This document shows, in pieces, positions 1 to 64,000 of a stretch of DNA of 64,000 nt. The position numbers and the translations under genes were made by a program. How positions within the stretch are numbered: the first letter of the stretch is position 1; the number at the start of each line of letters is the position of its first letter. The notes under the pieces are model-generated. The model did not search any database. It saw nothing but the letters and a program-made list of their open reading frames with translations, and was not told the origin of the DNA. Source of the stretch: an uncultured Gammaproteobacteria bacterium (GTDB lineage Bacteria; Patescibacteriota; Patescibacteriia; UBA11705); contig CAYPSS010000005.1 of NCBI GenBank assembly GCA_964413735.1, positions 4,398 to 68,397 on the forward strand, in the 5' to 3' direction.

Positions 1-1587
1 ACATGGATTGCCGATGAAGACCCGACCACTGAGGCTTTAGTTTGGTATCAGAATAACAACATCAAAGTCTCCACCAGAAAAGATGACCCTAATTATCATA
101 ATGACACCTGGCCACGCAAGAAAAAAACCAAAGAAGGCAATTTAGCTTACTTTTATGACAAATACGGTTATGAACAATATGATATTGTTGTCCAAATTGA
201 CGCTGACCACAACTTAAATGAAAATTATTTGGAATATGTTTTACGACCATTTAATGATCCGAAAGTCGGTTATGTCGCTGCTCCCAGTATGGGAGATCTA
301 AATTTCCAAGATTCTTGGGCCGCCCGAGCGCGAGTTCATGCGGAAGCGATTTTCCATGGTCCAATGCAATCAGGCGCTACGGATAAATGGGTGCCTTTAT
401 GCATTGGATCTCATTATGCGGTCAGAACCAAAGCATTAAAAGAAATCGGCGGAATCGGACCGGAACTGGCGGAGGATTATTCCACCACTTTAATGTTAAG
501 CGCTCAGGGCTGGAAGGGTGCTTGGGCATATCAGGCTGAGGCCCATGGCTTGGGTCCAAATTCTTTTAGTGCTTTGATTACTCAAGATTATCAATGGTCA
601 CGCAGTATCATGATTATCTTTACCTCATTATTTCCCAAACTGTTTACCAAATTGAATTGGCGCCAAAAAATTCATTTTTTAATTACTCAATTATGGTACC
701 CAATCAGTGGTGTCATCTGGCTAACCTCGCTCATTATTATTTTAAGCACAATTCTAATTGGTCATCCGGCGATAATTGTGCCCTTCTCTGATTTTTTGTT
801 ATATGTTGTACCACCATTTTCTTTGATAATCATTATCTATCAAATAATCAAACAATGCCACTGTCTTCGACCCAATTATGGAAACTTTTTAGCTTGGGAA
901 AACATTTTATTTGAATTTGCTCGCTGGCCATGGAATATTGTGGCCTGCATCGAAGGGATTGTTTATTCTTTACGAAAAAAATTCTCCACGGAAAATATCA
1001 TTACTTCAAAAAACAAACCGGCCAAAGAACAAATACCGTTAAGATACATTTTGCCTTACTTAACAATTGTTTTTATTTTTGTTCTAACCTTGATTATTGG
1101 ACATAAAACCATTGACCTCCTTGGTTATTATGTGTTTGCTTTCATTATAGTTTTGATTTACTTAACTTTACCGATCATTATCTTGAGCCTTCATATTATT
1201 GAGTCGAAATATGAGAATAAACTGGAATTCACCACCAACCATGTTCCGCATATTACTTCCACCGCCTCGTCATCAATCGCCGTATTACTAACCTTGGTGA
1301 TTATTGCTTATCAATTCATCATCCCATTAAACGCCGGAACAATTATTTTCCCGGAAATAAAAAAACCCGATTACGCGGATCTTCAAATAACCACCGAAGT
1401 TTTTCCGGAAAAAAATGCATCAAAAACCATTCACACTGTTATTCCCGGTGATTGTTTATGGCGCTTAGCGGAAAAATACTACGGCGACGGGAAAAAATGG
1501 CCGGAAATTTATCAAGCCAATAAAGAATTAATTGATAATCCGGACTTGATTTATCCTGAGCAAAAGTTCATTATTCCATCATTTTAA
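1..1587 (+). CDS. Family-2 glycosyltransferase, membrane-bound and processive (cellulose-synthase-like), with a C-terminal LysM domain. It is 5'-partial: the reading frame is open from base 1.
   Basis: The open frame runs from position 1 (the track ORF begins at 229, but the upstream codons have no stop). It has a DAD/DXD-like 'QIDADH' motif and a Q-x-x-(R/S)-W-like 'QDYQWSRS' motif, followed by several hydrophobic TM segments. The C-terminal ~45 aa (TVIPGDCLWRLAEKYYGDGKKWPEIYQANKELIDNPDLIYPEQKFIIP) match the LysM consensus. Confidence 0.65.
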   Translation, partial: TWIADEDPTTEALVWYQNNNIKVSTRKDDPNYHNDTWPRKKKTKEGNLAYFYDKYGYEQYDIVVQIDADHNLNENYLEYVLRPFNDPKVGYVAAPSMGDLNFQDSWAARARVHAEAIFHGPMQSGATDKWVPLCIGSHYAVRTKALKEIGGIGPELAEDYSTTLMLSAQGWKGAWAYQAEAHGLGPNSFSALITQDYQWSRSIMIIFTSLFPKLFTKLNWRQKIHFLITQLWYPISGVIWLTSLIIILSTILIGHPAIIVPFSDFLLYVVPPFSLIIIIYQIIKQCHCLRPNYGNFLAWENILFEFARWPWNIVACIEGIVYSLRKKFSTENIITSKNKPAKEQIPLRYILPYLTIVFIFVLTLIIGHKTIDLLGYYVFAFIIVLIYLTLPIIILSLHIIESKYENKLEFTTNHVPHITSTASSSIAVLLTLVIIAYQFIIPLNAGTIIFPEIKKPDYADLQITTEVFPEKNASKTIHTVIPGDCLWRLAEKYYGDGKKWPEIYQANKELIDNPDLIYPEQKFIIPSF

Positions 1588-1634
1588 TACACTCAACAAA
1601 AAAGAGTCAGCAATGACTCTTTTTATATTTTCAG

Positions 1635-4301
1635 TTATTTTTCTGTTTGGTGTCTGGCAATAAAATAATATTTAACCGCCTCAATTAGCATGACATTGAA
1701 AATGCCAAGAGCAACAATCATCGGCCAAACGGAAAATGGTAATGGAACAGTCCCCAAAAGTTTATTGAAAATAGGTATATAAATACCGGCAATTAAACTT
1801 ACCAAACCAAATAACCAAGCACTCAGTAAAATTTTATTATCAAAAATATTAATTTGCCAAATGTTTTTCCTCAAGCTTTTACATGAAAATACATATAACA
1901 AAGCACTAATTGTTAAGCATGTAAAGATTATAGTTTGGATATAATCTAACGATAAATCACTACTCAAAAGAATATAAAACAAACCGAATAATAATAAATT
2001 AGTAATCAATCCCACCGCCAAAATCATAACTTTCATTTCATTATTCAAAAGCGGGGCTTGATTGGAATGAGGAGGACGATTCATACTGCCGATTTCCCTT
2101 TTTTCAAATGACAAAGCCACGGCCGGCAAACTATCTTCAATCAAATTGATCCATAAAATTTGGACCGCTGTTATCGGCAGTGGTAAACCCAAAATTATGC
2201 TGCCACTGATTAAAAATATTTCCGTAAAACTATAAGCTAACAAATAGGAAATCACTTTTCGCACATTATCAATAATGGCCCGCCCTTCTTCCACCGCTGC
2301 CACAATTATGGAAAAATCATCGGATAAAAGAACCAAATCAGAAACACTTTTCGCCACTTCAGTACCTGATCCCAAAGCCACCCCAATGTTTGCTTGTTTG
2401 ATAGCCGGCGCATCATTAATACCATCACCGGTCATCGCCACCACTTCACCTTTTCTTTGCCAAGCTTCAATGATCCGCATCTTATGTTTTGGTTCAACAC
2501 GGGCGTAAATCTTAATTTTATTTAATATTTTACTTAATTGTTTATCAGACATCTTTTCCATTTCCCAGCCTTCCAATATATTGTCATCATTTACTTTTAA
2601 CCCCAACTTATTCGCCACCGCTTTGGCCGTTAATTTATGATCACCGGTAATAATAATTGGACGCATTCCGGCGCGGAAACAAGTTTTGATCGCTTCTTTG
2701 GCTTGCGGACGAATCGGGTCCTCCAAGTAAACAAAACCCACAAAAACCAACTCAGAAACCGCTTCTTTCAAGTCAAAAGAACCAAATGTCCAGCCTGGGA
2801 TTTTTTTATAAGCCACGCCCAAAACTCGATATCCCTGCCCGGTTAATTCTTGATACTTATTCATTAATTTTTGACGCTTTTCATGATCAAGGATCTGTTC
2901 ATCATGATTGTCCTTAACATACCTTGATTTTTCCAAAATAATTTCCGGGGCACCTTTAACATAAAGAACATGATCGGCATTTTGTTTGGCATCCAAACTT
3001 ACTTTATTATCAGTAATTTTTCGTAAACTGGCGGAATATTTATAAACCGAACTAAAAGGAATTTGATCAATTTGCGGTTCAATGATTTCCAGTTGATTTT
3101 TTAATAATTCAAATTTAAGGCCCTCCATTATTAACGCCTTTTCCGTCGGCATTCCTCGCACTTCCCAATTATCTGGGTGCTCTTCGGGATTTTCCACAAA
3201 AGCTTCACTGCTTAATATTGCTTGTTTTAAAGCCAATTTTTCTTCATCATCAGAAGAAAAAAAAGTATAAATACCAGCCACGGACATTTTCGCTTGAGTC
3301 AAGGTCCCGGTTTTATCAGTAGCAATAATCGTGGTACTCCCTAAAGTTTCAGCGGCCGCCAAACTTCTAACCAAGCCTTTTCTTTTTAAAATTCTTTGCA
3401 TCCCCAAAGCCAAAATCACCGTCATGGCAATTGGCAATCCTTCGGGAATAGACGCTACCGCCAAAGCAACCACCACCGTAAACATTTCGATAAAATCACC
3501 TCCCATTAACATTCCGCGAAGAAAAACAAATAAACAGATTAAACCAATGACAAGCACTAACCATTTTGAAAATTTGGCAATCTTCTGTTGATACGGTGTT
3601 TGTTCTTCCGTAGCATTGCGTACCAAATCTGTCACTTGACCAATCTCCGTATTACTTCCTGTCGCCACAATAATGGCGCGTGCCCGACCATCCTCAATCG
3701 CCGTTCCCATGTAAACCATATTATCTCGATCCGCCAGTGGTGTTTCGCGAGATAAAACATCCTCTTTTTTGGTGGCCGGTAACCATTCTCCGGTTAAAGC
3801 CGATTCATTAACCTTTAGATTATGACACTCAATTAACCGAGCATCTGCTGGGACCTTATCGCCTGCACGTAATAATACAATATCACCGGGAACTAAATCC
3901 TCAACCAGAACTTGTTTTTCGTGATTATCACGCACAACAATTGCTTGAACACTCAAAACTTTTTTTAATTCTTGTAATGCTTTGGAAGATTTACTTTCCT
4001 GAATAAACCCAACAAAACTATTTAATAATACGGCCAAGAAAATTACAATCGCATCGGTGTATTCTTTGAAGATAATAGTGATAATCCCGGCTAAAATCAA
4101 AATGTAAATCAAAGGACTTTTAAATTGCATTAAAAAAATCATTACTTGCGACAATGATTTTTCTTCCGGTAATTTATTAAAACCATATTTTTTCTGACGA
4201 TTCTTCACTTCTTGATTTGTCAAACCAACCAAATTATCAGAATTCAGGTTTTTTATCACTTCCTCTGAACTGAGATTATGCCATTTTGCTTTAATTTTCA
4301 T
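1635..4301 (-). CDS. P-type cation-transporting ATPase (P2-type Ca2+/Mg2+ ATPase family)
   Basis: 888 aa. It has the DKTGTLT phosphorylation motif, a TGDGINDAPAIKQANIGVALG hinge motif, the N-terminal cation-ATPase domain and about 10 TM helices. Confidence 0.9.
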   Translation of the reverse strand: MKIKAKWHNLSSEEVIKNLNSDNLVGLTNQEVKNRQKKYGFNKLPEEKSLSQVMIFLMQFKSPLIYILILAGIITIIFKEYTDAIVIFLAVLLNSFVGFIQESKSSKALQELKKVLSVQAIVVRDNHEKQVLVEDLVPGDIVLLRAGDKVPADARLIECHNLKVNESALTGEWLPATKKEDVLSRETPLADRDNMVYMGTAIEDGRARAIIVATGSNTEIGQVTDLVRNATEEQTPYQQKIAKFSKWLVLVIGLICLFVFLRGMLMGGDFIEMFTVVVALAVASIPEGLPIAMTVILALGMQRILKRKGLVRSLAAAETLGSTTIIATDKTGTLTQAKMSVAGIYTFFSSDDEEKLALKQAILSSEAFVENPEEHPDNWEVRGMPTEKALIMEGLKFELLKNQLEIIEPQIDQIPFSSVYKYSASLRKITDNKVSLDAKQNADHVLYVKGAPEIILEKSRYVKDNHDEQILDHEKRQKLMNKYQELTGQGYRVLGVAYKKIPGWTFGSFDLKEAVSELVFVGFVYLEDPIRPQAKEAIKTCFRAGMRPIIITGDHKLTAKAVANKLGLKVNDDNILEGWEMEKMSDKQLSKILNKIKIYARVEPKHKMRIIEAWQRKGEVVAMTGDGINDAPAIKQANIGVALGSGTEVAKSVSDLVLLSDDFSIIVAAVEEGRAIIDNVRKVISYLLAYSFTEIFLISGSIILGLPLPITAVQILWINLIEDSLPAVALSFEKREIGSMNRPPHSNQAPLLNNEMKVMILAVGLITNLLLFGLFYILLSSDLSLDYIQTIIFTCLTISALLYVFSCKSLRKNIWQINIFDNKILLSAWLFGLVSLIAGIYIPIFNKLLGTVPLPFSVWPMIVALGIFNVMLIEAVKYYFIARHQTEK

Positions 4302-4352
4302 GGGATTATAGTTATTTATTTTATTATAACATATTAATTACCACAAAAAAAT

Positions 4353-4392
4353 AAAAAAAGACGAATTTTCATTCCTCTTTTTTTATGGCTCG
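4353..4392. repeat. 40-bp direct repeat, copy 1 (aaaaaaagacgaattttcattcctctttttttatggctcg)
   Basis: An exact second copy lies at 4585-4624. Each copy ends in '..atggctcg', which resembles the first bases of the tRNA-Gln 3'-end att core (ttggctcgggga). Confidence 0.8.
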
Positions 4393-4521
4393 GGGACCCC
4401 GCACCGCTAAAGCTATTGCGGGGCAAGCAGGGTTCGAAGCCCTACACATCTCAAAGTGGTTTGATGCTATCCCAGAAAATTCAACAAAAGAAAAACCTCC
4501 ACGTTCAAGTGAAGATTTTTC

Positions 4522-4543
4522 TTTGGCTCGGGGACAGGGATTC
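4522..4543. repeat. attL-like 22-bp direct repeat of the tRNA-Gln 3' end (tttggctcggggacagggattc)
   Basis: Exact 22/22 match to 13417-13438, which is the 3'-terminal 20 nt of tRNA-Gln (minus strand) plus 2 flanking nt. The flanking bases on both sides differ between the two copies. Confidence 0.8.
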
Positions 4544-4584
4544 CCCGTAACAAGTACGGGGTAAACTTCTCATCCCTGGTATAT

Positions 4585-4624
4585 AAAAAAAGACGAATTT
4601 TCATTCCTCTTTTTTTATGGCTCG
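4585..4624. repeat. 40-bp direct repeat, copy 2
   Basis: Identical to 4353-4392. The two copies bracket the att-core copy at 4522-4543. Confidence 0.8.
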
Positions 4625-4740
4625 CTTGGAGGGACGCCTTTCGAACTTATGATTGGCGCAAGGCATTCCCTGTGCCAGAATTAGCTTTACAACAGATTAA
4701 CCACCTGTGCAGTTTAGCATAAGCTCTTAACTAACATCCT

Positions 4741-5292
4741 ATGCCAAAAGTAGCACAAAGCATTTTCGATGAATATGAAAAATACTACGTCGAGCAAGGA
4801 ATGACCTTGCAGGATGTTGCTTTGGAGTTTGGGCTAAACTACGGTTCTTTGCGCCAGTATTCAATGAAACAGAAATGGTCGGAGAAACAGAAAGAATACA
4901 GGGAAGCAACTCACAAAAAGCTAACACAAATCACTCAAATAAGAATAAACAAAGAAGCTGAGACACTGGATCACAAAAATCTGCGCCGTGCCGTGTATTG
5001 GAGGGCTTTCCAATCAAGCATAATGGATATGTTGGATGCACGTTCTGACGAGCTTAAACCGCAAGAAATAGCTGTTCTTGCAAGTGCCTTTGAGAAGGCC
5101 TGCCGTGGCGAACGTCTTGAAGATGGTCAGGCAGTCGAGATACACAAGGTAGAAACTCCAATTAAGCCCGATGCTGAATGCGCTATGATGGAAGAATATG
5201 AGATGCGCCTATTAAGACAACGGGGAGAAATTAAGAAACTTTCTGACGTGTTAGTAAAAAATAAAATTGATGGGTATTACAAAAATATCTAA
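4741..5292 (+). CDS. Phage terminase small-subunit-like / HTH DNA-binding protein
   Basis: 183 aa. The N-terminal ~60 aa (..QGMTLQDVALEFGLNYGSLRQYSMKQKWSEKQKEYRE) resemble the HTH + basic region of Terminase_2-type small subunits, and the rest is predicted helical/coiled. The similarity is weak. Confidence 0.35.
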   Translation: MPKVAQSIFDEYEKYYVEQGMTLQDVALEFGLNYGSLRQYSMKQKWSEKQKEYREATHKKLTQITQIRINKEAETLDHKNLRRAVYWRAFQSSIMDMLDARSDELKPQEIAVLASAFEKACRGERLEDGQAVEIHKVETPIKPDAECAMMEEYEMRLLRQRGEIKKLSDVLVKNKIDGYYKNI

Positions 5293-5312
5293 AAAACGGC
5301 TTAACGGCCGTT

Positions 5313-5810
5313 TTACTTTTTATAGGGATTTACAAAGGGACTGAAAGGTCTACCAAAATATAATGATAATTTATGACCGAGCCAGTGTCGCCCCAAATCG
5401 TTCAAACATTGTATTCTTTTGTCTTTATCAAGCACGCTTCTCGGCAATGATACTATTCTAGTAAAATCAACATAACTTGCTGGGAAAACACCTTCTTCTG
5501 GCAAGAAAAACCAATATCCATATTTTTGATCTGCCAATTGTGCAAGATCCACCTTTATTTGAGTTTGTTCAAGTTCTTCTACTGTGAGGACAGGGGCAAA
5601 AATTAAAAAATTGCGATTTTTGGGATTGTTAATATCGCAACTCTGGTTAAGAAGCATCATAGTCCGGCTCTGAACGTTGAATATGGACTTGGTTTCGGTT
5701 GCTCCGATTGGGTCAGGTGTAATTATAAAAGGAAGATCTTTTACTATATCACCCTGCAACCATTCATTTGTTGGAAGGTTGCTTGCATACATATAATTAC
5801 TACGTAGCAA
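5313..5810 (-). CDS. Hypothetical protein, last gene of the R-M/protease operon
   Basis: 165 aa with no recognisable motif. It overlaps the upstream 76-aa gene by 11 nt, so it is translationally coupled. Confidence 0.45.
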   Translation of the reverse strand: MLRSNYMYASNLPTNEWLQGDIVKDLPFIITPDPIGATETKSIFNVQSRTMMLLNQSCDINNPKNRNFLIFAPVLTVEELEQTQIKVDLAQLADQKYGYWFFLPEEGVFPASYVDFTRIVSLPRSVLDKDKRIQCLNDLGRHWLGHKLSLYFGRPFSPFVNPYKK

Positions 5811-6030
5811 GACCTAACTTTTTATAATAAGTATCCCAATCCTTAGGCGTTAAATCCTCCGGTTCTTTCTCGATTATTTCAGTCGCATAAACTTCACTGA
5901 TATCAGTAAAATGGACATTTGAGTATTGTTCTGTGGCAGTGAACTCTATGCCAGTTTGTTTAGCTTGAAAAACTTTTTTTTGAGTTTTTTCGTCTACTGG
6001 TTGAGCTTTGCAACTTGTTGAATATAACAT
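5800..6030 (-). CDS. Hypothetical small acidic protein (76 aa)
   Basis: Its stop lies 2 nt after the start of the downstream gene, and its start lies 1 nt after the SDH-protease gene stop. It is operonic. Confidence 0.4.
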   Translation of the reverse strand: MLYSTSCKAQPVDEKTQKKVFQAKQTGIEFTATEQYSNVHFTDISEVYATEIIEKEPEDLTPKDWDTYYKKLGLAT

Positions 6031-6031
6031 A

Positions 6032-6997
6032 TTATTCCCACTTATTATAGAAATTATGTATATTGAAATTAGGTAAAGGTGAATTACCGGGTAATTTCAT
6101 TACTTTATATTTCGAAACAAATTGGTCGGACAATTGTTCGCTCTGGATAATAGCTCTCGTTAAAGAGAAATCCTTTTCAACTTTGTTGCCAAGGAAATCA
6201 GCGGGGTTAAACTCATCATCGAGTTGTAAGATTTTTTTATAATGCATCATTAAATCGTTAATCAGCTTATCGTCTTTTGCATATTCGATTATGTCTCCAA
6301 AACCAATTTCATTTTTGGCTTCTTTTCGGTTGATTAAGTGTTCGTGAGAATATAATTTCTCTGTCAAATGATCGGTAATTTCCTTTAATTGTTTTTCTGT
6401 ATGATGATCTTGGTGTAATTTTAGCATTTGCAAAGACAATCTTCGTATCAGATGATGTGTTCTATTTATGGATCCGAGTATCTTTGGAGGTATGTGCTGG
6501 CTTAATTGATTTAGCACTTCTGTAAGAGAGTTTTGTTCAGCCAAGCCAATCTTTGACTTTGCAAACTCAATATAACCCAAAATATCTTCAATAGGTATTT
6601 GATCCTGTTTGTTTTCACCCATATTATATACACCTATTGGATCTATCGGCGAAAGCTGACTGTATGGCGTCATAATAATCCGGTCTGCCCCGAGGCATAT
6701 AAGGGTAGCGGCACTTAACGCCAAATGAGGAACAACAATTTCGAGTTCGTCGCAGTATTCCCTTATAAGATTAACTAATGGCCAAGGTGTATCTAAACGC
6801 CCTCCCTTACTGTAAAGAAATAGCGTAATCTTTTTTTGTTTTTTGATTTTTTGTAAGTGCTTATAAAAGATAGGCACTATATCCAATGCGATTTGAGTGT
6901 GAAAGTTCGGTTGCTTGTCTCCTGTGATATAAACAATAACCTTGCTTCCTCTCTCTTTTTCTAATTTTTTAATTAGATTTTCTATAATTTTTGACAT
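6032..6997 (-). CDS. SDH/S49-family ClpP-fold serine peptidase (SppA / phage-prohead-protease-like)
   Basis: 321 aa. The N-terminal ~140 aa carry the ClpP/S49 signature block 'YSKGGRLDTPWPLVNLIREYCDELEIVVPHLALSAATLICLGADRIIMTPYSQLSPIDP' (G-G..., a serine in an S-A-A-T-L context, then a '(A)D-x-I-x-M.P.S..PIDP' tail). This is as in Pfam SDH_sah / Peptidase_S49. A helical C-terminal extension of ~170 aa follows. Confidence 0.55.
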   Translation of the reverse strand: MSKIIENLIKKLEKERGSKVIVYITGDKQPNFHTQIALDIVPIFYKHLQKIKKQKKITLFLYSKGGRLDTPWPLVNLIREYCDELEIVVPHLALSAATLICLGADRIIMTPYSQLSPIDPIGVYNMGENKQDQIPIEDILGYIEFAKSKIGLAEQNSLTEVLNQLSQHIPPKILGSINRTHHLIRRLSLQMLKLHQDHHTEKQLKEITDHLTEKLYSHEHLINRKEAKNEIGFGDIIEYAKDDKLINDLMMHYKKILQLDDEFNPADFLGNKVEKDFSLTRAIIQSEQLSDQFVSKYKVMKLPGNSPLPNFNIHNFYNKWE

Positions 6998-7049
6998 ATT
7001 AGATTATTATATCCCTATATAATTATTATATTATAATGATAAAAAGACA

Positions 7050-8189
7050 TCAATCGCCAGCTTCGTCGTTTTCAAACTCCTCAAAGGAGCCGATTTTAGT
7101 GAAATCTATATCGTATTTTTTCTCTCCGACTTTGTAAATCACAACGCTGTCGACGCCTATTTCTTCCAGTTTTTCATAAGTGAGAAGCTCTCCTTCTTTT
7201 AAGTCGAAGATTTCCCTCAACAGCCACTTGCCAAGATCTGCGTTATGCTTGCTCATAAGCGCTTTGGAACCGTCTTGGCACACTTTTGCCTCCATCTTTT
7301 CTCCATTTGGCAAAAGCAATTCAAAATGAGTGTCTCTCGGAGGAAAGAAATCGGGGAAAGATCTGTGTAGCCACGCAGGGATAGGAATATAAACTTCGTT
7401 CGGATCTCTTGGGCGTCCGGATGCATTCCACTGATTAAGCCCGCTCTTTTCCGGAACATTCTTTTCACCGCCACGCATAGAATAAAGTGGAAGAAAAATA
7501 TGCGCCTGTTTCTTTATCGGTGCAAACTCTAATTTTTTAGCAACAGTAGCAAACATTCTTTCTAATTCAGAGAAAGGATCTTCCAGTATAGCTACTGACA
7601 AATCGAGAGCGACTTCTGGGGTTATAAATCTTTTATACAGGGTGCTTTTAGCAACATTAAAAGCATATTCATTGATGCCGTCGGTAAATGCTATTGTATT
7701 TCCGTTTGAAAGTTTTATGCGTGATATTTTATCAATCGCTATTCTGTCCATCGGAGTTTCATATACAAGTATGTTTTTTGGCTTTCTCGTGACGCAGTGA
7801 TAAATGATGTCGTTCAACCCAAACATTCTTTTGGTAGTATCTATTCTTTTATTGCGCATCTCTGCGATTTTTACGATCTTTTTTTCAGGATCAAGATGGC
7901 GGAATAAAGAATGCTCGCTGTTGAACTCGGCCACTTTCTGCATTGTGGCGCCGTTTTTTTCAAGAAATGTTTTTACGCCGATGCCGAGTTTGTCTTTTGA
8001 TGCATCTGCCGAACAGTCCGTGCGTGAAAGGTTCTCTGCATCAAACGCTTTGCAGAATAGATTTTCAGCAACCCTATAAGCAATATAAGGTTCATTGCTT
8101 TCTGAAAAAAGGCGTGAGAGCGAACCTATTGTTTCCAGCATCTTTGCGTAGTAGGTTTTGCTCGCTGTTTTTTGTGTTTCTATAAACAT
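7050..8189 (-). CDS. Putative Type II restriction endonuclease (partner of the adjacent C5-methyltransferase)
   Basis: 379 aa with no conserved-family motif that I can name. Its start is 2 nt downstream of the methyltransferase stop on the same strand, the classic M-R operon layout. Confidence 0.45.
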   Translation of the reverse strand: MFIETQKTASKTYYAKMLETIGSLSRLFSESNEPYIAYRVAENLFCKAFDAENLSRTDCSADASKDKLGIGVKTFLEKNGATMQKVAEFNSEHSLFRHLDPEKKIVKIAEMRNKRIDTTKRMFGLNDIIYHCVTRKPKNILVYETPMDRIAIDKISRIKLSNGNTIAFTDGINEYAFNVAKSTLYKRFITPEVALDLSVAILEDPFSELERMFATVAKKLEFAPIKKQAHIFLPLYSMRGGEKNVPEKSGLNQWNASGRPRDPNEVYIPIPAWLHRSFPDFFPPRDTHFELLLPNGEKMEAKVCQDGSKALMSKHNADLGKWLLREIFDLKEGELLTYEKLEEIGVDSVVIYKVGEKKYDIDFTKIGSFEEFENDEAGD

Positions 8190-8190
8190 A

Positions 8191-9144
8191 TTATGCTTGT
8201 ATAGCTTTCTTCATATTCACCGCAATGCGGTAAATGACCGGCACTGAAACCGAATTGCCGAATTGTTTATATAGCGCCGAGTCAGTAATGTTTTTAGGCA
8301 GTTTTATATTGGCAAACCCTTGCAATTTTGCGCATTCTTTTGGGGTTAATTTGCGGATGCCTTTTGCGTCCTTTATGATCGGAACGTTATGACCTCCCAT
8401 CCCCATATTCGCAGTAAGGGTCGGGCAAACTCCTTTTTTGTTTTCTCTAACATAAACCCTGCGCCACTGATAGACAGTGTTTTGGGATTTTATCTGTTCT
8501 TTCAGTTTATCGTATAACGGTTTGCCTTCATAGTAGTATTTTTCCGGGACGTCTTTTTCAAGAATATCTTTTATGCTTTTAGTAAGGGCGATTTTTTTTG
8601 GAAAGGAAAAAACATCATAGGATTTTTTCGACTTAAATCCAACAATATAAACACGCTCCCTGTTTTGAGGGACGTTGCCGTATTCCATTGTATTTAGTAT
8701 TTCAGTTTTGATGTGATAGCCCAGCTTTTCAAGCTCTGCTTTAATAACTTTGAAGGTGTTGCCTTTATCGTGAGAGTAAAGATTTTTTACATTTTCAAGC
8801 AAAAGTGCAGGAGGATTTTTTTCCTTCAAAATCCTGATAATATCCCAAAATAAGTTCCCACGGTTAGTATCTGAAAATCCTTTTCTATAACCTGCAATAG
8901 AAAATGGCTGACAAGGAAACCCTCCAAGAAGGACGCCGAACTTTTTAGGCAAATCGCTTGTCTTTACTTTTGTAATATCTGCAACGTGCAGTTTTGGTTC
9001 AGGAAAATTAAGATCGTATGTTATCTTGCAATTCGGTTCGAAATCATTTGCGTATAGCGTAGTGAAGCCGGCCTTCTCAAATCCTGCTCGAATACCGCCT
9101 ATTCCGGCGAAAAGATCAATGGTTGTTAAATCACTTTTTTGCAT
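8191..9144 (-). CDS. DNA (cytosine-5)-methyltransferase
   Basis: Motif I 'DLFAGIGGIRAGF', motif IV 'GGFPCQPFSIAG', motif VI 'ENVKNL' and motif X 'QFGNSVSVPVI' are all present. Confidence 0.9.
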   Translation of the reverse strand: MQKSDLTTIDLFAGIGGIRAGFEKAGFTTLYANDFEPNCKITYDLNFPEPKLHVADITKVKTSDLPKKFGVLLGGFPCQPFSIAGYRKGFSDTNRGNLFWDIIRILKEKNPPALLLENVKNLYSHDKGNTFKVIKAELEKLGYHIKTEILNTMEYGNVPQNRERVYIVGFKSKKSYDVFSFPKKIALTKSIKDILEKDVPEKYYYEGKPLYDKLKEQIKSQNTVYQWRRVYVRENKKGVCPTLTANMGMGGHNVPIIKDAKGIRKLTPKECAKLQGFANIKLPKNITDSALYKQFGNSVSVPVIYRIAVNMKKAIQA

Positions 9145-9447
9145 AATAAAAATTGGGTAAGTTTCGTGGTTATATTATACCTTGTTTAGGCCTGCATCGC
9201 AAGGCAAAATCTCATTGCAAAAAAGGCCTTGGTTTGTTATAATAATAGCGCTTACCCACAATCAATATAAATTATAACACGGGAAACGGGGTTCTGCCTC
9301 TCTTTGTCTGTTTGCGGCCAGAGATGGGGCAACAAACCTCCACAAACAGACACTCCCGTGTTTGCAACAGTGGGTAAGCAGGTTCTGCTGCCCCTTTTTT
9401 GTTTGTCTAAAAAGTCGGCGCAGTTTAATTATTAACTTATATAATTT

Positions 9448-10026
9448 ATGGCCGGCCTTTTCGCAATAATACTGCTTATAGCGTGTATTTTGCTCATCCT
9501 TGGGCTTATACAGCCCAAACTTGCCTTATACTGGGGCAAACACAAAAATCGTAAGCAAGTAGGAATAATTTACGGTTCACTCATCGCTGTATCCTTCATA
9601 GGCATCGGCATATTTGCACCTCCCGTTGAAAAAAAAGAATTGCCGAAAGAAGAAGAAAAACAACAAGTAGTTGATCAGCAAGTTCAAGTGTCCGTTGAAG
9701 ATAAACAGGAAGAACCTGAACAGATAAATCCAGAAGTAGAAAAGCTCGATGTGTGGGAGAAAATAATAATATCATTTGACGGGGGTTATTCCAAAAAAGA
9801 AATAAAAGAAAAAATGGATTTGGCAATGACCCTTTACGGGGTAGATCTTACTGATGAAAATTACAGCCGAACCGCAAGTTCGTTGATTTCTATGCGCCGG
9901 GAATATGGCTTCGAAGAAATGGAGATACTTAACTATGCAATATCTCTTTACACTCCAAAAGTTAAAATGACGTTGCCTGACGCAATCGGCATAGCAACTG
10001 CGGCTCTTGTGCAAGGAATAAAATAA
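9448..10026 (+). CDS. Hypothetical membrane-anchored protein
   Basis: 192 aa with two N-terminal TM helices, then a charged E/K/Q-rich linker and a C-terminal globular region. Confidence 0.45.
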   Translation: MAGLFAIILLIACILLILGLIQPKLALYWGKHKNRKQVGIIYGSLIAVSFIGIGIFAPPVEKKELPKEEEKQQVVDQQVQVSVEDKQEEPEQINPEVEKLDVWEKIIISFDGGYSKKEIKEKMDLAMTLYGVDLTDENYSRTASSLISMRREYGFEEMEILNYAISLYTPKVKMTLPDAIGIATAALVQGIK

Positions 10027-10101
10027 CAAAAACGCCGGCGAAAAGCCGGTTGTTTTTATACCCGATGAAAGGTATAATTATAGGCAAGAAGTGATGAAAC
10101 T

Positions 10102-10818
10102 ATGAAAGAAACAAGATCCTTTGCGCAGACACAGGAAAGATGGAAGCGCATTATCGAACACGACGTGTTCAAACACAATTTAGAGATTGTTAGGCAAGAT
10201 AAAGGCAAAATATCTTGGGCTGTTGCAGATACCCGAAAGAAACTAAATCTTTCTCCATATTGGGAGATGTTTTTTCTTCCTTTAAGTTTCGAATTAGGAT
10301 ACCCTATACCAAAAATCCGTCCGGCAGGTGCTTTGTATTTTAAGCCATTACTTGATCCAAAAACAGGGAAAATTATATACCCTGCGTTTATCTTTCCTGA
10401 AACCACAAAAAGAGATGTGTTGAGTTTTTATAAACGTTTTTGCAAAGTGAAGCGAGAAATAGGAAAAGAAGAAATACATCATCAAGGCAACTTGCCTTTA
10501 ATAAAAGCAGGAAAAGATATTATTACTCACAACTATTATTTTCAGGTTATACCGACCTCAAAGACAACACGGAAATCTATGTTAGAGGCATATTCAAATA
10601 TCTCAAAGTATTATGAGGCGTGCGGTCAAAAAGTCGTAAAAAGAAAATCGAGCAGACACGAAGAAGAATACCTTGCAAAGATGTTGTCCGAAGAAAAATA
10701 TACCTATTCTTATATAGCAAAAATTATTAACCAAAAAAGATCCAAGGATAACAGAATAGGCGTAGAAAATGTTTCATCTCTCATAAGGGGTGCAAAAAGA
10801 AAGCAAAAGAAACTCTAA
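10102..10818 (+). CDS. Hypothetical protein with a C-terminal HTH-like basic region (possible replication/regulatory protein of the element)
   Basis: 238 aa. The C-terminus '..YSYIAKIINQKRSKDNRIGVENVSSLIRGAKRKQKKL' resembles an HTH/DNA-binding tail. There is no firm family assignment. Confidence 0.4.
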   Translation: MKETRSFAQTQERWKRIIEHDVFKHNLEIVRQDKGKISWAVADTRKKLNLSPYWEMFFLPLSFELGYPIPKIRPAGALYFKPLLDPKTGKIIYPAFIFPETTKRDVLSFYKRFCKVKREIGKEEIHHQGNLPLIKAGKDIITHNYYFQVIPTSKTTRKSMLEAYSNISKYYEACGQKVVKRKSSRHEEEYLAKMLSEEKYTYSYIAKIINQKRSKDNRIGVENVSSLIRGAKRKQKKL

Positions 10819-10841
10819 AATGAACCCGCCAGAGGACTAAT

Positions 10842-11150
10842 TTGAACAATCAAAAAAATGATATGCTCATCACAGATAACGTGATGAGCTTTTTTATGAA
10901 AACAAAAATTGATGAAATTGAGTTTATTCCAGTAAAGCCCAAAAACGGCCTAATAGGTTTCGTTTCTTTTGTGCTTGATGAAAAGCTGTATTGCAGTTCT
11001 ATCGGCGTGCATACGAGGCCACAAGGCGGTATACGGCTTGTCTGGCCTCTGACAAGAACCGGAATGAAGGCAGTTTACCCGATTTCAAAGGAGCTATATT
11101 TTGAGACAGAAATTGCCGTAGCAGATAAAGTTCAAAGTTTTTTACAATAG
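10842..11150 (+). CDS. SpoVG-like protein
   Basis: 102 aa. The pattern 'IDEIEFIPVKPKNGLIGFVSFVLDEKLYCSSIGVHTRPQGGIRLVWPLTR...KAVYPISKE' parallels the SpoVG consensus (V.V.......GL.A.AS...D..F.V..I.V....GLFVAMPS.R...G...D.AHPI). Phage-borne SpoVG homologues are known. Confidence 0.4.
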   Translation: MNNQKNDMLITDNVMSFFMKTKIDEIEFIPVKPKNGLIGFVSFVLDEKLYCSSIGVHTRPQGGIRLVWPLTRTGMKAVYPISKELYFETEIAVADKVQSFLQ

Positions 11151-11405
11151 ACAGCCAAGACCGGCTTTTTAGTGGAGATCCGGGATAACAACTTAACCCT
11201 ACCGACAGTGCTTTACGCACGGGAGAGATAACTCGCTATGAAGGGCATAGCGGGGACAGATTGGCGGGCAGATCAATGTGGGAGCTACGCAGGCGTGCGT
11301 CTCCCGACCTAATCTGTTCGGCAGTTTTCTAACTTTAAGATTGTCTGCCTTACATAAGCTAATAATAGCTAAACAGGAAGTGTTTAGGGATCAAAACGCA
11401 TAAGT

Positions 11406-11618
11406 ATGACTATTGGTATTACAAAAAGTGAAAAAAATGTGCTGGGCGAGGAAAAGCCAAGAAACCACTATGATAGGCAATATCCGGCAGTAAGTTTTAG
11501 GATTGATCCAAAAACCAAGGAGATATTGCAATCAATAAAATCCGATCTTGGTAAAAGTTGGAACCAAACTTTCCTGCAACTTGCTCGTCTGTATAGCAAA
11601 AATCAAAAAGCTAAATAA
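11406..11618 (+). CDS. Small ribbon-helix-helix-like DNA-binding protein (candidate repressor or recombination directionality factor)
   Basis: 70 aa. 'AVSFRIDPKTKEILQSIKSDLGKSWNQTFLQLARLY' fits the beta-strand + two-helix CopG/Arc pattern. It lies just upstream of the integrase. Confidence 0.35.
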   Translation: MTIGITKSEKNVLGEEKPRNHYDRQYPAVSFRIDPKTKEILQSIKSDLGKSWNQTFLQLARLYSKNQKAK

Positions 11619-11633
11619 TTTTAATAAACGAAA

Positions 11634-11801
11634 ATGATCAGCCAAGCTCTAATACAAGAATTGAAGCAGATCCTCAAAGAAGAATACGGGGCTGATTTGA
11701 CTATGGAGCAAGTTTCAGAAATAGCGAACGGACAAGTCGCTTATTATCGCACGCTCGCTGAAATATACATTCGAGACAAACAAAAAATTGACAGTTCATA
11801 A
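11634..11801 (+). CDS. Small hypothetical protein (55 aa) absent from the ORF track (below its length cutoff)
   Basis: The uninterrupted reading ATG..TAA gives 'MISQALIQELKQILKEEYGADLTMEQVSEIANGQVAYYRTLAEIYIRDKQKIDSS'. It sits between the RHH gene and the integrase, with a TTGACA..TATAAT-like promoter for int immediately after it. Confidence 0.3.
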   Translation: MISQALIQELKQILKEEYGADLTMEQVSEIANGQVAYYRTLAEIYIRDKQKIDSS

Positions 11802-11858
11802 TCAAAATCTCTCCTTTAATTTAAGCAACTAATTTGATATAATTAACATAAGAAGTGT

Positions 11859-13481
11859 ATGAAACTACAAACACAACACAACCAAAAGCACTCTGTCATT
11901 TTGGCCAGAGTGTCGTCAAAAGAACAAGAAGAAACCGGATATTCTTTGCCAGCGCAGGAGAAATTGCTTCAAGATTATGCAGATAGAAAGCAGATGAACG
12001 TAAAAAAGGTTTTTTCGATAGCAGAGACAGCAAGCGGTTCAAAACAGCGTGAACAATTTTACGCTATGCTTGAATATGTCAAAAAACATAAAATCAACTG
12101 CATCCTTGTTGAGAAAGTAGACCGTCTGACAAGAAATATGCGTGATGCTCTCGTAGTCAATGAATGGATACAAGAAAATCCGAGCCACCAAGTCCATTTT
12201 GTGAAAAACAATCTTGTAGTAGACCAAAATACAAGATCCGACGATACTTTCAAATGGGACATCGAAGTTATTTTGGCAAAAAAGTATACTGCAAATCTTT
12301 CGGAAGAAGTAAAAAAAGGCCAAGAGGAAAAAATACAACAAGGCGGTTATCCTTCTCGTCCTCCTCTTGGATATAAGACAATCGGAGAAAAAGGCAGAAA
12401 GATGCACGTTATAAATCACGATATTGCGCCTTTAATCAGAAAGACCTTTGAATTGTATTCATCGGGTAATTATTCAGTAAAAGAATTAGTTAAAGTAATG
12501 AAGCGAGAGGGATTGCGAAACGAAAGCGGAAGCGAAGTTAAAAAAACTACAATGCACCGCCTTCTGACCAATCCATTTTACTACGGACAATTTAACTGGA
12601 ATGACAAGCTATGGGACGGCAAACACGAACCTATAATCACAAAGGAATTATTTGATCAGGTGAAAAGTAAACTCGAACGCAAAACTTCCAGTCCTACATA
12701 CAGAAAACATAATCCTGTTTTCAAGGCGGTTTTTCATTGCGGAGAATGTGGAAGCGTAATTAGCTGGGAAACACACAAAGGTCACTGGTATGGCTGTTGT
12801 AAGCATTACAAGCCCTGTTCTCAAAAAGGATCATTGCGGGAAGAAGATGTTGAAAAACAGCTTATGCCTCATTTTGATACGATTGCCCCGAAGAACGAAC
12901 GAGTTGTTAAGTGGCTCGAAAAAGCATTGAAGTCCGATCAAGCTGACGTCGTTGAAACCCACAACGCAAAAAAGAAAGAAATGAATGCCCAGATTGAAAG
13001 ATTGGACAGGCGTCTTGATGCAATGTATATGGACAAAATTGATCAGAAGATTGATTTGGATTATTACGAAAAGAAAAAACAGGAGTTTGAGGAGGAACGC
13101 AGTGCAATAAAAAGCGAACTCGCCAGATTGGATGACAGCAAAGCAGAATACTACGCAGTAGGAATTGCTATACACGAACTCGCACTTAAAGCGTGGAAGA
13201 TCTACAACAGCGAGAAAGCAACGATTGAAGAAAAGAGATTGCTTTTGAGCTATGTATTTTCGAACTCAACCATTAAAGAGCGAAAGTTAGCCATAAACTA
13301 CACTTTTGCCTTTGATTTTCTTCAAAATTGGATGCCGGCTGTAAATAAAACTTTCGAACCGGCAAAACTTGGCTTAACTAAAACAAAAAACACCTCTGAA
13401 AAAGAGATGTGTTCTGTTTGGCTCGGGGACAGGGATTCGAACCCCGATAGCCAGGACCAAAACCTGGAGTCCTACCATTAG
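11859..13481 (+). CDS. Large serine recombinase / serine integrase
   Basis: 540 aa. It has an N-terminal resolvase/invertase catalytic domain ('VILARVSSKEQEETGYSLPAQ', catalytic Ser), a recombinase domain, a zinc-ribbon Cys cluster (CGECGSV...CCKHYKPC) and a C-terminal coiled coil. The last ~20 codons are read from the complement of tRNA-Gln. Confidence 0.9.
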   Translation: MKLQTQHNQKHSVILARVSSKEQEETGYSLPAQEKLLQDYADRKQMNVKKVFSIAETASGSKQREQFYAMLEYVKKHKINCILVEKVDRLTRNMRDALVVNEWIQENPSHQVHFVKNNLVVDQNTRSDDTFKWDIEVILAKKYTANLSEEVKKGQEEKIQQGGYPSRPPLGYKTIGEKGRKMHVINHDIAPLIRKTFELYSSGNYSVKELVKVMKREGLRNESGSEVKKTTMHRLLTNPFYYGQFNWNDKLWDGKHEPIITKELFDQVKSKLERKTSSPTYRKHNPVFKAVFHCGECGSVISWETHKGHWYGCCKHYKPCSQKGSLREEDVEKQLMPHFDTIAPKNERVVKWLEKALKSDQADVVETHNAKKKEMNAQIERLDRRLDAMYMDKIDQKIDLDYYEKKKQEFEEERSAIKSELARLDDSKAEYYAVGIAIHELALKAWKIYNSEKATIEEKRLLLSYVFSNSTIKERKLAINYTFAFDFLQNWMPAVNKTFEPAKLGLTKTKNTSEKEMCSVWLGDRDSNPDSQDQNLESYH

Positions 13482-13492
13482 ACGATCCCCGA
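13419..13492 (-). tRNA. tRNA-Gln (anticodon UUG)
   Basis: The reverse complement folds as a cloverleaf. The acceptor stem is TCGGGGA/TCCCCGA. The D-arm is GTCT-AATGGTA-GGAC. The anticodon stem is CCAGG/CCTGG with loop TTTTGGT, giving anticodon TTG. The T-arm is CGGGG-TTCGAAT-CCCTG. The discriminator is G and CCA is encoded. Confidence 0.85.
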
Positions 13493-13535
13493 ATAATGTT
13501 TGAATTGTAAGGATCGTCGTTATAAGTCCATTACT

Positions 13536-13660
13536 TGTCCACCGTAGCTTTAGCGAAGGTGGAGCTAAGTTCACCGTAGCTTTAGCGAAGGTGAAACGAT
13601 CCCTGCCTACTCGTCTCGCCACACGGACGAAGCGGACCAGCAGGCAGACCTGTCCGACAA
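13536..13660. repeat. GC-rich structured region flanking tRNA-Gln. It contains a tandem 22-nt repeat (caccgtagctttagcgaaggtg, two copies) and a hairpin element homologous to 54750-54797.
   Basis: Copies of the 22-mer lie at 13540-13561 and 13571-13592. Segment 13591-13645 (ccctgcctactcgtctcgccacacggacgaagcggaccagcaggcagac) is about 85% identical to the reverse complement of 54752-54797. Long-range pairing GGATCGT/ACGATCC encloses the whole block. Confidence 0.6.
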
Positions 13661-13755
13661 AGCATCAAGCGAAGGCGGGCCTGAATAATCAAAATTGTAT
13701 AACCTTAGACTATCATAGATAAATACATTCGTCAATATCAAACTGGTGATATTTT

Positions 13756-14097
13756 TTGAAAAATGCTAAAATTAAACATATAATAAAAAATATGAAAAAA
13801 TCAACCCAAATTTTATTAATGACCCTAATTGTGGCCATTATTATCTTGATTATTGTGTTTTTCATCATTCCCCCCAAACAAACCACAGAAACACCGGCGG
13901 TCAATGACTTAGCCACTTCCTGTCAATCAGCCGGCGGTAATTGGATAGAACAATATCAAGAATGTGAAATGATTAATAATGATTGGTGTAAAGAAAATAA
14001 CGGTACTTTCAATGAATGCGCTTCCGCTTGTCGTCATGATTTGGAGGCGGAAATTTGCACTCTGCAATGTGTTTTTGTATGTGAGTTTAATCAATAA
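13756..14097 (+). CDS. Small Cys-rich secreted/membrane-anchored protein
   Basis: 113 aa with an N-terminal signal/TM helix, then a domain with 10 Cys residues (CQSAGGNW..CEMINNDWCKENNGTFNECASACRHDLEAEICTLQCVFVCEF). Confidence 0.45.
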   Translation: MKNAKIKHIIKNMKKSTQILLMTLIVAIIILIIVFFIIPPKQTTETPAVNDLATSCQSAGGNWIEQYQECEMINNDWCKENNGTFNECASACRHDLEAEICTLQCVFVCEFNQ

Positions 14098-14114
14098 ATT
14101 AAATAAGTAAATTT

Positions 14115-14546
14115 ATGACTGAAGAAAAAAATGTTATGGAAAAATCATTTGATGGCAGTGAACAATTACCCAAAATGGAAGAGAAAAAACTTTTAGATTC
14201 AGGGGAAATTACCATCAAAGAAATCAGTGAGCCACTCTTAAAAGCACGTGTCTGGATTTTAATTTTAGGGATAATCTCCATTATATCCGGCGTCGTAACT
14301 GTTTTGAGCATTACCGGAATTATTGTGGCCTGGCTCCCAATTTTATTGGGTGTATTTTTAATTCAATCTGCCGGTGAATTAAAAAAGTTTGAAGAAAACA
14401 AACAAGCCATCAACCTGGTCACCGCTATGGAAAAACTTAAAACTTACTTTAAGGTTTCCGCCATATCCACAATTGTTATTTTATCCATTATGATTTTATT
14501 TTTTTCTTTTCTTTATACTACCATTATTTCATTATTAAATAATTAA
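14115..14546 (+). CDS. Hypothetical membrane protein
   Basis: 143 aa with 3 predicted TM helices. Confidence 0.45.
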   Translation: MTEEKNVMEKSFDGSEQLPKMEEKKLLDSGEITIKEISEPLLKARVWILILGIISIISGVVTVLSITGIIVAWLPILLGVFLIQSAGELKKFEENKQAINLVTAMEKLKTYFKVSAISTIVILSIMILFFSFLYTTIISLLNN

Positions 14547-14557
14547 ACATAAATTCT

Positions 14558-14956
14558 ATGAAAGGTTATTGCCAAAATATCGAAAAATTAACCCTAGAAA
14601 ATGAAAATTTCCGTCAAATTATTTATACCGGAACCAAAAGTCAATTGGTATTAATGACTATCCAACCCGGCCAGGAAATTGGAACAGAGATTCATGATGA
14701 TCATGACCAATTTTTCCGAATTGAACAAGGCCAAGCCAAAGTGCAAATTGATGAAAATGAATATGAAGCAAAAGATGATTTTGCCATCATTGTTCCAGCC
14801 GGTGCCAAACATAATGTTATCAACACTTCAGAAACCGAAACATTGAAACTTTATACGATTTATTCGCCACCGGAACATCGCTATAATGTAGTTCATACCA
14901 CCAAAGAGCAAGCCCTAGCTGACGATGAACACTTTGACGGAACAACAACCGAATAA
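14558..14956 (+). CDS. Cupin-domain protein
   Basis: 132 aa. 'GTEIHDDHDQFFRIEQGQAKVQIDENEYEAKDDFAIIVPAGAKHNVIN' matches cupin motifs 1 and 2. Confidence 0.6.
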   Translation: MKGYCQNIEKLTLENENFRQIIYTGTKSQLVLMTIQPGQEIGTEIHDDHDQFFRIEQGQAKVQIDENEYEAKDDFAIIVPAGAKHNVINTSETETLKLYTIYSPPEHRYNVVHTTKEQALADDEHFDGTTTE

Positions 14957-15002
14957 TTGATTCAAACAAAAAAAGAGCCGATCAAAAAGCTCTTTTTTTA
15001 TA

Positions 15003-15380
15003 TTATAAAGATTTTCCGGCTAATAAAATACAGGCTTGCGCCTCATAATTCAAACCCCATTCTTTTACCAAATCGATTATTTGTTCATTAAAAGAACCAG
15101 GTTGAAACCAAACATTGTCCCAACCTAAATTTTTTACTTCACTTAAAATTAATAAAGTTATTTCCGGCGGAACAACAAAATTAATAATATCAGGCTTTTG
15201 CGGTAAATCCTGCAAACGAGCATAAGGCTTTAATCCTTGTATACAATCCGCTTTGCGATTAATGGGAAAAACCTTCACCCCCTTAGCTTTCAAAACTTGA
15301 ATAATTTTATAACCATATTTATCCGGATTATTTGAAGCACCAACCACAGCCACCACTTTATTTTTATCCAATAAAATCAT
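15003..15380 (-). CDS. CoA-binding-domain protein (YccU/YneT-like)
   Basis: 125 aa. 'VVAVVGASNNPDKYGYKIIQVLKAKGVKVFPINRK' is typical of CoA_binding_2. Confidence 0.7.
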   Translation of the reverse strand: MILLDKNKVVAVVGASNNPDKYGYKIIQVLKAKGVKVFPINRKADCIQGLKPYARLQDLPQKPDIINFVVPPEITLLILSEVKNLGWDNVWFQPGSFNEQIIDLVKEWGLNYEAQACILLAGKSL

Positions 15381-15382
15381 AA

Positions 15383-17026
15383 TTATAAATAATGTTTAAT
15401 TTGACTTTGCAATGATGCCGCAATAAAAGCATTAAACAATGGATGCCCCTTAATCGGACGAGACTTAAATTCCGGGTGAAATTGAGTAGCGACGAAAAAT
15501 GGATGATCGGGCAATTCAATGACTTCTACCAAACGATTGTCAGGTGAAGTGCCAGCAATCAGTAAACCGGCATTTTCCAATTTTTCTCGATACAAATTAT
15601 TAAATTCATAACGATGCCGATGACGCTCGGAAATATTCAAAGCATTATACGCTTTGGCCGAACGCGATTCCGGCTTTAGAACACAAGGGTAAGCACCCAA
15701 GCGCATCGTGGAACCATAATTTTTTTCCTCAATATTTTTCACTTGATCGTCCATAATATGAATGACCGGATCAGGTGTGCTTTCATTAACTTCCACACTA
15801 TTGGCCATATCCAGTCCAACTACATGACGCGCAAATTCGATAGTCGCCAATTGCATACCATAACATAAACCCAAAAATGGTATTTTATTTTCACGTAAAT
15901 ATCTAATGGCTTTAATTTTTCCTTCGACTCCACGATTACCAAATCCTCCGGGAACTATTACACCGGCATATTGACGCAATTCAATTAATTTCGCTTCATC
16001 ATTTTCATATTCTTCGGAGTTGAGCCAATCAATTTTCGGAATAACGTTATTCTTCCAACATGCATGTTTAACAGCTTCAATAACTGAAATATATGAATCC
16101 TTTAAAACAAAATCACCGGTTTTGAAATACTTCCCCACAATTCCGATTTTAATTTCTTTTTCCGCCCGTTTGATGGTATTTAATAAATATTCCCAATCTT
16201 GCAATCCCGGATTATCCATTTTTTCTGACCACCCGAAATGTTTAAGTAATAAATCACCCAATCGATCTTTCTCAAAATTTAAGGGCACTTCATAAATATA
16301 TTCAATATCAGGTGCGGAAATAATTTGATCTTTATAAACATTACCTTGAATAGCGATTTTTTTCTTTCGCACATCATCAAGGGGACGATCGGCTCGACAA
16401 ATCACAAAATCCGGTTGAATACCGGCGGAATTAAGGGTGCGAATCGCATATTGAGTTGGTTTGGTTTTCATTTCACCGATTTTTGACGGAATCGGCAAAT
16501 AAGACACCAAGACAAAAGCCACATCATGAGCATTATTCATTTTGAGCATTCGCGCCGCTTCCAAAAATAACATATTTTGATATTCTCCAACCGTCCCTCC
16601 AATTTCCACAATCGTAATTTCCGCTCGCGCCTTTTCCGCCGCTCTTTGAATACGACTGATAATTTCTTCCGGAATATGGGGCACCACTTCCACGCATCGT
16701 CCACCATATTCCAAGTTTCTTTCTTTTTCAATAACAGTCTTATAAACTCGTCCGGTAGTCATGTAGTTAATGGAATAAATGTTTTCATCCAAAAATCTTT
16801 CATAATTACCAATATCTTGATCGGTTTCATCACCATCTTCGGTCACAAAAACTTCTCCATGCTCAGTGGGATTCATGGTTCCGGCATCCACATTGATGTA
16901 TGGATCAATTTTCAAGGCCGTTACTCGATAACCTTTGCCTTTTAAAATTTTACCAATTGACGCGGCCGCAATCCCCTTTCCCACACCACTCATTACCCCT
17001 CCCACAACAAAAACATATTTAGACAT
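15383..17026 (-). CDS. pyrG: CTP synthase
   Basis: 547 aa. The N-terminal synthetase domain (VFVVGGVMSGVGKGIAAASIG) and the C-terminal class-I glutamine amidotransferase domain (GLCYGMQ, catalytic Cys/His) are both present. Confidence 0.95.
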   Translation of the reverse strand: MSKYVFVVGGVMSGVGKGIAAASIGKILKGKGYRVTALKIDPYINVDAGTMNPTEHGEVFVTEDGDETDQDIGNYERFLDENIYSINYMTTGRVYKTVIEKERNLEYGGRCVEVVPHIPEEIISRIQRAAEKARAEITIVEIGGTVGEYQNMLFLEAARMLKMNNAHDVAFVLVSYLPIPSKIGEMKTKPTQYAIRTLNSAGIQPDFVICRADRPLDDVRKKKIAIQGNVYKDQIISAPDIEYIYEVPLNFEKDRLGDLLLKHFGWSEKMDNPGLQDWEYLLNTIKRAEKEIKIGIVGKYFKTGDFVLKDSYISVIEAVKHACWKNNVIPKIDWLNSEEYENDEAKLIELRQYAGVIVPGGFGNRGVEGKIKAIRYLRENKIPFLGLCYGMQLATIEFARHVVGLDMANSVEVNESTPDPVIHIMDDQVKNIEEKNYGSTMRLGAYPCVLKPESRSAKAYNALNISERHRHRYEFNNLYREKLENAGLLIAGTSPDNRLVEVIELPDHPFFVATQFHPEFKSRPIKGHPLFNAFIAASLQSQIKHYL

Positions 17027-17029
17027 ATA

Positions 17030-17476
17030 TTAATGATTTGTTCGGGCATCAACATAAATGGTGACCGCCTCGGACAAAGATAAATTAATTATGATTGGAT
17101 ACACCCCACTTTTTTTAATCGGTTGTTCTAATTTGATTTGTTTTGCTTTAATGTTAAATCCTTTAAGTTGCAATTCGCGCGCTATTTTTTCCACCGTAAT
17201 CCCGGCAAAAAAAGTCCCATGTTCATCCGCTTTTTCCATTAATAACAAGGTATAATAATTCAAACGACTTAGCGGATTTTTTCTAGTTAATTCACCTTTA
17301 TTTTTTTGTTGTTGTTTTTGTGATTTTAATTGTTTGGCCAATTCAATATTTTTACCCGTTGCCGGTAAAGCGATTTTTTGGGGGATTAAATAATTAAGTC
17401 CATGCCCATTAGAAACATCCTTTGTATCCCCAATATTTCCCAACCCCATAACCGTTTTAATGAAAACCACTTTCAT
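17030..17476 (-). CDS. rplI: 50S ribosomal protein L9
   Basis: 148 aa. The N-terminal domain 'MKVVFIKTVMGLGNIGDTKDVSNGHGLNYLIPQKIALPATGKNIE' matches the bL9 consensus. Confidence 0.85.
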   Translation of the reverse strand: MKVVFIKTVMGLGNIGDTKDVSNGHGLNYLIPQKIALPATGKNIELAKQLKSQKQQQKNKGELTRKNPLSRLNYYTLLLMEKADEHGTFFAGITVEKIARELQLKGFNIKAKQIKLEQPIKKSGVYPIIINLSLSEAVTIYVDARTNH

Positions 17477-17602
17477 ATATTGAAAATTAATTTATTATTG
17501 TATTTTATCAAATTAAGCTGGATTTGCAAAACAAAAACTCTCCGTTTTGTGGAGAATTTTTGTTAAATAACAATTTAAGCAATTTATGGTAATTTTTGTC
17601 AA

Positions 17603-18832
17603 TTATTTAAGCATTTCCAAAGCTTTTTCCAATTGAGGATCCTGTTTTTTTTGCACGTCCTCAGCAGTATATTCCACTAATATATCCGGTTCAATGCCGA
17701 TTTTATCAATTGAATTTCCATTGGGAGTATACCAGGCGGCAGTCGTAACTTTCAAAGATGACCCATCAGGCAATAATTTCAATTCTTGCACCGACCCTTT
17801 ACCAAAAGTTTTTTCACCGACCAAAGTGGCTAAATCATGATCTTTCAACGCCCCAGCCACAATTTCCGAGGCTGAAGCTGAACCCCCATCAATTAAAATT
17901 ATTGTTGGGATATTTTTAAAATCAGGGGTATTTTTCGAGCGATAAATAATTTCTCGACCATCGGAAAACCGCTCAATCGCAATCACTTGCCCATTATCCA
18001 CCCAACGTGAAGCCACAAAATTAGCTTCAGTCAAAAGCCCACCCGGATCATTACGCAAATCCAAAATTATTCCGGTTATATTATGATTTTTTGCTTGTTT
18101 AATCATTTGATTGAAAAGTGGCGTCGTATCTTCATAAAAAGCGGACAATTCAATATATAAAATTCCATCATTGCGAAATTCCCACTTCATACTTTTAGTT
18201 TCAATCACATCTCGTTCAATGGAAATTTCCAATAATTCCTCGTCATTGCGCATTACAATTAAAGTAACCACCGTTCCTTTTGGACCACGAATCAACTTCA
18301 CCGCCTTGTCAACCGACATACCGGTGGTATCCAAATTATCAATCGCATAAATTTTATCCCCGGCCATTAAGCCGGCTTTTTCCGCCGGAGAATCAGGCAA
18401 TGGAGCAATAATGGTTAATCGATCATTACGCATTCCCACCTCCGCCCCAATACCGGTAAATTGTCCGTTAATATCTTCGGCAAATTCTTGGGTTTGATCC
18501 GGATTCATAAATACCGTATAAGGATCGTCCGCTCCGGCCACAAATCCGGTTAAAGCCGAATAAAACATTTTTTGCGGATCAATTGAATCTTTACCCACAA
18601 AATCCTTATTCAAATAACTCCAAACAACCTGAAATAAATCATGATTCAAGGTATCGGGCATATCAACCGTGGTTAAATCATTCAATTCATACCAACGTTG
18701 TTTATTATCCGTAACATGACCTAAGATAAAGCCTAAAAAAAAGATGGCGATAACAACAACCACCCAAACATAAATTTTAGCGACTTTTTTAATTTTTTGT
18801 TTTTCTAAGTTTATTTTTTGAAACGACTCCAT
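17603..18832 (-). CDS. ctpA: Carboxyl-terminal processing protease (S41 family)
   Basis: N-terminal TM, a PDZ domain (GIGAEVG...GDKIYAIDN), and the S41 catalytic region (LDLRNDPGGLL, GSASASEIVAGAL). Confidence 0.9.
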   Translation of the reverse strand: MESFQKINLEKQKIKKVAKIYVWVVVVIAIFFLGFILGHVTDNKQRWYELNDLTTVDMPDTLNHDLFQVVWSYLNKDFVGKDSIDPQKMFYSALTGFVAGADDPYTVFMNPDQTQEFAEDINGQFTGIGAEVGMRNDRLTIIAPLPDSPAEKAGLMAGDKIYAIDNLDTTGMSVDKAVKLIRGPKGTVVTLIVMRNDEELLEISIERDVIETKSMKWEFRNDGILYIELSAFYEDTTPLFNQMIKQAKNHNITGIILDLRNDPGGLLTEANFVASRWVDNGQVIAIERFSDGREIIYRSKNTPDFKNIPTIILIDGGSASASEIVAGALKDHDLATLVGEKTFGKGSVQELKLLPDGSSLKVTTAAWYTPNGNSIDKIGIEPDILVEYTAEDVQKKQDPQLEKALEMLK

Positions 18833-18846
18833 AATATATTTATTTC

Positions 18847-20070
18847 TTATTTTTTATCATTTTTCTCCGCTAACAAGCGTTCATATTCTCGTTGCAGACT
18901 AAGTAAAGCACTCTGAATTTCCTCTTGAGCAATTAATTTAATTTTATAGACCATAATAGTTCTTTTTATATGAGAGATATCTCGAATGGTATCCAGATCT
19001 AAAGGATCAATGTTTCTTTTTTTGCATTCTTGATCAATTCGCTTTTGCAAAGTATCAAATTGCAATTTTTCACGATTCCATTTGGCTCGTTTCACCAATT
19101 TTGCAATTTCCAATTCCGGAACACCTAAAGCCCGCAATCTGCCGAGCTGTTCATACGCCATAATAATTCGATCCCGATCAGTTGGGAAAATCATTAAATA
19201 TGATACTGTTTGTAAATGTTTGATCAAACTAATTAAATCAGGAGAATGCCTTTCTGGCATTTCAACCATCCCAGAAACAATCTCTGAATTATCAGCCATA
19301 GCTGTAGCTGTGTAAGCTTGAGTTTCAATCAAGGGGCGATTTTCTTTATATCTTTTTTCTTTGTTTTTTTTCGTAATTCGAGATAACGCTCGAAAAATTG
19401 CTCCACCAAACATTCCACCGGCAAATAAATTTTCTGATGAATTACCTACCAACCCTGCACCATAAGATCCAAGCAAAACACTTAATGATACCGCTAAATA
19501 TTCCGCATATTTCAACACTTCGGTTTCCACCTTACCGGGAAATTGATGACTATGAATTCTTTCATGCCAATAAGTTGAAAATTTCTCCGGAATACCTTGA
19601 AGCGCCAGAACAAAAAGCAATAACCTTGGATCGTTTAAATAAGTATCTTCAAGCAATAATATTTTGTTTGTTTCTTTTGAATATAATCCCTGCACACCAA
19701 AATCATCAGATTGAGAAACAAGATCATCTTGAATATCACAAACTTGTTTTTTGTGACCAGACCAATCCATTAGTAACTGAAAATTAATTAATTCACCAAG
19801 TTCTTGGTTAATTTCAGTTGAAAGCACAATGCGCCTTATGGCATTTTGTAAATGTTTTTGAAATATTTGCTTCTCGGCCTCGCGAAAATGTTTGTTTTGA
19901 AAATCAGCCGTGTGAATCAAATAATTTTCAATCTGATTCATCGTGTCTTTGACTTCGTTGGCATAATTTAGTTGCTTTTTCAATCGATCACGCTCTTGAA
20001 TCAAAGCATCAACATCCTCATCAATACCTGGCGGTTCCGGTGAAAATTGATAAACACCTTCTTTGAACAT
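18847..20070 (-). CDS. Hypothetical protein (contains an HExxH motif and a glycine-zipper segment)
   Basis: 407 aa. It has 'WHERIHSH' (an HExxH pattern), a Gly-rich hydrophobic stretch 'GSYGAGLVGNSSENLFAGGMFGGAIF' and a coiled-coil C-terminus. No family assigned. Confidence 0.45.
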   Translation of the reverse strand: MFKEGVYQFSPEPPGIDEDVDALIQERDRLKKQLNYANEVKDTMNQIENYLIHTADFQNKHFREAEKQIFQKHLQNAIRRIVLSTEINQELGELINFQLLMDWSGHKKQVCDIQDDLVSQSDDFGVQGLYSKETNKILLLEDTYLNDPRLLLFVLALQGIPEKFSTYWHERIHSHQFPGKVETEVLKYAEYLAVSLSVLLGSYGAGLVGNSSENLFAGGMFGGAIFRALSRITKKNKEKRYKENRPLIETQAYTATAMADNSEIVSGMVEMPERHSPDLISLIKHLQTVSYLMIFPTDRDRIIMAYEQLGRLRALGVPELEIAKLVKRAKWNREKLQFDTLQKRIDQECKKRNIDPLDLDTIRDISHIKRTIMVYKIKLIAQEEIQSALLSLQREYERLLAEKNDKK

Positions 20071-20072
20071 AA

Positions 20073-21332
20073 TTATTCAACTATTCGTTTAATATTAGCG
20101 CCAACCGCTTGCAAACGCTTTTCAATACTTTCATAACCACGATCAATTTGATAAATATTGTCAATTTCCGTTTGTCCCTCGGCCACCAACGCCGCTAAAA
20201 CCATGGCAAACCCGGCGCGTAAATCCGGGCTGGTTAATTTTCGACCACTTAAAGCAGTTGGACCATTAATAATCACTCGATGTGGATCACACATAATAAT
20301 TTGCGCACCCATTTGACTGAGCATGTCAGTATAAAAAAGTCGCCCTTCGAATATTGTTTCATGAACCAATGACATTCCTTGACATTGTGTTAACAAAACC
20401 GTGAAAGGAGCTTGTAAATCAGTCGGAAATCCGGGGTATTCATGGGTTTGAACATCAATGGCCTGTAAATTACCGCCACCAAAAATTTGAACATAATCTT
20501 CTCCCAATTGATACTTTACACCCATTTTATCAAACATTGCCCACAAAACATCCAAATGATCAGGTCGACAATTAGTTACCTTCAGATCTTCTCCGGCCAA
20601 AGCACCAAGAATGGCAAAACTCCCAGCTTCTACACGATCAGGAATCACATCATAAGTTCCACCGCTTAATTCTGACACCCCTTCAATGATAATCGTATGA
20701 GTACCGGCTCCGGAAATTTTCGCCCCAACTCGGTTCAAAAATTCCGCCAAAGCCGGAATTTCCGGTTCACAAGCAGCATTTTTCAATACCGTAGTTCCTT
20801 GCGCCAAAGTGGCGGTCATCATTAATGATTCAGTCACCGTGACCGATATTTTCGGGAAAATATAAGTCATTCCCGTTAATTGTTTTTTGGCTTTAAAAAT
20901 ATAAGCATCCTCATCTTCTTTAACCTCTGCTCCAAATTTTTTATACCCATCGACAAATAAATCAATCGGTCGTTTACCAATGGCGCAACCACCGGGATGA
21001 GGTAACTTCACTTGTCCGGTGCGCACCAACAATGGCCCAACCAATAAAACGGAAACTCTGATTTTTCGCACCAAATCAGGATCCAAATTATCCAAATTCA
21101 CTTCCGGAGTTTGCACATAAACCGTTTCACCTTCTCGACGATATTTGGTGCCCACCGCCTGCATCAAATCCAATAATCGATTAACTTCTTCGATGTTGGG
21201 ACAATTTTTAATAACTACTTCCTCCTTGGTAAGCAAAGAAGCCGCTAATATTTTCAAAGCCGCATTTTTGGCGCCTTTCACAGCAATTTCACCGTTTAAT
21301 TTCACCCCACCATTAATAACGAATTTTGACAT
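20073..21332 (-). CDS. murA: UDP-N-acetylglucosamine 1-carboxyvinyltransferase
   Basis: 419 aa with EPT-fold motifs and the active-site Cys in 'PGGCAIGKRPIDL'. Confidence 0.95.
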   Translation of the reverse strand: MSKFVINGGVKLNGEIAVKGAKNAALKILAASLLTKEEVVIKNCPNIEEVNRLLDLMQAVGTKYRREGETVYVQTPEVNLDNLDPDLVRKIRVSVLLVGPLLVRTGQVKLPHPGGCAIGKRPIDLFVDGYKKFGAEVKEDEDAYIFKAKKQLTGMTYIFPKISVTVTESLMMTATLAQGTTVLKNAACEPEIPALAEFLNRVGAKISGAGTHTIIIEGVSELSGGTYDVIPDRVEAGSFAILGALAGEDLKVTNCRPDHLDVLWAMFDKMGVKYQLGEDYVQIFGGGNLQAIDVQTHEYPGFPTDLQAPFTVLLTQCQGMSLVHETIFEGRLFYTDMLSQMGAQIIMCDPHRVIINGPTALSGRKLTSPDLRAGFAMVLAALVAEGQTEIDNIYQIDRGYESIEKRLQAVGANIKRIVE

Positions 21333-21489
21333 AAATTTTAAAAAATGATTATTTTTCTGATATATATCTAAAATAAGATTATCATACTTAACGAAAAAAA
21401 TAAAGTGAAACCAACCGCTTCAAAGCTTGAAAAAGTTGATTTTCCCCTTAATTTATGATACTTTAATATAGTATAAATTACCCTAAAAT

Positions 21490-22866
21490 ATGCATATTAA
21501 TATTCGTCGTGCGATTTCTTTCACGTTAATTATCGGTTTTATTATTTTAGCTCCGCTATTAATTCTTCATACGGCCGGCTATCGTTATAATTTCAAAAAA
21601 CAAAAAGTCACCTCTGCCGGATCATTAATTATCAAAACAGAACCTAAAAATGCCACCATCACCGTCAACGAACTGGGAATAACTCAAAATTCCCCGGGCA
21701 GAATCAATGATCTTCCGCAAAATGAATATACCATTTCCATAACTAAAGAAGGTTTTTTCCCTTGGATCAAGAAACTAACAGTCAAAGACATGGAAACCAC
21801 ATTTGCCGAAGATATTATGTTATTCAAAAATACTACGGAAATAAAAATTACCAATTTTACAATTGATCAAATTTTACCACTATCTGATCAATCAGGATTT
21901 GTTTTTATTAGTGAAAACAAAATACAATCTTTTGATTTTAGCACCAAACAAAATATCACCTTATACGAATTACCCGCCAATGAGGTTTTAACCAACTGGC
22001 AGTTATCCAAAAATAACGATTTTTTACTTATTACCGCTTCAAAAAACAATACCCTCCCAACCTTAGAAAAAAATATTATCATCAGTCGACATTCCCCACA
22101 AAACATCATTAATCTTAATGAAAAATTAAACACAACAGACCAAGTGCAAATACACTGGAGCATAGATAACAGTGACACTCTCTACCTAAAAAACAATAAT
22201 TCAATTTTACTGGCCAAAATCAACGGCAATACCATTAACATTAATCCTCTTTACACTTTTACTCCCGCCCAAAAAATTAATGATTTTTATGTTATTAACA
22301 ATAATTTATTTTTTCTGGAAAATAGCGCTGATAAATTTTTCATCAAACGATTATTACTGACCACTTCTGAAATGGATAAATATTCTCCAAAATTGGAACT
22401 CCCCAATTCTTCATACACCATTACCGGACAAATAGGCGGAAATTTAATTTTAAATGATATTTTGAAAAAAGAAACTTATATCATCAGCCAAGATTTGAAT
22501 AATATATTATTTCGGCAAACAAATTTAATTACCAAATCAATCTCATCAAAAAACAATCTCTGGGCTGTCACCGATGGCACGGAAATAATGTTGCTTGACC
22601 AAAAAACCACTCCATTTAACAAAAGTACCATTAATCGTGTCAGTCGTGGCATAAGTGGCGTGGTTTGGACTTCCTCCAGTAACTATTTACTATATAATCA
22701 TGAAGGGAAATTAAATATTATCGAACTGGATCCTCGAGAAAAAAGAAATATCATCGAATTAAACGCCGATAATGTTAATGAATTTATCTTGGATAATGAC
22801 GGTCAAAATATTTACTTTACTAAAAATAATGAACCGGGAGTTTTTCAATTATCTCTGACCGAATAA
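21490..22866 (+). CDS. PEGA-domain-containing membrane-anchored protein
   Basis: N-terminal TM, then a PEGA domain ('GSLIIKTEPKNATITVNELGITQNSPGRINDLPQNEYTISITKEGFFPWIKKLTV'), then an N/T/S-rich repeat region that looks like a beta-rich fold. Confidence 0.6.
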   Translation: MHINIRRAISFTLIIGFIILAPLLILHTAGYRYNFKKQKVTSAGSLIIKTEPKNATITVNELGITQNSPGRINDLPQNEYTISITKEGFFPWIKKLTVKDMETTFAEDIMLFKNTTEIKITNFTIDQILPLSDQSGFVFISENKIQSFDFSTKQNITLYELPANEVLTNWQLSKNNDFLLITASKNNTLPTLEKNIIISRHSPQNIINLNEKLNTTDQVQIHWSIDNSDTLYLKNNNSILLAKINGNTININPLYTFTPAQKINDFYVINNNLFFLENSADKFFIKRLLLTTSEMDKYSPKLELPNSSYTITGQIGGNLILNDILKKETYIISQDLNNILFRQTNLITKSISSKNNLWAVTDGTEIMLLDQKTTPFNKSTINRVSRGISGVVWTSSSNYLLYNHEGKLNIIELDPREKRNIIELNADNVNEFILDNDGQNIYFTKNNEPGVFQLSLTE

Positions 22867-22915
22867 AAACAAACAAAAAAACGATTGTCTGAAAATCGTT
22901 TTTTTTATTATAAAA

Positions 22916-23773
22916 CTACTTCAATTGCTCGAATGATTGAGAAAAAAGTAAATATACATAAGCGGTTTTAAAACCTTTTAACAAGAATATTAAAAACACA
23001 AGCGCTAATCCACCAAAAATCGCCACAATAATCGACAGCCAAATAAGACCAATATAATACAACAAAAAAGCCAACAAAACAAAAGGAATCAAAGCCAAGA
23101 AAACCGCAATTACATTAACAATAAACATTGCCAAATAAACCAACATTCGAATCACATTGATTATTATCACATCTGTAAATTTTACGATAAATAATCGCCA
23201 CCCGCTCTTCAAAGCTTCCCAGGGAGTTTGTTGTTCATTGACAATATAATGATAACAAAAAATATTAAACAACATGATTAAAACATTATAAGAAAGCATC
23301 AATAATCCAGTAATAATATCAACCGTTAAACTATCAATAGTTCGAGCGTTGATCAAGAAAATCAAAAATAACAAAATATTAGGAATCAAAAAATAAATTT
23401 CCAAAACCAACATGGGTAAAAACTTTTTAACCCCTTTATAAAATGTTTGTTTAAATGACATTTTTTGTCCCGCCAAAGAGGCTTTAACCACCGACACCAA
23501 GCCGGCCTTAAAAACCAAAGCGAAAAAAGAAACCGCCAACACAAACAAAATCATCAATAACATCAGAAGAAACGCGGAAAATTTACTAAAAAATTGATAA
23601 AAGTAAAATAACGCATCATTACTGCTGGCAATGTATAAGAAAATATCATTTCGTGAATTAAACGTTAAGAAAAAACTTAGTTCGGTAACAAACAGACCAA
23701 CAAACCACAGTACTTTATACTTCCAAACCAAACGCCACGATTGGAGAATCAATGACATGTATGATTGAATCAT
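22916..23773 (-). CDS. Polytopic membrane protein, function unknown
   Basis: 285 aa with about 7 TM helices. Confidence 0.45.
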   Translation of the reverse strand: MIQSYMSLILQSWRLVWKYKVLWFVGLFVTELSFFLTFNSRNDIFLYIASSNDALFYFYQFFSKFSAFLLMLLMILFVLAVSFFALVFKAGLVSVVKASLAGQKMSFKQTFYKGVKKFLPMLVLEIYFLIPNILLFLIFLINARTIDSLTVDIITGLLMLSYNVLIMLFNIFCYHYIVNEQQTPWEALKSGWRLFIVKFTDVIIINVIRMLVYLAMFIVNVIAVFLALIPFVLLAFLLYYIGLIWLSIIVAIFGGLALVFLIFLLKGFKTAYVYLLFSQSFEQLK

Positions 23774-23778
23774 AATTT

Positions 23779-24507
23779 TTATTTTTCATTTTTAATTTTT
23801 TTTTGCGCAATTAAAGTGGAAGCACGATACAGCGATTCGATTGTTCCGGCATCGGTCCACCAACCATCCAAAATACCAAAGGACATGGTTCCTTGCTGGA
23901 CATAATAATTATTAACATCGGTTATTTCCAATTCACCGCGACCGGATGGTTTAAGCGTGCGAATCACATCCCAAACTTGGGAATCATACATATACAAACC
24001 GGTAACCGCCAAATTACTTTTCGGTTGAGTGGGTTTTTCTTCAATTGATAAAATCCGATCACCGGCCAATTCCGCCACCCCAAAGCGATGTGGATCAGCC
24101 ACTTCCTTCAATAATATTTTAGCACCTTTTTCTTGAGATTTAAAATCTTCTACAATTGGGGCAATCCCATGCTCAAAAAGATTATCACCCAAAATCACCA
24201 CCACCTTTTCATAATCGGAAAATTTTTCACACAAACTTAAAGCTTGGGCAATACCTCCGGCCTCTTCTTGAACTTCATAGGAAACTTTAGCGCCAAATTC
24301 ACGGCCAGACCCTAATAATTCAACAAAATGCCCGGCATGCCCACGTCCGGAAACAATTAAAATATCCTTGATCCCGGCTTGGACCAATGTATTAAGCGGA
24401 TAATAAATCATCGGCTTGTCATAAACCGGTAATAAATGTTTATTTGTCACCTTAGTCATCGGTGCTAATCGAGTACCACTGCCTCCCGCCAAAATAATTC
24501 CCTTCAT
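23779..24507 (-). CDS. Sugar-phosphate nucleotidyltransferase (glucose-1-phosphate thymidylyltransferase-like, short form)
   Basis: 'MKGIILAGGSGTRLAPMTKVTNKHLLPVYDKPMIYYPL' is the RmlA/G1P-nucleotidyltransferase signature. Confidence 0.8.
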   Translation of the reverse strand: MKGIILAGGSGTRLAPMTKVTNKHLLPVYDKPMIYYPLNTLVQAGIKDILIVSGRGHAGHFVELLGSGREFGAKVSYEVQEEAGGIAQALSLCEKFSDYEKVVVILGDNLFEHGIAPIVEDFKSQEKGAKILLKEVADPHRFGVAELAGDRILSIEEKPTQPKSNLAVTGLYMYDSQVWDVIRTLKPSGRGELEITDVNNYYVQQGTMSFGILDGWWTDAGTIESLYRASTLIAQKKIKNEK

Positions 24508-24513
24508 ATTTTT

Positions 24514-25359
24514 TTAGGTATGATATTTTTTTATATATTCTTGCAAAGCATCTTGCCAAGCGCGTTGTAATGGCAATTTGGTATTTAGTAATTGAGAATA
24601 TTTGGGACGCTGAGCTGGACGGGGAAAATGATCAGCCAAAACCGGAATCAAATTAATTTTTTTATTAATAATTTTGAATATTTCTTGACCAAAACCATAC
24701 CAAGTACAAGCACCATCATTGGCGCCATGATAAACACCAAAGGTCGGTCTTTGCTCAACCAAATTTTTCGTCAATAATGCCAAGTCAGGCGCATAGGTGG
24801 GACAAGAATATTCTTCATCTACCAACTGCAATTCCTGTTTTTCTTTTGACAAGGCGACCATCACATCCACAAAACTTTTTTTCGCCCCTGCGGAAATTGC
24901 CGGAAAACCAAAAATACGCGACGGACGAATGACATAAAAACGACCACCAATTTCTCGAACCGCTTTTTCACCTAACCACTTGGAACGACCATACTTATTT
25001 ATGGGATCAGCTTCACTGTCTTCGGTATATCCTTTTTTATTTTGACCATTAAAAATATAGTCCGTGGAATAATGAATCAAAATTGAATTTAATTCTTGCG
25101 AAATCTCTGCCAAATTTTTCGGACCGTAAAAATTAACTTTTAATGCCAGCGTATCATCTTTTTCCGCTTCATCTACCGCATTATAAGCAGCCGCATTAAT
25201 AATCAATTCTGGTTTAATTTCTTTAATCAAAGACCATGACTGATCTTTATCAATAATATCAATCTGTTCTTTGTCCCACAAATATAGTTGTTCAGTCGCA
25301 AACTGCTTAGCCAATTCTTGCCCCAGCATACCTTTTGCGCCTAAAATAAGTATTTTCAT
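24514..25359 (-). CDS. rmlD: dTDP-4-dehydrorhamnose reductase
   Basis: 281 aa with the Rossmann motif 'MKILILGAKGMLGQEL' and an RmlD substrate-binding domain. Confidence 0.8.
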   Translation of the reverse strand: MKILILGAKGMLGQELAKQFATEQLYLWDKEQIDIIDKDQSWSLIKEIKPELIINAAAYNAVDEAEKDDTLALKVNFYGPKNLAEISQELNSILIHYSTDYIFNGQNKKGYTEDSEADPINKYGRSKWLGEKAVREIGGRFYVIRPSRIFGFPAISAGAKKSFVDVMVALSKEKQELQLVDEEYSCPTYAPDLALLTKNLVEQRPTFGVYHGANDGACTWYGFGQEIFKIINKKINLIPVLADHFPRPAQRPKYSQLLNTKLPLQRAWQDALQEYIKKYHT

Positions 25360-25439
25360 AATATCTTTAAGTTTAGCAAAGCTCTGGTTAATGTCAACCT
25401 AAATAAAAAAACCCCATATTATGAGGTTTTGTCAAATTG

Positions 25440-26690
25440 TTAGCCTAAAAGCACACCAACCAAATTTTCTTTCAACAAAGGAAATCTGGTCCACGGATTG
25501 CAACATTCATCCAAATCACAAACCAATCTACTGGACCATTGTTCATAATTCCGACGAATCGCATTAAAACCATAAATCCAAGCCACCTGACTTTCATTGG
25601 GCAAACTCTTGAACATTTTTTCCAATTTTTCCGCTGCTTCAGCCCCAGCTTCAGACGGTTCAATTTTTTCTTGCAAAAACTTTTCCCACACACCATCAAC
25701 TTCCAACGCAAAATGCTTCGTATTTTCACTAACTACCCGAATAATATCAAGAAGATAGCCTGTATATTCATCTCGCAAAGTCACCATATAACCATAATCA
25801 TGCTTACCATACGGTGAATTGTTATTCATGGAATTAGCAAACATCTGCAAATGTTCCAACATCGTACGCGGACCAACAATTTCTTGGCGCAATAACGGGC
25901 GCATATGTTGTTCAAACTCAACATCGTAAAACCCATGACTTGAAGAAAAATCTTTATGAGGATCGACCAAAGTCAAATAATGTCGTGCCGGAAAACACGG
26001 TCCCGTGCAATCCAAACGATCCACCCAACGGGTATACCACACGAAAAACCAGGGAGTCCCATCATCTTCCGTGTCTTTGTAAGGCATAATGACTTTCGTC
26101 TGACCATCAGCCAAAGTCACAGTTTGCGATTTCAGGTAATGCGTATGCGCCATCACCGCGTATTGCAACAACTTTTGTTCACCCGGATTCAAACCGCAAT
26201 CGTCTTCTTGAAAAATCAAATGCAAAGCAATGGCGGACATTTCTGCGTGGCGAAAAACCAAGTGACTTTCAGAATAACGATCCACAATCGCACAACCCAG
26301 ATCATGCAAAACGCCACCAAGCAAACCAATGAAAATCTGGCGTTCATCACCTTCCAAGCGAGAAAACAACCGCAAAGCATTCAAATAATCACGCATCATA
26401 TGACCCTTACCATGGCCGGGATCAACTTTGCCGGCAAACAAACCCATTTTCGTTGCCTGATCCAAGACTTGATCAATGACAAAAATGGCCCGCGTCAACA
26501 AAGATCGACGATTATTGCCAAACATCGGCGTATTCACAACATCGAGCAAGCGCAAATCAACTGATTGTAAAAGATCCGTAATAATTGCTTGTTTTTCCGC
26601 TTCACCACAACTTTTCAATCTCTCAGCCATTGACATTGTTCCCCTCCGTGGGAAAAGAAATAAACACTGTTCAATCTTAACAAAAATCAA
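25440..26690 (-). CDS. HD-domain protein, function unknown (GC-richer than its neighbours)
   Basis: 416 aa with an H..HD metal-binding pattern ('GKGHMMRDY...GGVLHDLG'). The true start may be the internal Met at about 26636 (MSMAERL). Confidence 0.45.
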   Translation of the reverse strand: MIFVKIEQCLFLFPRRGTMSMAERLKSCGEAEKQAIITDLLQSVDLRLLDVVNTPMFGNNRRSLLTRAIFVIDQVLDQATKMGLFAGKVDPGHGKGHMMRDYLNALRLFSRLEGDERQIFIGLLGGVLHDLGCAIVDRYSESHLVFRHAEMSAIALHLIFQEDDCGLNPGEQKLLQYAVMAHTHYLKSQTVTLADGQTKVIMPYKDTEDDGTPWFFVWYTRWVDRLDCTGPCFPARHYLTLVDPHKDFSSSHGFYDVEFEQHMRPLLRQEIVGPRTMLEHLQMFANSMNNNSPYGKHDYGYMVTLRDEYTGYLLDIIRVVSENTKHFALEVDGVWEKFLQEKIEPSEAGAEAAEKLEKMFKSLPNESQVAWIYGFNAIRRNYEQWSSRLVCDLDECCNPWTRFPLLKENLVGVLLG

Positions 26691-26754
26691 CCATTTGTCA
26701 AGGTAATAAAAAAAAGAAGCTCTAACCCATCTTCTTTTTTATCTAATTATTAAT

Positions 26755-27312
26755 TCATTTTAATAATAACATTATTGCTTCATATTTGGGCCTGATAATT
26801 TCTTTTGATTTGTCAAAAATTAATTGAGCCCATTTATTTTCCAATTTTTTTCTAACCGATTCTTTAGCTGTTCCTTGATCTAAATTTTCGTATATAAAAG
26901 CGGCTTTAAATAAACCGGCAATACTTTCAAAAGCACTCAAAGCATCCGCCTCGGCAATGATTTTCTCCTCCAGACTTTTACGAATACATGGCTGAGAACC
27001 TCTGTGATTTTGAATACATTTTTTCACCATCTCAATTTTTTCAACCGGATATCCAAATTCATTCAATTTATCTTCCGCTATTTTTGCGCTCGTTATATGA
27101 TGATCATGTCTTCCATAAATAATAGAACCAATATCATGTAACCAAGCGGCCAGCAACACAACCTCTTTATCGCCACCAAGTTCATCCACCAACTCTTCCG
27201 CATATTGAACAACTGGAATAAAGTGAAAAAGAAAAGGCTCATAACCATATTTACTGCTTGGCTTTTTACATTCTTTTTCAACAAACGTTCTAATTTCATC
27301 AACAATATCCAT
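26755..27312 (-). CDS. HD-superfamily phosphohydrolase
   Basis: 185 aa. 'LLAAWLHDIGSI..GRHDHH' matches the HD motif. Confidence 0.7.
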   Translation of the reverse strand: MDIVDEIRTFVEKECKKPSSKYGYEPFLFHFIPVVQYAEELVDELGGDKEVVLLAAWLHDIGSIIYGRHDHHITSAKIAEDKLNEFGYPVEKIEMVKKCIQNHRGSQPCIRKSLEEKIIAEADALSAFESIAGLFKAAFIYENLDQGTAKESVRKKLENKWAQLIFDKSKEIIRPKYEAIMLLLK

Positions 27313-27315
27313 AAC

Positions 27316-28332
27316 CTAAATAGTCATTGATTTTTTCTGATACTGCTGATCATAATACTTCTGATAATCACCACTTTTCACATTCCTCCACCATGGTTCA
27401 TTTTCCTGATACCACATAATGGTTTTCTCGATTCCGGTGGCAAAATTGGTCTTGGGACGCCAACCAAGCTCAGCCATAATTTTATACGGCTTAATGGCAT
27501 AACGACGATCATGTCCTTTGCGATCTTCCACATATTCAATCATTTCTTCACCAAAACCCATTTTCCCTAAAATCATTTCCGTTAATTGTTGATTACTCAA
27601 TTCCTCTCGACCACTGATACAATAAGTTTCCCCCACTTTGCCTTCATGCAAAATAATATCCACCGCTTCATTGTGATCATCAACATAAATCCAATCACGC
27701 ACATTTTTACCTGTACCATACAACGGAACACGTTTACCTTCCATTAAATTGGTCACAAACAAAGGAATCACTTTTTCCGGAAATTGATACGGGCCATAAT
27801 TATTAGAACAATTGGAAATGGTAATCGGTAAACCATGGGTATGATAATAAGCGCGAACCAAATGATCGGAAGCCGCCTTAGAGGCCGAATATGGACTACG
27901 CGGATCATAGGAGGTTTCTTCGTGAAAATATCCTTCTTCACCCAACGAGCCGAAAACTTCATCTGTGGAAATATGGTGGAATCTTTTCACTTGATGTTTT
28001 CGCGCCACTTCTAACAAAACTTGGGTACCAATCACATTGGTTTTGATAAATTCTTCGGCATTTAAAATTGAACGATCAACGTGCGATTCAGCCGCAAAAT
28101 GCACCACCACCTCCACCCCATCCATCACATGATCGAGTAATTCAAAATTCAAAATATCCCCTTTAACAAACTTATAATTCGGATGACTTTCAATGTCTCG
28201 TAAATTTTCCAAATTACCGGCATAAGTCAATTTATCATAATTGATAATATCATAAAAAGGATACCGTCTCAGCATGTATCTGATAAAATTCGAACCAATG
28301 AATCCCGCCCCTCCGGTTACCAACATTTTCAT
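27316..28332 (-). CDS. rmlB: dTDP-glucose 4,6-dehydratase
   Basis: 338 aa with 'MKMLVTGGAGFIGSNF', the YxxxK catalytic pair (YSASKAASD) and the extended SDR fold. Confidence 0.95.
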   Translation of the reverse strand: MKMLVTGGAGFIGSNFIRYMLRRYPFYDIINYDKLTYAGNLENLRDIESHPNYKFVKGDILNFELLDHVMDGVEVVVHFAAESHVDRSILNAEEFIKTNVIGTQVLLEVARKHQVKRFHHISTDEVFGSLGEEGYFHEETSYDPRSPYSASKAASDHLVRAYYHTHGLPITISNCSNNYGPYQFPEKVIPLFVTNLMEGKRVPLYGTGKNVRDWIYVDDHNEAVDIILHEGKVGETYCISGREELSNQQLTEMILGKMGFGEEMIEYVEDRKGHDRRYAIKPYKIMAELGWRPKTNFATGIEKTIMWYQENEPWWRNVKSGDYQKYYDQQYQKKSMTI

Positions 28333-28470
28333 ATTTATTTTGTTATTTTCATCTATAGCTTAATAAATTGACTGATAAAGTCAATAGCACTTATTTAATT
28401 TTAAGCCAATTACGATTTAATTTATTCAAAACCAACAAATCATCTATCATGTCAAATATCAGATGCGTAA

Positions 28471-28848
28471 TCATAGCGCCCATGAAAACAAATACCCCCC
28501 CCCATTTCCTTGGCTGAAAAATAACATTATTTCCAAAAACAAAACAAAATAAATGTTATGGGTCAAGAAAAAAGTGTTGCTTTTATGAGTATTGAGTCCA
28601 TACTCCATCGCTTGGATCCACTGCCATTTCTTCACATATTGACGCAACACGAGATTATTTGGCTGTTGTCGATCATAAAAAAAAGCCGCCAATAAATGAT
28701 CCAAGTCAATTATAAATGCTCCGATTAAAACAAGTACTAGAAATTCCCAGCGCCAAATTTGTGATAAAAACGAAAATAATAACCACCAAAAGGTGGCCAC
28801 ATAAAAATGCCAAGCAATATGCTCATTAATAATTTTAATTATTTTCAT
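28471..28848 (-). CDS. Small membrane protein
   Basis: 125 aa with 3-4 TM helices. It overlaps the upstream NUDIX gene by 14 nt. Confidence 0.4.
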   Translation of the reverse strand: MKIIKIINEHIAWHFYVATFWWLLFSFLSQIWRWEFLVLVLIGAFIIDLDHLLAAFFYDRQQPNNLVLRQYVKKWQWIQAMEYGLNTHKSNTFFLTHNIYFVLFLEIMLFFSQGNGGGYLFSWAL

Positions 28849-29392
28849 TGTTTTTCAAATAAGTTTGCAATAAAGACAACGCACAAAGCGATGGACTATC
28901 CATCATTTCACCATTGATAATCATTTGATTAATTTCAGCTAAATTTACTTTTTTCCCAGTTAAAAATTCCGTATAATCAGGCTGAGCGATTTTCACTTCC
29001 AACTCTTGGGCCAAAAAAACATGCCCCTTTTGATTGCTTAACCCGGCACAATAATAAAACTCACCGATCATCGTCCATTTTTTCGCTTCCGCCCCCACCT
29101 CTTCACGCAATTCTCGTTTCGCTGCCTCCAATAAATCTGACTCTCCGGACTCCAATGTTCCCATGGGCAATTCCCAAGTTAATTTTTGAATCGGATACCG
29201 ATATTGACCAACCAAATAAATATTTTTATTTTCATCAATCGCCGCAATAATCACGCCCGGCGAACGATCAATATAAGTATACTTACCCATTTGACCGCTG
29301 GGCATTAAAACATTATCCTGCATAATTTTATACCAGGGATTACGATGAATTTCTTGACTATCTATTTTTTTCCAAATTAAATCATTGTTCAT
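28835..29392 (-). CDS. NUDIX hydrolase
   Basis: It has the Nudix box 'GTLESGESDLLEAAKRELREEVG' (GX5EX7REUXEEXGU). Confidence 0.85.
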   Translation of the reverse strand: MNNDLIWKKIDSQEIHRNPWYKIMQDNVLMPSGQMGKYTYIDRSPGVIIAAIDENKNIYLVGQYRYPIQKLTWELPMGTLESGESDLLEAAKRELREEVGAEAKKWTMIGEFYYCAGLSNQKGHVFLAQELEVKIAQPDYTEFLTGKKVNLAEINQMIINGEMMDSPSLCALSLLQTYLKNNENN

Positions 29393-29787
29393 AAATTTTG
29401 AATCACCTTTTTTACCACTTCATTAAATTGATCAGTTGATAATTTTTTTCGATTATTAAAATTAAGCGCTTCACCATGACCATCATTTTCCGTGCGCGGA
29501 ATCAACTGCAAATGCGCGTGCGGGACCGCTTCACCAATTACTACGGACACAACCCAATCCGTATTAAAAGCTTTTTGTAAAGCCTTGGCAATTTTCTGAG
29601 CAATTAAAAAATATTCACCACCATTTTCCACTTCCCAAACCCACCGATAATGTTTTTTGGGAATTAAAAGCGTATGGCCGGAATTAAACGGCGAAATGTC
29701 CAGAAAAGCCAAGAAATCAGCATCTTCGTAAATTTTATAACAAGGGATTTCACCTTTCACAATTTTACAAAAAATACAATCATTCAT
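29389..29787 (-). CDS. HIT-family nucleotide hydrolase
   Basis: It has the histidine-triad motif 'HAHLQLIP' and an N-terminal Cys pair. Confidence 0.85.
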   Translation of the reverse strand: MNDCIFCKIVKGEIPCYKIYEDADFLAFLDISPFNSGHTLLIPKKHYRWVWEVENGGEYFLIAQKIAKALQKAFNTDWVVSVVIGEAVPHAHLQLIPRTENDGHGEALNFNNRKKLSTDQFNEVVKKVIQNL

Positions 29788-29798
29788 ATTTTTTAATT

Positions 29799-30437
29799 TT
29801 AAGCCCCACCATTAATGGCACTAAATACCGCAAAACCAACCGAAGTCCACAAAACGATTTGCGCCACCATCAATAAAATCGGCGCATTCAATAATAAACC
29901 CAAAAAAATCAGGCCAACACCCAAAACTTGTAAATTAAGTTTTATTTTTCCCCACAAATTGGCCTTAAAGGATAATTTCATCCCGGCTAATTTGGAAATA
30001 ACGGCAATTAACATTACCAATAAATCCAATCCAATAATCACGATCGCTAGGGTAAAATTAACTTTAATCAACAAAACAATAATCGCCGAAGCCACCAAAA
30101 TTTTATCCGCCACCGGATCTAACAAAGTCCCTAATTCCGTCACCTGATTACGACGTCTCGCCATCGTGCCATCAACCATATCAGTTAAAGCCAATAAAAC
30201 AAACATAATCAGCGAAACCAAGTAATGACCGTTCCATAAATAATAAACAAAAAACGGCACACCGAGCAAACGAATCAAAGTCAAGTGATTTGGCAAAACC
30301 CAAGGAGGAATAATGTGCCGAAAAATCGCATAACAAAACGGATCATAAAAATTGGAATACTCTTTTTCCATTTTTTCTTTGGAATGAATAATTTTAGTAC
30401 TGATTTTCATTTTATTTAACGATTTTTTGTTGCCCAA
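29799..30437 (-). CDS. CDP-alcohol phosphatidyltransferase-family protein
   Basis: It has 'DMVDGTMARRRNQVTELGTLLDPVADK' (the D-G-x-x-A-R...G...D...D signature) and about 6 TM helices. Confidence 0.8.
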   Translation of the reverse strand: MGNKKSLNKMKISTKIIHSKEKMEKEYSNFYDPFCYAIFRHIIPPWVLPNHLTLIRLLGVPFFVYYLWNGHYLVSLIMFVLLALTDMVDGTMARRRNQVTELGTLLDPVADKILVASAIIVLLIKVNFTLAIVIIGLDLLVMLIAVISKLAGMKLSFKANLWGKIKLNLQVLGVGLIFLGLLLNAPILLMVAQIVLWTSVGFAVFSAINGGA

Positions 30438-30871
30438 TCAAAATTAATTTGAGGATCATCAAAAGCAATCCTCTCTTCATCCGGATTAGCCGGATCATAA
30501 GCTTCGCTGGTATGGTAAAACAAACAAACTTTTTCATTTCCCAAAACTCGATAGCCATGCGCCACAAACGGTGGAATAGCAATTAATACCGGATTATCCG
30601 CACCGGCATAAATCACTTGAGTTTCGCCTTTAGTGGGAGAATCTTCTCGCATATCATGCAACACCACTTGCGCCATTCCGCGTACCACAAACCAAACATC
30701 CCATTGTTTTTTGTGCCAATGAAAAGCTTTGATTACTCCCGGGTGAGTTTCCGTATAACTGGTTTGCTTGATTGGATGAAAAGTTGTCTCACCTTCCTTC
30801 ATAATTTCCGCAAAAAAACCGCGATCATCCGCATATTTTTTAATCATCTTTATTTCCACATCTTTGATCAT
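30416..30871 (-). CDS. dTDP-4-dehydrorhamnose 3,5-epimerase-like cupin (RmlC-related)
   Basis: 151 aa. 'AFHWHKKQWDVWFVVRGMAQVVLHDMR' is the RmlC-like cupin core. Confidence 0.65.
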   Translation of the reverse strand: MIKDVEIKMIKKYADDRGFFAEIMKEGETTFHPIKQTSYTETHPGVIKAFHWHKKQWDVWFVVRGMAQVVLHDMREDSPTKGETQVIYAGADNPVLIAIPPFVAHGYRVLGNEKVCLFYHTSEAYDPANPDEERIAFDDPQINFDWATKNR

Positions 30872-30922
30872 AAATTCAATCTATTATTTCTTATATTTTA
30901 TCAAATTACGATAATTTGTCCA

Positions 30923-32917
30923 CTAACGCACCACCACTTGAATACCGGCGGTGAAACTGGCCCACAAAGCAAAAAATTCCGCTTTCATTTGACCATTAAT
31001 ATCCCAAATTCGCACATGTGGACCACCGGTTGGTCCGGGAACGGTAATAATTTCCCTTTGACCATCACCATCAAAATCACCGGCACTCAATCTCACGCCA
31101 CCGCGAAAATTGGAATTATAAGCAAAAAAACTGGCAAGCACCTGTCCTGAATATTTAAACACTCTGACTTGCGGACCGCCACCTTGACCAACACCAACTA
31201 AAATTTCAGCGTATTTATCATCATCCATATTTTCCGCCAAAACATTCACCCCACCGCGAAAATTTTCCGCATAGACCATTATGGTTTTCAATAAATTACC
31301 GGCGTAATCAAAAACTTTTACTTCCGGTAAAGCCCCGGTCGGAGCGCCCACAATTATCTCGTCTTTTTCATCCCCTGTCACATTACCAACCGCCACCGTT
31401 AATCCTTGATTATACTTTGAATCAAAAGCTGAAAACTCTTTTATTAATTGACCATTAAACGAAAAAATTCTTACTACCGGTTGTCGTCCACTTTGCGGAA
31501 CCACCACATATTCCACTATACCATCACCATTAACATCACCGGCCACGGCTCGAACACCACCGCGAAATTCACTTTCAAACCCCAAAAAACTGGAATACAT
31601 CAAACCCTCCGGAGACAAACCTCGAACAAAAGGCATAGCTCCATGACGCGCCCCAACTACCAAATCATTCAAATTATCACCATCCAAATCCGCTCCCGCA
31701 ATATTAAGGCCACTAAATTCTCCGCCCAAAGCTTCCACATCAGCGCGTAATTTAAAATTAGAATCATACTGTAAAATATTAGCATGCAATTCACGGTCAG
31801 CGCTAAAAAAATAACTTAAACCGCGATAAGAACCATTATCCTGTAATAATAAATCCAAGGCCCCTTTAATATTAAGCAAACCGGCCCCAATCTGTGACTC
31901 ATAATTTAAGTTAACGCCGGAAATATCAGTCGCGGATTGCTGAATCATTTCAATAATTTGATTAACGCTCAAAGAACGATTAACGCTTTTTAACATTGCG
32001 ACTGCGCCGGAAACCAGAGCGGTGGAAAATGAAGTTCCTTCATAACCGGAATCAATATATAATTGCAAATCAGGAAATTTTTCACTTTGGAAAACTGTAC
32101 CAATTAAATTTCTACCCGGCGCCAAAATATCCAAACAAGGACCAAAATTGGAAAAAAACGATAACTCATTATCTTCATCAGATGATCCCACGCCAATCAC
32201 CACATTTTGCGCCCATTCTAAATCATAACAAATGGGATAAACTTTTTTTTGTTCCAAATCTATTCCTCCAACCGCATTATTACCAGCTCCGGCCACTATC
32301 ACCACATTTTGTTTATAAGCCTTCCAAATAGCGTCCTTCAAAGTATAATCTGTTTGAAACCCCCCAAAACTTAAATTAATCACATCGGCGCCTTTGTTCA
32401 CCGCATAATCAATGGCCTTGGCCACTGCTCGAGAATCACCAAAACCATTTTCATCAAGAGCAATAAGAGGCATTATTTTTACCTGACCGACCACTCCTTT
32501 GATACCAAAATCATTATTATGAATCGCACCAATTAAGCCGGCTAAAAATGTCCCGTGATTAACAGCCGAAACATCATAATCACCCGTCAAAGATGGTTCC
32601 ACCTCATTATTATTTCGAATAAAATTCCAACCATAATAATCATCCACATAACCATTGTTGTCATTATCCACTCCATCGCCTGATATTTCCAGATTATTAA
32701 TCCATATATTTTCTTGTAAATCAGGATGATCGAAATCAATACCCGTATCAATAATTGCTACAATCACCTCCGGATCACCGGTAGTGGTCAACCAAGCCTC
32801 CGGAGCTTTAATTTTTTCCAAATACCATTGTTGTCCCTCATACGGGTCAAAAGCATAAGTCGGAAAACAAAAAAACAAAACTAACAAAAAAATAACTATT
32901 TGCTTTAATTTAACCAT
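30923..32917 (-). CDS. Secreted subtilisin-like serine protease (S8) with C-terminal FG-GAP/VCBS repeats
   Basis: Signal peptide, the catalytic triad in 'AIIDTGIDFDHPDL', 'HGTFLAGLIGA' and 'GTSFSTALVSGAVAML', then repeated 'GD.NGDG..E' FG-GAP units. Confidence 0.9.
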   Translation of the reverse strand: MVKLKQIVIFLLVLFFCFPTYAFDPYEGQQWYLEKIKAPEAWLTTTGDPEVIVAIIDTGIDFDHPDLQENIWINNLEISGDGVDNDNNGYVDDYYGWNFIRNNNEVEPSLTGDYDVSAVNHGTFLAGLIGAIHNNDFGIKGVVGQVKIMPLIALDENGFGDSRAVAKAIDYAVNKGADVINLSFGGFQTDYTLKDAIWKAYKQNVVIVAGAGNNAVGGIDLEQKKVYPICYDLEWAQNVVIGVGSSDEDNELSFFSNFGPCLDILAPGRNLIGTVFQSEKFPDLQLYIDSGYEGTSFSTALVSGAVAMLKSVNRSLSVNQIIEMIQQSATDISGVNLNYESQIGAGLLNIKGALDLLLQDNGSYRGLSYFFSADRELHANILQYDSNFKLRADVEALGGEFSGLNIAGADLDGDNLNDLVVGARHGAMPFVRGLSPEGLMYSSFLGFESEFRGGVRAVAGDVNGDGIVEYVVVPQSGRQPVVRIFSFNGQLIKEFSAFDSKYNQGLTVAVGNVTGDEKDEIIVGAPTGALPEVKVFDYAGNLLKTIMVYAENFRGGVNVLAENMDDDKYAEILVGVGQGGGPQVRVFKYSGQVLASFFAYNSNFRGGVRLSAGDFDGDGQREIITVPGPTGGPHVRIWDINGQMKAEFFALWASFTAGIQVVVR

Positions 32918-32940
32918 AGATTTGACAACTCTATATAATT

Positions 32941-33552
32941 ATGTTAAATTTAATTGTTCACCCCTCAGGAGAACACCCAATGAGTAAACCCGGAACCATT
33001 TATTACTTTGATGGAATCAATCGACGAATGGTCGCCGAAGATGTTTCTTCACAAACCGATCGTTTTCGTTTGAAGGCCATTAAATTCATGCATACTTTGC
33101 ATCCTTTAGCCTCGCTCATTCAAAGATTGTTTGACAATGAAAAAATTGATGCCCAACAGCGTGATGTTTTGTTTGTTTGGGTGGGAACATTTGCATTCAG
33201 GACTAACATTTCCGAATCCCTGGTGATTGAACAAGAGAAAGAATTCCACAGTCAAGAACCTACCACCATTATAGCAAATGAAATGAGTTATTGGCAGTCA
33301 ATGTCAGCCAAGGAAAGAGATTGGTGGGGACCTTACAATTTCCCGGAATATGCCCAGCGAATTCAGGAAGACTTTCCTCTGGATACCAGTAAAATTCTAA
33401 TTCTACACCCGAGTCAACGCCAGCAAATTCTGGAAGGACTTTCCGGTTTGGTCAATCAGCGCGCATCGATTTTGATTCAATGTCTGGCGCTGTGTTTCCG
33501 AATTGCCCGACTGGCGGAAAAACAAAATCAATCGCGCAAAGGCTTTTTCTAA
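32941..33552 (+). CDS. Hypothetical protein
   Basis: 203 aa with no recognised motif. Confidence 0.4.
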   Translation: MLNLIVHPSGEHPMSKPGTIYYFDGINRRMVAEDVSSQTDRFRLKAIKFMHTLHPLASLIQRLFDNEKIDAQQRDVLFVWVGTFAFRTNISESLVIEQEKEFHSQEPTTIIANEMSYWQSMSAKERDWWGPYNFPEYAQRIQEDFPLDTSKILILHPSQRQQILEGLSGLVNQRASILIQCLALCFRIARLAEKQNQSRKGFF

Positions 33553-33582
33553 AACTTCGATGCTGAAAACTCAGCATCTTTT

Positions 33583-35343
33583 TTATTGACGCTGAGCATT
33601 CTTTTCTTTGATTTCCGCTATCAAATCATTAACCGTTAAATTAACTTGATCGTCTTGTCCTTTAATTCGTACCGACAAATCACCGCCACCCACTTCTTTA
33701 TCACCAATCACCACCATATACGGCACCTTTTCCTTTTCCGCTTTTCTGATTTTATAGCCAACCGTTTCATCACACTGATCAATTTCCACGCGAATTTTAT
33801 TTTCTTTTAATTTACTGGATAATTCCTGACAAAACTCAATATGCGCTTCGCCTACCGCAATTAATTTAACTTGAACCGGTGCCAGCCACACCGGGAAATT
33901 TCCACCATAATGTTCAAGTAAAATTCCCAAGAAACGATCAGGTGACCCAACAATAGCACGATGAATCATGACCGGTGTTTTTTCCGAACCGTCTTTATCA
34001 ACATATTTTAATCCAAAACGAGTCGGCATATTCAAATCCAATTGAATGGTAGAAATTTGCCATTCACGTTTTAACGCGTCACGCACCATAATATCCATTT
34101 TGGGACCGTAGAAAGCCGCTTCACCCAAACCAACCACATAATCAATTTTCTGTTTTTTTAATAAATCCTCCAATACATTTTGCGCCTTTTCCCAGACTTC
34201 ATCAGAACCAATATAACCTTCCTTTTTCTCTGGATCCCGTAATGATAAACGCACATAATAATTCATCCCATAAGTATTCAACGCTTCATTAATTACTTGC
34301 AAAACCGCTAAAAATTCTTGTTCTATTTGATCTTCACGACAAAAGGAATGCCCATCATCTTGCGCAAAACAACGTAGTCTGGTTAAACCGCTCAATTCTC
34401 CGGGTTTTTCATCACGATACAAATTGGCAAAATCACAATAGCGAATCGGCAAATCTTTATAACTACGCAACTCGGAAGCAAACAATTGAGTGTGTTGCGG
34501 ACAATTCATTGGTTTTAAATAATACTCTTCATCCGTATAATTGGAAACAACACGCAACATATCTTCTTTATACTTATCATAATGACCGGAAACTTTGAAA
34601 AGTTCCGCCTTATTCATATTAGGTGTATGCACCTTGCCATAACCGATTTTTTGATTTAACTCATCGGAATAATCAACGACCATTTGACGCAAAATATTAC
34701 CTTTTGGCGTGTACAAAGGCATCCCCGGTCCAACCAACTCAGAAAATACAAACAATCCCAATTCTTTGCCGAGCTTGCGATGATCGCGCTTAATCGCTTC
34801 TTCGCGCAATTGCACAAACTCTTTCAACTCATCTTTGGTAGAAAAAGCCAAACCGTAAATTCTTTGCAACATTTTGTTTTTTTCATTACCGCGCCAATAG
34901 GCACCGGCCACTTTGTCCAATTTGAAAAAACCAACTTCACCGGTATTTTCCAAATGTGGGCCGGAACACATATCTTCAAACATTACCTCACCGTTTTTAT
35001 TTATATTACGATAAAAACTGACGTTAACTTCACCTTTTTGCTCCAGTTCATCAATCAATTCCAATTTATAAGGATTATTTTTTAATTTTTCTCGCGCTTC
35101 TACCAACGTTAATTCAAATTTTTCAAATTCTTGCTTTTGTTTCACAATGTCTTGCATTTGCTTTTCAATTTTCTTCAAATCATCAGCGGAAAAACTCTCC
35201 TCAGCCAAATCAAAATCATAATAAAAACCATCGTCAATCGCCGGACCAATGGCTAATTTTGCTTCAGGGAAAAATTTCAAAACCGCTTGCGCCATGATAT
35301 GACTCAAAGAATGTCGCATGTCATGTAAATTTTGTTCTTTCAT
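33583..35343 (-). CDS. thrS: Threonine--tRNA ligase (lacks the N-terminal TGS domain)
   Basis: 586 aa. It has the second-additional/editing domain with 'RHSLSH', the class-II core motifs (..YYLKPMNCPQH.., FRDE.., GLGEAAFYGPKMD) and a C-terminal anticodon-binding domain. Confidence 0.95.
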   Translation of the reverse strand: MKEQNLHDMRHSLSHIMAQAVLKFFPEAKLAIGPAIDDGFYYDFDLAEESFSADDLKKIEKQMQDIVKQKQEFEKFELTLVEAREKLKNNPYKLELIDELEQKGEVNVSFYRNINKNGEVMFEDMCSGPHLENTGEVGFFKLDKVAGAYWRGNEKNKMLQRIYGLAFSTKDELKEFVQLREEAIKRDHRKLGKELGLFVFSELVGPGMPLYTPKGNILRQMVVDYSDELNQKIGYGKVHTPNMNKAELFKVSGHYDKYKEDMLRVVSNYTDEEYYLKPMNCPQHTQLFASELRSYKDLPIRYCDFANLYRDEKPGELSGLTRLRCFAQDDGHSFCREDQIEQEFLAVLQVINEALNTYGMNYYVRLSLRDPEKKEGYIGSDEVWEKAQNVLEDLLKKQKIDYVVGLGEAAFYGPKMDIMVRDALKREWQISTIQLDLNMPTRFGLKYVDKDGSEKTPVMIHRAIVGSPDRFLGILLEHYGGNFPVWLAPVQVKLIAVGEAHIEFCQELSSKLKENKIRVEIDQCDETVGYKIRKAEKEKVPYMVVIGDKEVGGGDLSVRIKGQDDQVNLTVNDLIAEIKEKNAQRQ

Positions 35344-35397
35344 ATTTTTTATTAAATTATTATATTGAGTAAAGAATTATGAATATAGAATATGGAA

Positions 35398-35781
35398 TTA
35401 AAATTTTTTTATCTTATTTGTACTTTTTATGATACCATTTAATAATTTATGGACATCAACCGTTTTTTTATAAATATTTTGATATTCATCATTCACTATA
35501 AAACTCAAATCTTTTGCTATTTCAATCTGATTTTGCACTTCTGTTAGAGATCCTAGAGAAATCACATAAAACCTTGTTTTATCTTTAGAGGTAATTCGGC
35601 TAAAACCTTCTGCGATGTTTGAAGTTATTGAGACAACAGCTCTTCTCAACTGCATTATTAATCCGAAAGTTTCATTTTCAGGAAAGACTTTCGTTGCTTT
35701 ATATATCATAAGAACCAATTTATGCCCTTCCTGCCAAACATACAAATCTTTGAATGTCCTGATTTTCCCCTCATCATTCAT
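35398..35781 (-). CDS. Four-helix-bundle protein (TIGR02436-like)
   Basis: 'FKDLYVWQEGHKLVLMIYKATKVFPENETFGLIMQLRRAVVSITSNIAEGFSR' matches the family consensus. Confidence 0.75.
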   Translation of the reverse strand: MNDEGKIRTFKDLYVWQEGHKLVLMIYKATKVFPENETFGLIMQLRRAVVSITSNIAEGFSRITSKDKTRFYVISLGSLTEVQNQIEIAKDLSFIVNDEYQNIYKKTVDVHKLLNGIIKSTNKIKKF

Positions 35782-35835
35782 AATTAATTATTCTAATTTC
35801 TAAATTCTAACTTCTAACTTCTTAATTCTAACTTC

Positions 35836-36273
35836 TTATTTCTCAATTAATATTGTCAGCGGACCATCATTTTCCAACTCAACCTTCATCGTCTTTTGAA
35901 ACTCGCCACTGGCAACAATTAAACCATTTTGTTTCATTTGTTTTAAAAAATATTCATACAAAGGTTGCGCTATTTCCGGTTTAGCCGCTTGAGTAAAATC
36001 AGGCCGTCGTCCCCGTTGACTATCAGCATAAAGCGTAAATTGCGACACCACCAACAGTTCCCCTTTTACATCAAGCACTGATTGATCCAATTTATCATTG
36101 TCATTGGGGAAAATTCTCAGATTCAAAATTTTTTCCACCAAATAATCGGCTTGTTTTTGAATATCATCTTCATGAATCCCCAAAAAAATCAAAAGCCCCC
36201 GACCAATTTGCCCAACAATTCTTCCCTCCACCTTAACACAAGCATAATTAACTCGTTGAATTAAAGCTTTCAT
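35836..36273 (-). CDS. dtd: D-aminoacyl-tRNA deacylase
   Basis: 145 aa. It has 'MKALIQRV...VEGRIVGQIGRGLLIFLGI' and the SQFTL motif. Confidence 0.9.
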   Translation of the reverse strand: MKALIQRVNYACVKVEGRIVGQIGRGLLIFLGIHEDDIQKQADYLVEKILNLRIFPNDNDKLDQSVLDVKGELLVVSQFTLYADSQRGRRPDFTQAAKPEIAQPLYEYFLKQMKQNGLIVASGEFQKTMKVELENDGPLTILIEK

Positions 36274-36280
36274 ATTAACA

Positions 36281-36440
36281 AAAAAGACTAAGTAATTCTT
36301 AGTCTTGGGGTCCTTTCACAATTCAAGGACGGTTCCACCCAAGTTTCTGCCAGAGGCAGACCCTTAATAAATTGTCAGTTGATTTAGTCAAAAATGAATC
36401 TGTTCGATAGTTAGTTGGTAGCTAACTCAATCATCAACTT
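36281..36440 (-). promoter_or_regulatory. T-box riboswitch-like leader (Thr-specific candidate) controlling the dtd/four-helix-bundle/thrS operon
   Basis: On the minus strand a near-consensus sigma70 promoter (36445-36472) is followed by a ~160-nt leader. The leader has a long stem I (AGTTGAT...ATCAACT) containing ACC-A and ACU-A candidate specifier triplets. The T-box core 'cuuGGGUGGAACCGucc' (plus-strand 36328-36345) fits the AGGGUGGNACCGCG consensus. The intrinsic terminator 'AGACTAAGaattaCTTAGTCT' + T6 (36284-36305) ends 8 nt before the dtd ATG. The T-box sequence can alternatively pair with the terminator 5' strand (cccaag), as expected for an antiterminator. Confidence 0.6.
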
Positions 36441-36444
36441 GTTA

Positions 36445-36472
36445 ATTATACAACCCTCGGGAAATTTGTCAA
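36445..36472 (-). promoter_or_regulatory. Sigma70-type promoter for the T-box leader / dtd operon
   Basis: On the minus strand: TTGACA, a 16-nt spacer, then TATAAT. Confidence 0.55.
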
Positions 36473-36478
36473 ATAAAA

Positions 36479-36499
36479 AACCAACTTTTTAAGTTGGTT
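36479..36499 (-). terminator. Intrinsic terminator of the upstream minus-strand gene (36504..37034)
   Basis: Minus strand: AACCAACTT-aaaa-AGTTGGTT followed by a T-run. Confidence 0.6.
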
Positions 36500-36503
36500 G
36501 TTA

Positions 36504-37034
36504 TTATTCAATGAAAACGGTAGGCTCCAAGCAAATATACTGAATTTCGGGTGGAAACATCTCATCGGCCGAAATATTTTCGAGCAAACAACGGCCATTA
36601 CCCAAATTCAGCGGACAGTCTTGATAGCTGTAGCTATGTTCAATTTTACAATCATTCCAAAAGTATTCGAACAAATACAAACGATACGCCCAAGAATAAT
36701 CTGATTGAAAATACAACTCCACCTGAATTGACTGATCTTCCGGCAACCAGACCAGTTCGATTTTTTGCAAATCAGTCGATTGCAAATTACCGATTTCGGC
36801 ATTTTCCAACTGATCTTCAGTTTCCACTAAGGCCTTGGTTTCCATTCCATCCTGGAAAAATCTTTCCAAATCTTCCTGAGTAAAAGAACCATCAAACCAA
36901 GCGGCTGATGCTTGAATAGCAATAATCAAAAAAATTGTAAATACCGCCCAATCGGTTTTCCTCATCTTCCCCTCCTTTAGGGTCAAACCATGAAATAATA
37001 TATTATCAGATTTAATACTTCTTGTCAACAACAA
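36504..37034 (-). CDS. Secreted hypothetical protein
   Basis: 176 aa with an N-terminal signal/TM (WAVFTIFLIIAIQASA), several Cys, and an acidic character. Confidence 0.45.
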   Translation of the reverse strand: MLLTRSIKSDNILFHGLTLKEGKMRKTDWAVFTIFLIIAIQASAAWFDGSFTQEDLERFFQDGMETKALVETEDQLENAEIGNLQSTDLQKIELVWLPEDQSIQVELYFQSDYSWAYRLYLFEYFWNDCKIEHSYSYQDCPLNLGNGRCLLENISADEMFPPEIQYICLEPTVFIE

Positions 37035-37072
37035 AAAACCCCCGGTAAAAGGGGGCTTTTTATCAAATTATA

Positions 37073-38212
37073 TTAATCAGTTAAAATATTTATGGTAATA
37101 TGATCGATCAATGAAGGGACTCGCTTCACCCAAAATGGCGTTAAACTGATAGATACGCTTTCAATTTCATCAAAACTTGATAAATATAGCTCGACACCAC
37201 GCACACTTAAACCGGCAATTTTTTCTTTGTTCAAAATATCACTATCTTCCCGTAAAACGGTTTCTCCCTCAGCGTGAATTTTCACATTGGCAGTTTTGTT
37301 TTCCGCATTATAATTTTGCACCACATAAGAGAAATTTTCCATTTTCATCTTACTAAGCTCACGCTCACCCGTAACCAATTTTTTCAAACGATCGATTGAT
37401 AGTTGAACAATGTCAGTTTGTTTTATCCCCATGATTGTCACTTCAACCGTTTGTTCCACCTCAAAAGAATCCACCGTATCATCCACTCCGGCCGAAACCT
37501 TTTCATCGGTTAATTTTTGGGCCACCACCACCGCGGCATAATCTTCTCCCACTTCTTGATGAAAACGCGCAATCGCTTCCTGATAAATTTTGTTGGTTAA
37601 TATTTCCTTGGCTTGTGCAATATCCACGGCTTTTACCACTTTGATATCACCCGGCTTACTGTTAATCACAGATAAACTTTCCGCATAAACGATTTTTTGC
37701 AATTCCAATGACAACCCGGGAATAGTAAATTTCATGGGCGCTAAAGATTCAAATGCCGAAGGGTCATCGGCATAAACTTCCGCTTCCACACTACCATTAG
37801 CCGGAACTGTAATTCGATTCTTTAATCTCAATAAAACATTATCAGCGGTTAATAATCGAGTGGTGGCCACCAAAGGCTGATCAACGGTTTGCTCATTATA
37901 AACCTTTACCACACCAATAACATCATTATCCAAACTTTTTGTGCCGGTGGCTCTGGCCGTTTCCGTTAAGGAAACTTTGGTTTCAAAAATAAAACCAGCT
38001 AATGCTCCGGGCGACAAATTATCAGATTGCGTTTCCAAATCCGCAATAAAATCCGTAGCGATGGTTGCTTTTTGCGGTTTAATTTCAATCAAAGCTCGAG
38101 AAAAAGAAAAATAAAAAATCACCCCCAACAATATAACCGTTAAAACAACAAAAATAATGATGAATTTAACATATAAACTTGAAACTCCAACTCGTGGTTG
38201 TCCTGTCATCAT
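37073..38212 (-). CDS. Membrane-anchored hypothetical protein
   Basis: 379 aa with a single N-terminal TM followed by a large extracytoplasmic domain. Confidence 0.45.
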   Translation of the reverse strand: MMTGQPRVGVSSLYVKFIIIFVVLTVILLGVIFYFSFSRALIEIKPQKATIATDFIADLETQSDNLSPGALAGFIFETKVSLTETARATGTKSLDNDVIGVVKVYNEQTVDQPLVATTRLLTADNVLLRLKNRITVPANGSVEAEVYADDPSAFESLAPMKFTIPGLSLELQKIVYAESLSVINSKPGDIKVVKAVDIAQAKEILTNKIYQEAIARFHQEVGEDYAAVVVAQKLTDEKVSAGVDDTVDSFEVEQTVEVTIMGIKQTDIVQLSIDRLKKLVTGERELSKMKMENFSYVVQNYNAENKTANVKIHAEGETVLREDSDILNKEKIAGLSVRGVELYLSSFDEIESVSISLTPFWVKRVPSLIDHITINILTD

Positions 38213-38303
38213 AAAATTAATTTATTTGGATATAATTATATTATTAATAATATTTATGGTACTAAACAATTATATTATACCAAAAAAATGAACATCCACC
38301 AAA

Positions 38304-41300
38304 TCATTTCAATTCCACACTGGACTCCCCCAATAATTGATTGATCACATCGACCAAAGACAAACAATATTTGACCCGAAAATTGGTTTTGACCATTTTA
38401 TTGTCGATTTTAAGAAATACTTGATTGTCTCCACGATATTGATTAAAAATAGTTTTCAATTTCTCGGCCAAAATCAAATCCGCGCCTTTGGGATACTTGA
38501 TCAAAACGGTTTTCTTATTTAATCCTTGAGGTTGAAACTGTTTGGCTTTTTGATTCACTTCATTAACATTGTTGATCGTCAAATCCCAAATCGCGTTAGC
38601 CAAAATTTTTGGTTCATTGTCCTTCAAACTCACTTGACCATGAATAACAATGAATTTTTCCGGCTGCAACATACTTTCCGTTTCCTTGAATAATTTGGGA
38701 AAGACAATCAATTCTACGCCCGTTAAATTATCTTCTATTCGCACAAAAAGCATAGGTTCACCTTTGGCGGTAATGATTTTTTTTATTGAAGTAATCACCC
38801 CACTAACCACCACTGGCGCGCGGTCAATAAATTCTTCATGTAAAATTCGAGACGGAGTATAAAAATTTTCATCCAATTTACCAATAAATTCCGTAAACGG
38901 GTGTTCGGAAACATAAAGACCCAAGAATTCTTTTTCCCAAGACAACCGTTGCGCCTTACTGGCGGTCTCCACTTCGATTAAGGAAAGTGTCGGTAAATTA
39001 CTGGCGCCATTCAAACTAAACAAATTAGCTTGTTTTTTGTTTTCTTCTTCATCAATGGCCTTAATAAATCTAATAATCCGATCAATATTTTCCAGAGCAC
39101 TGTTTCTTTCCACCAATTTATCCAAAGCTCCGCTTTTGGCCAACCCTTCAATTGACTTTTTATTCAAATCTTTTGACTTTACTCGAATTAATAAATCTTC
39201 CAAATTTTCAAATCGACCAAACCTTTTTCTTTCATGGATAATTTCTTTGACAATATTTTCACCTAAATTTCGTATCGCTTGCAAACCAAAACGAATTGTG
39301 GGTTTATTGTTTTTTAATGATTCCGCCACCACCGTAAAAGTGGTGAAACTTTCATTAATATCCGGTGGCAAAACTTCTATCCCCACTTGTTTACATTCAT
39401 CAATTTCAATAGCCACCCGATCCATATCTTGTTGATCACTGGTCAAAAGAGACGCCATAAATTCTACCGGATAATTAGCTTTCAAATAAGCGGTTTGATA
39501 AGCAATCAAAGCATAACAAGCAGCATGAGATTTATTAAAACCATATTCAGCAAACTTTTCCATACTGGAAAAAGTTTCTTCTGCCAATTTGCGGGGTAAA
39601 TGTCGAGATACACAACCATCAACAAAATCTTTTTTCATTTTGGCCATTAAATCCGCAATTTTCTTACCCATAGCCTTACGCAAAGTATCTGCCTGACCAC
39701 CGGTAAACCCCGCCATATCCTTTGACAATTGCATTACTTGTTCTTGATAGACAATTACGCCATAAGTATTTTTCAAGGCATTTTCCATAATCGGATGCGG
39801 ATATGATACTGTCTTGCGACCATGTTTACGATCAATAAATTCTTCCACCATACCGGAATTTAATGGACCGGGACGATACAATGAAACCATCGCAATCAAA
39901 TCTTCAAATTGCGTTGGTTTTAATTGACGCAAATATCTTTTCATCCCACTTGATTCAAATTGAAAAACTCCAGTAGTTTTTCCTTGTTGAAACAATTTAA
40001 AAGCTTTTTCATCATCTTGCGGAATTTTATCAATATCAATTTTTACTTGATGAATTTTTTCAATCACTTCACAAGCATGTTGGATAATAGTTAAGTTTTT
40101 TAATCCCAAAAAGTCCATTTTCAATAAACCTAAATCTTCTACCGGATGCAAAGAATATTGTGAAACAATATCTTGATCAGAAGTGGCGGAATATTGGACC
40201 GGCGTATATTCTGTCAGTGCTTTGGGAGTAATTAAAACACCACAAGCATGGGTCGAACTATGTCGTGCCACACCTTCCAATTTCAAAGAAAAATCAAGTA
40301 ATCGTTTGGCGTCAGAATTTGCCTTATATAAATCATTTAATTCAATATTTTGATTAATGGCATTTTCCAAAGTCATCCCCATTGGCACCATTTTTGCCAC
40401 TTTATCACAAAATGAATATGGCATATCCAAAACTCGACCCACATCACGCACCGCGGCACGTGCCGCCATTGTCCCAAATGTTATAATTTGCGCCACTTTA
40501 TCTTTGCCATATTTATTTTCCACATATCGCAACACATCGGCCCGTCGAACATCGGCAAAATCAGTATCAATATCAGGCATTGATATTCGATCGGGATTCA
40601 AAAATCGTTCAAACAACAAATCATAATCAAGCGGATTTAGATTGGTAATTTTGGTTAGATAAGCCACCAAACTTCCGGCCGCCGAACCACGTCCCGGGCC
40701 AACCACAATACCGTTGTTTTTCGCCCACACAATAAAATCTTGAACAATCAAAAAATAAGAAGCGTATCCGGTTTTTTCAATAACACTGAGTTCATAAGAT
40801 AAACGATCAATGATTTGTTTTTGTTCTTCAGTAGTAACATTTGAAGCCTCAAATCCAAAACGCTCCTTAATTCCCAAATGACAAAGATGGGTTAAATATT
40901 CAAAATCAGTTTGTCCCTCCGGTACGGCAAATTCCGGCAATTGAATTACACCTAAAGGAATCTCCAAATTACATTTTTGCGCCACCGTCAAAGTATTTTC
41001 AAGCACTTCTTTGTTTCCTCGGAAAAAACCGGCCATTTGCGCACTGGTGTAAAGAGAAAAATCTTCCCCCAAATAACTCATGCGATTTTCATCGGTAATT
41101 TTTTTCTTAGTCTGCAAACAAATTAAAATATCATGAGCTTCCGCATCTTGAGTATTTAAGTAATGCACATCATTGGTCGCCACCACCGGAATATTTAATT
41201 TTTTGCCCAATTCAAAAATTTTATCATTAACGATTTTTTGCTCGGGCAAATTTGGATGATGTTGCACTTCCAAATAATAATTACCTTCCCCAAATAAATT

Positions 41301-41786
41301 TAAATATTTTTTCGCGAGTGCTTCAAGTTGATCATCTTTTTGTTGATTTAATATCGCTCGTGGCAATTCTCCTTGCTGACAAGCGGACAAACAAATCAAA
41401 CCTTCATGGTATTGCTCTAATACTTCCCAATCAATTCGCGGTTTATAATAAAAGCCTTCCAAATAAGCAATACTGGTTAATTTAATCAAATTTTGATAAC
41501 CCTGATAATCTTTGGCTAATAAAATCACGTGAAAACGACGCTCTGTAGCATGTTCTTTTTTCAATCGTCCATTTTCCGCAATATAGGCCTCAACTCCGAT
41601 AATCGGTTTGATTCCTGCTTTTTTGCATTTTTGGTAAAACTCAATTGCCCCATACATGGAACCATGATCAGTCAACGCCAAAGCCGGCATCCCGTCCGAA
41701 GCTGCTTTTTGCACTAAATCATCGATTTTTGCCAAGCCATCAAGTAATGAATAATGACTATGGACATGAAGGTGAACAAAACTCAT
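38304..41786 (-). CDS. dnaE: DNA polymerase III alpha subunit
   Basis: 1160 aa with an N-terminal PHP domain (HLHVHSHYSLLDG), the polymerase core and an OB-fold tail. Confidence 0.95.
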   Translation of the reverse strand: MSFVHLHVHSHYSLLDGLAKIDDLVQKAASDGMPALALTDHGSMYGAIEFYQKCKKAGIKPIIGVEAYIAENGRLKKEHATERRFHVILLAKDYQGYQNLIKLTSIAYLEGFYYKPRIDWEVLEQYHEGLICLSACQQGELPRAILNQQKDDQLEALAKKYLNLFGEGNYYLEVQHHPNLPEQKIVNDKIFELGKKLNIPVVATNDVHYLNTQDAEAHDILICLQTKKKITDENRMSYLGEDFSLYTSAQMAGFFRGNKEVLENTLTVAQKCNLEIPLGVIQLPEFAVPEGQTDFEYLTHLCHLGIKERFGFEASNVTTEEQKQIIDRLSYELSVIEKTGYASYFLIVQDFIVWAKNNGIVVGPGRGSAAGSLVAYLTKITNLNPLDYDLLFERFLNPDRISMPDIDTDFADVRRADVLRYVENKYGKDKVAQIITFGTMAARAAVRDVGRVLDMPYSFCDKVAKMVPMGMTLENAINQNIELNDLYKANSDAKRLLDFSLKLEGVARHSSTHACGVLITPKALTEYTPVQYSATSDQDIVSQYSLHPVEDLGLLKMDFLGLKNLTIIQHACEVIEKIHQVKIDIDKIPQDDEKAFKLFQQGKTTGVFQFESSGMKRYLRQLKPTQFEDLIAMVSLYRPGPLNSGMVEEFIDRKHGRKTVSYPHPIMENALKNTYGVIVYQEQVMQLSKDMAGFTGGQADTLRKAMGKKIADLMAKMKKDFVDGCVSRHLPRKLAEETFSSMEKFAEYGFNKSHAACYALIAYQTAYLKANYPVEFMASLLTSDQQDMDRVAIEIDECKQVGIEVLPPDINESFTTFTVVAESLKNNKPTIRFGLQAIRNLGENIVKEIIHERKRFGRFENLEDLLIRVKSKDLNKKSIEGLAKSGALDKLVERNSALENIDRIIRFIKAIDEEENKKQANLFSLNGASNLPTLSLIEVETASKAQRLSWEKEFLGLYVSEHPFTEFIGKLDENFYTPSRILHEEFIDRAPVVVSGVITSIKKIITAKGEPMLFVRIEDNLTGVELIVFPKLFKETESMLQPEKFIVIHGQVSLKDNEPKILANAIWDLTINNVNEVNQKAKQFQPQGLNKKTVLIKYPKGADLILAEKLKTIFNQYRGDNQVFLKIDNKMVKTNFRVKYCLSLVDVINQLLGESSVELK

Positions 41787-41851
41787 AATAATTTATTGAT
41801 TCCTTCACCAGTTTAACAAATTTTTATCCGCAAAACAAACTGACTTTTCAA

Positions 41852-41882
41852 CAAAAAAGCACTTTGCATTGCAAAGTGCTTG
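41852..41882 (-). terminator. Intrinsic terminator after a small GC-rich locus
   Basis: Minus strand: AAGCACTTTGCA-atg-CAAAGTGCTT followed by T6. Confidence 0.55.
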
Positions 41883-41888
41883 AGGCCC

Positions 41889-42113
41889 TACTGAGCCTCC
41901 TTCTTTTCGAAAACATCAATCTCATCATCCTCAGCTTCCTCGAAGGCCTTCTTGGTCTTCTTCGAAGTAACGATCGGATAGTCGAGACCTAGTCATGGTC
42001 GAACGATTTTTCAGTGTTTGGCGGAATTCCAATGGTAAGCGTTGGCAAATCGTTGAGTCCTCGTTGTTGTCCATTGAACAGATCGTGTTCATGACATCAA
42101 TGATTCTAATCAT
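41889..42113 (-). other. Small GC-rich locus with coding potential in two overlapping minus-strand frames (frameshifted small gene or sRNA)
   Basis: The track ORF 41931..42113 (60 aa) ends in '..SDRYFEEDQEGLRGS'. A second frame continues as '..SKKTKKAFEEAEDDEIDVFEKKEAQ*' (stop at about 41889). That frame has no start codon but strong codon structure, and its stop directly abuts the terminator hairpin. The locus is bracketed by terminators at 41852-41882 and 42128-42160. Confidence 0.3.
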
Positions 42114-42165
42114 GCTTTTATGAAACTTAAAACCGGATCAAATTGACCGGTTTTTTTAATTCAAA

Positions 42166-44145
42166 TTATTCTATCGTTAAAGTATATAGTTGATCCTTGG
42201 TAATTTTTTCAGAAAACTGTATTTGATCGATTTTTTTTTCCGAACCAACCGCGGATATTTTTCTACCCAAATTAAGATTTAAATTAACCAACAGTTCCGA
42301 CACGCCAGATTGCTTTTGAATCAATAACTGATAATTACCATTATTCAAAGATTGATAAACACTATCCGGCAAATCATAAACATATTTCAAAGTTTTACTT
42401 TGTTTGGGTTCCACTTCAAAAAAATAACCAAAAACCGTTTTCCCCGACTCTTGAGAAAAATCAATTTCTTTGAAATCAATTTCCCGATTATTAAGTTCCA
42501 GTTTCTTCAATTGACTGCCAAGCGGAACATAAATTCTGGTGTAGCTACGATAACGCGTTGTTCGCCAATCAAAATATCCATCATTGGTGTACTTAACCGT
42601 TAATTCAGCCTGCAAACCATTGACGCGCGGTTTAACAACATATGAAATTTCTCGTTTCACCAACCGATCGGTTTTCAAAGCCGCTAAATTCGCATCCACC
42701 ACTTGCAAATAATCACCCAAAGTTTCAATCACCCGACCGGCCCAATACTTATTTTCAATATAATTCTGAACATCACTGTTTTTACTGTATAGTAAAATTG
42801 ATTTGTTATTTAAATTTTGTTCCAAAACATTTAAAAATTCCGGCCAACGTGAAACCGGCGTAGCATATAAACGCGCTTCCAATTCCTTGGCTAACTTACC
42901 AATAATTTCTTTTCTTTGTGTTAAATCAATCCCGGCTTTTAAATATCCCAATTCCACTTGATACTCCAATTCATCAACAAAATTATTTTGATCAAATGTT
43001 AAATCCTCAATGGTAATCGGCCCGAAAAAACCCAACAAACTGGCAATCACATCTGGGTTAATGGCAATTACACCATGAATGTTGTTTTCCATTCCGCCCT
43101 GCCAATGATAAAAATCCTCAACATTTTTCGCGGAAGTGGGAAAATCCGGCCACCAATTGGAATCACGCATATACCAATTTGGTTGTGCCATATATTTGGT
43201 AATTGGCGCTGGTGGTTGACGCGAAGGCAAATCCAAAGCTTTCACATCAATATTATAAATATTATCCGTAACAAAAGAAATCAAATCACCATTTTTTATT
43301 TTCACAATTCCATATTGCCCTAAAAATCCACCGCTGGGACGAAGTTCATGATTATTTTGCAACAAAAACAAATATGTTTTTTCTTGATCCAACCCGGCCA
43401 CTTCCGGCAATATTTTGGAAGCTTGAGCAAACTGTTTCACCCCACCGATAACCGCTGGTAAATATTGGGACAAAGGCTGAATAATTGAACCGAAATACTT
43501 GGAATTTTTGTGCGGTTGCAGTCGCGCATAAGCTTGCTCCACTTCAATAATTTTATTTTCATTTTTCTGTAAATAGTCACCTAATTCCACTAACTTTTCC
43601 AATAACATTTTCCTGTTTTCGCCGGAAATATCCGCCAAAACAATTGAATCAGTATGCAACACATTTAACAATTCCTCGCCAAAACCAGAAATCTCCACCA
43701 GCATCTCAGTCAAATTATTTGCCACAATCAAAAGATCATCCACTATTTGCAATTGTTCATTGATCGGAGTAAATCGAGTAAACCCCAAAGAACGGATTTG
43801 TCCGATTATTTGACTGATTAAGAAAAAATTTTCATTGGCGGCGGAAAACTCGGTTTGCGCCAAAGAAAATCTTTGTTCAACAAAAAGATTTTGTCCTTGA
43901 TCCAAATGTTGAAGCGCTTGATCAGCGTTTTGTGTAATTTGCTTGACCGGCGTAGCAAAATAATAAAAAGCGCCTCCGATAATAAGCGCTCCCAAAATAA
44001 TTAAAACTAAAATTGACCACAAAATCGCCGGCCACACATGTAAAAATAAATTCAATAAATTTTTTGGCCCATTACCAACATTTTTCCAAGTATTTTGATT
44101 TTTTTCTTTTTTTAACTGCTGTAAAAAATTTTGTTCTCCCTCCAT
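42166..44145 (-). CDS. Large membrane-anchored extracytoplasmic protein, function unknown (adjacent to the glycosyltransferase cluster)
   Basis: 659 aa with an N-terminal TM (ILWSILVLIILGALIIGGAFYYF) and no catalytic motif recognised. It resembles the DUF-type accessory proteins found beside polysaccharide-synthesis genes. Confidence 0.45.
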   Translation of the reverse strand: MEGEQNFLQQLKKEKNQNTWKNVGNGPKNLLNLFLHVWPAILWSILVLIILGALIIGGAFYYFATPVKQITQNADQALQHLDQGQNLFVEQRFSLAQTEFSAANENFFLISQIIGQIRSLGFTRFTPINEQLQIVDDLLIVANNLTEMLVEISGFGEELLNVLHTDSIVLADISGENRKMLLEKLVELGDYLQKNENKIIEVEQAYARLQPHKNSKYFGSIIQPLSQYLPAVIGGVKQFAQASKILPEVAGLDQEKTYLFLLQNNHELRPSGGFLGQYGIVKIKNGDLISFVTDNIYNIDVKALDLPSRQPPAPITKYMAQPNWYMRDSNWWPDFPTSAKNVEDFYHWQGGMENNIHGVIAINPDVIASLLGFFGPITIEDLTFDQNNFVDELEYQVELGYLKAGIDLTQRKEIIGKLAKELEARLYATPVSRWPEFLNVLEQNLNNKSILLYSKNSDVQNYIENKYWAGRVIETLGDYLQVVDANLAALKTDRLVKREISYVVKPRVNGLQAELTVKYTNDGYFDWRTTRYRSYTRIYVPLGSQLKKLELNNREIDFKEIDFSQESGKTVFGYFFEVEPKQSKTLKYVYDLPDSVYQSLNNGNYQLLIQKQSGVSELLVNLNLNLGRKISAVGSEKKIDQIQFSEKITKDQLYTLTIE

Positions 44146-44151
44146 ATTTTT

Positions 44152-44931
44152 TTAGCGATATTTCCATAAGTAACGACCCCAACTTTTGACATGACTACGC
44201 GTTAGTTTGTTGGTAAAAATTTGCCATAAACCGCCACCGCTCATTCGCATATGCATATGAATTACCGCCACTTCCCCCAAATAAACTACTTTATATCCCG
44301 CCAGCCAAATTCGACGACACAAATCAGTATCCTCAAAATACATAAAAAAACTCTCATCAAACAACCCGACTTCCTGGAAAATTCGCGCCGGCAACATCAT
44401 ACATGATCCTTGCACCCAATCAACATCTTTTACTCCCTGATGATCATAATCAAGCATTAAAAATTTATCAATTTTCTTTTTAATAAACGGAATTTTTTGC
44501 AAACCGGTTCGACGATACAAAGGGGTTAAAGTTTCATGCCATCGATAACAAGTATATTGCAATGAATGATCGGGATTTAGAAGTTTTGGAGCAATCAAAC
44601 CAATCTTTTGATGATTTTTTAAATATTGGAGCATTGCTTTAATACTATCACCGGTAATATAAATATCCGGATTAAGAATCAATATATATTCACCGCGTGC
44701 CACTTTGATGCCAGCATTGTTTCCGGCGCCCATACCCGAATTTTTACCGGTCTGAATAAATTTTACACTGGGGAAATCCGTTTTGATCAGCTGTTCCAAA
44801 TCATCACCCGAGTTATTATCAACTACAATAATTTCAAAATTCAAATCCGGTGGATTTTCCTGCAAATATCGTAAACAATTGCGAACCAATCGTTTCATTT
44901 TATAACTGAGAATGACAATTGATAATTCCAT
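44152..44931 (-). CDS. Family-2 glycosyltransferase
   Basis: 259 aa with 'IVILSYKM', 'VVDNNSGDD' and a DxD region. Confidence 0.8.
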   Translation of the reverse strand: MELSIVILSYKMKRLVRNCLRYLQENPPDLNFEIIVVDNNSGDDLEQLIKTDFPSVKFIQTGKNSGMGAGNNAGIKVARGEYILILNPDIYITGDSIKAMLQYLKNHQKIGLIAPKLLNPDHSLQYTCYRWHETLTPLYRRTGLQKIPFIKKKIDKFLMLDYDHQGVKDVDWVQGSCMMLPARIFQEVGLFDESFFMYFEDTDLCRRIWLAGYKVVYLGEVAVIHMHMRMSGGGLWQIFTNKLTRSHVKSWGRYLWKYR

Positions 44932-44935
44932 ATGA

Positions 44936-45958
44936 TTATTTTAACCACCGCTCAATTTGTATCAGATCAATTTTTTTCTGTTCCATGATAATTTTTCTTT
45001 TGGCTAATAATGATTGGCGATTTTGATAAATCATTTTCCAAGCTTTCAATGTCCGCGGTTCTAAAAATAAAACATAAAAAAACTTCAATAGTTCATAACC
45101 AAATACCGGAGAAAAATAATGCCAATTAAAAATCGGTAAATTTTTAATCAATAAATACCAGTGGTTGCGATATGACAAATAATTGATAAACTTTGATTTT
45201 CGTCGACGATTCCTAATAATGGATTTGTTTTTCCCCTTTACCGGTTCCGCGGTGGTACGATCATGATAAGCAATCGCGGAGGGGACTTTATAAGACTCCC
45301 AGCCCTGATAACGCAATCGATAAGCCAAATCAACATCTTCCTTGTAAACCGGAGAAAAATCTTCATCAAAAAATTGATTATTGATTTTGATAGATTCCAA
45401 GGCTGAGCGACGATAAATTCCAATCGCACCGGATACACCGAAAATTTCTTCAATCGCATCATATTGCATTTCATCCAATTCACCGGATCCAATTTCCGAA
45501 AAACAATGATTTCGTTTAATTTGCAAGCCTAATGAATCAATGTATTTGGTTTTGTTCCCCTCTTGCAAGCGTAAAATTTTACCGGTAACTGATCCAACCT
45601 TGGGATGTTCATCTAAAAATTCAATGGTTTTTGCCAAAAAATCAGGTTCAAGCACAACATCTTGATTCAAAACTACCACATAATCGCTCTTTGACCAATG
45701 AATCGCCTGATTATGCGCTTTGGAAAATCCCAAATTTTCCCGATGTCGCACCACTTTCAAATGAGGATATTTTTCCAAAATTATTTCCACCGTATCATCA
45801 GCGGAATTATTATCAATAACCAATATTGAAAAATCAGTCATTGTTTGAGCAAACAATGATTGTAAACAATCATTAATATATTTGGCCCCATTCCAAGTGA
45901 CCAAATTAATAGAAACCTTCATAATAAAATAATTTATCTTTTTTTCGGTGTAACCCAA
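44936..45958 (-). CDS. Family-2 glycosyltransferase
   Basis: 340 aa with 'VSINLVTWNGAKY' and 'IDNNSADDT'. It overlaps the upstream GT2 gene by 25 nt. Confidence 0.8.
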   Translation of the reverse strand: MGYTEKKINYFIMKVSINLVTWNGAKYINDCLQSLFAQTMTDFSILVIDNNSADDTVEIILEKYPHLKVVRHRENLGFSKAHNQAIHWSKSDYVVVLNQDVVLEPDFLAKTIEFLDEHPKVGSVTGKILRLQEGNKTKYIDSLGLQIKRNHCFSEIGSGELDEMQYDAIEEIFGVSGAIGIYRRSALESIKINNQFFDEDFSPVYKEDVDLAYRLRYQGWESYKVPSAIAYHDRTTAEPVKGKNKSIIRNRRRKSKFINYLSYRNHWYLLIKNLPIFNWHYFSPVFGYELLKFFYVLFLEPRTLKAWKMIYQNRQSLLAKRKIIMEQKKIDLIQIERWLK

Positions 45959-47421
45959 AAACCCAAATGATATTTTTTGCCCAGCATTAATCTGGTTTGC
46001 GATTCAATGGCCGGAATCGATCCAAACAAAATCAAAGTCACCGGCAACATTAACCATTGTAAAACCATCACCAACCATTTTTTTCGCGACTGCGATTGCG
46101 GTCGTGGCGGTAATACCTTCAAACTGAAAAAGGCGGAAAAGAAAATACCGATCATGGAAATTCCCATCAATTTCTCCAAAACATAAGGAGTGTTTTGAAT
46201 CAAAACCGATGATGAAAACTCCGACAATCCGGCAATAAACAATGGCAAACGACCTAAAACAAAAATCAAAATCGGTGCCGCTGCCCAAGAAAACATCCCC
46301 TCAATTGAATTAAAAGCATGCTTAAATTTAACCCATTTAGGAATTTCCGGATGATTTCTGAATTGCGCCATTAAATAAGGGAAATGCTCCACCCCCCACG
46401 CCCAACGACGTTGTTGCTTATATAAATTTTTCGCACTTTGCTTCAAAGTATCAGCACTGACATTATCCATGGAAACCGGAATATATAAAGGCACTACGGA
46501 AAAATTGCCATTATAACGGAAAAAACCTTGTAAAAAAATTCGAGAATCATCAGTCACAATGTCTTTTTGCCAAAAACCAATATCGACCAATGCTTTATAT
46601 GGCATAGAGTGTGAAGAAAAGGTATACATTCTTTCCGGTCGCGTTAACTCCGCCATTAACCAAAAAACCGTACCAAAAGCCGTAATACGCGCAATGGCCG
46701 GTGCTTCCCAAATATTATTATTATAAACCACCGCCGGTTGATAAGCTTTGTGAATCGGATCGTCCGTGGTTAAATATTTATAAGTCAAATATGAAAAATA
46801 ATCAGGATGAACACAAGTATCAGAATCAAAATACGAACACATAATATTTTCATAAGACAGTCCCATTTGATCAATCACTTTTCGCCCTTCATGTCCGGCG
46901 TAATGCGCATTAGCCCCCTTCCCCTTCATTTCATCCGGCAAACCATCGGGGTGAACGGTAAAAATTAATTTATAAAATATTTTTTCGTATTTTTCCTTTA
47001 ATAATTTTTCATTAGGCGCAAAACTATCCAAACAACGTTCTTCACCGGCCAAATGAATAATCATCTTATCTTTCGGATAAGTACTTTCCCTTAAACTTTT
47101 CAAAGTATTATCCAAAACTTCAAAAGGCTCTCCAGCTGTTGGTAATAAAATGTAATGATAAATTTCCGTCCATTTTGGTTGATCTTTTTCCAATTTTTGG
47201 AGCCAATTAACTTTATTGTCTTGACGGAAACGACGCCAAGAATAAATAACCAAAATAATAAAATAAACGATTCTAAATAACCACAACAAATCAAAAGCAA
47301 TAATAAAAAATATCACCCACAAAGGTCTAATAAATGACAAAACCAAAGAAGCGATAAAAACCGTCCACAAAATAGCGCCGGGTATAATTTCATGAATTCT
47401 TTTTTTGGTTTCCGGGGTCAT
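45934..47421 (-). CDS. Membrane-integrated processive family-2 glycosyltransferase (cellulose-synthase-like)
   Basis: 495 aa with N- and C-terminal TM helices, a DxD motif ('DSDTCVHPD') and the Q-x-x-R-W motif 'YKQQRRWAWG'. Confidence 0.75.
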   Translation of the reverse strand: MTPETKKRIHEIIPGAILWTVFIASLVLSFIRPLWVIFFIIAFDLLWLFRIVYFIILVIYSWRRFRQDNKVNWLQKLEKDQPKWTEIYHYILLPTAGEPFEVLDNTLKSLRESTYPKDKMIIHLAGEERCLDSFAPNEKLLKEKYEKIFYKLIFTVHPDGLPDEMKGKGANAHYAGHEGRKVIDQMGLSYENIMCSYFDSDTCVHPDYFSYLTYKYLTTDDPIHKAYQPAVVYNNNIWEAPAIARITAFGTVFWLMAELTRPERMYTFSSHSMPYKALVDIGFWQKDIVTDDSRIFLQGFFRYNGNFSVVPLYIPVSMDNVSADTLKQSAKNLYKQQRRWAWGVEHFPYLMAQFRNHPEIPKWVKFKHAFNSIEGMFSWAAAPILIFVLGRLPLFIAGLSEFSSSVLIQNTPYVLEKLMGISMIGIFFSAFFSLKVLPPRPQSQSRKKWLVMVLQWLMLPVTLILFGSIPAIESQTRLMLGKKYHLGFWVTPKKR

Positions 47422-47491
47422 AACACTAAACTTGGTTGATTAAAAATTAAAATCAAATTCATTGATATATTAGCGAAAAAATCATTTTTCG

Positions 47492-48649
47492 TCAATGTAC
47501 CAATTCATAAACAGCGTGCCCAAACCCAACCACAAACATAATAATCAAACCCCAGCCAATTAAGTGTAATTTAGGCAAAGAAAAAGCCGGCTTTTGATCA
47601 CCACTTTTTTTTGCTCGCCAAAAAGTGGCCACAATTAATACACCAGACAAACCAAAGGTTAAACTTCCGGCAATTTCAATGATTTTGATAAAATCTCGAC
47701 TGATAAACATAAATATCGCAAAGGGCACCGACACCACCAATAGCCAAGACAACCACAAAGGTATATGCATATCAAAGTGAAACATCTGGCGCAATGAAAG
47801 ACCAATGGTTATAAAACAAGTACTCATAGCCAAAGCCGCGAAAATATTTCCCAGAAGCAAAGCAAACTCTCCTAAACTTTCACCTATTCCAATGGTGGCG
47901 ATTTGCGTTGTTTGCAAACCGGTCACGCCAACCACCACGACTGCAAATATCGTGTACAAAATAATAGGAATGGAACTCCCTACAATAATCGCTCGATGCA
48001 CCAAGGCTTCTCGACCACGCAAAATTTCTCGTACAACAAAAATTGCGTTTATGCCACTAAAAGCAAACAACAATACACCATAGGTTAAAAAAATATTTTT
48101 CAAATCCATTGTTTGATAATTGGCAAAATCAATATGCGGAGCGCTGTAAAAAGATAAAATAATAATTACCGTCACCACCATTAAAACCATCCAAACATCA
48201 ATTACTTTAATGATTTTTATACCAATGAATAAAACCACTGCCGCGATTAAATAAAAAATTACACTAAATGTAAAAGCATTTTCCGGTTGATTAAACATTT
48301 CACTTAACACTCTTCCCTGCCCAATCAAATAAGCGGTTAACGCTCCAAAGGCCGCAATCGCAAAACTAACAAACTCCAAATAAGCCCATTTTTTCCCTAG
48401 ATATTTTTTCACCACGCCAACCACTTGATGTCTGAATTTGGTTCGCAAAAAAATTTCCGCCATCATTAAATGAATCATCATTATCGCCAAACCAATTAAA
48501 ATTAAAACCACCAATCCGGGGATTAACCCTGTTTGAGCAATCACATAAGGAATACCCAACACACCGGCCCCAATAATTGTACCCATCAAAGCGGCTACCG
48601 CCTGCCAAAATTGTTTTATTTTCCAAAAACTTTCTTTTTCTTGAAGCAT
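47492..48649 (-). CDS. Amino-acid permease-like transporter (HAAAP/aromatic amino-acid permease-like)
   Basis: 385 aa with about 11 TM helices. The N-terminal 'AVAALMGTIIGAGVLGIPYVIAQTG' resembles the amino-acid permease signature. Confidence 0.5.
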   Translation of the reverse strand: MLQEKESFWKIKQFWQAVAALMGTIIGAGVLGIPYVIAQTGLIPGLVVLILIGLAIMMIHLMMAEIFLRTKFRHQVVGVVKKYLGKKWAYLEFVSFAIAAFGALTAYLIGQGRVLSEMFNQPENAFTFSVIFYLIAAVVLFIGIKIIKVIDVWMVLMVVTVIIILSFYSAPHIDFANYQTMDLKNIFLTYGVLLFAFSGINAIFVVREILRGREALVHRAIIVGSSIPIILYTIFAVVVVGVTGLQTTQIATIGIGESLGEFALLLGNIFAALAMSTCFITIGLSLRQMFHFDMHIPLWLSWLLVVSVPFAIFMFISRDFIKIIEIAGSLTFGLSGVLIVATFWRAKKSGDQKPAFSLPKLHLIGWGLIIMFVVGFGHAVYELVH

Positions 48650-48671
48650 TTTGTTTTTATTATCAATTAAT

Positions 48672-50126
48672 TTATTTTTGTTTTACTTCACGCATTTCCA
48701 GCAGATTAATTGCTTCATTATTTTCATGTGATTCACCGGAAATCACAATTATTTCATCGCCGGAATGAACAATTTTTTCTTTTTTCAAGTAACGCAAAGC
48801 GCGCATAATTAAATTTTCCAAATCATTTCCTCGAGGCAAAACAATTGGTGTCACGCCCCAAGATAAAATCAATTGACGAGAAATCCGCTTATCATCACAA
48901 GTGACAATAATCGGCACGGCCGGACGATAACGACTGACCATTCGCGCCAAATAACCGTTAAAAGAAATCGCTAAAATCGCTTGCGCTTCAACATTATTGG
49001 CCAAAAAACTGGCCATCTGACTAAAAGCTTTATTATTTTCCTCAATTAACGTCGGTTCAGTGATTTTTATAATTAAATCATCATAACTGGAAGCTTCGGT
49101 TTTCTCAATTATTTTTTTCATCATCAAGACCGCTTCCGCCGGATATTTACCATTAGCCGTTTCTCCGCTCAACATCAATGCATCGGCATGATCAATCACC
49201 GCATTGGCCACATCACTGACTTCCGCGCGCGTGGGACGAGGATTTTTTATCATGGAATCAAGCATTTGCGTGGCCACAATCACAGGCTTAAATTTTTCCA
49301 AACATTTATTAATAATCATTTTTTGCATTAATGGAACATCTTCAGCCGGCAATTCAATGCCCAAATCACCACGCGCCACCATTACCGCATCACAAGCCTC
49401 AATTATTTCATCAATATTTTCAATGGCTTCGCGTCTTTCAATTTTCACAATAATTTTTATTGATGAGGGGTTTTTGGTATTTATTTTTTTTTCATATTGC
49501 TCAATCACCTGGCGCAATTCTTGCACATCATTAGCACTACGAACAAAAGACATTGCCACAAAATCAACTTTGTTTTTCACTCCGAATTCCACGTCTAAAC
49601 GATCTTTTTCCGACAAAGAATTCAAACTTAATTTTGTATCCGGCAAATTTATTCCTTTATGCGTTTCCAATAATCCCCCAATATCAACTCGACAATGAAT
49701 GTTTTTTTGGAGCACTTTTTCAATCGTTAATCCAATCAAACCATCAACCAACAAAATTCGCTCCCCCTTTTCCACATCACGATGCATATTACGATAAGTT
49801 ACCGGGATTTTATGTCCATCAAAAATTTCCGTTTCGGTAGTTAAAATCACTTTTTCACCGGCGCGCAATACTAAACCGGACGGGCCCAAATCACCCACTC
49901 TGATTCTCGGTCCTTGTAAATCCTGAATTATTGCCACCACTTTTTTTTCCTTAGCTGCCGCACTTTGTACATTTTTCAAAAGTTTATAATGATCTTTTTG
50001 AGTCCCATGCGAAAAATTCAGACGCGCCAAATTCATTCCGTTTTTCATTAAACGACGCAACTTGATAATGGAAGATGATGCCGGCCCAATAGTACAAACT
50101 ATTTTTGTATTATTCATAATTAACAA
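48672..50126 (-). CDS. pyk: Pyruvate kinase
   Basis: 484 aa with 'KIVCTIGPAS', 'NFSHG' and 'MVARGDLGIE' in the barrel/A domain, plus a C-terminal regulatory domain. Confidence 0.95.
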   Translation of the reverse strand: MLIMNNTKIVCTIGPASSSIIKLRRLMKNGMNLARLNFSHGTQKDHYKLLKNVQSAAAKEKKVVAIIQDLQGPRIRVGDLGPSGLVLRAGEKVILTTETEIFDGHKIPVTYRNMHRDVEKGERILLVDGLIGLTIEKVLQKNIHCRVDIGGLLETHKGINLPDTKLSLNSLSEKDRLDVEFGVKNKVDFVAMSFVRSANDVQELRQVIEQYEKKINTKNPSSIKIIVKIERREAIENIDEIIEACDAVMVARGDLGIELPAEDVPLMQKMIINKCLEKFKPVIVATQMLDSMIKNPRPTRAEVSDVANAVIDHADALMLSGETANGKYPAEAVLMMKKIIEKTEASSYDDLIIKITEPTLIEENNKAFSQMASFLANNVEAQAILAISFNGYLARMVSRYRPAVPIIVTCDDKRISRQLILSWGVTPIVLPRGNDLENLIMRALRYLKKEKIVHSGDEIIVISGESHENNEAINLLEMREVKQK

Positions 50127-50198
50127 TTAAATACCGTATATTTGTTTTTATAATCAAAGCAATGCTTCAAACAAACTATTTTCCAATTAACCCCGATT

Positions 50199-50516
50199 CT
50201 ATATTTCAATTTTATCGGCGTATTTACCCAATATTGGCACTTCCCATTTTTCACCGTTCAAGGCTTTTAACAATCCCATAATCGACATAATAAAAAAGAA
50301 AATCATTGCCAAAGTGAAAATAATTTGACCCAAAATCGGAATGATATTTACAAAAAATACAATGGCTTCGGCAATAAACAATACCAAACCTTGTTTACCA
50401 TGATGTTTGGCATAAGCACTATCCTTGGCCAAAAGTAAAGGCAAAAAGCACAAAATACCGAAATAACCAACCGCGGCTAAAACTTTATTATTTTTTACAT
50501 CTTGAGGATCAAACAT
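50199..50516 (-). CDS. Small membrane protein (DUF4870-like)
   Basis: 105 aa with 3 TM helices. Confidence 0.4.
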   Translation of the reverse strand: MFDPQDVKNNKVLAAVGYFGILCFLPLLLAKDSAYAKHHGKQGLVLFIAEAIVFFVNIIPILGQIIFTLAMIFFFIMSIMGLLKALNGEKWEVPILGKYADKIEI

Positions 50517-50587
50517 AATGTTAAATTAAAGAATTAAATTTTAATAATTTCAATTTCATTATACCACTAATTACGAAATTTTAATAA

Positions 50588-50947
50588 TCAAAAACTAATA
50601 TTTTCATAATGAGTAAATTTAGGACGCAAGCCGACAATTTCCACCACCATCACATCAAAGCGCGGTTCCAGGCTTATTTGTTTTTCAAACAAATATTTTT
50701 CCATTGTTTGTTTGAGATGTTGTTTTTTCCGTTCATTGATACTGTCTTCCGGAAAACCAAAACAACAGCTGGTACGCGTCTTTACTTCCACAAAAATAAT
50801 TTGATCTTTATAGGAAAAAATTAAATCAATTTCACCGCCGCGTCGACGCCAATTTTCCTCCATCAAAAGCCAATCTTTGGACGCCAAAAAGCGAACCGTT
50901 AATTGTTCGCCCCATTGACCGATTTTTTTGTTATAAAGTGAGCTCAT
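50588..50947 (-). CDS. YraN-family (UPF0102) endonuclease-like protein
   Basis: 'GEQLTVRFLASKDWLLMEENWRRRGGEIDLIFSYKDQIIFVEVKTRTS' matches the YraN signature. The start was moved to the internal Met (MSSLYNKK...) because the track ORF's 5' extension is a hydrophobic read-through that would overlap the next gene. Confidence 0.7.
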   Translation of the reverse strand: MSSLYNKKIGQWGEQLTVRFLASKDWLLMEENWRRRGGEIDLIFSYKDQIIFVEVKTRTSCCFGFPEDSINERKKQHLKQTMEKYLFEKQISLEPRFDVMVVEIVGLRPKFTHYENISF

Positions 50948-50948
50948 G

Positions 50949-51185
50949 CTAAAACAATAAATTACCCAAAGTAGCTTGAATAAAATTATTATGAAGATTG
51001 GTAATGGCCAATACACCCAAGAAAATGACAATAATCCCAATCAGTTTGTAAATCAACCGACTACCCCCAGAAAAAAATCTGCCGATTTGCAATTCACCGA
51101 TCAAACCATAAGGAATATCGGTTTTCCAGACAAAGAAAAAACCAATTCCGATCATAATGATACCAATAATAATTCGTCCAATCAT
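50949..51185 (-). CDS. Small membrane protein
   Basis: 78 aa with two TM helices. Confidence 0.35.
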   Translation of the reverse strand: MIGRIIIGIIMIGIGFFFVWKTDIPYGLIGELQIGRFFSGGSRLIYKLIGIIVIFLGVLAITNLHNNFIQATLGNLLF

Positions 51186-51380
51186 AAATGTTTATTTTTA
51201 ATATTATAGCACAATAAAATTTTTTTAAAAAATTTAAATTCTTTCATACAAATAAAAATCGGCAAGCCCTAATATCCACAATATGAAATTTTCCCACTAT
51301 CAAAGATGACGGGCTATAAACATTATATTTCAACCAACTTGAATTTATTAAGAAATTTTCAAACACATAGCAATATTCAA

Positions 51381-51462
51381 ATAATTCTTGGCTCCCCGAC
51401 CAGGATTCTCCGCCGGAGGCGGATGCGCCTTTGGCGCAGAACCCTCGAGGGTTTTTACGCCC
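51381..51462. repeat. GC-rich cluster of three consecutive palindromic hairpins (CCGCC-gga-GGCGG, GCGCC-ttt-GGCGC, AACCCTCGAGGGTT) beginning with a tRNA-3'-end-like 'tggctccccgacc'
   Basis: Seen directly in the sequence. It lies immediately left of the start of duplicated segment A. The track ORF 51244..51468 across it is judged spurious. Confidence 0.5.
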
Positions 51463-51798
51463 TGCCACGTTAACAGCGCAGTGTTATACCAATTTTACTA
51501 TCAGGGATTAATATAAATAAAACAACCGGCTTCTACGCCGGCCTTTTTGTTATCTAGATCAGACAAAATAATCAAGCCGACGCTAACCGGTTATTATTAT
51601 TGTTTGATTGGATACCTCTGATTATCATATGATTTAATTATAGCACACTTTGAATAAAATGTCAAATAAAAAACCGATTGTATAACAATCGGTCAAATTA
51701 ATATCAGGCAAAAACGACTAACACAAAGAACCGTTCAAAATAATGATAAATAAAATCTGCGTAGCGAATAGGCAATCTTTCTTTTTTCTTTCGTCAGC
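51463..51798. repeat. Duplicated non-coding segment, copy A (upstream part of the NUDIX module). Includes two terminator-like hairpins.
   Basis: Near-identical to 54904-55096 plus 55430-55566 (for example 'cacgttaacagcgcagtgttataccaattttactatcagggattaatataaataaaacaaccggcttctacgccggcc', 'ccgattgtataacaatcggtcaaattaatatcaggcaaaaacgact.acacaaagaaccgttcaaaataatgataaataaaatctgcgtagcgaataggcaatctttcttttttctttcgtc'). Confidence 0.8.
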
Positions 51799-51926
51799 GT
51801 TTCATATTCGCCCTCTTGGTAAAGGATTTAACTCAAATCATTATCAGGATTAATTAGCAATGTTAACAAATTATTATATTTTTGTCAAACATAAAACAGA
51901 CCTTCGAAGATCTGTTTTAATGTATT

Positions 51927-52448
51927 TTACAAGTAAAAATATTTCACGATTTTTAATAAGTCACTCTTGGCTTTTTCACCGGCCTCTATCTTTTCCCTCA
52001 ATTTTTCCGGTGTTAGCCAATAATATTCAATAAAATCATCCGGGTTAAAATTCGGCGCTTCATCAGACTGAATCTCATAAATTTGCATAAAGGCGGAAAC
52101 TTGATTTTCATGCGGTATTAACTTACCTAATAATTTCCAAGAAACTTGATTAATATCAATATTTAATTCCTCAGCCGTTTCTCGCTCAAAAGTTGTCTGA
52201 TAATCCTCCCCACTTTCCACATGACCACCCACACTCATATCCAGACATAATGGATAAATCCTCTTATTCGCTGTACGACGCGGAATCCACAATTCGCCCT
52301 TAGAGTTTTTCACAAAAGCATTAATTACCCGAAAATTGGATAAACCTTCTGCATAAATCTCAGATCTCAATTTTTTTCCAATTACTTGATCATGTTCATT
52401 TACTAAATCTAGCCATTCATCTTGCATATAAAAAATTAGTAAAGGCAC
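51927..52448 (-). CDS. NUDIX hydrolase (copy A of a duplicated gene)
   Basis: It has the Nudix box 'GGHVESGEDYQTTFERETAEELNI'. It is about 95% identical to the ORF at 56219..56719. Confidence 0.8.
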   Translation of the reverse strand: MPLLIFYMQDEWLDLVNEHDQVIGKKLRSEIYAEGLSNFRVINAFVKNSKGELWIPRRTANKRIYPLCLDMSVGGHVESGEDYQTTFERETAEELNIDINQVSWKLLGKLIPHENQVSAFMQIYEIQSDEAPNFNPDDFIEYYWLTPEKLREKIEAGEKAKSDLLKIVKYFYL

Positions 52449-52539
52449 TTTGAATAAAAAACTTGCAAACTTATAAATTAATAATGGTGCGTTTATTTAA
52501 CGAAATCCGAACCTTTTTTGAACAAAACTAATGACTCGC

Positions 52540-52670
52540 TTCGCGCGCCAAACTGAACGATCGGGCGGGCAAAAAGGAAGGGAGTTTGGGGGAAGGAATT
52601 TTTGTTTGTTTTTGTTTTCCACTGCCGCCGAATTTCGTGCCAACGAAGTTGGCGCGCCGCCATCTTAAAT
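52540..52670. repeat. GC-rich inverted-repeat element (ttcgcgcgccaa ... ttggcgcgcc, with an inner GCCAAC-gaa-GTTGGC hairpin)
   Basis: Seen in the sequence. It is a marked GC island between NUDIX copy A and the 3' end of the 536-aa gene. Confidence 0.45.
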
Positions 52671-52694
52671 TACATTAACTCGTTAAACACAAAG

Positions 52695-54305
52695 CTATCC
52701 CAAAGCACTGATGGTCTTTTCAATTCTTTCTTGTAGTGTTCTGTCGTAATAAACATTAGCACCGTTAATTTCCATGAAATTTAATAATTTAGCAATTTTT
52801 TTGTCGGGTTCATAAATTCCTCTAGGTATTGGGACTTTCCTTTTGGTTTCTGACCTATCAGATTTTTCGAAATTTATATTTTCGATTCTATAACGACCTT
52901 CATAGTCATATCCTTCATCAAAACTTACCGTAAGTGATTCTCCACCAACATGGACGATTGTAAATGTGCCTTTTTCTTGACTATTCAAGGCTAATTGTGC
53001 AAGTTCCTTTTCACTTAGAGATGCAAGGTCAGCGCTCAAAGCCTTATTCGCGAGTTCTAAAGCATTTAACACTTGCTTCTTTTGTTCTGGTGTAAAAGAA
53101 TCAATTTGTTCTGAGAAATTTTCTAGTCTTTTTTCTTCCAAAGTATCTATCGCTGATTGGAGCGTTGCCTTCGTTTCATCTTTCCGGATGAGTTCAGGAT
53201 AATTTTCCGAGCGAAAATCAAATGACGCTAACCGAGCCCTCAGAAATCGTATAGCTCCCAATAAATAAGCTTGCGTTGCATCTTTAATTTCCTCAACCGT
53301 CATTGGTAGTGGCCAGCCCACTGCTTCCGCAGCTTCAACAGAAGCAAAAGTTTTGCCTTTTCCTTGCATTTCTCTCAAGGAAACAAACGATGTTCCAGTC
53401 CAAACCTTACGATCCTCAATAGCTTTTTGCAATTCTCCATCAACATCCTTCGCAACATGCTCTGCAAATTTATTCGGTCCTAGAATTTCGAAAAATGCCC
53501 TACAGCGGGGATTCATATCGATCGAACTATCATAAAAACCCTCTAATTCTAGTTTCAATTTTCGGACATCTGCTGTATCATCATTAGCAATACTAATTGC
53601 GTATTCTTTTCCAAATAAATCTCTAACCAATTCATAGTTCAATCTTTCCTGGTGGATAGCATCTTTAGCGAAATGCCAATCCCGGACCTTTACACCTCTA
53701 TAATCCTCTGTAACTCTCGGCTCAAGATAGCTTTTTACTTGAGCTAGAATGATATCACGATCCACACCTTCCACAGAGGAAGCTGTTCTTAAAAGTAGAT
53801 TCGTCTTAAATGATGATTGATCACCATCGCTGGTTGGTAAGTTTTTGACTATCTCCACAATTTCGCTTGAATGCCCGTGACCCGCCATTTCTTGAGCGAG
53901 TTGTTCTAACGCGCGCCTGAAATGCTCAAATGAATCGTTTGGCCGACTATCATAGTAAAAATAGGTGTCTGCTGCATATAGTGCAAACTCCTTAGCTTTA
54001 TTGGGATCGGTTTCATATAGCTGTGTAGCCTTTTCGGCAAATTCTGCATATAGTTCTGCGTATTCTTCCTCTTGTTTATAGTACAAACCAGATTGATACA
54101 GTTCGCTCAATACTTCGCCCCCTTCTTCATAAAATTTTTCGTTCTCTTCCCAATGTTTTCGTGCAAGATTTTCTAATCTTGCATTTATTTCCCCAACAAT
54201 AATTGCGCGCCTTTCAGATAATTCTATTTGTTCCGGCGTCATCATACCCTCGGCTTTTTTAATTTCTTTTTCGCTTGATTGATAGCCCTCTGGTGATTTT
54301 GGCAT
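52695..54305 (-). CDS. Orphan 536-aa protein of unknown function, conspicuously GC-richer than the surrounding genome
   Basis: Long uninterrupted ORF with codon structure and predicted mostly helical. It has no motif I can assign. It lies downstream of a decayed XRE-HTH gene and between the two copies of the duplicated NUDIX module. Confidence 0.55.
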   Translation of the reverse strand: MPKSPEGYQSSEKEIKKAEGMMTPEQIELSERRAIIVGEINARLENLARKHWEENEKFYEEGGEVLSELYQSGLYYKQEEEYAELYAEFAEKATQLYETDPNKAKEFALYAADTYFYYDSRPNDSFEHFRRALEQLAQEMAGHGHSSEIVEIVKNLPTSDGDQSSFKTNLLLRTASSVEGVDRDIILAQVKSYLEPRVTEDYRGVKVRDWHFAKDAIHQERLNYELVRDLFGKEYAISIANDDTADVRKLKLELEGFYDSSIDMNPRCRAFFEILGPNKFAEHVAKDVDGELQKAIEDRKVWTGTSFVSLREMQGKGKTFASVEAAEAVGWPLPMTVEEIKDATQAYLLGAIRFLRARLASFDFRSENYPELIRKDETKATLQSAIDTLEEKRLENFSEQIDSFTPEQKKQVLNALELANKALSADLASLSEKELAQLALNSQEKGTFTIVHVGGESLTVSFDEGYDYEGRYRIENINFEKSDRSETKRKVPIPRGIYEPDKKIAKLLNFMEINGANVYYDRTLQERIEKTISALG

Positions 54306-54418
54306 ATTTTCCTTCCCTTTTCTTATATGGCGTTCGCCAATTTCGAAAAGTTAAATGAAGTTAATAATTATTAACCAGTTTGATTACTTGTAGTTTACCC
54401 CCCCAACACTTTTTACAA

Positions 54419-54646
54419 TAGCCATAGTTATTTAACAAATCCTCTATGTTAACATTAAGCGCTTTAGCAATCTTTGCCATAGTTTGGACGCTTTACTTAT
54501 TCACTGTGCTGCTTTCGACCTTCATAAGCGTTGTGTATTTTATATCCGCTTTCTTGGTTAAATCGTCTTGCGTCAAGCCAAGTTTAGTGCGGAGTTTCTT
54601 AATGTTTTTGCTGATAATTTTTCCACTTGTTATATAAATAAAGTTT
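54419..54646 (-). pseudogene. XRE-family (Cro/C1-type) HTH regulator gene interrupted by an in-frame TAA and lacking an ATG start
   Basis: The minus-strand translation '..GKIISKNIKKLRTKLGLTQDDLTKKADIKYTTLMKVESSTVNK*SVQTMAKIAKALNVNIEDLLNNYG' follows the canonical XRE HTH pattern (..L..LGLTQ..LA.K.G.S..T...E.G...PS...L.KIAKAL.V..D.L). The stop replaces the residue before the conserved S/L-E-T-L block. The track ORF on the plus strand here (54446..54637) is spurious. Confidence 0.5.
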
Positions 54647-54749
54647 TAGCAGTATTATAGTATATGCGTTTGTTATCTGTATTTTAATATTACCAAATAA
54701 AATAAAATTAGACAAACAAAATTTCTGAAAGTTTAATTCTGATGCCCAA

Positions 54750-54797
54750 GAGAGCCTGTCTGCCGGTCCGCTTCGTCCGCGAAGCGAGACGAGCAGA
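54750..54797. repeat. GC-rich two-tier hairpin (CCTGTCTGC-cggtc-CGCTTCG-tccg-CGAAGCG-agacga-GCAGACAGG), homologous to 13591-13645 in reverse complement
   Basis: Perfect nested inverted repeats seen in the sequence. About 85% identity to the tRNA-Gln-flanking element. Confidence 0.6.
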
Positions 54798-54875
54798 CAG
54801 GGACTTCCTTCGCTTCACTCAGGATAAACTTTTCGTCCTATTATGTGTATTCCTATTATTATTCAATAATGGTGC

Positions 54876-54905
54876 CCAGGAGAGGACTCGAACCTGGAAC
54901 TCCAC
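54876..54905 (-). other. tRNA 3'-end-like fragment (CCA/discriminator/acceptor 3' strand/T-loop, no 5' half): candidate att remnant
   Basis: The plus strand 'tggtgcccaggagaggactcgaacc' is the reverse complement of a canonical tRNA 3' terminus (GGTTCGAGTCC TCTCC TGGGCA CCA). No matching acceptor 5' strand or anticodon arm follows. It abuts the left boundary of duplicated segment B. Confidence 0.5.
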
Positions 54906-55096
54906 GTTAACAGCGCAGTGTTATACCAATTTTACTATCAGGGATTAATATAAATAAAACAACCGGCTTCTACGCCGGCCTTTTGTTATCTAGATCAAAC
55001 AAAATAACCAAGCCGACGCTAACCGGTTATTATTATTATTTGATTTGATCACTCTGATTATCATATGATTGCATTATAGCATACTTTGAATAAAAT
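54904..55096. repeat. Duplicated non-coding segment, copy B (part 1)
   Basis: Matches 51463-51660. Confidence 0.8.
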
Positions 55097-55429
55097 GTCA
55101 AACAAAAAACATCCTCTCGTTGGCGGATGCTTTATTACTTTCATTCAATCACCAACTTTACGACGGTGACCAAGGGGGCGAAATGACAATGATGGGACCA
55201 ACCGATGATCTAATTTAGACTTTGTTTCTGGATCGACTAATTCATCGTCAATCGCCAAAGACAGCAAATGATCACCACAACGATAAAATCGTTTACGCTT
55301 ATCAGCCTGCAATGCTACTGGTGGATCATCTAATGGAGCACAAGAACAGCCCCGATGCTTAGACATTGTTATTCTCCGATAAAGAACCTACTAGTAAATT
55401 AACATAAATCATCATTAAAAAGCAAATTA
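55097..55429. mobile_element. ~330-bp insertion specific to copy B, flanked by an 11-bp direct repeat (aaacaaaaaac). It carries a small gene and its own terminator.
   Basis: Copy A is contiguous across this point ('tgtcaaataaaaaaccgattgtataacaatcgg'). Copy B has 'tgtcaaacaaaaaac|atcctctcg...ggaaacaaaaaac|cgactgtataacaatcgg'. Confidence 0.45.
55145..55366 (-). CDS. Small GC-rich hypothetical protein (73 aa) inside the copy-B insertion
   Basis: 'MSKHRGCSCAPLDDPPVALQADKRKRFYRCGDHLLSLAIDDELVDPETKSK...'. It is followed on the minus strand by the hairpin GCATCC..GGATG plus T6 (55100-55135), a terminator. It has a weak Trm112/zinc-ribbon-like look only. Confidence 0.35.
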   Translation of the reverse strand: MSKHRGCSCAPLDDPPVALQADKRKRFYRCGDHLLSLAIDDELVDPETKSKLDHRLVPSLSFRPLGHRRKVGD

Positions 55430-55566
55430 TCGGAAACAAAAAACCGACTGTATAACAATCGGTCAAATTAATATCAGGCAAAAACGACTGACACAAAGAA
55501 CCGTTCAAAATAATGATAAATAAAATCTGCGTAGCGAATAGGCAATCTTTCTTTTTTCTTTCGTCG
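55430..55566. repeat. Duplicated non-coding segment, copy B (part 2)
   Basis: Matches 51662-51798 with 1-2 substitutions. Confidence 0.8.
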
Positions 55567-55585
55567 CCGACGCATCAACACCATC

Positions 55586-56098
55586 TCAGATCTCCTTTGG
55601 TTGAGGTGATTTATTCCATAATTCATCAAACTGTTCTTGAGTCAAATAAATATCGGCTTTTTGCAATAGTTCATAACAAGGATACCAAAGTGAGCACATT
55701 AACAACATGTTCACATCTTCATTAATCATTCTCTTAACAGCTTTAAAAATTCGACGGTGGACATTAATTGAGACAAGTTGGTATTTCACAGCCATTGCAG
55801 TAGAATTGTTACTTGCAATAATGAATTGCACCTTACTAAGGGGTAAAGTAGTAATAATCATTTTTTGACGATCAAAGGTCCAAATAACCTGAATTTTTTG
55901 TTCAATATTTAAGCTACCCGATGAACCTTGAAATGTTCCAGTCTCTAAATTTCCACTACCAAGAGATAAAATTTGGACATTAACCACCTGAAATGGTTGA
56001 TCCATGTTATTTTGAATCCACAAAGTCTGAAAAGTATTGATTTTCATGCACCCGGAAAAAATCATTACAACCATCAATATTCCCAACTTAAATTTCAT
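55586..56098 (-). CDS. Putative lipoprotein, specific to copy B
   Basis: The start is taken at the internal Met, giving 'MKFKLGILMVVMIFSGC' (signal peptide + lipobox-like FSGC). The track ORF extends to 56170. Confidence 0.4.
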   Translation of the reverse strand: MKFKLGILMVVMIFSGCMKINTFQTLWIQNNMDQPFQVVNVQILSLGSGNLETGTFQGSSGSLNIEQKIQVIWTFDRQKMIITTLPLSKVQFIIASNNSTAMAVKYQLVSINVHRRIFKAVKRMINEDVNMLLMCSLWYPCYELLQKADIYLTQEQFDELWNKSPQPKEI

Positions 56099-56218
56099 AG
56101 TGCCTCCCATTGGGAAAGGACATAAAAAGAACTTGATGGTAGATATTAACACAATTCCAGGAAAAGTCAATAGTAAAAAATGGGCATTTAACCCATTTAA
56201 TTAGTATCTAAATTTTGA

Positions 56219-56719
56219 TTAAGAGTAAAAATATTTCACTATTTTCAATAAATCACTCTTGGCTTTTTCACCGGCCTCAATCTTTTCCCTCAATTGTTCC
56301 GGTGTTAACCAATAATATTCAATAAAATCATCCAGGTTAAAATTCGGCGCTTCATCAGACTGAATCTCATAAATTTGCATAAAGGCGGAAACTTGATTTT
56401 CATGCGGTATTAACTTACCTAATAATTTCCAAGAAACTTGATTAATATCAATATTTAATTCCTCAGCCGTTTCTCGCTCAAAAGTTGTCTGATAATTCTC
56501 ACCGCTTTCCACATGACCACCCACACTCATATCCAAACACAATGGATAAATTATTTTGTGTGCTGTGCGTCGGGGAATCCATAATTCACCCTTAGAATTT
56601 TTCACAAAAGCATTAATTACGCGAAAATTAGACAAACCTTCCGCATAAATCTCCGATCGTAATTTCTTCCCAATTACTTGGTCATTTTCATTAACCAAAT
56701 CAAGCCATTCGTCTTGCAT
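56219..56719 (-). CDS. NUDIX hydrolase (copy B)
   Basis: It has the Nudix box 'GGHVESGENYQTTFERETAEELNI'. It is near-identical to 51927..52448 (the copy-A ORF has a 7-aa longer N-terminus). Confidence 0.8.
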   Translation of the reverse strand: MQDEWLDLVNENDQVIGKKLRSEIYAEGLSNFRVINAFVKNSKGELWIPRRTAHKIIYPLCLDMSVGGHVESGENYQTTFERETAEELNIDINQVSWKLLGKLIPHENQVSAFMQIYEIQSDEAPNFNLDDFIEYYWLTPEQLREKIEAGEKAKSDLLKIVKYFYS

Positions 56720-56927
56720 ATTTTGATATAAATTGATTTAAATCTGATTACCAAACCACATTAAAATTATCTTTAATATTACAATATATTATTTCCCGTA
56801 TTTTATCAAATATTCACTTAAAATAAAATATTTTCCACTAATTAAGCCCTGATTATTTAATAAAATTTCCTTTTTGATATTTGAAAATAAAGATGTATAC
56901 TGGTTATATCTATAACTATCAAATAAT

Positions 56928-57875
56928 ATGAATTCCAACCAACTTTATTTATCGATTGTCGTCCCGGTTTATAATGAAGAAGGCGCGATTGCCAATCTAC
57001 ATCATGAAATCAAAACCGTTTGCGAAAAACTCAACCGACCTTATGAAATTATTTTTGTTAATGATGGCTCTCAAGATAAAACTTTTGATGTTATGAAAAC
57101 TTTGGCCCCGTTAAAAATAATAAACTTCCGCCGCAACTTTGGCCAAACCGCGGCCATGGATGCAGGGATCAAAGCCGCCCAAGGAATTTATATTGCCACG
57201 CTAGATGGTGATGGTCAAAATGATCCTCATGATATTCCTCCAATGATTGAATATCTCCAAACTCAAGATCTTGATGTGGTTTCCGGCTGGCGAAAAAATC
57301 GCAAAGATACTTTTTTCAAAAAATTATCTTCTCGCTGTGCCGCTTTTGTTCGTAAACTTTTAATTAATGATGGAATTCATGATAGTGGCTGCTCACTTAA
57401 AATTTATAAAAAAGAATGCTTTCATAATGTTACTTTATCAGGTGAAATGCATCGTTTTATTCCCGCCACCCTAAAAATCAAAGGATTTAAAATTGGAGAA
57501 ATGGTAGTTAACCATCGTCCTAGAACAACCGGTTCAACCAAATATAACTGGAAACGCGGAATTAAGGGAATTTTGGATATGTTCTCGGTCTGGTTTTGGA
57601 AAAAATACTCCAATCGCCCCTTACATTTATTTGGTGGTGTGGGGATTTTCTTAATCCTTATTTCCGGATTGGCCGGTTTATGGGCGATTTATTTAAAAAT
57701 CTTCTTAAATCGTAGTCTTTCAGACACCGCGCTTACCATGTTGGCCTTGTTTGGTTTTATGACTGGTATTCAATTTATTGTTTTCGGCCTACTGGCTGAC
57801 ATTTCCGCCAAAAATTATTACACCATTCATCGTGAGGAAACTTATAATATAAAAGAAATAATAACCAATGAATAA
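56928..57875 (+). CDS. Family-2 glycosyltransferase, polyprenyl-phosphate sugar synthase type (Dpm1/GtrB/ArnC-like)
   Basis: It has 'LSIVVPVYNEEG', 'VNDGSQDKT', 'DGDGQNDP' and two C-terminal TM helices. Confidence 0.85.
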   Translation: MNSNQLYLSIVVPVYNEEGAIANLHHEIKTVCEKLNRPYEIIFVNDGSQDKTFDVMKTLAPLKIINFRRNFGQTAAMDAGIKAAQGIYIATLDGDGQNDPHDIPPMIEYLQTQDLDVVSGWRKNRKDTFFKKLSSRCAAFVRKLLINDGIHDSGCSLKIYKKECFHNVTLSGEMHRFIPATLKIKGFKIGEMVVNHRPRTTGSTKYNWKRGIKGILDMFSVWFWKKYSNRPLHLFGGVGIFLILISGLAGLWAIYLKIFLNRSLSDTALTMLALFGFMTGIQFIVFGLLADISAKNYYTIHREETYNIKEIITNE

Positions 57876-58839
57876 TTTTAATCACAAAACCATTTTAGTC
57901 ACCGGTAGCGCTGGCTTTATTGGTTTTCATACCACCAAAAAACTTTTAGAATTAGGGGTTAAAGTTATTGGAGCTGACAACTTTAATAATTATTATGACC
58001 CAAAATTAAAAGAAGATCGCAACGCGATTTTAGAAAAAAATTCCCAATATCATTTATATCGCGGTGATTTAAGTGAGGAATCATTTGTTAATAAAATATT
58101 TAAGGAGAATAAAATTGATCAAATTTGTCATTTAGCCGCTCAGCCTGGGGTGCGTTATAGTTTAGTTAATCCTCGCGCTTATATTAAAAGTAATATTGAT
58201 GCTTTTCTCAATATTTTAGAGGCGGCTCGAAATTTCCAGATCAAAGATGTAGTTTATGCGTCATCCAGTTCAGTTTACGGAAATAACAAAAAAACCCCTT
58301 TTAGTGTCAACGATCCCGTTGATAAACCGATCTCCCTTTATGCGGCGACGAAAAAAGCCGATGAGTTAATGGCCCATACTTATCATCACTTGTTTGGAAT
58401 AAATACTACCGGCCTACGATTTTTCACCGTCATGGGACCTTGGGGCCGACCGGATATGTCCCCCATCTTATTCACCGATGCAATTATTAAAAATGAACCC
58501 ATAAAAGTTTTTAACTTTGGCAAAATGCGACGCGACTTCACTTACGTCGCTGATATTGTGGAGGGAATTATCCTCGCATTGGGGAAAATGAACGGTTATC
58601 AAATTTTCAATCTCGGAAACAACAAACCAGTAGAACTCGAATACTTTATTTCTTGCCTGGAAAAAGAACTCAGGCAACAAGCAAAAAAAAATTATTTAGA
58701 AATGCAACCCGGAGATGTGCTGGAAACTTATGCTGACATTGAAACGACAAAACAAATATTAGGTTGGGAACCTAAAACCACGATAGAAGAAGCGGTGAAA
58801 AAATTTATTCTCTGGTATAAAAATTACCATAAAATATAA
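57868..58839 (+). CDS. NAD-dependent nucleotide-sugar epimerase (UDP-glucuronate/UDP-GlcNAc 4-epimerase-like)
   Basis: It has 'ILVTGSAGFIGFHTTKKLLELG', the catalytic 'YAATKKADE' (YxxxK) and the extended SDR fold. Confidence 0.8.
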   Translation: MNNFNHKTILVTGSAGFIGFHTTKKLLELGVKVIGADNFNNYYDPKLKEDRNAILEKNSQYHLYRGDLSEESFVNKIFKENKIDQICHLAAQPGVRYSLVNPRAYIKSNIDAFLNILEAARNFQIKDVVYASSSSVYGNNKKTPFSVNDPVDKPISLYAATKKADELMAHTYHHLFGINTTGLRFFTVMGPWGRPDMSPILFTDAIIKNEPIKVFNFGKMRRDFTYVADIVEGIILALGKMNGYQIFNLGNNKPVELEYFISCLEKELRQQAKKNYLEMQPGDVLETYADIETTKQILGWEPKTTIEEAVKKFILWYKNYHKI

Positions 58840-58850
58840 TCAAATAATTT

Positions 58851-60161
58851 ATGAAAATTTGCGTCTTAGGTGTTGGCTATGTGGGGTTGGTCAGCGCCGC
58901 GTGTTTTGCTGAGCTGGGACATGAAGTAATGGGAATTGATGTTGACCCGGAAAAAATAACTAAATTACAACAAGGCATTTCTCCTATTTACGAACCGGGA
59001 TTAGATGAAATATTGAAGCGAAATTTGGAATCCGGACAACTAACTTTTAATCAAGATTTAACCCAAGGATTGAAAAATGCTTCGGTGGTTCTAAATGCTG
59101 TCGGTACACCGCCGGACGAACAACGACGCGTTGACCTACGTTTCGTCAGACAAGTAGCTGAAGCGGTCGGTAAATCATTAAATAATTACCTAGTTTTTGT
59201 AAATAAATCAACGGTTCCGGTAGGAACCGCCACTGCGGTAAAAAGTATTATTTCTTCCAACCTGAAACAACCGATAAATTTTGATGTTGCCTCTAATCCG
59301 GAATTTTTAAGAGAAGGATCCGCGGTAACTGACTTTATGAATCCTGACCGAATTATCGTGGGCGTTGATTCACCCCAAGCGGAAAAAGTGTTACGCGAAC
59401 TCTATCAACCTTTAATTGATCAAGGTGCTAATTTTATGGTTACCGACATCAAGAGTGCTGAATTAACCAAATACGCCTCCAATTCATTTTTGGCCACCAA
59501 AATATCATTTATCAATGAAGTGGCAAATTTATGTGATGCCGTCGGGGCTGATATAACTCAAGTGGCCAAAGGCATGGGCTTAGATACTCGCATTAATAAT
59601 AAATTTTTAGAAGCCGGTCCGGGATATGGTGGTAGTTGTTTTCCTAAAGACGTAGATGAATTTATTCATACCGCCGCTGACAATGGAATTGAAATGCGCA
59701 TCCTGGAATCAGTAGTAAAAGCCAATCAATTTCAACGTTCAATTGTTATCCAGAAATTACAAAAACATTTACCTAATTTAAACGGTAAAACCATTGCCAT
59801 GTGGGGCTTGGCCTTTAAACCGGAAACTGATGATGTTCGCGAATCAGCTTCATTGGATATTATCAAATCACTAATTCAAAAAGGGGCCAAAGTTAGAGCT
59901 TACGATCCACTGGCCATGGAAAATGTAAAAAAAATTATGAACCTAAACGGAGGAAACAAAGAATTGGAACTGTGTGAAAATAAAATTGATGCTTTAGATA
60001 GAAGTGATGCTTTAATTCTAATGACACATTGGGATGAATTCAAAAATGTTACACCTGAAGAATTACAAACCAAAATCAAAATTATTATTGATACACGTAA
60101 TATTTGGGATCGTCATAATTGTGAATCGGTTGGAATAATTTATGAGGGAATGGGAAAATAA
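58851..60161 (+). CDS. ugd: UDP-glucose 6-dehydrogenase
   Basis: It has 'MKICVLGVGYVGLVSAACFAELGHEV', the catalytic Cys in 'GGSCFPKD', and the UDPG_MGDP_dh N/central/C domains. Confidence 0.9.
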   Translation: MKICVLGVGYVGLVSAACFAELGHEVMGIDVDPEKITKLQQGISPIYEPGLDEILKRNLESGQLTFNQDLTQGLKNASVVLNAVGTPPDEQRRVDLRFVRQVAEAVGKSLNNYLVFVNKSTVPVGTATAVKSIISSNLKQPINFDVASNPEFLREGSAVTDFMNPDRIIVGVDSPQAEKVLRELYQPLIDQGANFMVTDIKSAELTKYASNSFLATKISFINEVANLCDAVGADITQVAKGMGLDTRINNKFLEAGPGYGGSCFPKDVDEFIHTAADNGIEMRILESVVKANQFQRSIVIQKLQKHLPNLNGKTIAMWGLAFKPETDDVRESASLDIIKSLIQKGAKVRAYDPLAMENVKKIMNLNGGNKELELCENKIDALDRSDALILMTHWDEFKNVTPEELQTKIKIIIDTRNIWDRHNCESVGIIYEGMGK

Positions 60162-60165
60162 AAAA

Positions 60166-61299
60166 ATGAAAAGAATTTTATTACTAAATTATGAATTTCC
60201 TCCATTGGGTGGCGGGGCCAGTCCGGTCAGTTATGAGATAGCTGATCGTTTATCAAAAACCAATGATTTTTGCATTGATGTCATAACAATGGGATATAAA
60301 AATCTTCCGCGATATGAAGAAGTAAATAATAATTTCAAAATTCATCGCGTTAAATGTTTAAGAAGCAAGAAAGAATTATGTCATCCATGGGAACAAGCCA
60401 CTTATTTGTTTTTCGCTTGGCAAAAATGCAAAAAACTTCTTAAGTTAAATCACTATGATCTTTGTCATTGTCATTTTATTATTCCCACCGGGATTCTAGC
60501 TGCAAAAATCAAAGAAAAATATCATTTACCATACATCATCACCACCCATGGCAGTGATGTGCTTGGATACAATGCACGCTTCAAATGGCTTTATCCTTTT
60601 TTGATTAAAACATGGAAAAATATTTTAAATAATGCTAATGAAATAATTTCACCTTCCAATTTTCTCAAATCGGAAATTATGAAAGTTTACTCGCAATTTG
60701 AGGAAAATAAAATAAAAGTGATCCCAAATGGCTTTGACACAAACCAATTTAAACCTCAAGAAAAAAAGAAATATATATTTTCATCCGGCAGACTTCTTGT
60801 TAATAAAGGCTTTCAATATCTAATCAAAGCGGTCTCAAAAATAAATATCCAATATGAAGTTCATATTGCAGGCGACGGACCAATGCTAAATGAGCTAAAA
60901 CAACTGGCCGAAAAATCCAAAACACCTGTTATTTTTCATGGTTGGCTGAATAATAAAAGCGAAAAATATAAAAACTTACTGGAACAAGCTTCAATTTTTG
61001 TCTTAGCTTCTGAAAAGGAAAACGCCAGCATTTCACTTCTTGAAGCGATGAGTGCCGGATGTGTTGTTATAACCACCAATCAATCAGGTTGCGCGGAAAC
61101 TATCGGAGATACCGGCATATTAATAAAACCAAAAAACGAAGAGGATCTAAGATTATCTTTACTTAATATTATAAATGATCAAAATTTACAGAATAATAAA
61201 CAAGCAGAAACCAGGAAAAGAATACTAAACACTTATAATTGGGAAACGGTCTTACTCAAATATAAACAGGCATATGAAAGAAATATCACCCCTTCATAA
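60166..61299 (+). CDS. Family-4 glycosyltransferase
   Basis: The start is taken at 'MKRILLLNYEFPPLGGGAS' (the track ORF begins at 60142 and would overlap ugd). It has the GT4 C-terminal E-x7-E region '..ASEKENASISLLEAMSAGCVVITT'. Confidence 0.8.
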   Translation: MKRILLLNYEFPPLGGGASPVSYEIADRLSKTNDFCIDVITMGYKNLPRYEEVNNNFKIHRVKCLRSKKELCHPWEQATYLFFAWQKCKKLLKLNHYDLCHCHFIIPTGILAAKIKEKYHLPYIITTHGSDVLGYNARFKWLYPFLIKTWKNILNNANEIISPSNFLKSEIMKVYSQFEENKIKVIPNGFDTNQFKPQEKKKYIFSSGRLLVNKGFQYLIKAVSKINIQYEVHIAGDGPMLNELKQLAEKSKTPVIFHGWLNNKSEKYKNLLEQASIFVLASEKENASISLLEAMSAGCVVITTNQSGCAETIGDTGILIKPKNEEDLRLSLLNIINDQNLQNNKQAETRKRILNTYNWETVLLKYKQAYERNITPS

Positions 61300-61996
61300 T
61301 AAAAATAATATCATAACGCAACCGCATGAGCTGGGAAACATCCAAGCATCATTGGATTACTTTTTAAAATTTAATATCCCCCAAAATGCCAAGATACTTG
61401 ATCTTGGTTGTAATTATGGAAGTTTGATTTTCAATTTATACTCGATAGGTTATCAAAACGTTTATGGGATTGATATTAACCCTGATTCGATCGAAAAAGG
61501 GAAAAATAATTACTCCCTGATAGCCGATAAACTTAATGTTCATCAACCAGGGACAACCCCATTTTATAACAACGAATTTGACGTTATTTTAATGTTTGAT
61601 GTAATTGAGCATGTCCCGAATATCAAGACTTTTATCAAAAATGAAGTTTGGCGCATTTTAAAACCTGGAGGATTGTTTATTTTCCAAACACCAAACAAAT
61701 TAATCAATATCCCCTGGGAAATTATCAGCAAAAAGTCTTGGACAAAATGGAAAGAATATCACTGTTCTCTTCAAACAATTTTCACATTACAACAACTATT
61801 ATCCAATGCTGATTTCAATGATTTAGCGATCGAAAAAGGCAATGTTTTAACGCAACACAATATTACAAAAGTTAATAAAATATTTGGACCCATCGGTGCA
61901 TACTTTCTTCATATGCTACAAAAATTTCCACTTACGATATATCCGAATTTTTGGGGAAGTGCCAAAAAACCATTGACCAATACCACTATTTTATGA
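61274..61996 (+). CDS. Class I SAM-dependent methyltransferase
   Basis: It has motif I 'ILDLGCNYGSLIF' and a post-I acidic/'ILMFDVIEHV' motif. Confidence 0.7.
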   Translation: MKEISPLHNKNNIITQPHELGNIQASLDYFLKFNIPQNAKILDLGCNYGSLIFNLYSIGYQNVYGIDINPDSIEKGKNNYSLIADKLNVHQPGTTPFYNNEFDVILMFDVIEHVPNIKTFIKNEVWRILKPGGLFIFQTPNKLINIPWEIISKKSWTKWKEYHCSLQTIFTLQQLLSNADFNDLAIEKGNVLTQHNITKVNKIFGPIGAYFLHMLQKFPLTIYPNFWGSAKKPLTNTTIL

Positions 61997-63075
61997 AAAT
62001 TTGCTTCATCGCGCCAAAAGCTTACCAATTATTTAATCCCAAAGTTAAATCAACCTTTGGCGGTGCTGAAGTACAATTATTTTTATTGGCAACGGAATTA
62101 GCGCAAAGGCACGATCTGGATATTCATTTTATGGTGGCGGACTATAATCAATCTTTTATTGAAAATTATCATAATGTAAATATCTGGAAAGCCATTAATT
62201 TTAAAAATAATTTCATCCTTCAAAGTTTTACTTTTTTTAAAGTGTTTAATAAAATAAATGCTGATATATACATTCAAAGAACTTTAACTTTGCAATCAGG
62301 ATTAATCGCCCTATACTGCAAATTAAAAAGAAAAAAATTTATTTATATGGTTGCCCACGATTCAGAAGTCGATGGGACTCACAAACTTTATCGGAATAAA
62401 ATCACAAACTTTCTGGCAAAAATCAATTTCAAATTTGCACATAAAATTGTTGTTCAAAATAATTATCAAAATGAAAAATTATTAGCACAAAAATTCAATC
62501 CTCATATTGTAAAATCAAGCTATCCAATTGAAAAAAATTTCAAAAAACCAAACTACCCTAAAATATTATGGGTTGGACGATCCGAACCATGGAAAAGACC
62601 GGAATTATTTTTGGAAATCGCCAAATTATTTCCACTGGAAAAATTTATTATGATCTGCGCTCCATCAACCGATACCCCTGAACTGGCAAAAAAAATAAAA
62701 GCTGAATCAACTCATATCAAAAATCTAGAATTTATCGAATTTGTCCCATTTAAAGATATAAACCAGTATTTTCTTAACGCAAAGATCTATATTAACACCT
62801 CTGTTAAAGAAGGATTCCCAAATACCTTTATTCAGGCAACCAAAAATCGTACGCCCATCTTATCTCTAAATGTTAATCCTGACAATTTCATTGTCGAATA
62901 TGATTGTGGCTTTTTTTGCAACAATAATCTCAATACAATGATAAAAAATATTCAAAATATTTTAATTAACCCCATGTTATATAACCGCCTTGCTCAAAAT
63001 GCATATCAATATGCCATAAAAAATCATGATATAACAGTAAATGCAAATAAATTTATTGACATCATAACAAAATGA
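61993..63075 (+). CDS. Glycosyltransferase (GT4-like)
   Basis: The start is taken at 'MKICFIAPKAYQLFNPKVKSTFGGAEVQ' (an ATGA overlap with the preceding stop; the track ORF begins at 61951). It has the GT-B C-terminal pattern '..INTSVKEGFPNTFIQATKNRTPILS'. Confidence 0.6.
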   Translation: MKICFIAPKAYQLFNPKVKSTFGGAEVQLFLLATELAQRHDLDIHFMVADYNQSFIENYHNVNIWKAINFKNNFILQSFTFFKVFNKINADIYIQRTLTLQSGLIALYCKLKRKKFIYMVAHDSEVDGTHKLYRNKITNFLAKINFKFAHKIVVQNNYQNEKLLAQKFNPHIVKSSYPIEKNFKKPNYPKILWVGRSEPWKRPELFLEIAKLFPLEKFIMICAPSTDTPELAKKIKAESTHIKNLEFIEFVPFKDINQYFLNAKIYINTSVKEGFPNTFIQATKNRTPILSLNVNPDNFIVEYDCGFFCNNNLNTMIKNIQNILINPMLYNRLAQNAYQYAIKNHDITVNANKFIDIITK

Positions 63076-64000
63076 AAAACATCTTATTACAACTTGGTCT
63101 AACTCTATCCGGAAAAAATATTTTTTCTGAATTTTATCGATTGAAAAGTCTTGAATTCAATAATTTGGAAAATAATCTCGAAATCCAAAAAAAAAGTCTC
63201 AAAGAAATTTTACTGCATGCCTGGCAACATGTCCCCTACTATACAAAAATTTTACATGATCACGATGTCGTTGTTAATGGCGTTATTAATCTAAACAACT
63301 TCAATAAAATTCCTATTTTGACAAAAAAAATAATTCGAGAAAATTTTTCTGAGCTCAAATCAAATGATACCGGATATTCAAAACGAAAACCTTTTCAAAA
63401 CACCTCGGGTGGTTCTACCGGTGAACCCATAAAATTCATTCAAGACAAAAAAACTTGGACCACCGGCATGGCGGGTAAATGGTGGTTTTATTCATTTATT
63501 ACAAAATATCCATGTAAAATGATCAAGCTTTGGGGCTCAGAAAAAGAATTTTTGAGTGGTAACATGGGAAGCAAAGCTTTGATAAAAAATTATTTCAGCC
63601 AAAGACTTTTATTAAATACCTTTCGTATGTCTGACCTTGATATGGCTAAATATGTTAATAAGATAAATCTCTTCCACCCCGCAATTATTGAAGCTTATGT
63701 TCAATCAATCTATGAATTAAGTAAATTTATCATTGATAATCGCCTGGAAGTATTTTCTCCAAAAGGAATAATTACCTCGGCCGGTACTCTGTATCCTGAA
63801 ATGAAAATGATAATTGAAAAAGCTTTCAAAACAAAGGTTTTTAATCGTTACGGATCAAGAGAAGTTGGTGACATGGCTTGTTCCTGTGATAAAAATGAAG
63901 GTTTACATTTAAATATTTTTCAACATTACTTGGAAATATTAAACGACAAACTTGAACCTTGTCAACCAAATGAATTGGGGAAAATTTATATCACGACTTT
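63072..64000 (+). CDS. CapK / coenzyme-F390-synthetase-like adenylate-forming enzyme (phenylacetate-CoA-ligase family), 3'-partial
   Basis: ATG at 63072 overlaps the previous stop (ATGA), and the frame is open to the end of the window. The AMP-binding motif is 'NTSGGSTGEP'. It is not in the ORF track because no stop is reached. Confidence 0.65.
   Translation, partial: MKNILLQLGLTLSGKNIFSEFYRLKSLEFNNLENNLEIQKKSLKEILLHAWQHVPYYTKILHDHDVVVNGVINLNNFNKIPILTKKIIRENFSELKSNDTGYSKRKPFQNTSGGSTGEPIKFIQDKKTWTTGMAGKWWFYSFITKYPCKMIKLWGSEKEFLSGNMGSKALIKNYFSQRLLLNTFRMSDLDMAKYVNKINLFHPAIIEAYVQSIYELSKFIIDNRLEVFSPKGIITSAGTLYPEMKMIIEKAFKTKVFNRYGSREVGDMACSCDKNEGLHLNIFQHYLEILNDKLEPCQPNELGKIYITT

Follow-up and report, generated by a model that had tools for sequence, protein, structure and literature searches.

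An ORFan beside a decayed XRE regulator in a tRNA-Asn-linked variable region of a Falkowbacteria-like CPR bacterium

The open reading frame at positions 52695 to 54305 (minus strand) of the 64 kb stretch of DNA analysed here, in the following called the window, belongs to a gene known only from a few groundwater-type ultra-small (CPR) bacteria. The gene is real and intact. According to what is tentatively the best explanation of the data, it is an accessory gene restricted to its lineage, carried by a Falkowbacteria-like bacterium of the CPR (Patescibacteria), and the payload of a cassette, and it is a plausible if still provisional view that this cassette is a mobile accessory element carrying an ORFan together with a decayed repressor. 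Its horizontal acquisition on a repeat-bounded island, as proposed in an earlier note on this DNA, is supported by the atypical codon usage of the gene, its location in a strain-variable region, the presence of the same segment in another contig, the absence of relatives from GTDB genomes and a chimeric pseudo-tRNA, and not by its G + C content. For the role as effector, defence gene or toxin that the same note had suggested, positive evidence was not obtained, there being no PADLOC match, no catalytic, ATPase, nuclease or transmembrane (TM) signature and no structural match.

The gene, its composition and its relatives

The frame runs uninterrupted over 536 codons and is preceded by a good SD sequence (AAGGGAAGGA). 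The gene and the parts of its product are as follows:

52695..54305, minus strand: intact 536-aa ORFan, 61 kDa, pI 4.95, without TM segment or signal peptide
Residues 1-37 of the product: shared N-terminal module
Residues ~40-440 of the product: helical domains, conserved in the homologues
Residues ~418-536 of the product: lineage-specific C-terminus

The gene had been described as visibly richer in G + C than its background, which it is not: its GC content of 0.389 compares with a mean of 0.369 (sd 0.029) for 47 ORFs of the window, about ten of which exceed it, and its GC3 of 0.296 is below the window mean of 0.339 (sd 0.044). The accompanying claim of a deviant codon usage holds, as synonymous usage is clearly atypical although GC and GC3 both fall within the range of the window. 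In particular, CTA occurs 11 times (1.5 expected), AGA and AGG together 18 times (5 expected) and GCA 17 times (5 expected), and the frequency of A at third positions is 0.387 as compared to 0.273 in core genes. Leaving aside a separate island at 4.4-13.4 kb, no ORF of the window deviates more in codon usage than this gene, with which the ORF at 32941-33552 ties. Residues 1-300 have evolved under purifying selection with respect to three homologues (omega 0.16-0.27, with dS saturated), and the comparison with the copy in contig L001, comprising five differences (two synonymous, three non-synonymous), has no statistical power. The DnaE protein of the host is 58-64% identical to those of Falkowbacteria/Parcubacteria MAGs.

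Among 5.8 billion proteins the family forms only three clusters, and scanning all 1.84 billion representatives with an HMM yielded 16 matches, about five of which are true homologues. Relatives were found neither in 185,579 GTDB species genomes nor in the viral contigs of IMG/VR. In line with the earlier remark that no motif could be placed, searches of Pfam, NCBIfam, PADLOC and PHROGs with the ORF, its homologues and the proteins sharing only the N-terminal motif returned nothing above noise; for the ORF and the two neighbouring small ORFs, PADLOC-DB v2 gave zero families at E <= 1, and sequence-profile searches of the PDB with the family and with the N-terminal motif gave nothing credible.

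Two AF2 models of the protein were built, with a pLDDT of 57 and then of 67. The latter is of medium confidence only (80-94 at residues 40-200, with an unreliable C-terminus) and consists of nearly all helices. Foldseek comparisons of the models with the PDB (twice) and BFVD gave only generic helical-repeat matches with a TM-score <= 0.24, the top PDB structures being designed and ARM repeat proteins and BFVD giving nothing. Nuclease, ATPase, protease, other catalytic or TM signatures were not found in the 536 residues. With a GRAVY of -0.64 and a maximum 19-residue Kyte-Doolittle hydrophobicity of 0.87, the product is predicted to be soluble, acidic and mostly alpha-helical (solenoid-like), and the absent enzymatic signatures together with its domain architecture suggest that it most likely binds other macromolecules and is not an enzyme.

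The variable region and its boundaries

The features that delimit the region, all on the minus strand, are listed by position:

51389..51507, minus strand: tRNA-Asn-like copy B, acceptor, D and anticodon arms intact, with a GC-rich hairpin of ~57 nt in place of the variable and T region
51884..54801, minus strand: 2.9 kb shared segment, 99.4% identical in contig L001, where both flanks are different (dnaX upstream)
51927..52448, minus strand: Nudix hydrolase copy B, within the segment shared with L001
52480..52490, minus strand: GCACCATTATT, an 11-nt direct repeat of 54865-54875, at the 3' end of the chimeric tRNA
52493..52690, minus strand: GC-rich structured 3' element, conserved 3' of every homologue
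54735..54824, minus strand: GC-rich palindromic REP-like hairpin, inside which (at 54801) homology to L001 begins
54873..54944, minus strand: chimeric pseudo-tRNA-Asn(GTT), its 5' half identical to copy B, with a foreign 3' end (...CCTCTCCTGGGCACCA)
56219..56719, minus strand: Nudix hydrolase copy A, 87-96% identical to copy B, left arm of the duplication bracketing the cassette

That the region is bounded by repeats, as had been stated, is borne out by the two Nudix copies and by a perfect repeat of 83 nt including the 5' half of tRNA-Asn (51465-51547 and 54902-54984) which flank it, so that a duplication of ~1 kb, made up of the Nudix gene and the tRNA 5' half, forms its limits. This tandem duplication could in part be an artefact of metagenome assembly, and the Nudix gene downstream of the ORF is also duplicated independently of the cassette. 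Both flanking tRNA copies are non-canonical: the foreign 3' end of the chimeric copy causes three mismatches in the acceptor stem and two in the T stem, and copy B is called neither by ARAGORN nor by Rfam. Another contig, L095, departs from the window at 51187, and others break at 51146 and about 56774, at repeats. The locus displays two hallmarks of a tRNA-linked island, namely bracketing tRNA-derived repeats and a strain-variable presence or different context.

The cassette itself would comprise, in this order, the REP-like hairpin, a promoter with a gene for a 68-aa XRE protein, a second promoter-like site, close to the payload, with a poly-G spacer followed by a leader hairpin, the payload gene and the 3' element. 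It would be a small and non-autonomous unit residing in a tRNA-Asn-linked, strain-variable recombination hotspot, and it appears to have moved between genomic contexts. A recombinase domain was not found among the ORFs of the variable region of ~5.6 kb (51.2-56.8 kb), the nearest one being that of a serine recombinase at 11859-13481 which is part of another island; mobilisation would therefore call for enzymes acting in trans or for homologous exchange at the repeats. Neither a recombinase nor a clear target-site duplication was found that would define the cassette as a mobile element, and the 11-nt direct repeat may be the remnant of an old att or target site, or may be due to chance.

As to the ends of the cassette, relatives of the REP-like hairpin exist at 13600-13643 of the window and in a Falkowbacteria genome (L051). 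The first hairpin of the 3' element (GCCAAC-TTC-GTTGGC), an element spanning ~170 nt in the cassette model, covaries, and in the groundwater contig L003 the cassette is bracketed by a perfect inverted repeat built from 106 nt of the element, as compared to an inverted-repeat pair of 25 nt with 76% complementarity in the window. No known RNA was detected by Rfam, at gathering and permissive thresholds, in the GC-rich 5' and 3' elements or in the homologous loci. A tmRNA or other tRNA-like gene in the 3' element was rejected, as ARAGORN and Rfam were negative, and an 18-mer of this element that matches two viral contigs was attributed to chance, the similarity not extending beyond it. A novel transposase was likewise dismissed, given that the protein has no DDE, HUH, Tyr or Ser domain, that its all-alpha model is unmatched and that a perfect inverted repeat around the cassette is confined to L003. 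Elsewhere in the window there is a genuine defence island at tRNA-Gln, which combines a serine recombinase with an R-M system whose genes (7050-9144) are the only R-M genes present.

The tycheposon islands of Prochlorococcus target tRNA genes and contain partial-tRNA repeats as well as degenerate remnants of elements (bioRxiv 10.1101/2020.12.28.424599). As in these islands, the cargo described here adjoins a tRNA gene and is bracketed by full and partial tRNA copies, its presence varies between strains, and integrase-less remnants occur. In contrast to them, the duplicated piece is not a short 3' att repeat but the 5' half of the tRNA with ~1 kb of upstream sequence including the Nudix gene, an integrase is missing from the variable region of 5.6 kb, and neither tRNA copy is canonical.

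The decayed regulator and the putative expression signals of the gene

Upstream of the ORF, the following features are found on the same strand:

54306..54391, minus strand: conserved leader of ~85 nt, with hairpin TGGCG-AA-CGCCA (54339-54328) and SD sequence (54319-54310)
54392..54418, minus strand: putative payload promoter, TTGTAA (54418-54413), 15-nt spacer ending in G7 (54404-54398), TAAACT (54397-54392)
54428..54633, minus strand: XRE/Cro-C1 HTH pseudogene, ATG to ATA at 54633-54631, Pro47 CCA to TAA at 54495-54493, stop codon lost
54640..54730, minus strand: conserved XRE promoter/operator region, TTAAAA-17-TATACT in the window and TTGAGT-16-TATAAT in L003

The broken Cro/C1-type gene had been recognised in the earlier note by its missing start codon and in-frame TAA; both lesions are confirmed, and the loss of the stop codon is added to them. 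The lesions were read by alignment to the intact 68-aa XRE orthologue of L003, which matches HTH_3, HTH_19, HTH_26 and HTH_31. With the internal stop masked, the remnant matches Pfam PF01381 (HTH_3) at E 4.9e-10 with 39.7 bits (cut-off 23) over profile positions 1-55 of 55. Its rescue by an alternative genetic code was rejected, because translation of the other ORFs with table 11 is normal and the gene has lost its start codon as well. The copy in L001 carries the same lesions. The pairing of a regulator with a large payload is real and recurs in one other lineage (L003-L007), in which versions with a complete and intact XRE partner exist, but it is not universal, since there is no XRE gene upstream in L002 and L089. 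The promoter, the XRE region and the 120-nt spacer from XRE to payload are all conserved. Going by the behaviour of its family, the ancestral 68-aa XRE protein would have been an autorepressor of the unit, and in the lineage in which three lesions have inactivated it the payload would be expressed from its own promoter-like site only.

This site is a weak match to the consensus (8/12) and does not reach the 9/12 threshold of the consensus scan. The homologues have TTGCAA, a spacer of 16-18 nt with G9 and TAAACT or TAATCT, so the changed -35 hexamer and the spacer shortened from G9 to G7 (15 nt) should weaken the site in the window. G7 is found in the window, L001 and L092, and G9 in L002, L003, L088 and L089. 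The tract is one of two G/C runs of at least seven in the 64 kb, and a single G7 run is near chance level, ~0.8 being expected in 64 kb as estimated from the G frequency. The leader with its G7 or G9 tract and its hairpin is kept in six loci, and pairing in the hairpin is preserved by compensatory changes in the homologues.

Alternatively, the whole cassette might be in the course of being lost, with an XRE gene that is already dead, a degraded promoter and an ORF that has stayed intact only because the decay is recent. The three lesions, the TTGTAA hexamer and G7 tract of the window and L001 and the non-canonical flanking tRNA copies fit such a decaying remnant, and constraint is not visible at the depth given by the 99.4% identity of the two copies. 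However, the 1,611-nt ORF has suffered neither stop nor frameshift in either copy as against three lesions in the 207-nt XRE gene, the SD sequence and the leader are intact, and purifying selection acts across the family on the first 300 residues; this reading is accordingly regarded as unlikely.

It also seems improbable that the locus is a defence or toxin module, in which an abortive-infection protein, toxin or anti-phage effector would have been held in check by XRE and derepressed upon its loss. Such a module would be compatible with the recurring arrangement of L003-L007, the strain-variable tRNA-linked location, the atypical codon usage and the genuine R-M defence island of the same window. 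Yet the databases searched (Pfam, NCBIfam, PADLOC, PHROG) provide no match, enzymatic and TM signatures are absent, the helical model is unmatched, the viral contigs contain no relative, and L002 and L089 have no XRE gene. In two independent genomic contexts an intact ORF is accompanied by a dead regulator, which is hard to reconcile with an XRE-neutralised toxin and speaks against a toxin dependent on the XRE product for its neutralisation. The XRE-antitoxin reading is therefore disfavoured: as measured by what defines a type II TA system, the partner does not belong to a known toxin family, and XRE is dead or absent where the ORF is intact. The controller (C-protein) of an R-M module was rejected, as there is no methylase or nuclease domain within 51-57 kb.

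The mobile accessory cassette that is preferred here resembles XRE-led two-gene accessory modules of mobile elements (prophage immunity regions and TA pairs with an XRE antitoxin, for example) in having a small HTH_3 gene directly upstream on the same strand, a conserved promoter/operator region and a variable, tRNA-linked location. It differs from them in that the partner lacks a known toxin, exclusion or protease (ImmA-type) domain and that the intergenic spacer of 120 nt holds a separate promoter-like site. Furthermore, the XRE gene has become a pseudogene in the window and some homologous loci lack it altogether, so that the partner is independent of it.

The N-terminal module and its possible significance

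The first ~35 residues of the protein (MPKSPEGYQPS..EIKKAE.MMTPEQ) also start about ten otherwise unrelated small proteins, the motif being common to P0007-P0017, L091 and L092 with the consensus MPKSPEGYQPSxEEIKKAExMMTPEQxxLSxxRE, and the first 12 nt of the gene are identical across six loci. A profile search with this motif in a word-indexed database gave only three tiny matches. Among the closer relatives, P0004 is an internal deletion variant in which residues ~35-237 are missing, and past residue ~417 the present protein and P0003 have unrelated C-termini; the C-terminus has thus been swapped between homologues. The occurrence of the module on otherwise unrelated small proteins suggests that it is a portable device which may dock these proteins to a shared partner and so serve their targeting, export or assembly.

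Polymorphic toxin and effector families combine a conserved N-terminal trafficking domain with variable C-termini (Zhang/Aravind classification). The present family shares with them the conserved N-terminal module on unrelated C-terminal regions, as well as swap and deletion variants in close relatives. In contrast to these families, neither a recognised toxin C-terminal domain nor an adjacent immunity gene nor linkage to a secretion system is seen, and the module comprises only ~35 residues that match no described trafficking domain. In contingency loci, e.g., porA and opc of Neisseria, homopolymeric tracts lie in promoter spacers, and here too a G7 to G9 tract of lineage-dependent length separates -35-like and -10-like hexamers. 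Unlike porA and opc, however, the promoter is putative, with a weak match to the consensus, the difference in tract length is known between lineages, and the host is an uncultured CPR bacterium.

These parallels might be taken to indicate a phase-variable, polymorphic host-interaction protein, in which the module would serve as a signal for non-classical export or targeting, the poly-G tract would act as an on/off switch and the C-terminal swaps would vary specificity, as would befit an episymbiotic CPR cell. This is doubtful: the strongly conserved N-terminus on unrelated C-termini, the variants with replaced C-terminus or internal deletion and the G-tract differing between lineages are in keeping with it, but the protein has no signal peptide, TM segment or cell-wall anchor, the window contains no linked secretion system, the promoter assignment is weak, and no family member has a known toxin or adhesin domain. 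DUF8128-DUF87 proteins, which are T4SS/T4P-like ATPases of CPR bacteria, are present in L001 and L101. More speculative still, and very unlikely, would be an undescribed CPR-specific system in which module and poly-G leader combine swappable C-terminal payloads, a common docking or export machinery and homopolymer phase variation.

With regard to the mobile cassette favoured above, the outcome is mainly negative for the idea of a defence or toxin gene and corrects the claim on composition, so that its value lies in triage rather than in surprise. The genomes of CPR/Patescibacteria are small and rich in unannotated genes, and the variation of their accessory repertoire is poorly understood. The locus offers a dissectable example of such variation, in which a tiny cassette without a recombinase, made up of a regulator, an ORFan payload and structured ends rich in G + C, has lost its repressor and probably changed contexts, and the portable N-terminal module provides a testable handle on the binding partners of ORFans. 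If the module and the poly-G leader did form a system, this would be a candidate host-interaction toolkit of episymbiotic ultra-small bacteria.

Host, regulator and regulatory anatomy

Because the DnaE encoded in the window shares 58-64% identity with its counterparts in Candidatus Falkowbacteria and other Parcubacteria MAGs, the host is a CPR/Patescibacteria bacterium, and with DnaE, ThrRS, CTP synthase and pyruvate kinase as chromosomal markers the window is chromosomal. In minus-strand order, the locus around the 536-aa ORFan, here called the payload, has the following layout.

Features of the locus in the order of the minus-strand reading
56719-56219, minus: Nudix-A
55586-56170, minus: putative lipoprotein (194 aa), followed by a repeat
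55145-55366, minus: 73-aa ORF, followed by a strong promoter (TTGACA-17-TATAAT)
54873-54944, minus: tRNA-Asn copy A, called as tRNA-Asn by ARAGORN but a chimera
54735-54824: REP-like, GC-rich palindromic hairpin upstream of the XRE promoter
About 120 nt upstream of the payload ORF, minus: XRE pseudogene, a Cro/C1-type HTH frame
54305..52695, minus: payload ORF, 536 uninterrupted codons behind a strong Shine-Dalgarno (SD) sequence
52493-52690: GC-rich 3' element of about 170 nt, downstream of the payload ORF
52448-51927, minus: Nudix-B, followed by a repeat and the same promoter as that of copy A
51389-51507, minus: non-canonical tRNA-Asn(GTT)-like copy B

With its internal stop masked, the XRE frame matches the full Pfam HTH_3 profile (E = 4.9e-10), and an intact 68-aa version is present in the homologous groundwater contigs L003-L007. 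Aligned with these, the window copy has three lesions, namely a start codon changed from ATG to ATA (54633-54631), codon 47 changed from CCA (Pro) to TAA (54495-54493) and the loss of the original stop, all of which recur in the 99.4% identical copy on contig L001. Since the lesions are pinned by the intact homologues and by their identity in L001, the earlier note was accurate in describing a Cro/C1 gene without start codon and with an in-frame TAA ahead of a large ORF, and the intact versions with a complete XRE partner for which it had suggested searching do exist.

Between the window and L003 the XRE gene and its promoter/operator region are far better conserved than the payload, with about 88% identity of the XRE proteins (counted from two translations) as opposed to 44% for the payload. 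Six loci, among them the XRE-less homologous loci L002 and L089, preserve the 120-nt XRE-payload spacer, which contains a -35-like hexamer TTGCAA (TTGTAA in the window), a poly-G run (G9 in four loci; G7 in the window, L001 and contig L092) and a -10-like TAAACT, followed right before the SD sequence by a small hairpin whose pairing is preserved by compensatory changes across the homologous loci. We infer that these elements form a putative payload promoter, which with an 8/12 consensus match lies under the threshold of the promoter scan, and whose -35/-10 spacing is 15 nt in the window vs 16-18 nt elsewhere. Beside this poly-G leader stands the reading of the payload as a phase-variable host-interaction protein, which we consider rather improbable. 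Runs of G or C of at least 7 nt number two in the 64 kb window; the second, a G9 (28495-28503, minus), falls within a small ORF for a membrane protein (28471-28848), close to its 3' end. Beyond the run another frame is open, which points to phase variation, a frameshift or an indel in the assembly.

Every homologue is followed by the conserved GC-rich 3' element, in which the first hairpin covaries. In L003 this element supplies an inverted repeat, perfect over at least 106 nt (52-157 and 2459-2564), that brackets the XRE-payload unit, as also found in L004 and L005. The contigs bearing the family are all short (1.1-2.6 kb) and terminate in these GC-rich elements, the outcome to be expected where flanks are repeated or differ between strains.

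Composition and architecture of the payload

With respect to composition, the ORF had been described as visibly GC-richer than its background, which does not hold when compared with the 47 window ORFs of at least 150 aa: its GC content is 0.389 vs 0.369 ± 0.029, and its GC3 of 0.296 is below their average (0.339 ± 0.044). The different codon usage claimed at the same time was recovered in the synonymous choices, as CTA (11 observed vs 1.5 expected), AGA/AGG (18 vs 5) and GCA (17 vs 5) are in excess and third-position A amounts to 0.387 vs 0.273 in core genes. Leaving aside the genes of a separate element integrated at 4.4-13.4 kb, no gene is more atypical in codon usage (mean log-likelihood) than this ORF, and ORF 32941-33552 equals it. 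This unusual choice is therefore a compositional hint of foreign origin, other than the one first reported.

The payload protein is acidic (pI 4.95) and hydrophilic, and neither a transmembrane segment nor a signal peptide was found. In line with the earlier failure to place a motif, searches of Pfam, NCBIfam, PADLOC and PHROGs gave it no match, and its homologues likewise lack a family match. The better AF2 model (mean pLDDT 67; 80-94 across residues 40-200) is nearly all helix, apart from a small C-terminal beta region modelled at low confidence; in Foldseek searches of PDB and BFVD only generic ARM, HEAT, TPR and designed-repeat matches came up (TM <= 0.24), and a PDB sequence-profile search with the family returned nothing. 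Residues 1-300 evolve under purifying selection (omega 0.16-0.27; dS saturated) and the C-terminal part evolves much faster. That the payload is a decaying remnant seems about as improbable as phase variation.

A search of 5.8 billion proteins yielded three clusters of relatives (a 99% copy, 48% and 44% identity), a family-profile HMMER scan of all 1.84 billion representatives 16 hits with about five true homologues, fragments among them, and one metagenome scan three additional loci, whereas 185,579 species (one genome per species) and IMG/VR contained none. The family is undescribed. Its architecture is a mosaic: in the relative P0003 homology ends at about residue 417 of the payload, the final ~120 residues being unrelated; in P0004 the N-terminal 35 residues are joined straight to a region homologous to payload residue ~238 onward; and P0014 is the first helical domain alone.

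Ten further proteins (68-311 aa) have only the first ~35 residues in common with the payload, and two metagenome loci supplied more examples. This module (MPKSPEGYQPSxEEIKKAExMMTPEQxxLSxxRE), which matched no Pfam family or solved structure, is always N-terminal or at most about a dozen residues from the N-terminus, and occurs twice in tandem in P0010. The small module-bearing proteins lie in ordinary CPR chromosome context (neighbours being tRNAs, FtsZ/FtsA, GyrA and a DUF8128 protein). DUF8128-containing proteins occur near members of the N-terminal module family in two unrelated contigs, L001 (38-2566, the domain fused to a DUF87/TrwB-like ATPase) and L101 (5536-6705, the contig ending in a TrbC/T4SS-pilin-like gene); this proximity may be coincidence or a lead to partner machinery.

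A variable region between duplicated arms

The arms of the duplication share four blocks of 87-100% identity, one of them 83 identical nt with the tRNA 5' half. Compared with copy B, copy A has two insertions (55111-55444 and 55566-56218, minus), which carry the 73-aa and 194-aa ORFs, both without family match, the latter with a lipoprotein-like signal (MKFKLGILMVVMIFSGC). Contig comparisons show that the region at 51.2-56.8 kb varies among related contigs: L095 is 99% identical to the window as far as 51187 and different beyond, L093 and L094 end at 51146, and L096 ends at ~56774. The segment shared with L001 is exactly 54801..51884, comprising part of the hairpin, the XRE pseudogene, payload, 3' element and Nudix-B, and its flanks are unlike those of the window (dnaX upstream, GC-rich sequence downstream). 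No recombinase is encoded in the 5.6 kb variable region.

Further copies of the hairpin (consensus CCTGyCTGCTCGTCTCGC...GCGGACCrGCAGrCAGG), GC-rich within a 36% GC genome, lie at 13600-13643 (within 13584-13686) of the window, at 6284-6370 of L001 and at 4718-4744 of L051, from another Falkowbacteria genome; given the copies at 13600-13643 and in the Falkowbacteria genome, it is a REP-like dispersed repeat. One hairpin copy marks the breakpoint of homology with L001.

The 5' half of tRNA-Asn copy A is identical to copy B, and its 3' end is foreign, with the acceptor strand (CCTGGGC) and discriminator (A) of another tRNA. This end brings three mismatches in the acceptor stem and two in the T stem, and the Rfam tRNA score of copy A, 23.7 bits, falls short of the threshold (29). 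Copy B has a perfect acceptor stem (TCCCTGA/TCGGGGA) and intact D and anticodon arms, with a ~57-nt GC-rich hairpin replacing variable loop and T arm. Called by neither ARAGORN nor Rfam, and with a fold z-score of -3.45, this copy may be either a pseudogene that has been disrupted or a functional tRNA of unusual form. The 11-nt GCACCATTATT, found at the end of tRNA-A and directly past the 3' element, may be what is left of an old att site, or a chance match.

Separately, an element of ~9 kb (4386-13432) has integrated into tRNA-Gln(ttg) (13419-13492, minus); 12 nt from the 3' end of the tRNA, TGGCTCGGGGAC, form a direct repeat at the two borders of the element (4386-4397 and 13421-13432). Codon usage in its ORFs is more atypical than anywhere else in the window, and its GC-rich (0.57-0.61) stretches (10998-11329, 9280-9330) match no Rfam family at gathering threshold.

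Genes of the tRNA-Gln element
11859-13481: large serine recombinase
8191-9144: C5 cytosine methylase
7050-8189: NgoFVII-like restriction enzyme
6032-6997: SDH/ClpP-like protease

A proposed accessory cassette

The analysis supports reading the unit as an accessory cassette, small and non-autonomous, that sits in a recombination hotspot linked to a tRNA, its cargo being a lineage-restricted ORFan whose former XRE regulator decayed. Of the horizontally acquired effector/defence gene proposed earlier, the accessory cassette in a tRNA-linked variable region stands; a cryptic defence effector has zero positive support and is as doubtful as the other alternatives, and the toxin reading with XRE as antitoxin is disfavoured, given that the ORF stays intact in two contexts where XRE is lost and persists in homologous loci that have no XRE. 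The note's observation is partly confirmed and its interpretation partly supported. The cassette resembles tycheposons in that these, too, are islands studded with partial tRNAs (bioRxiv 10.1101/2020.12.28.424599).

Judged by architecture alone, the payload would at best guess be a non-enzymatic helical binding protein, and the N-terminal module may serve to dock the variable proteins of one family to a partner they have in common. Of the leads, this module and the poly-G leader lend themselves best to testing. ORFans are normal rather than exceptional in CPR genomes, and a cassette of this kind, an ORFan led by a regulator in a variable region linked to a tRNA, is a familiar object.
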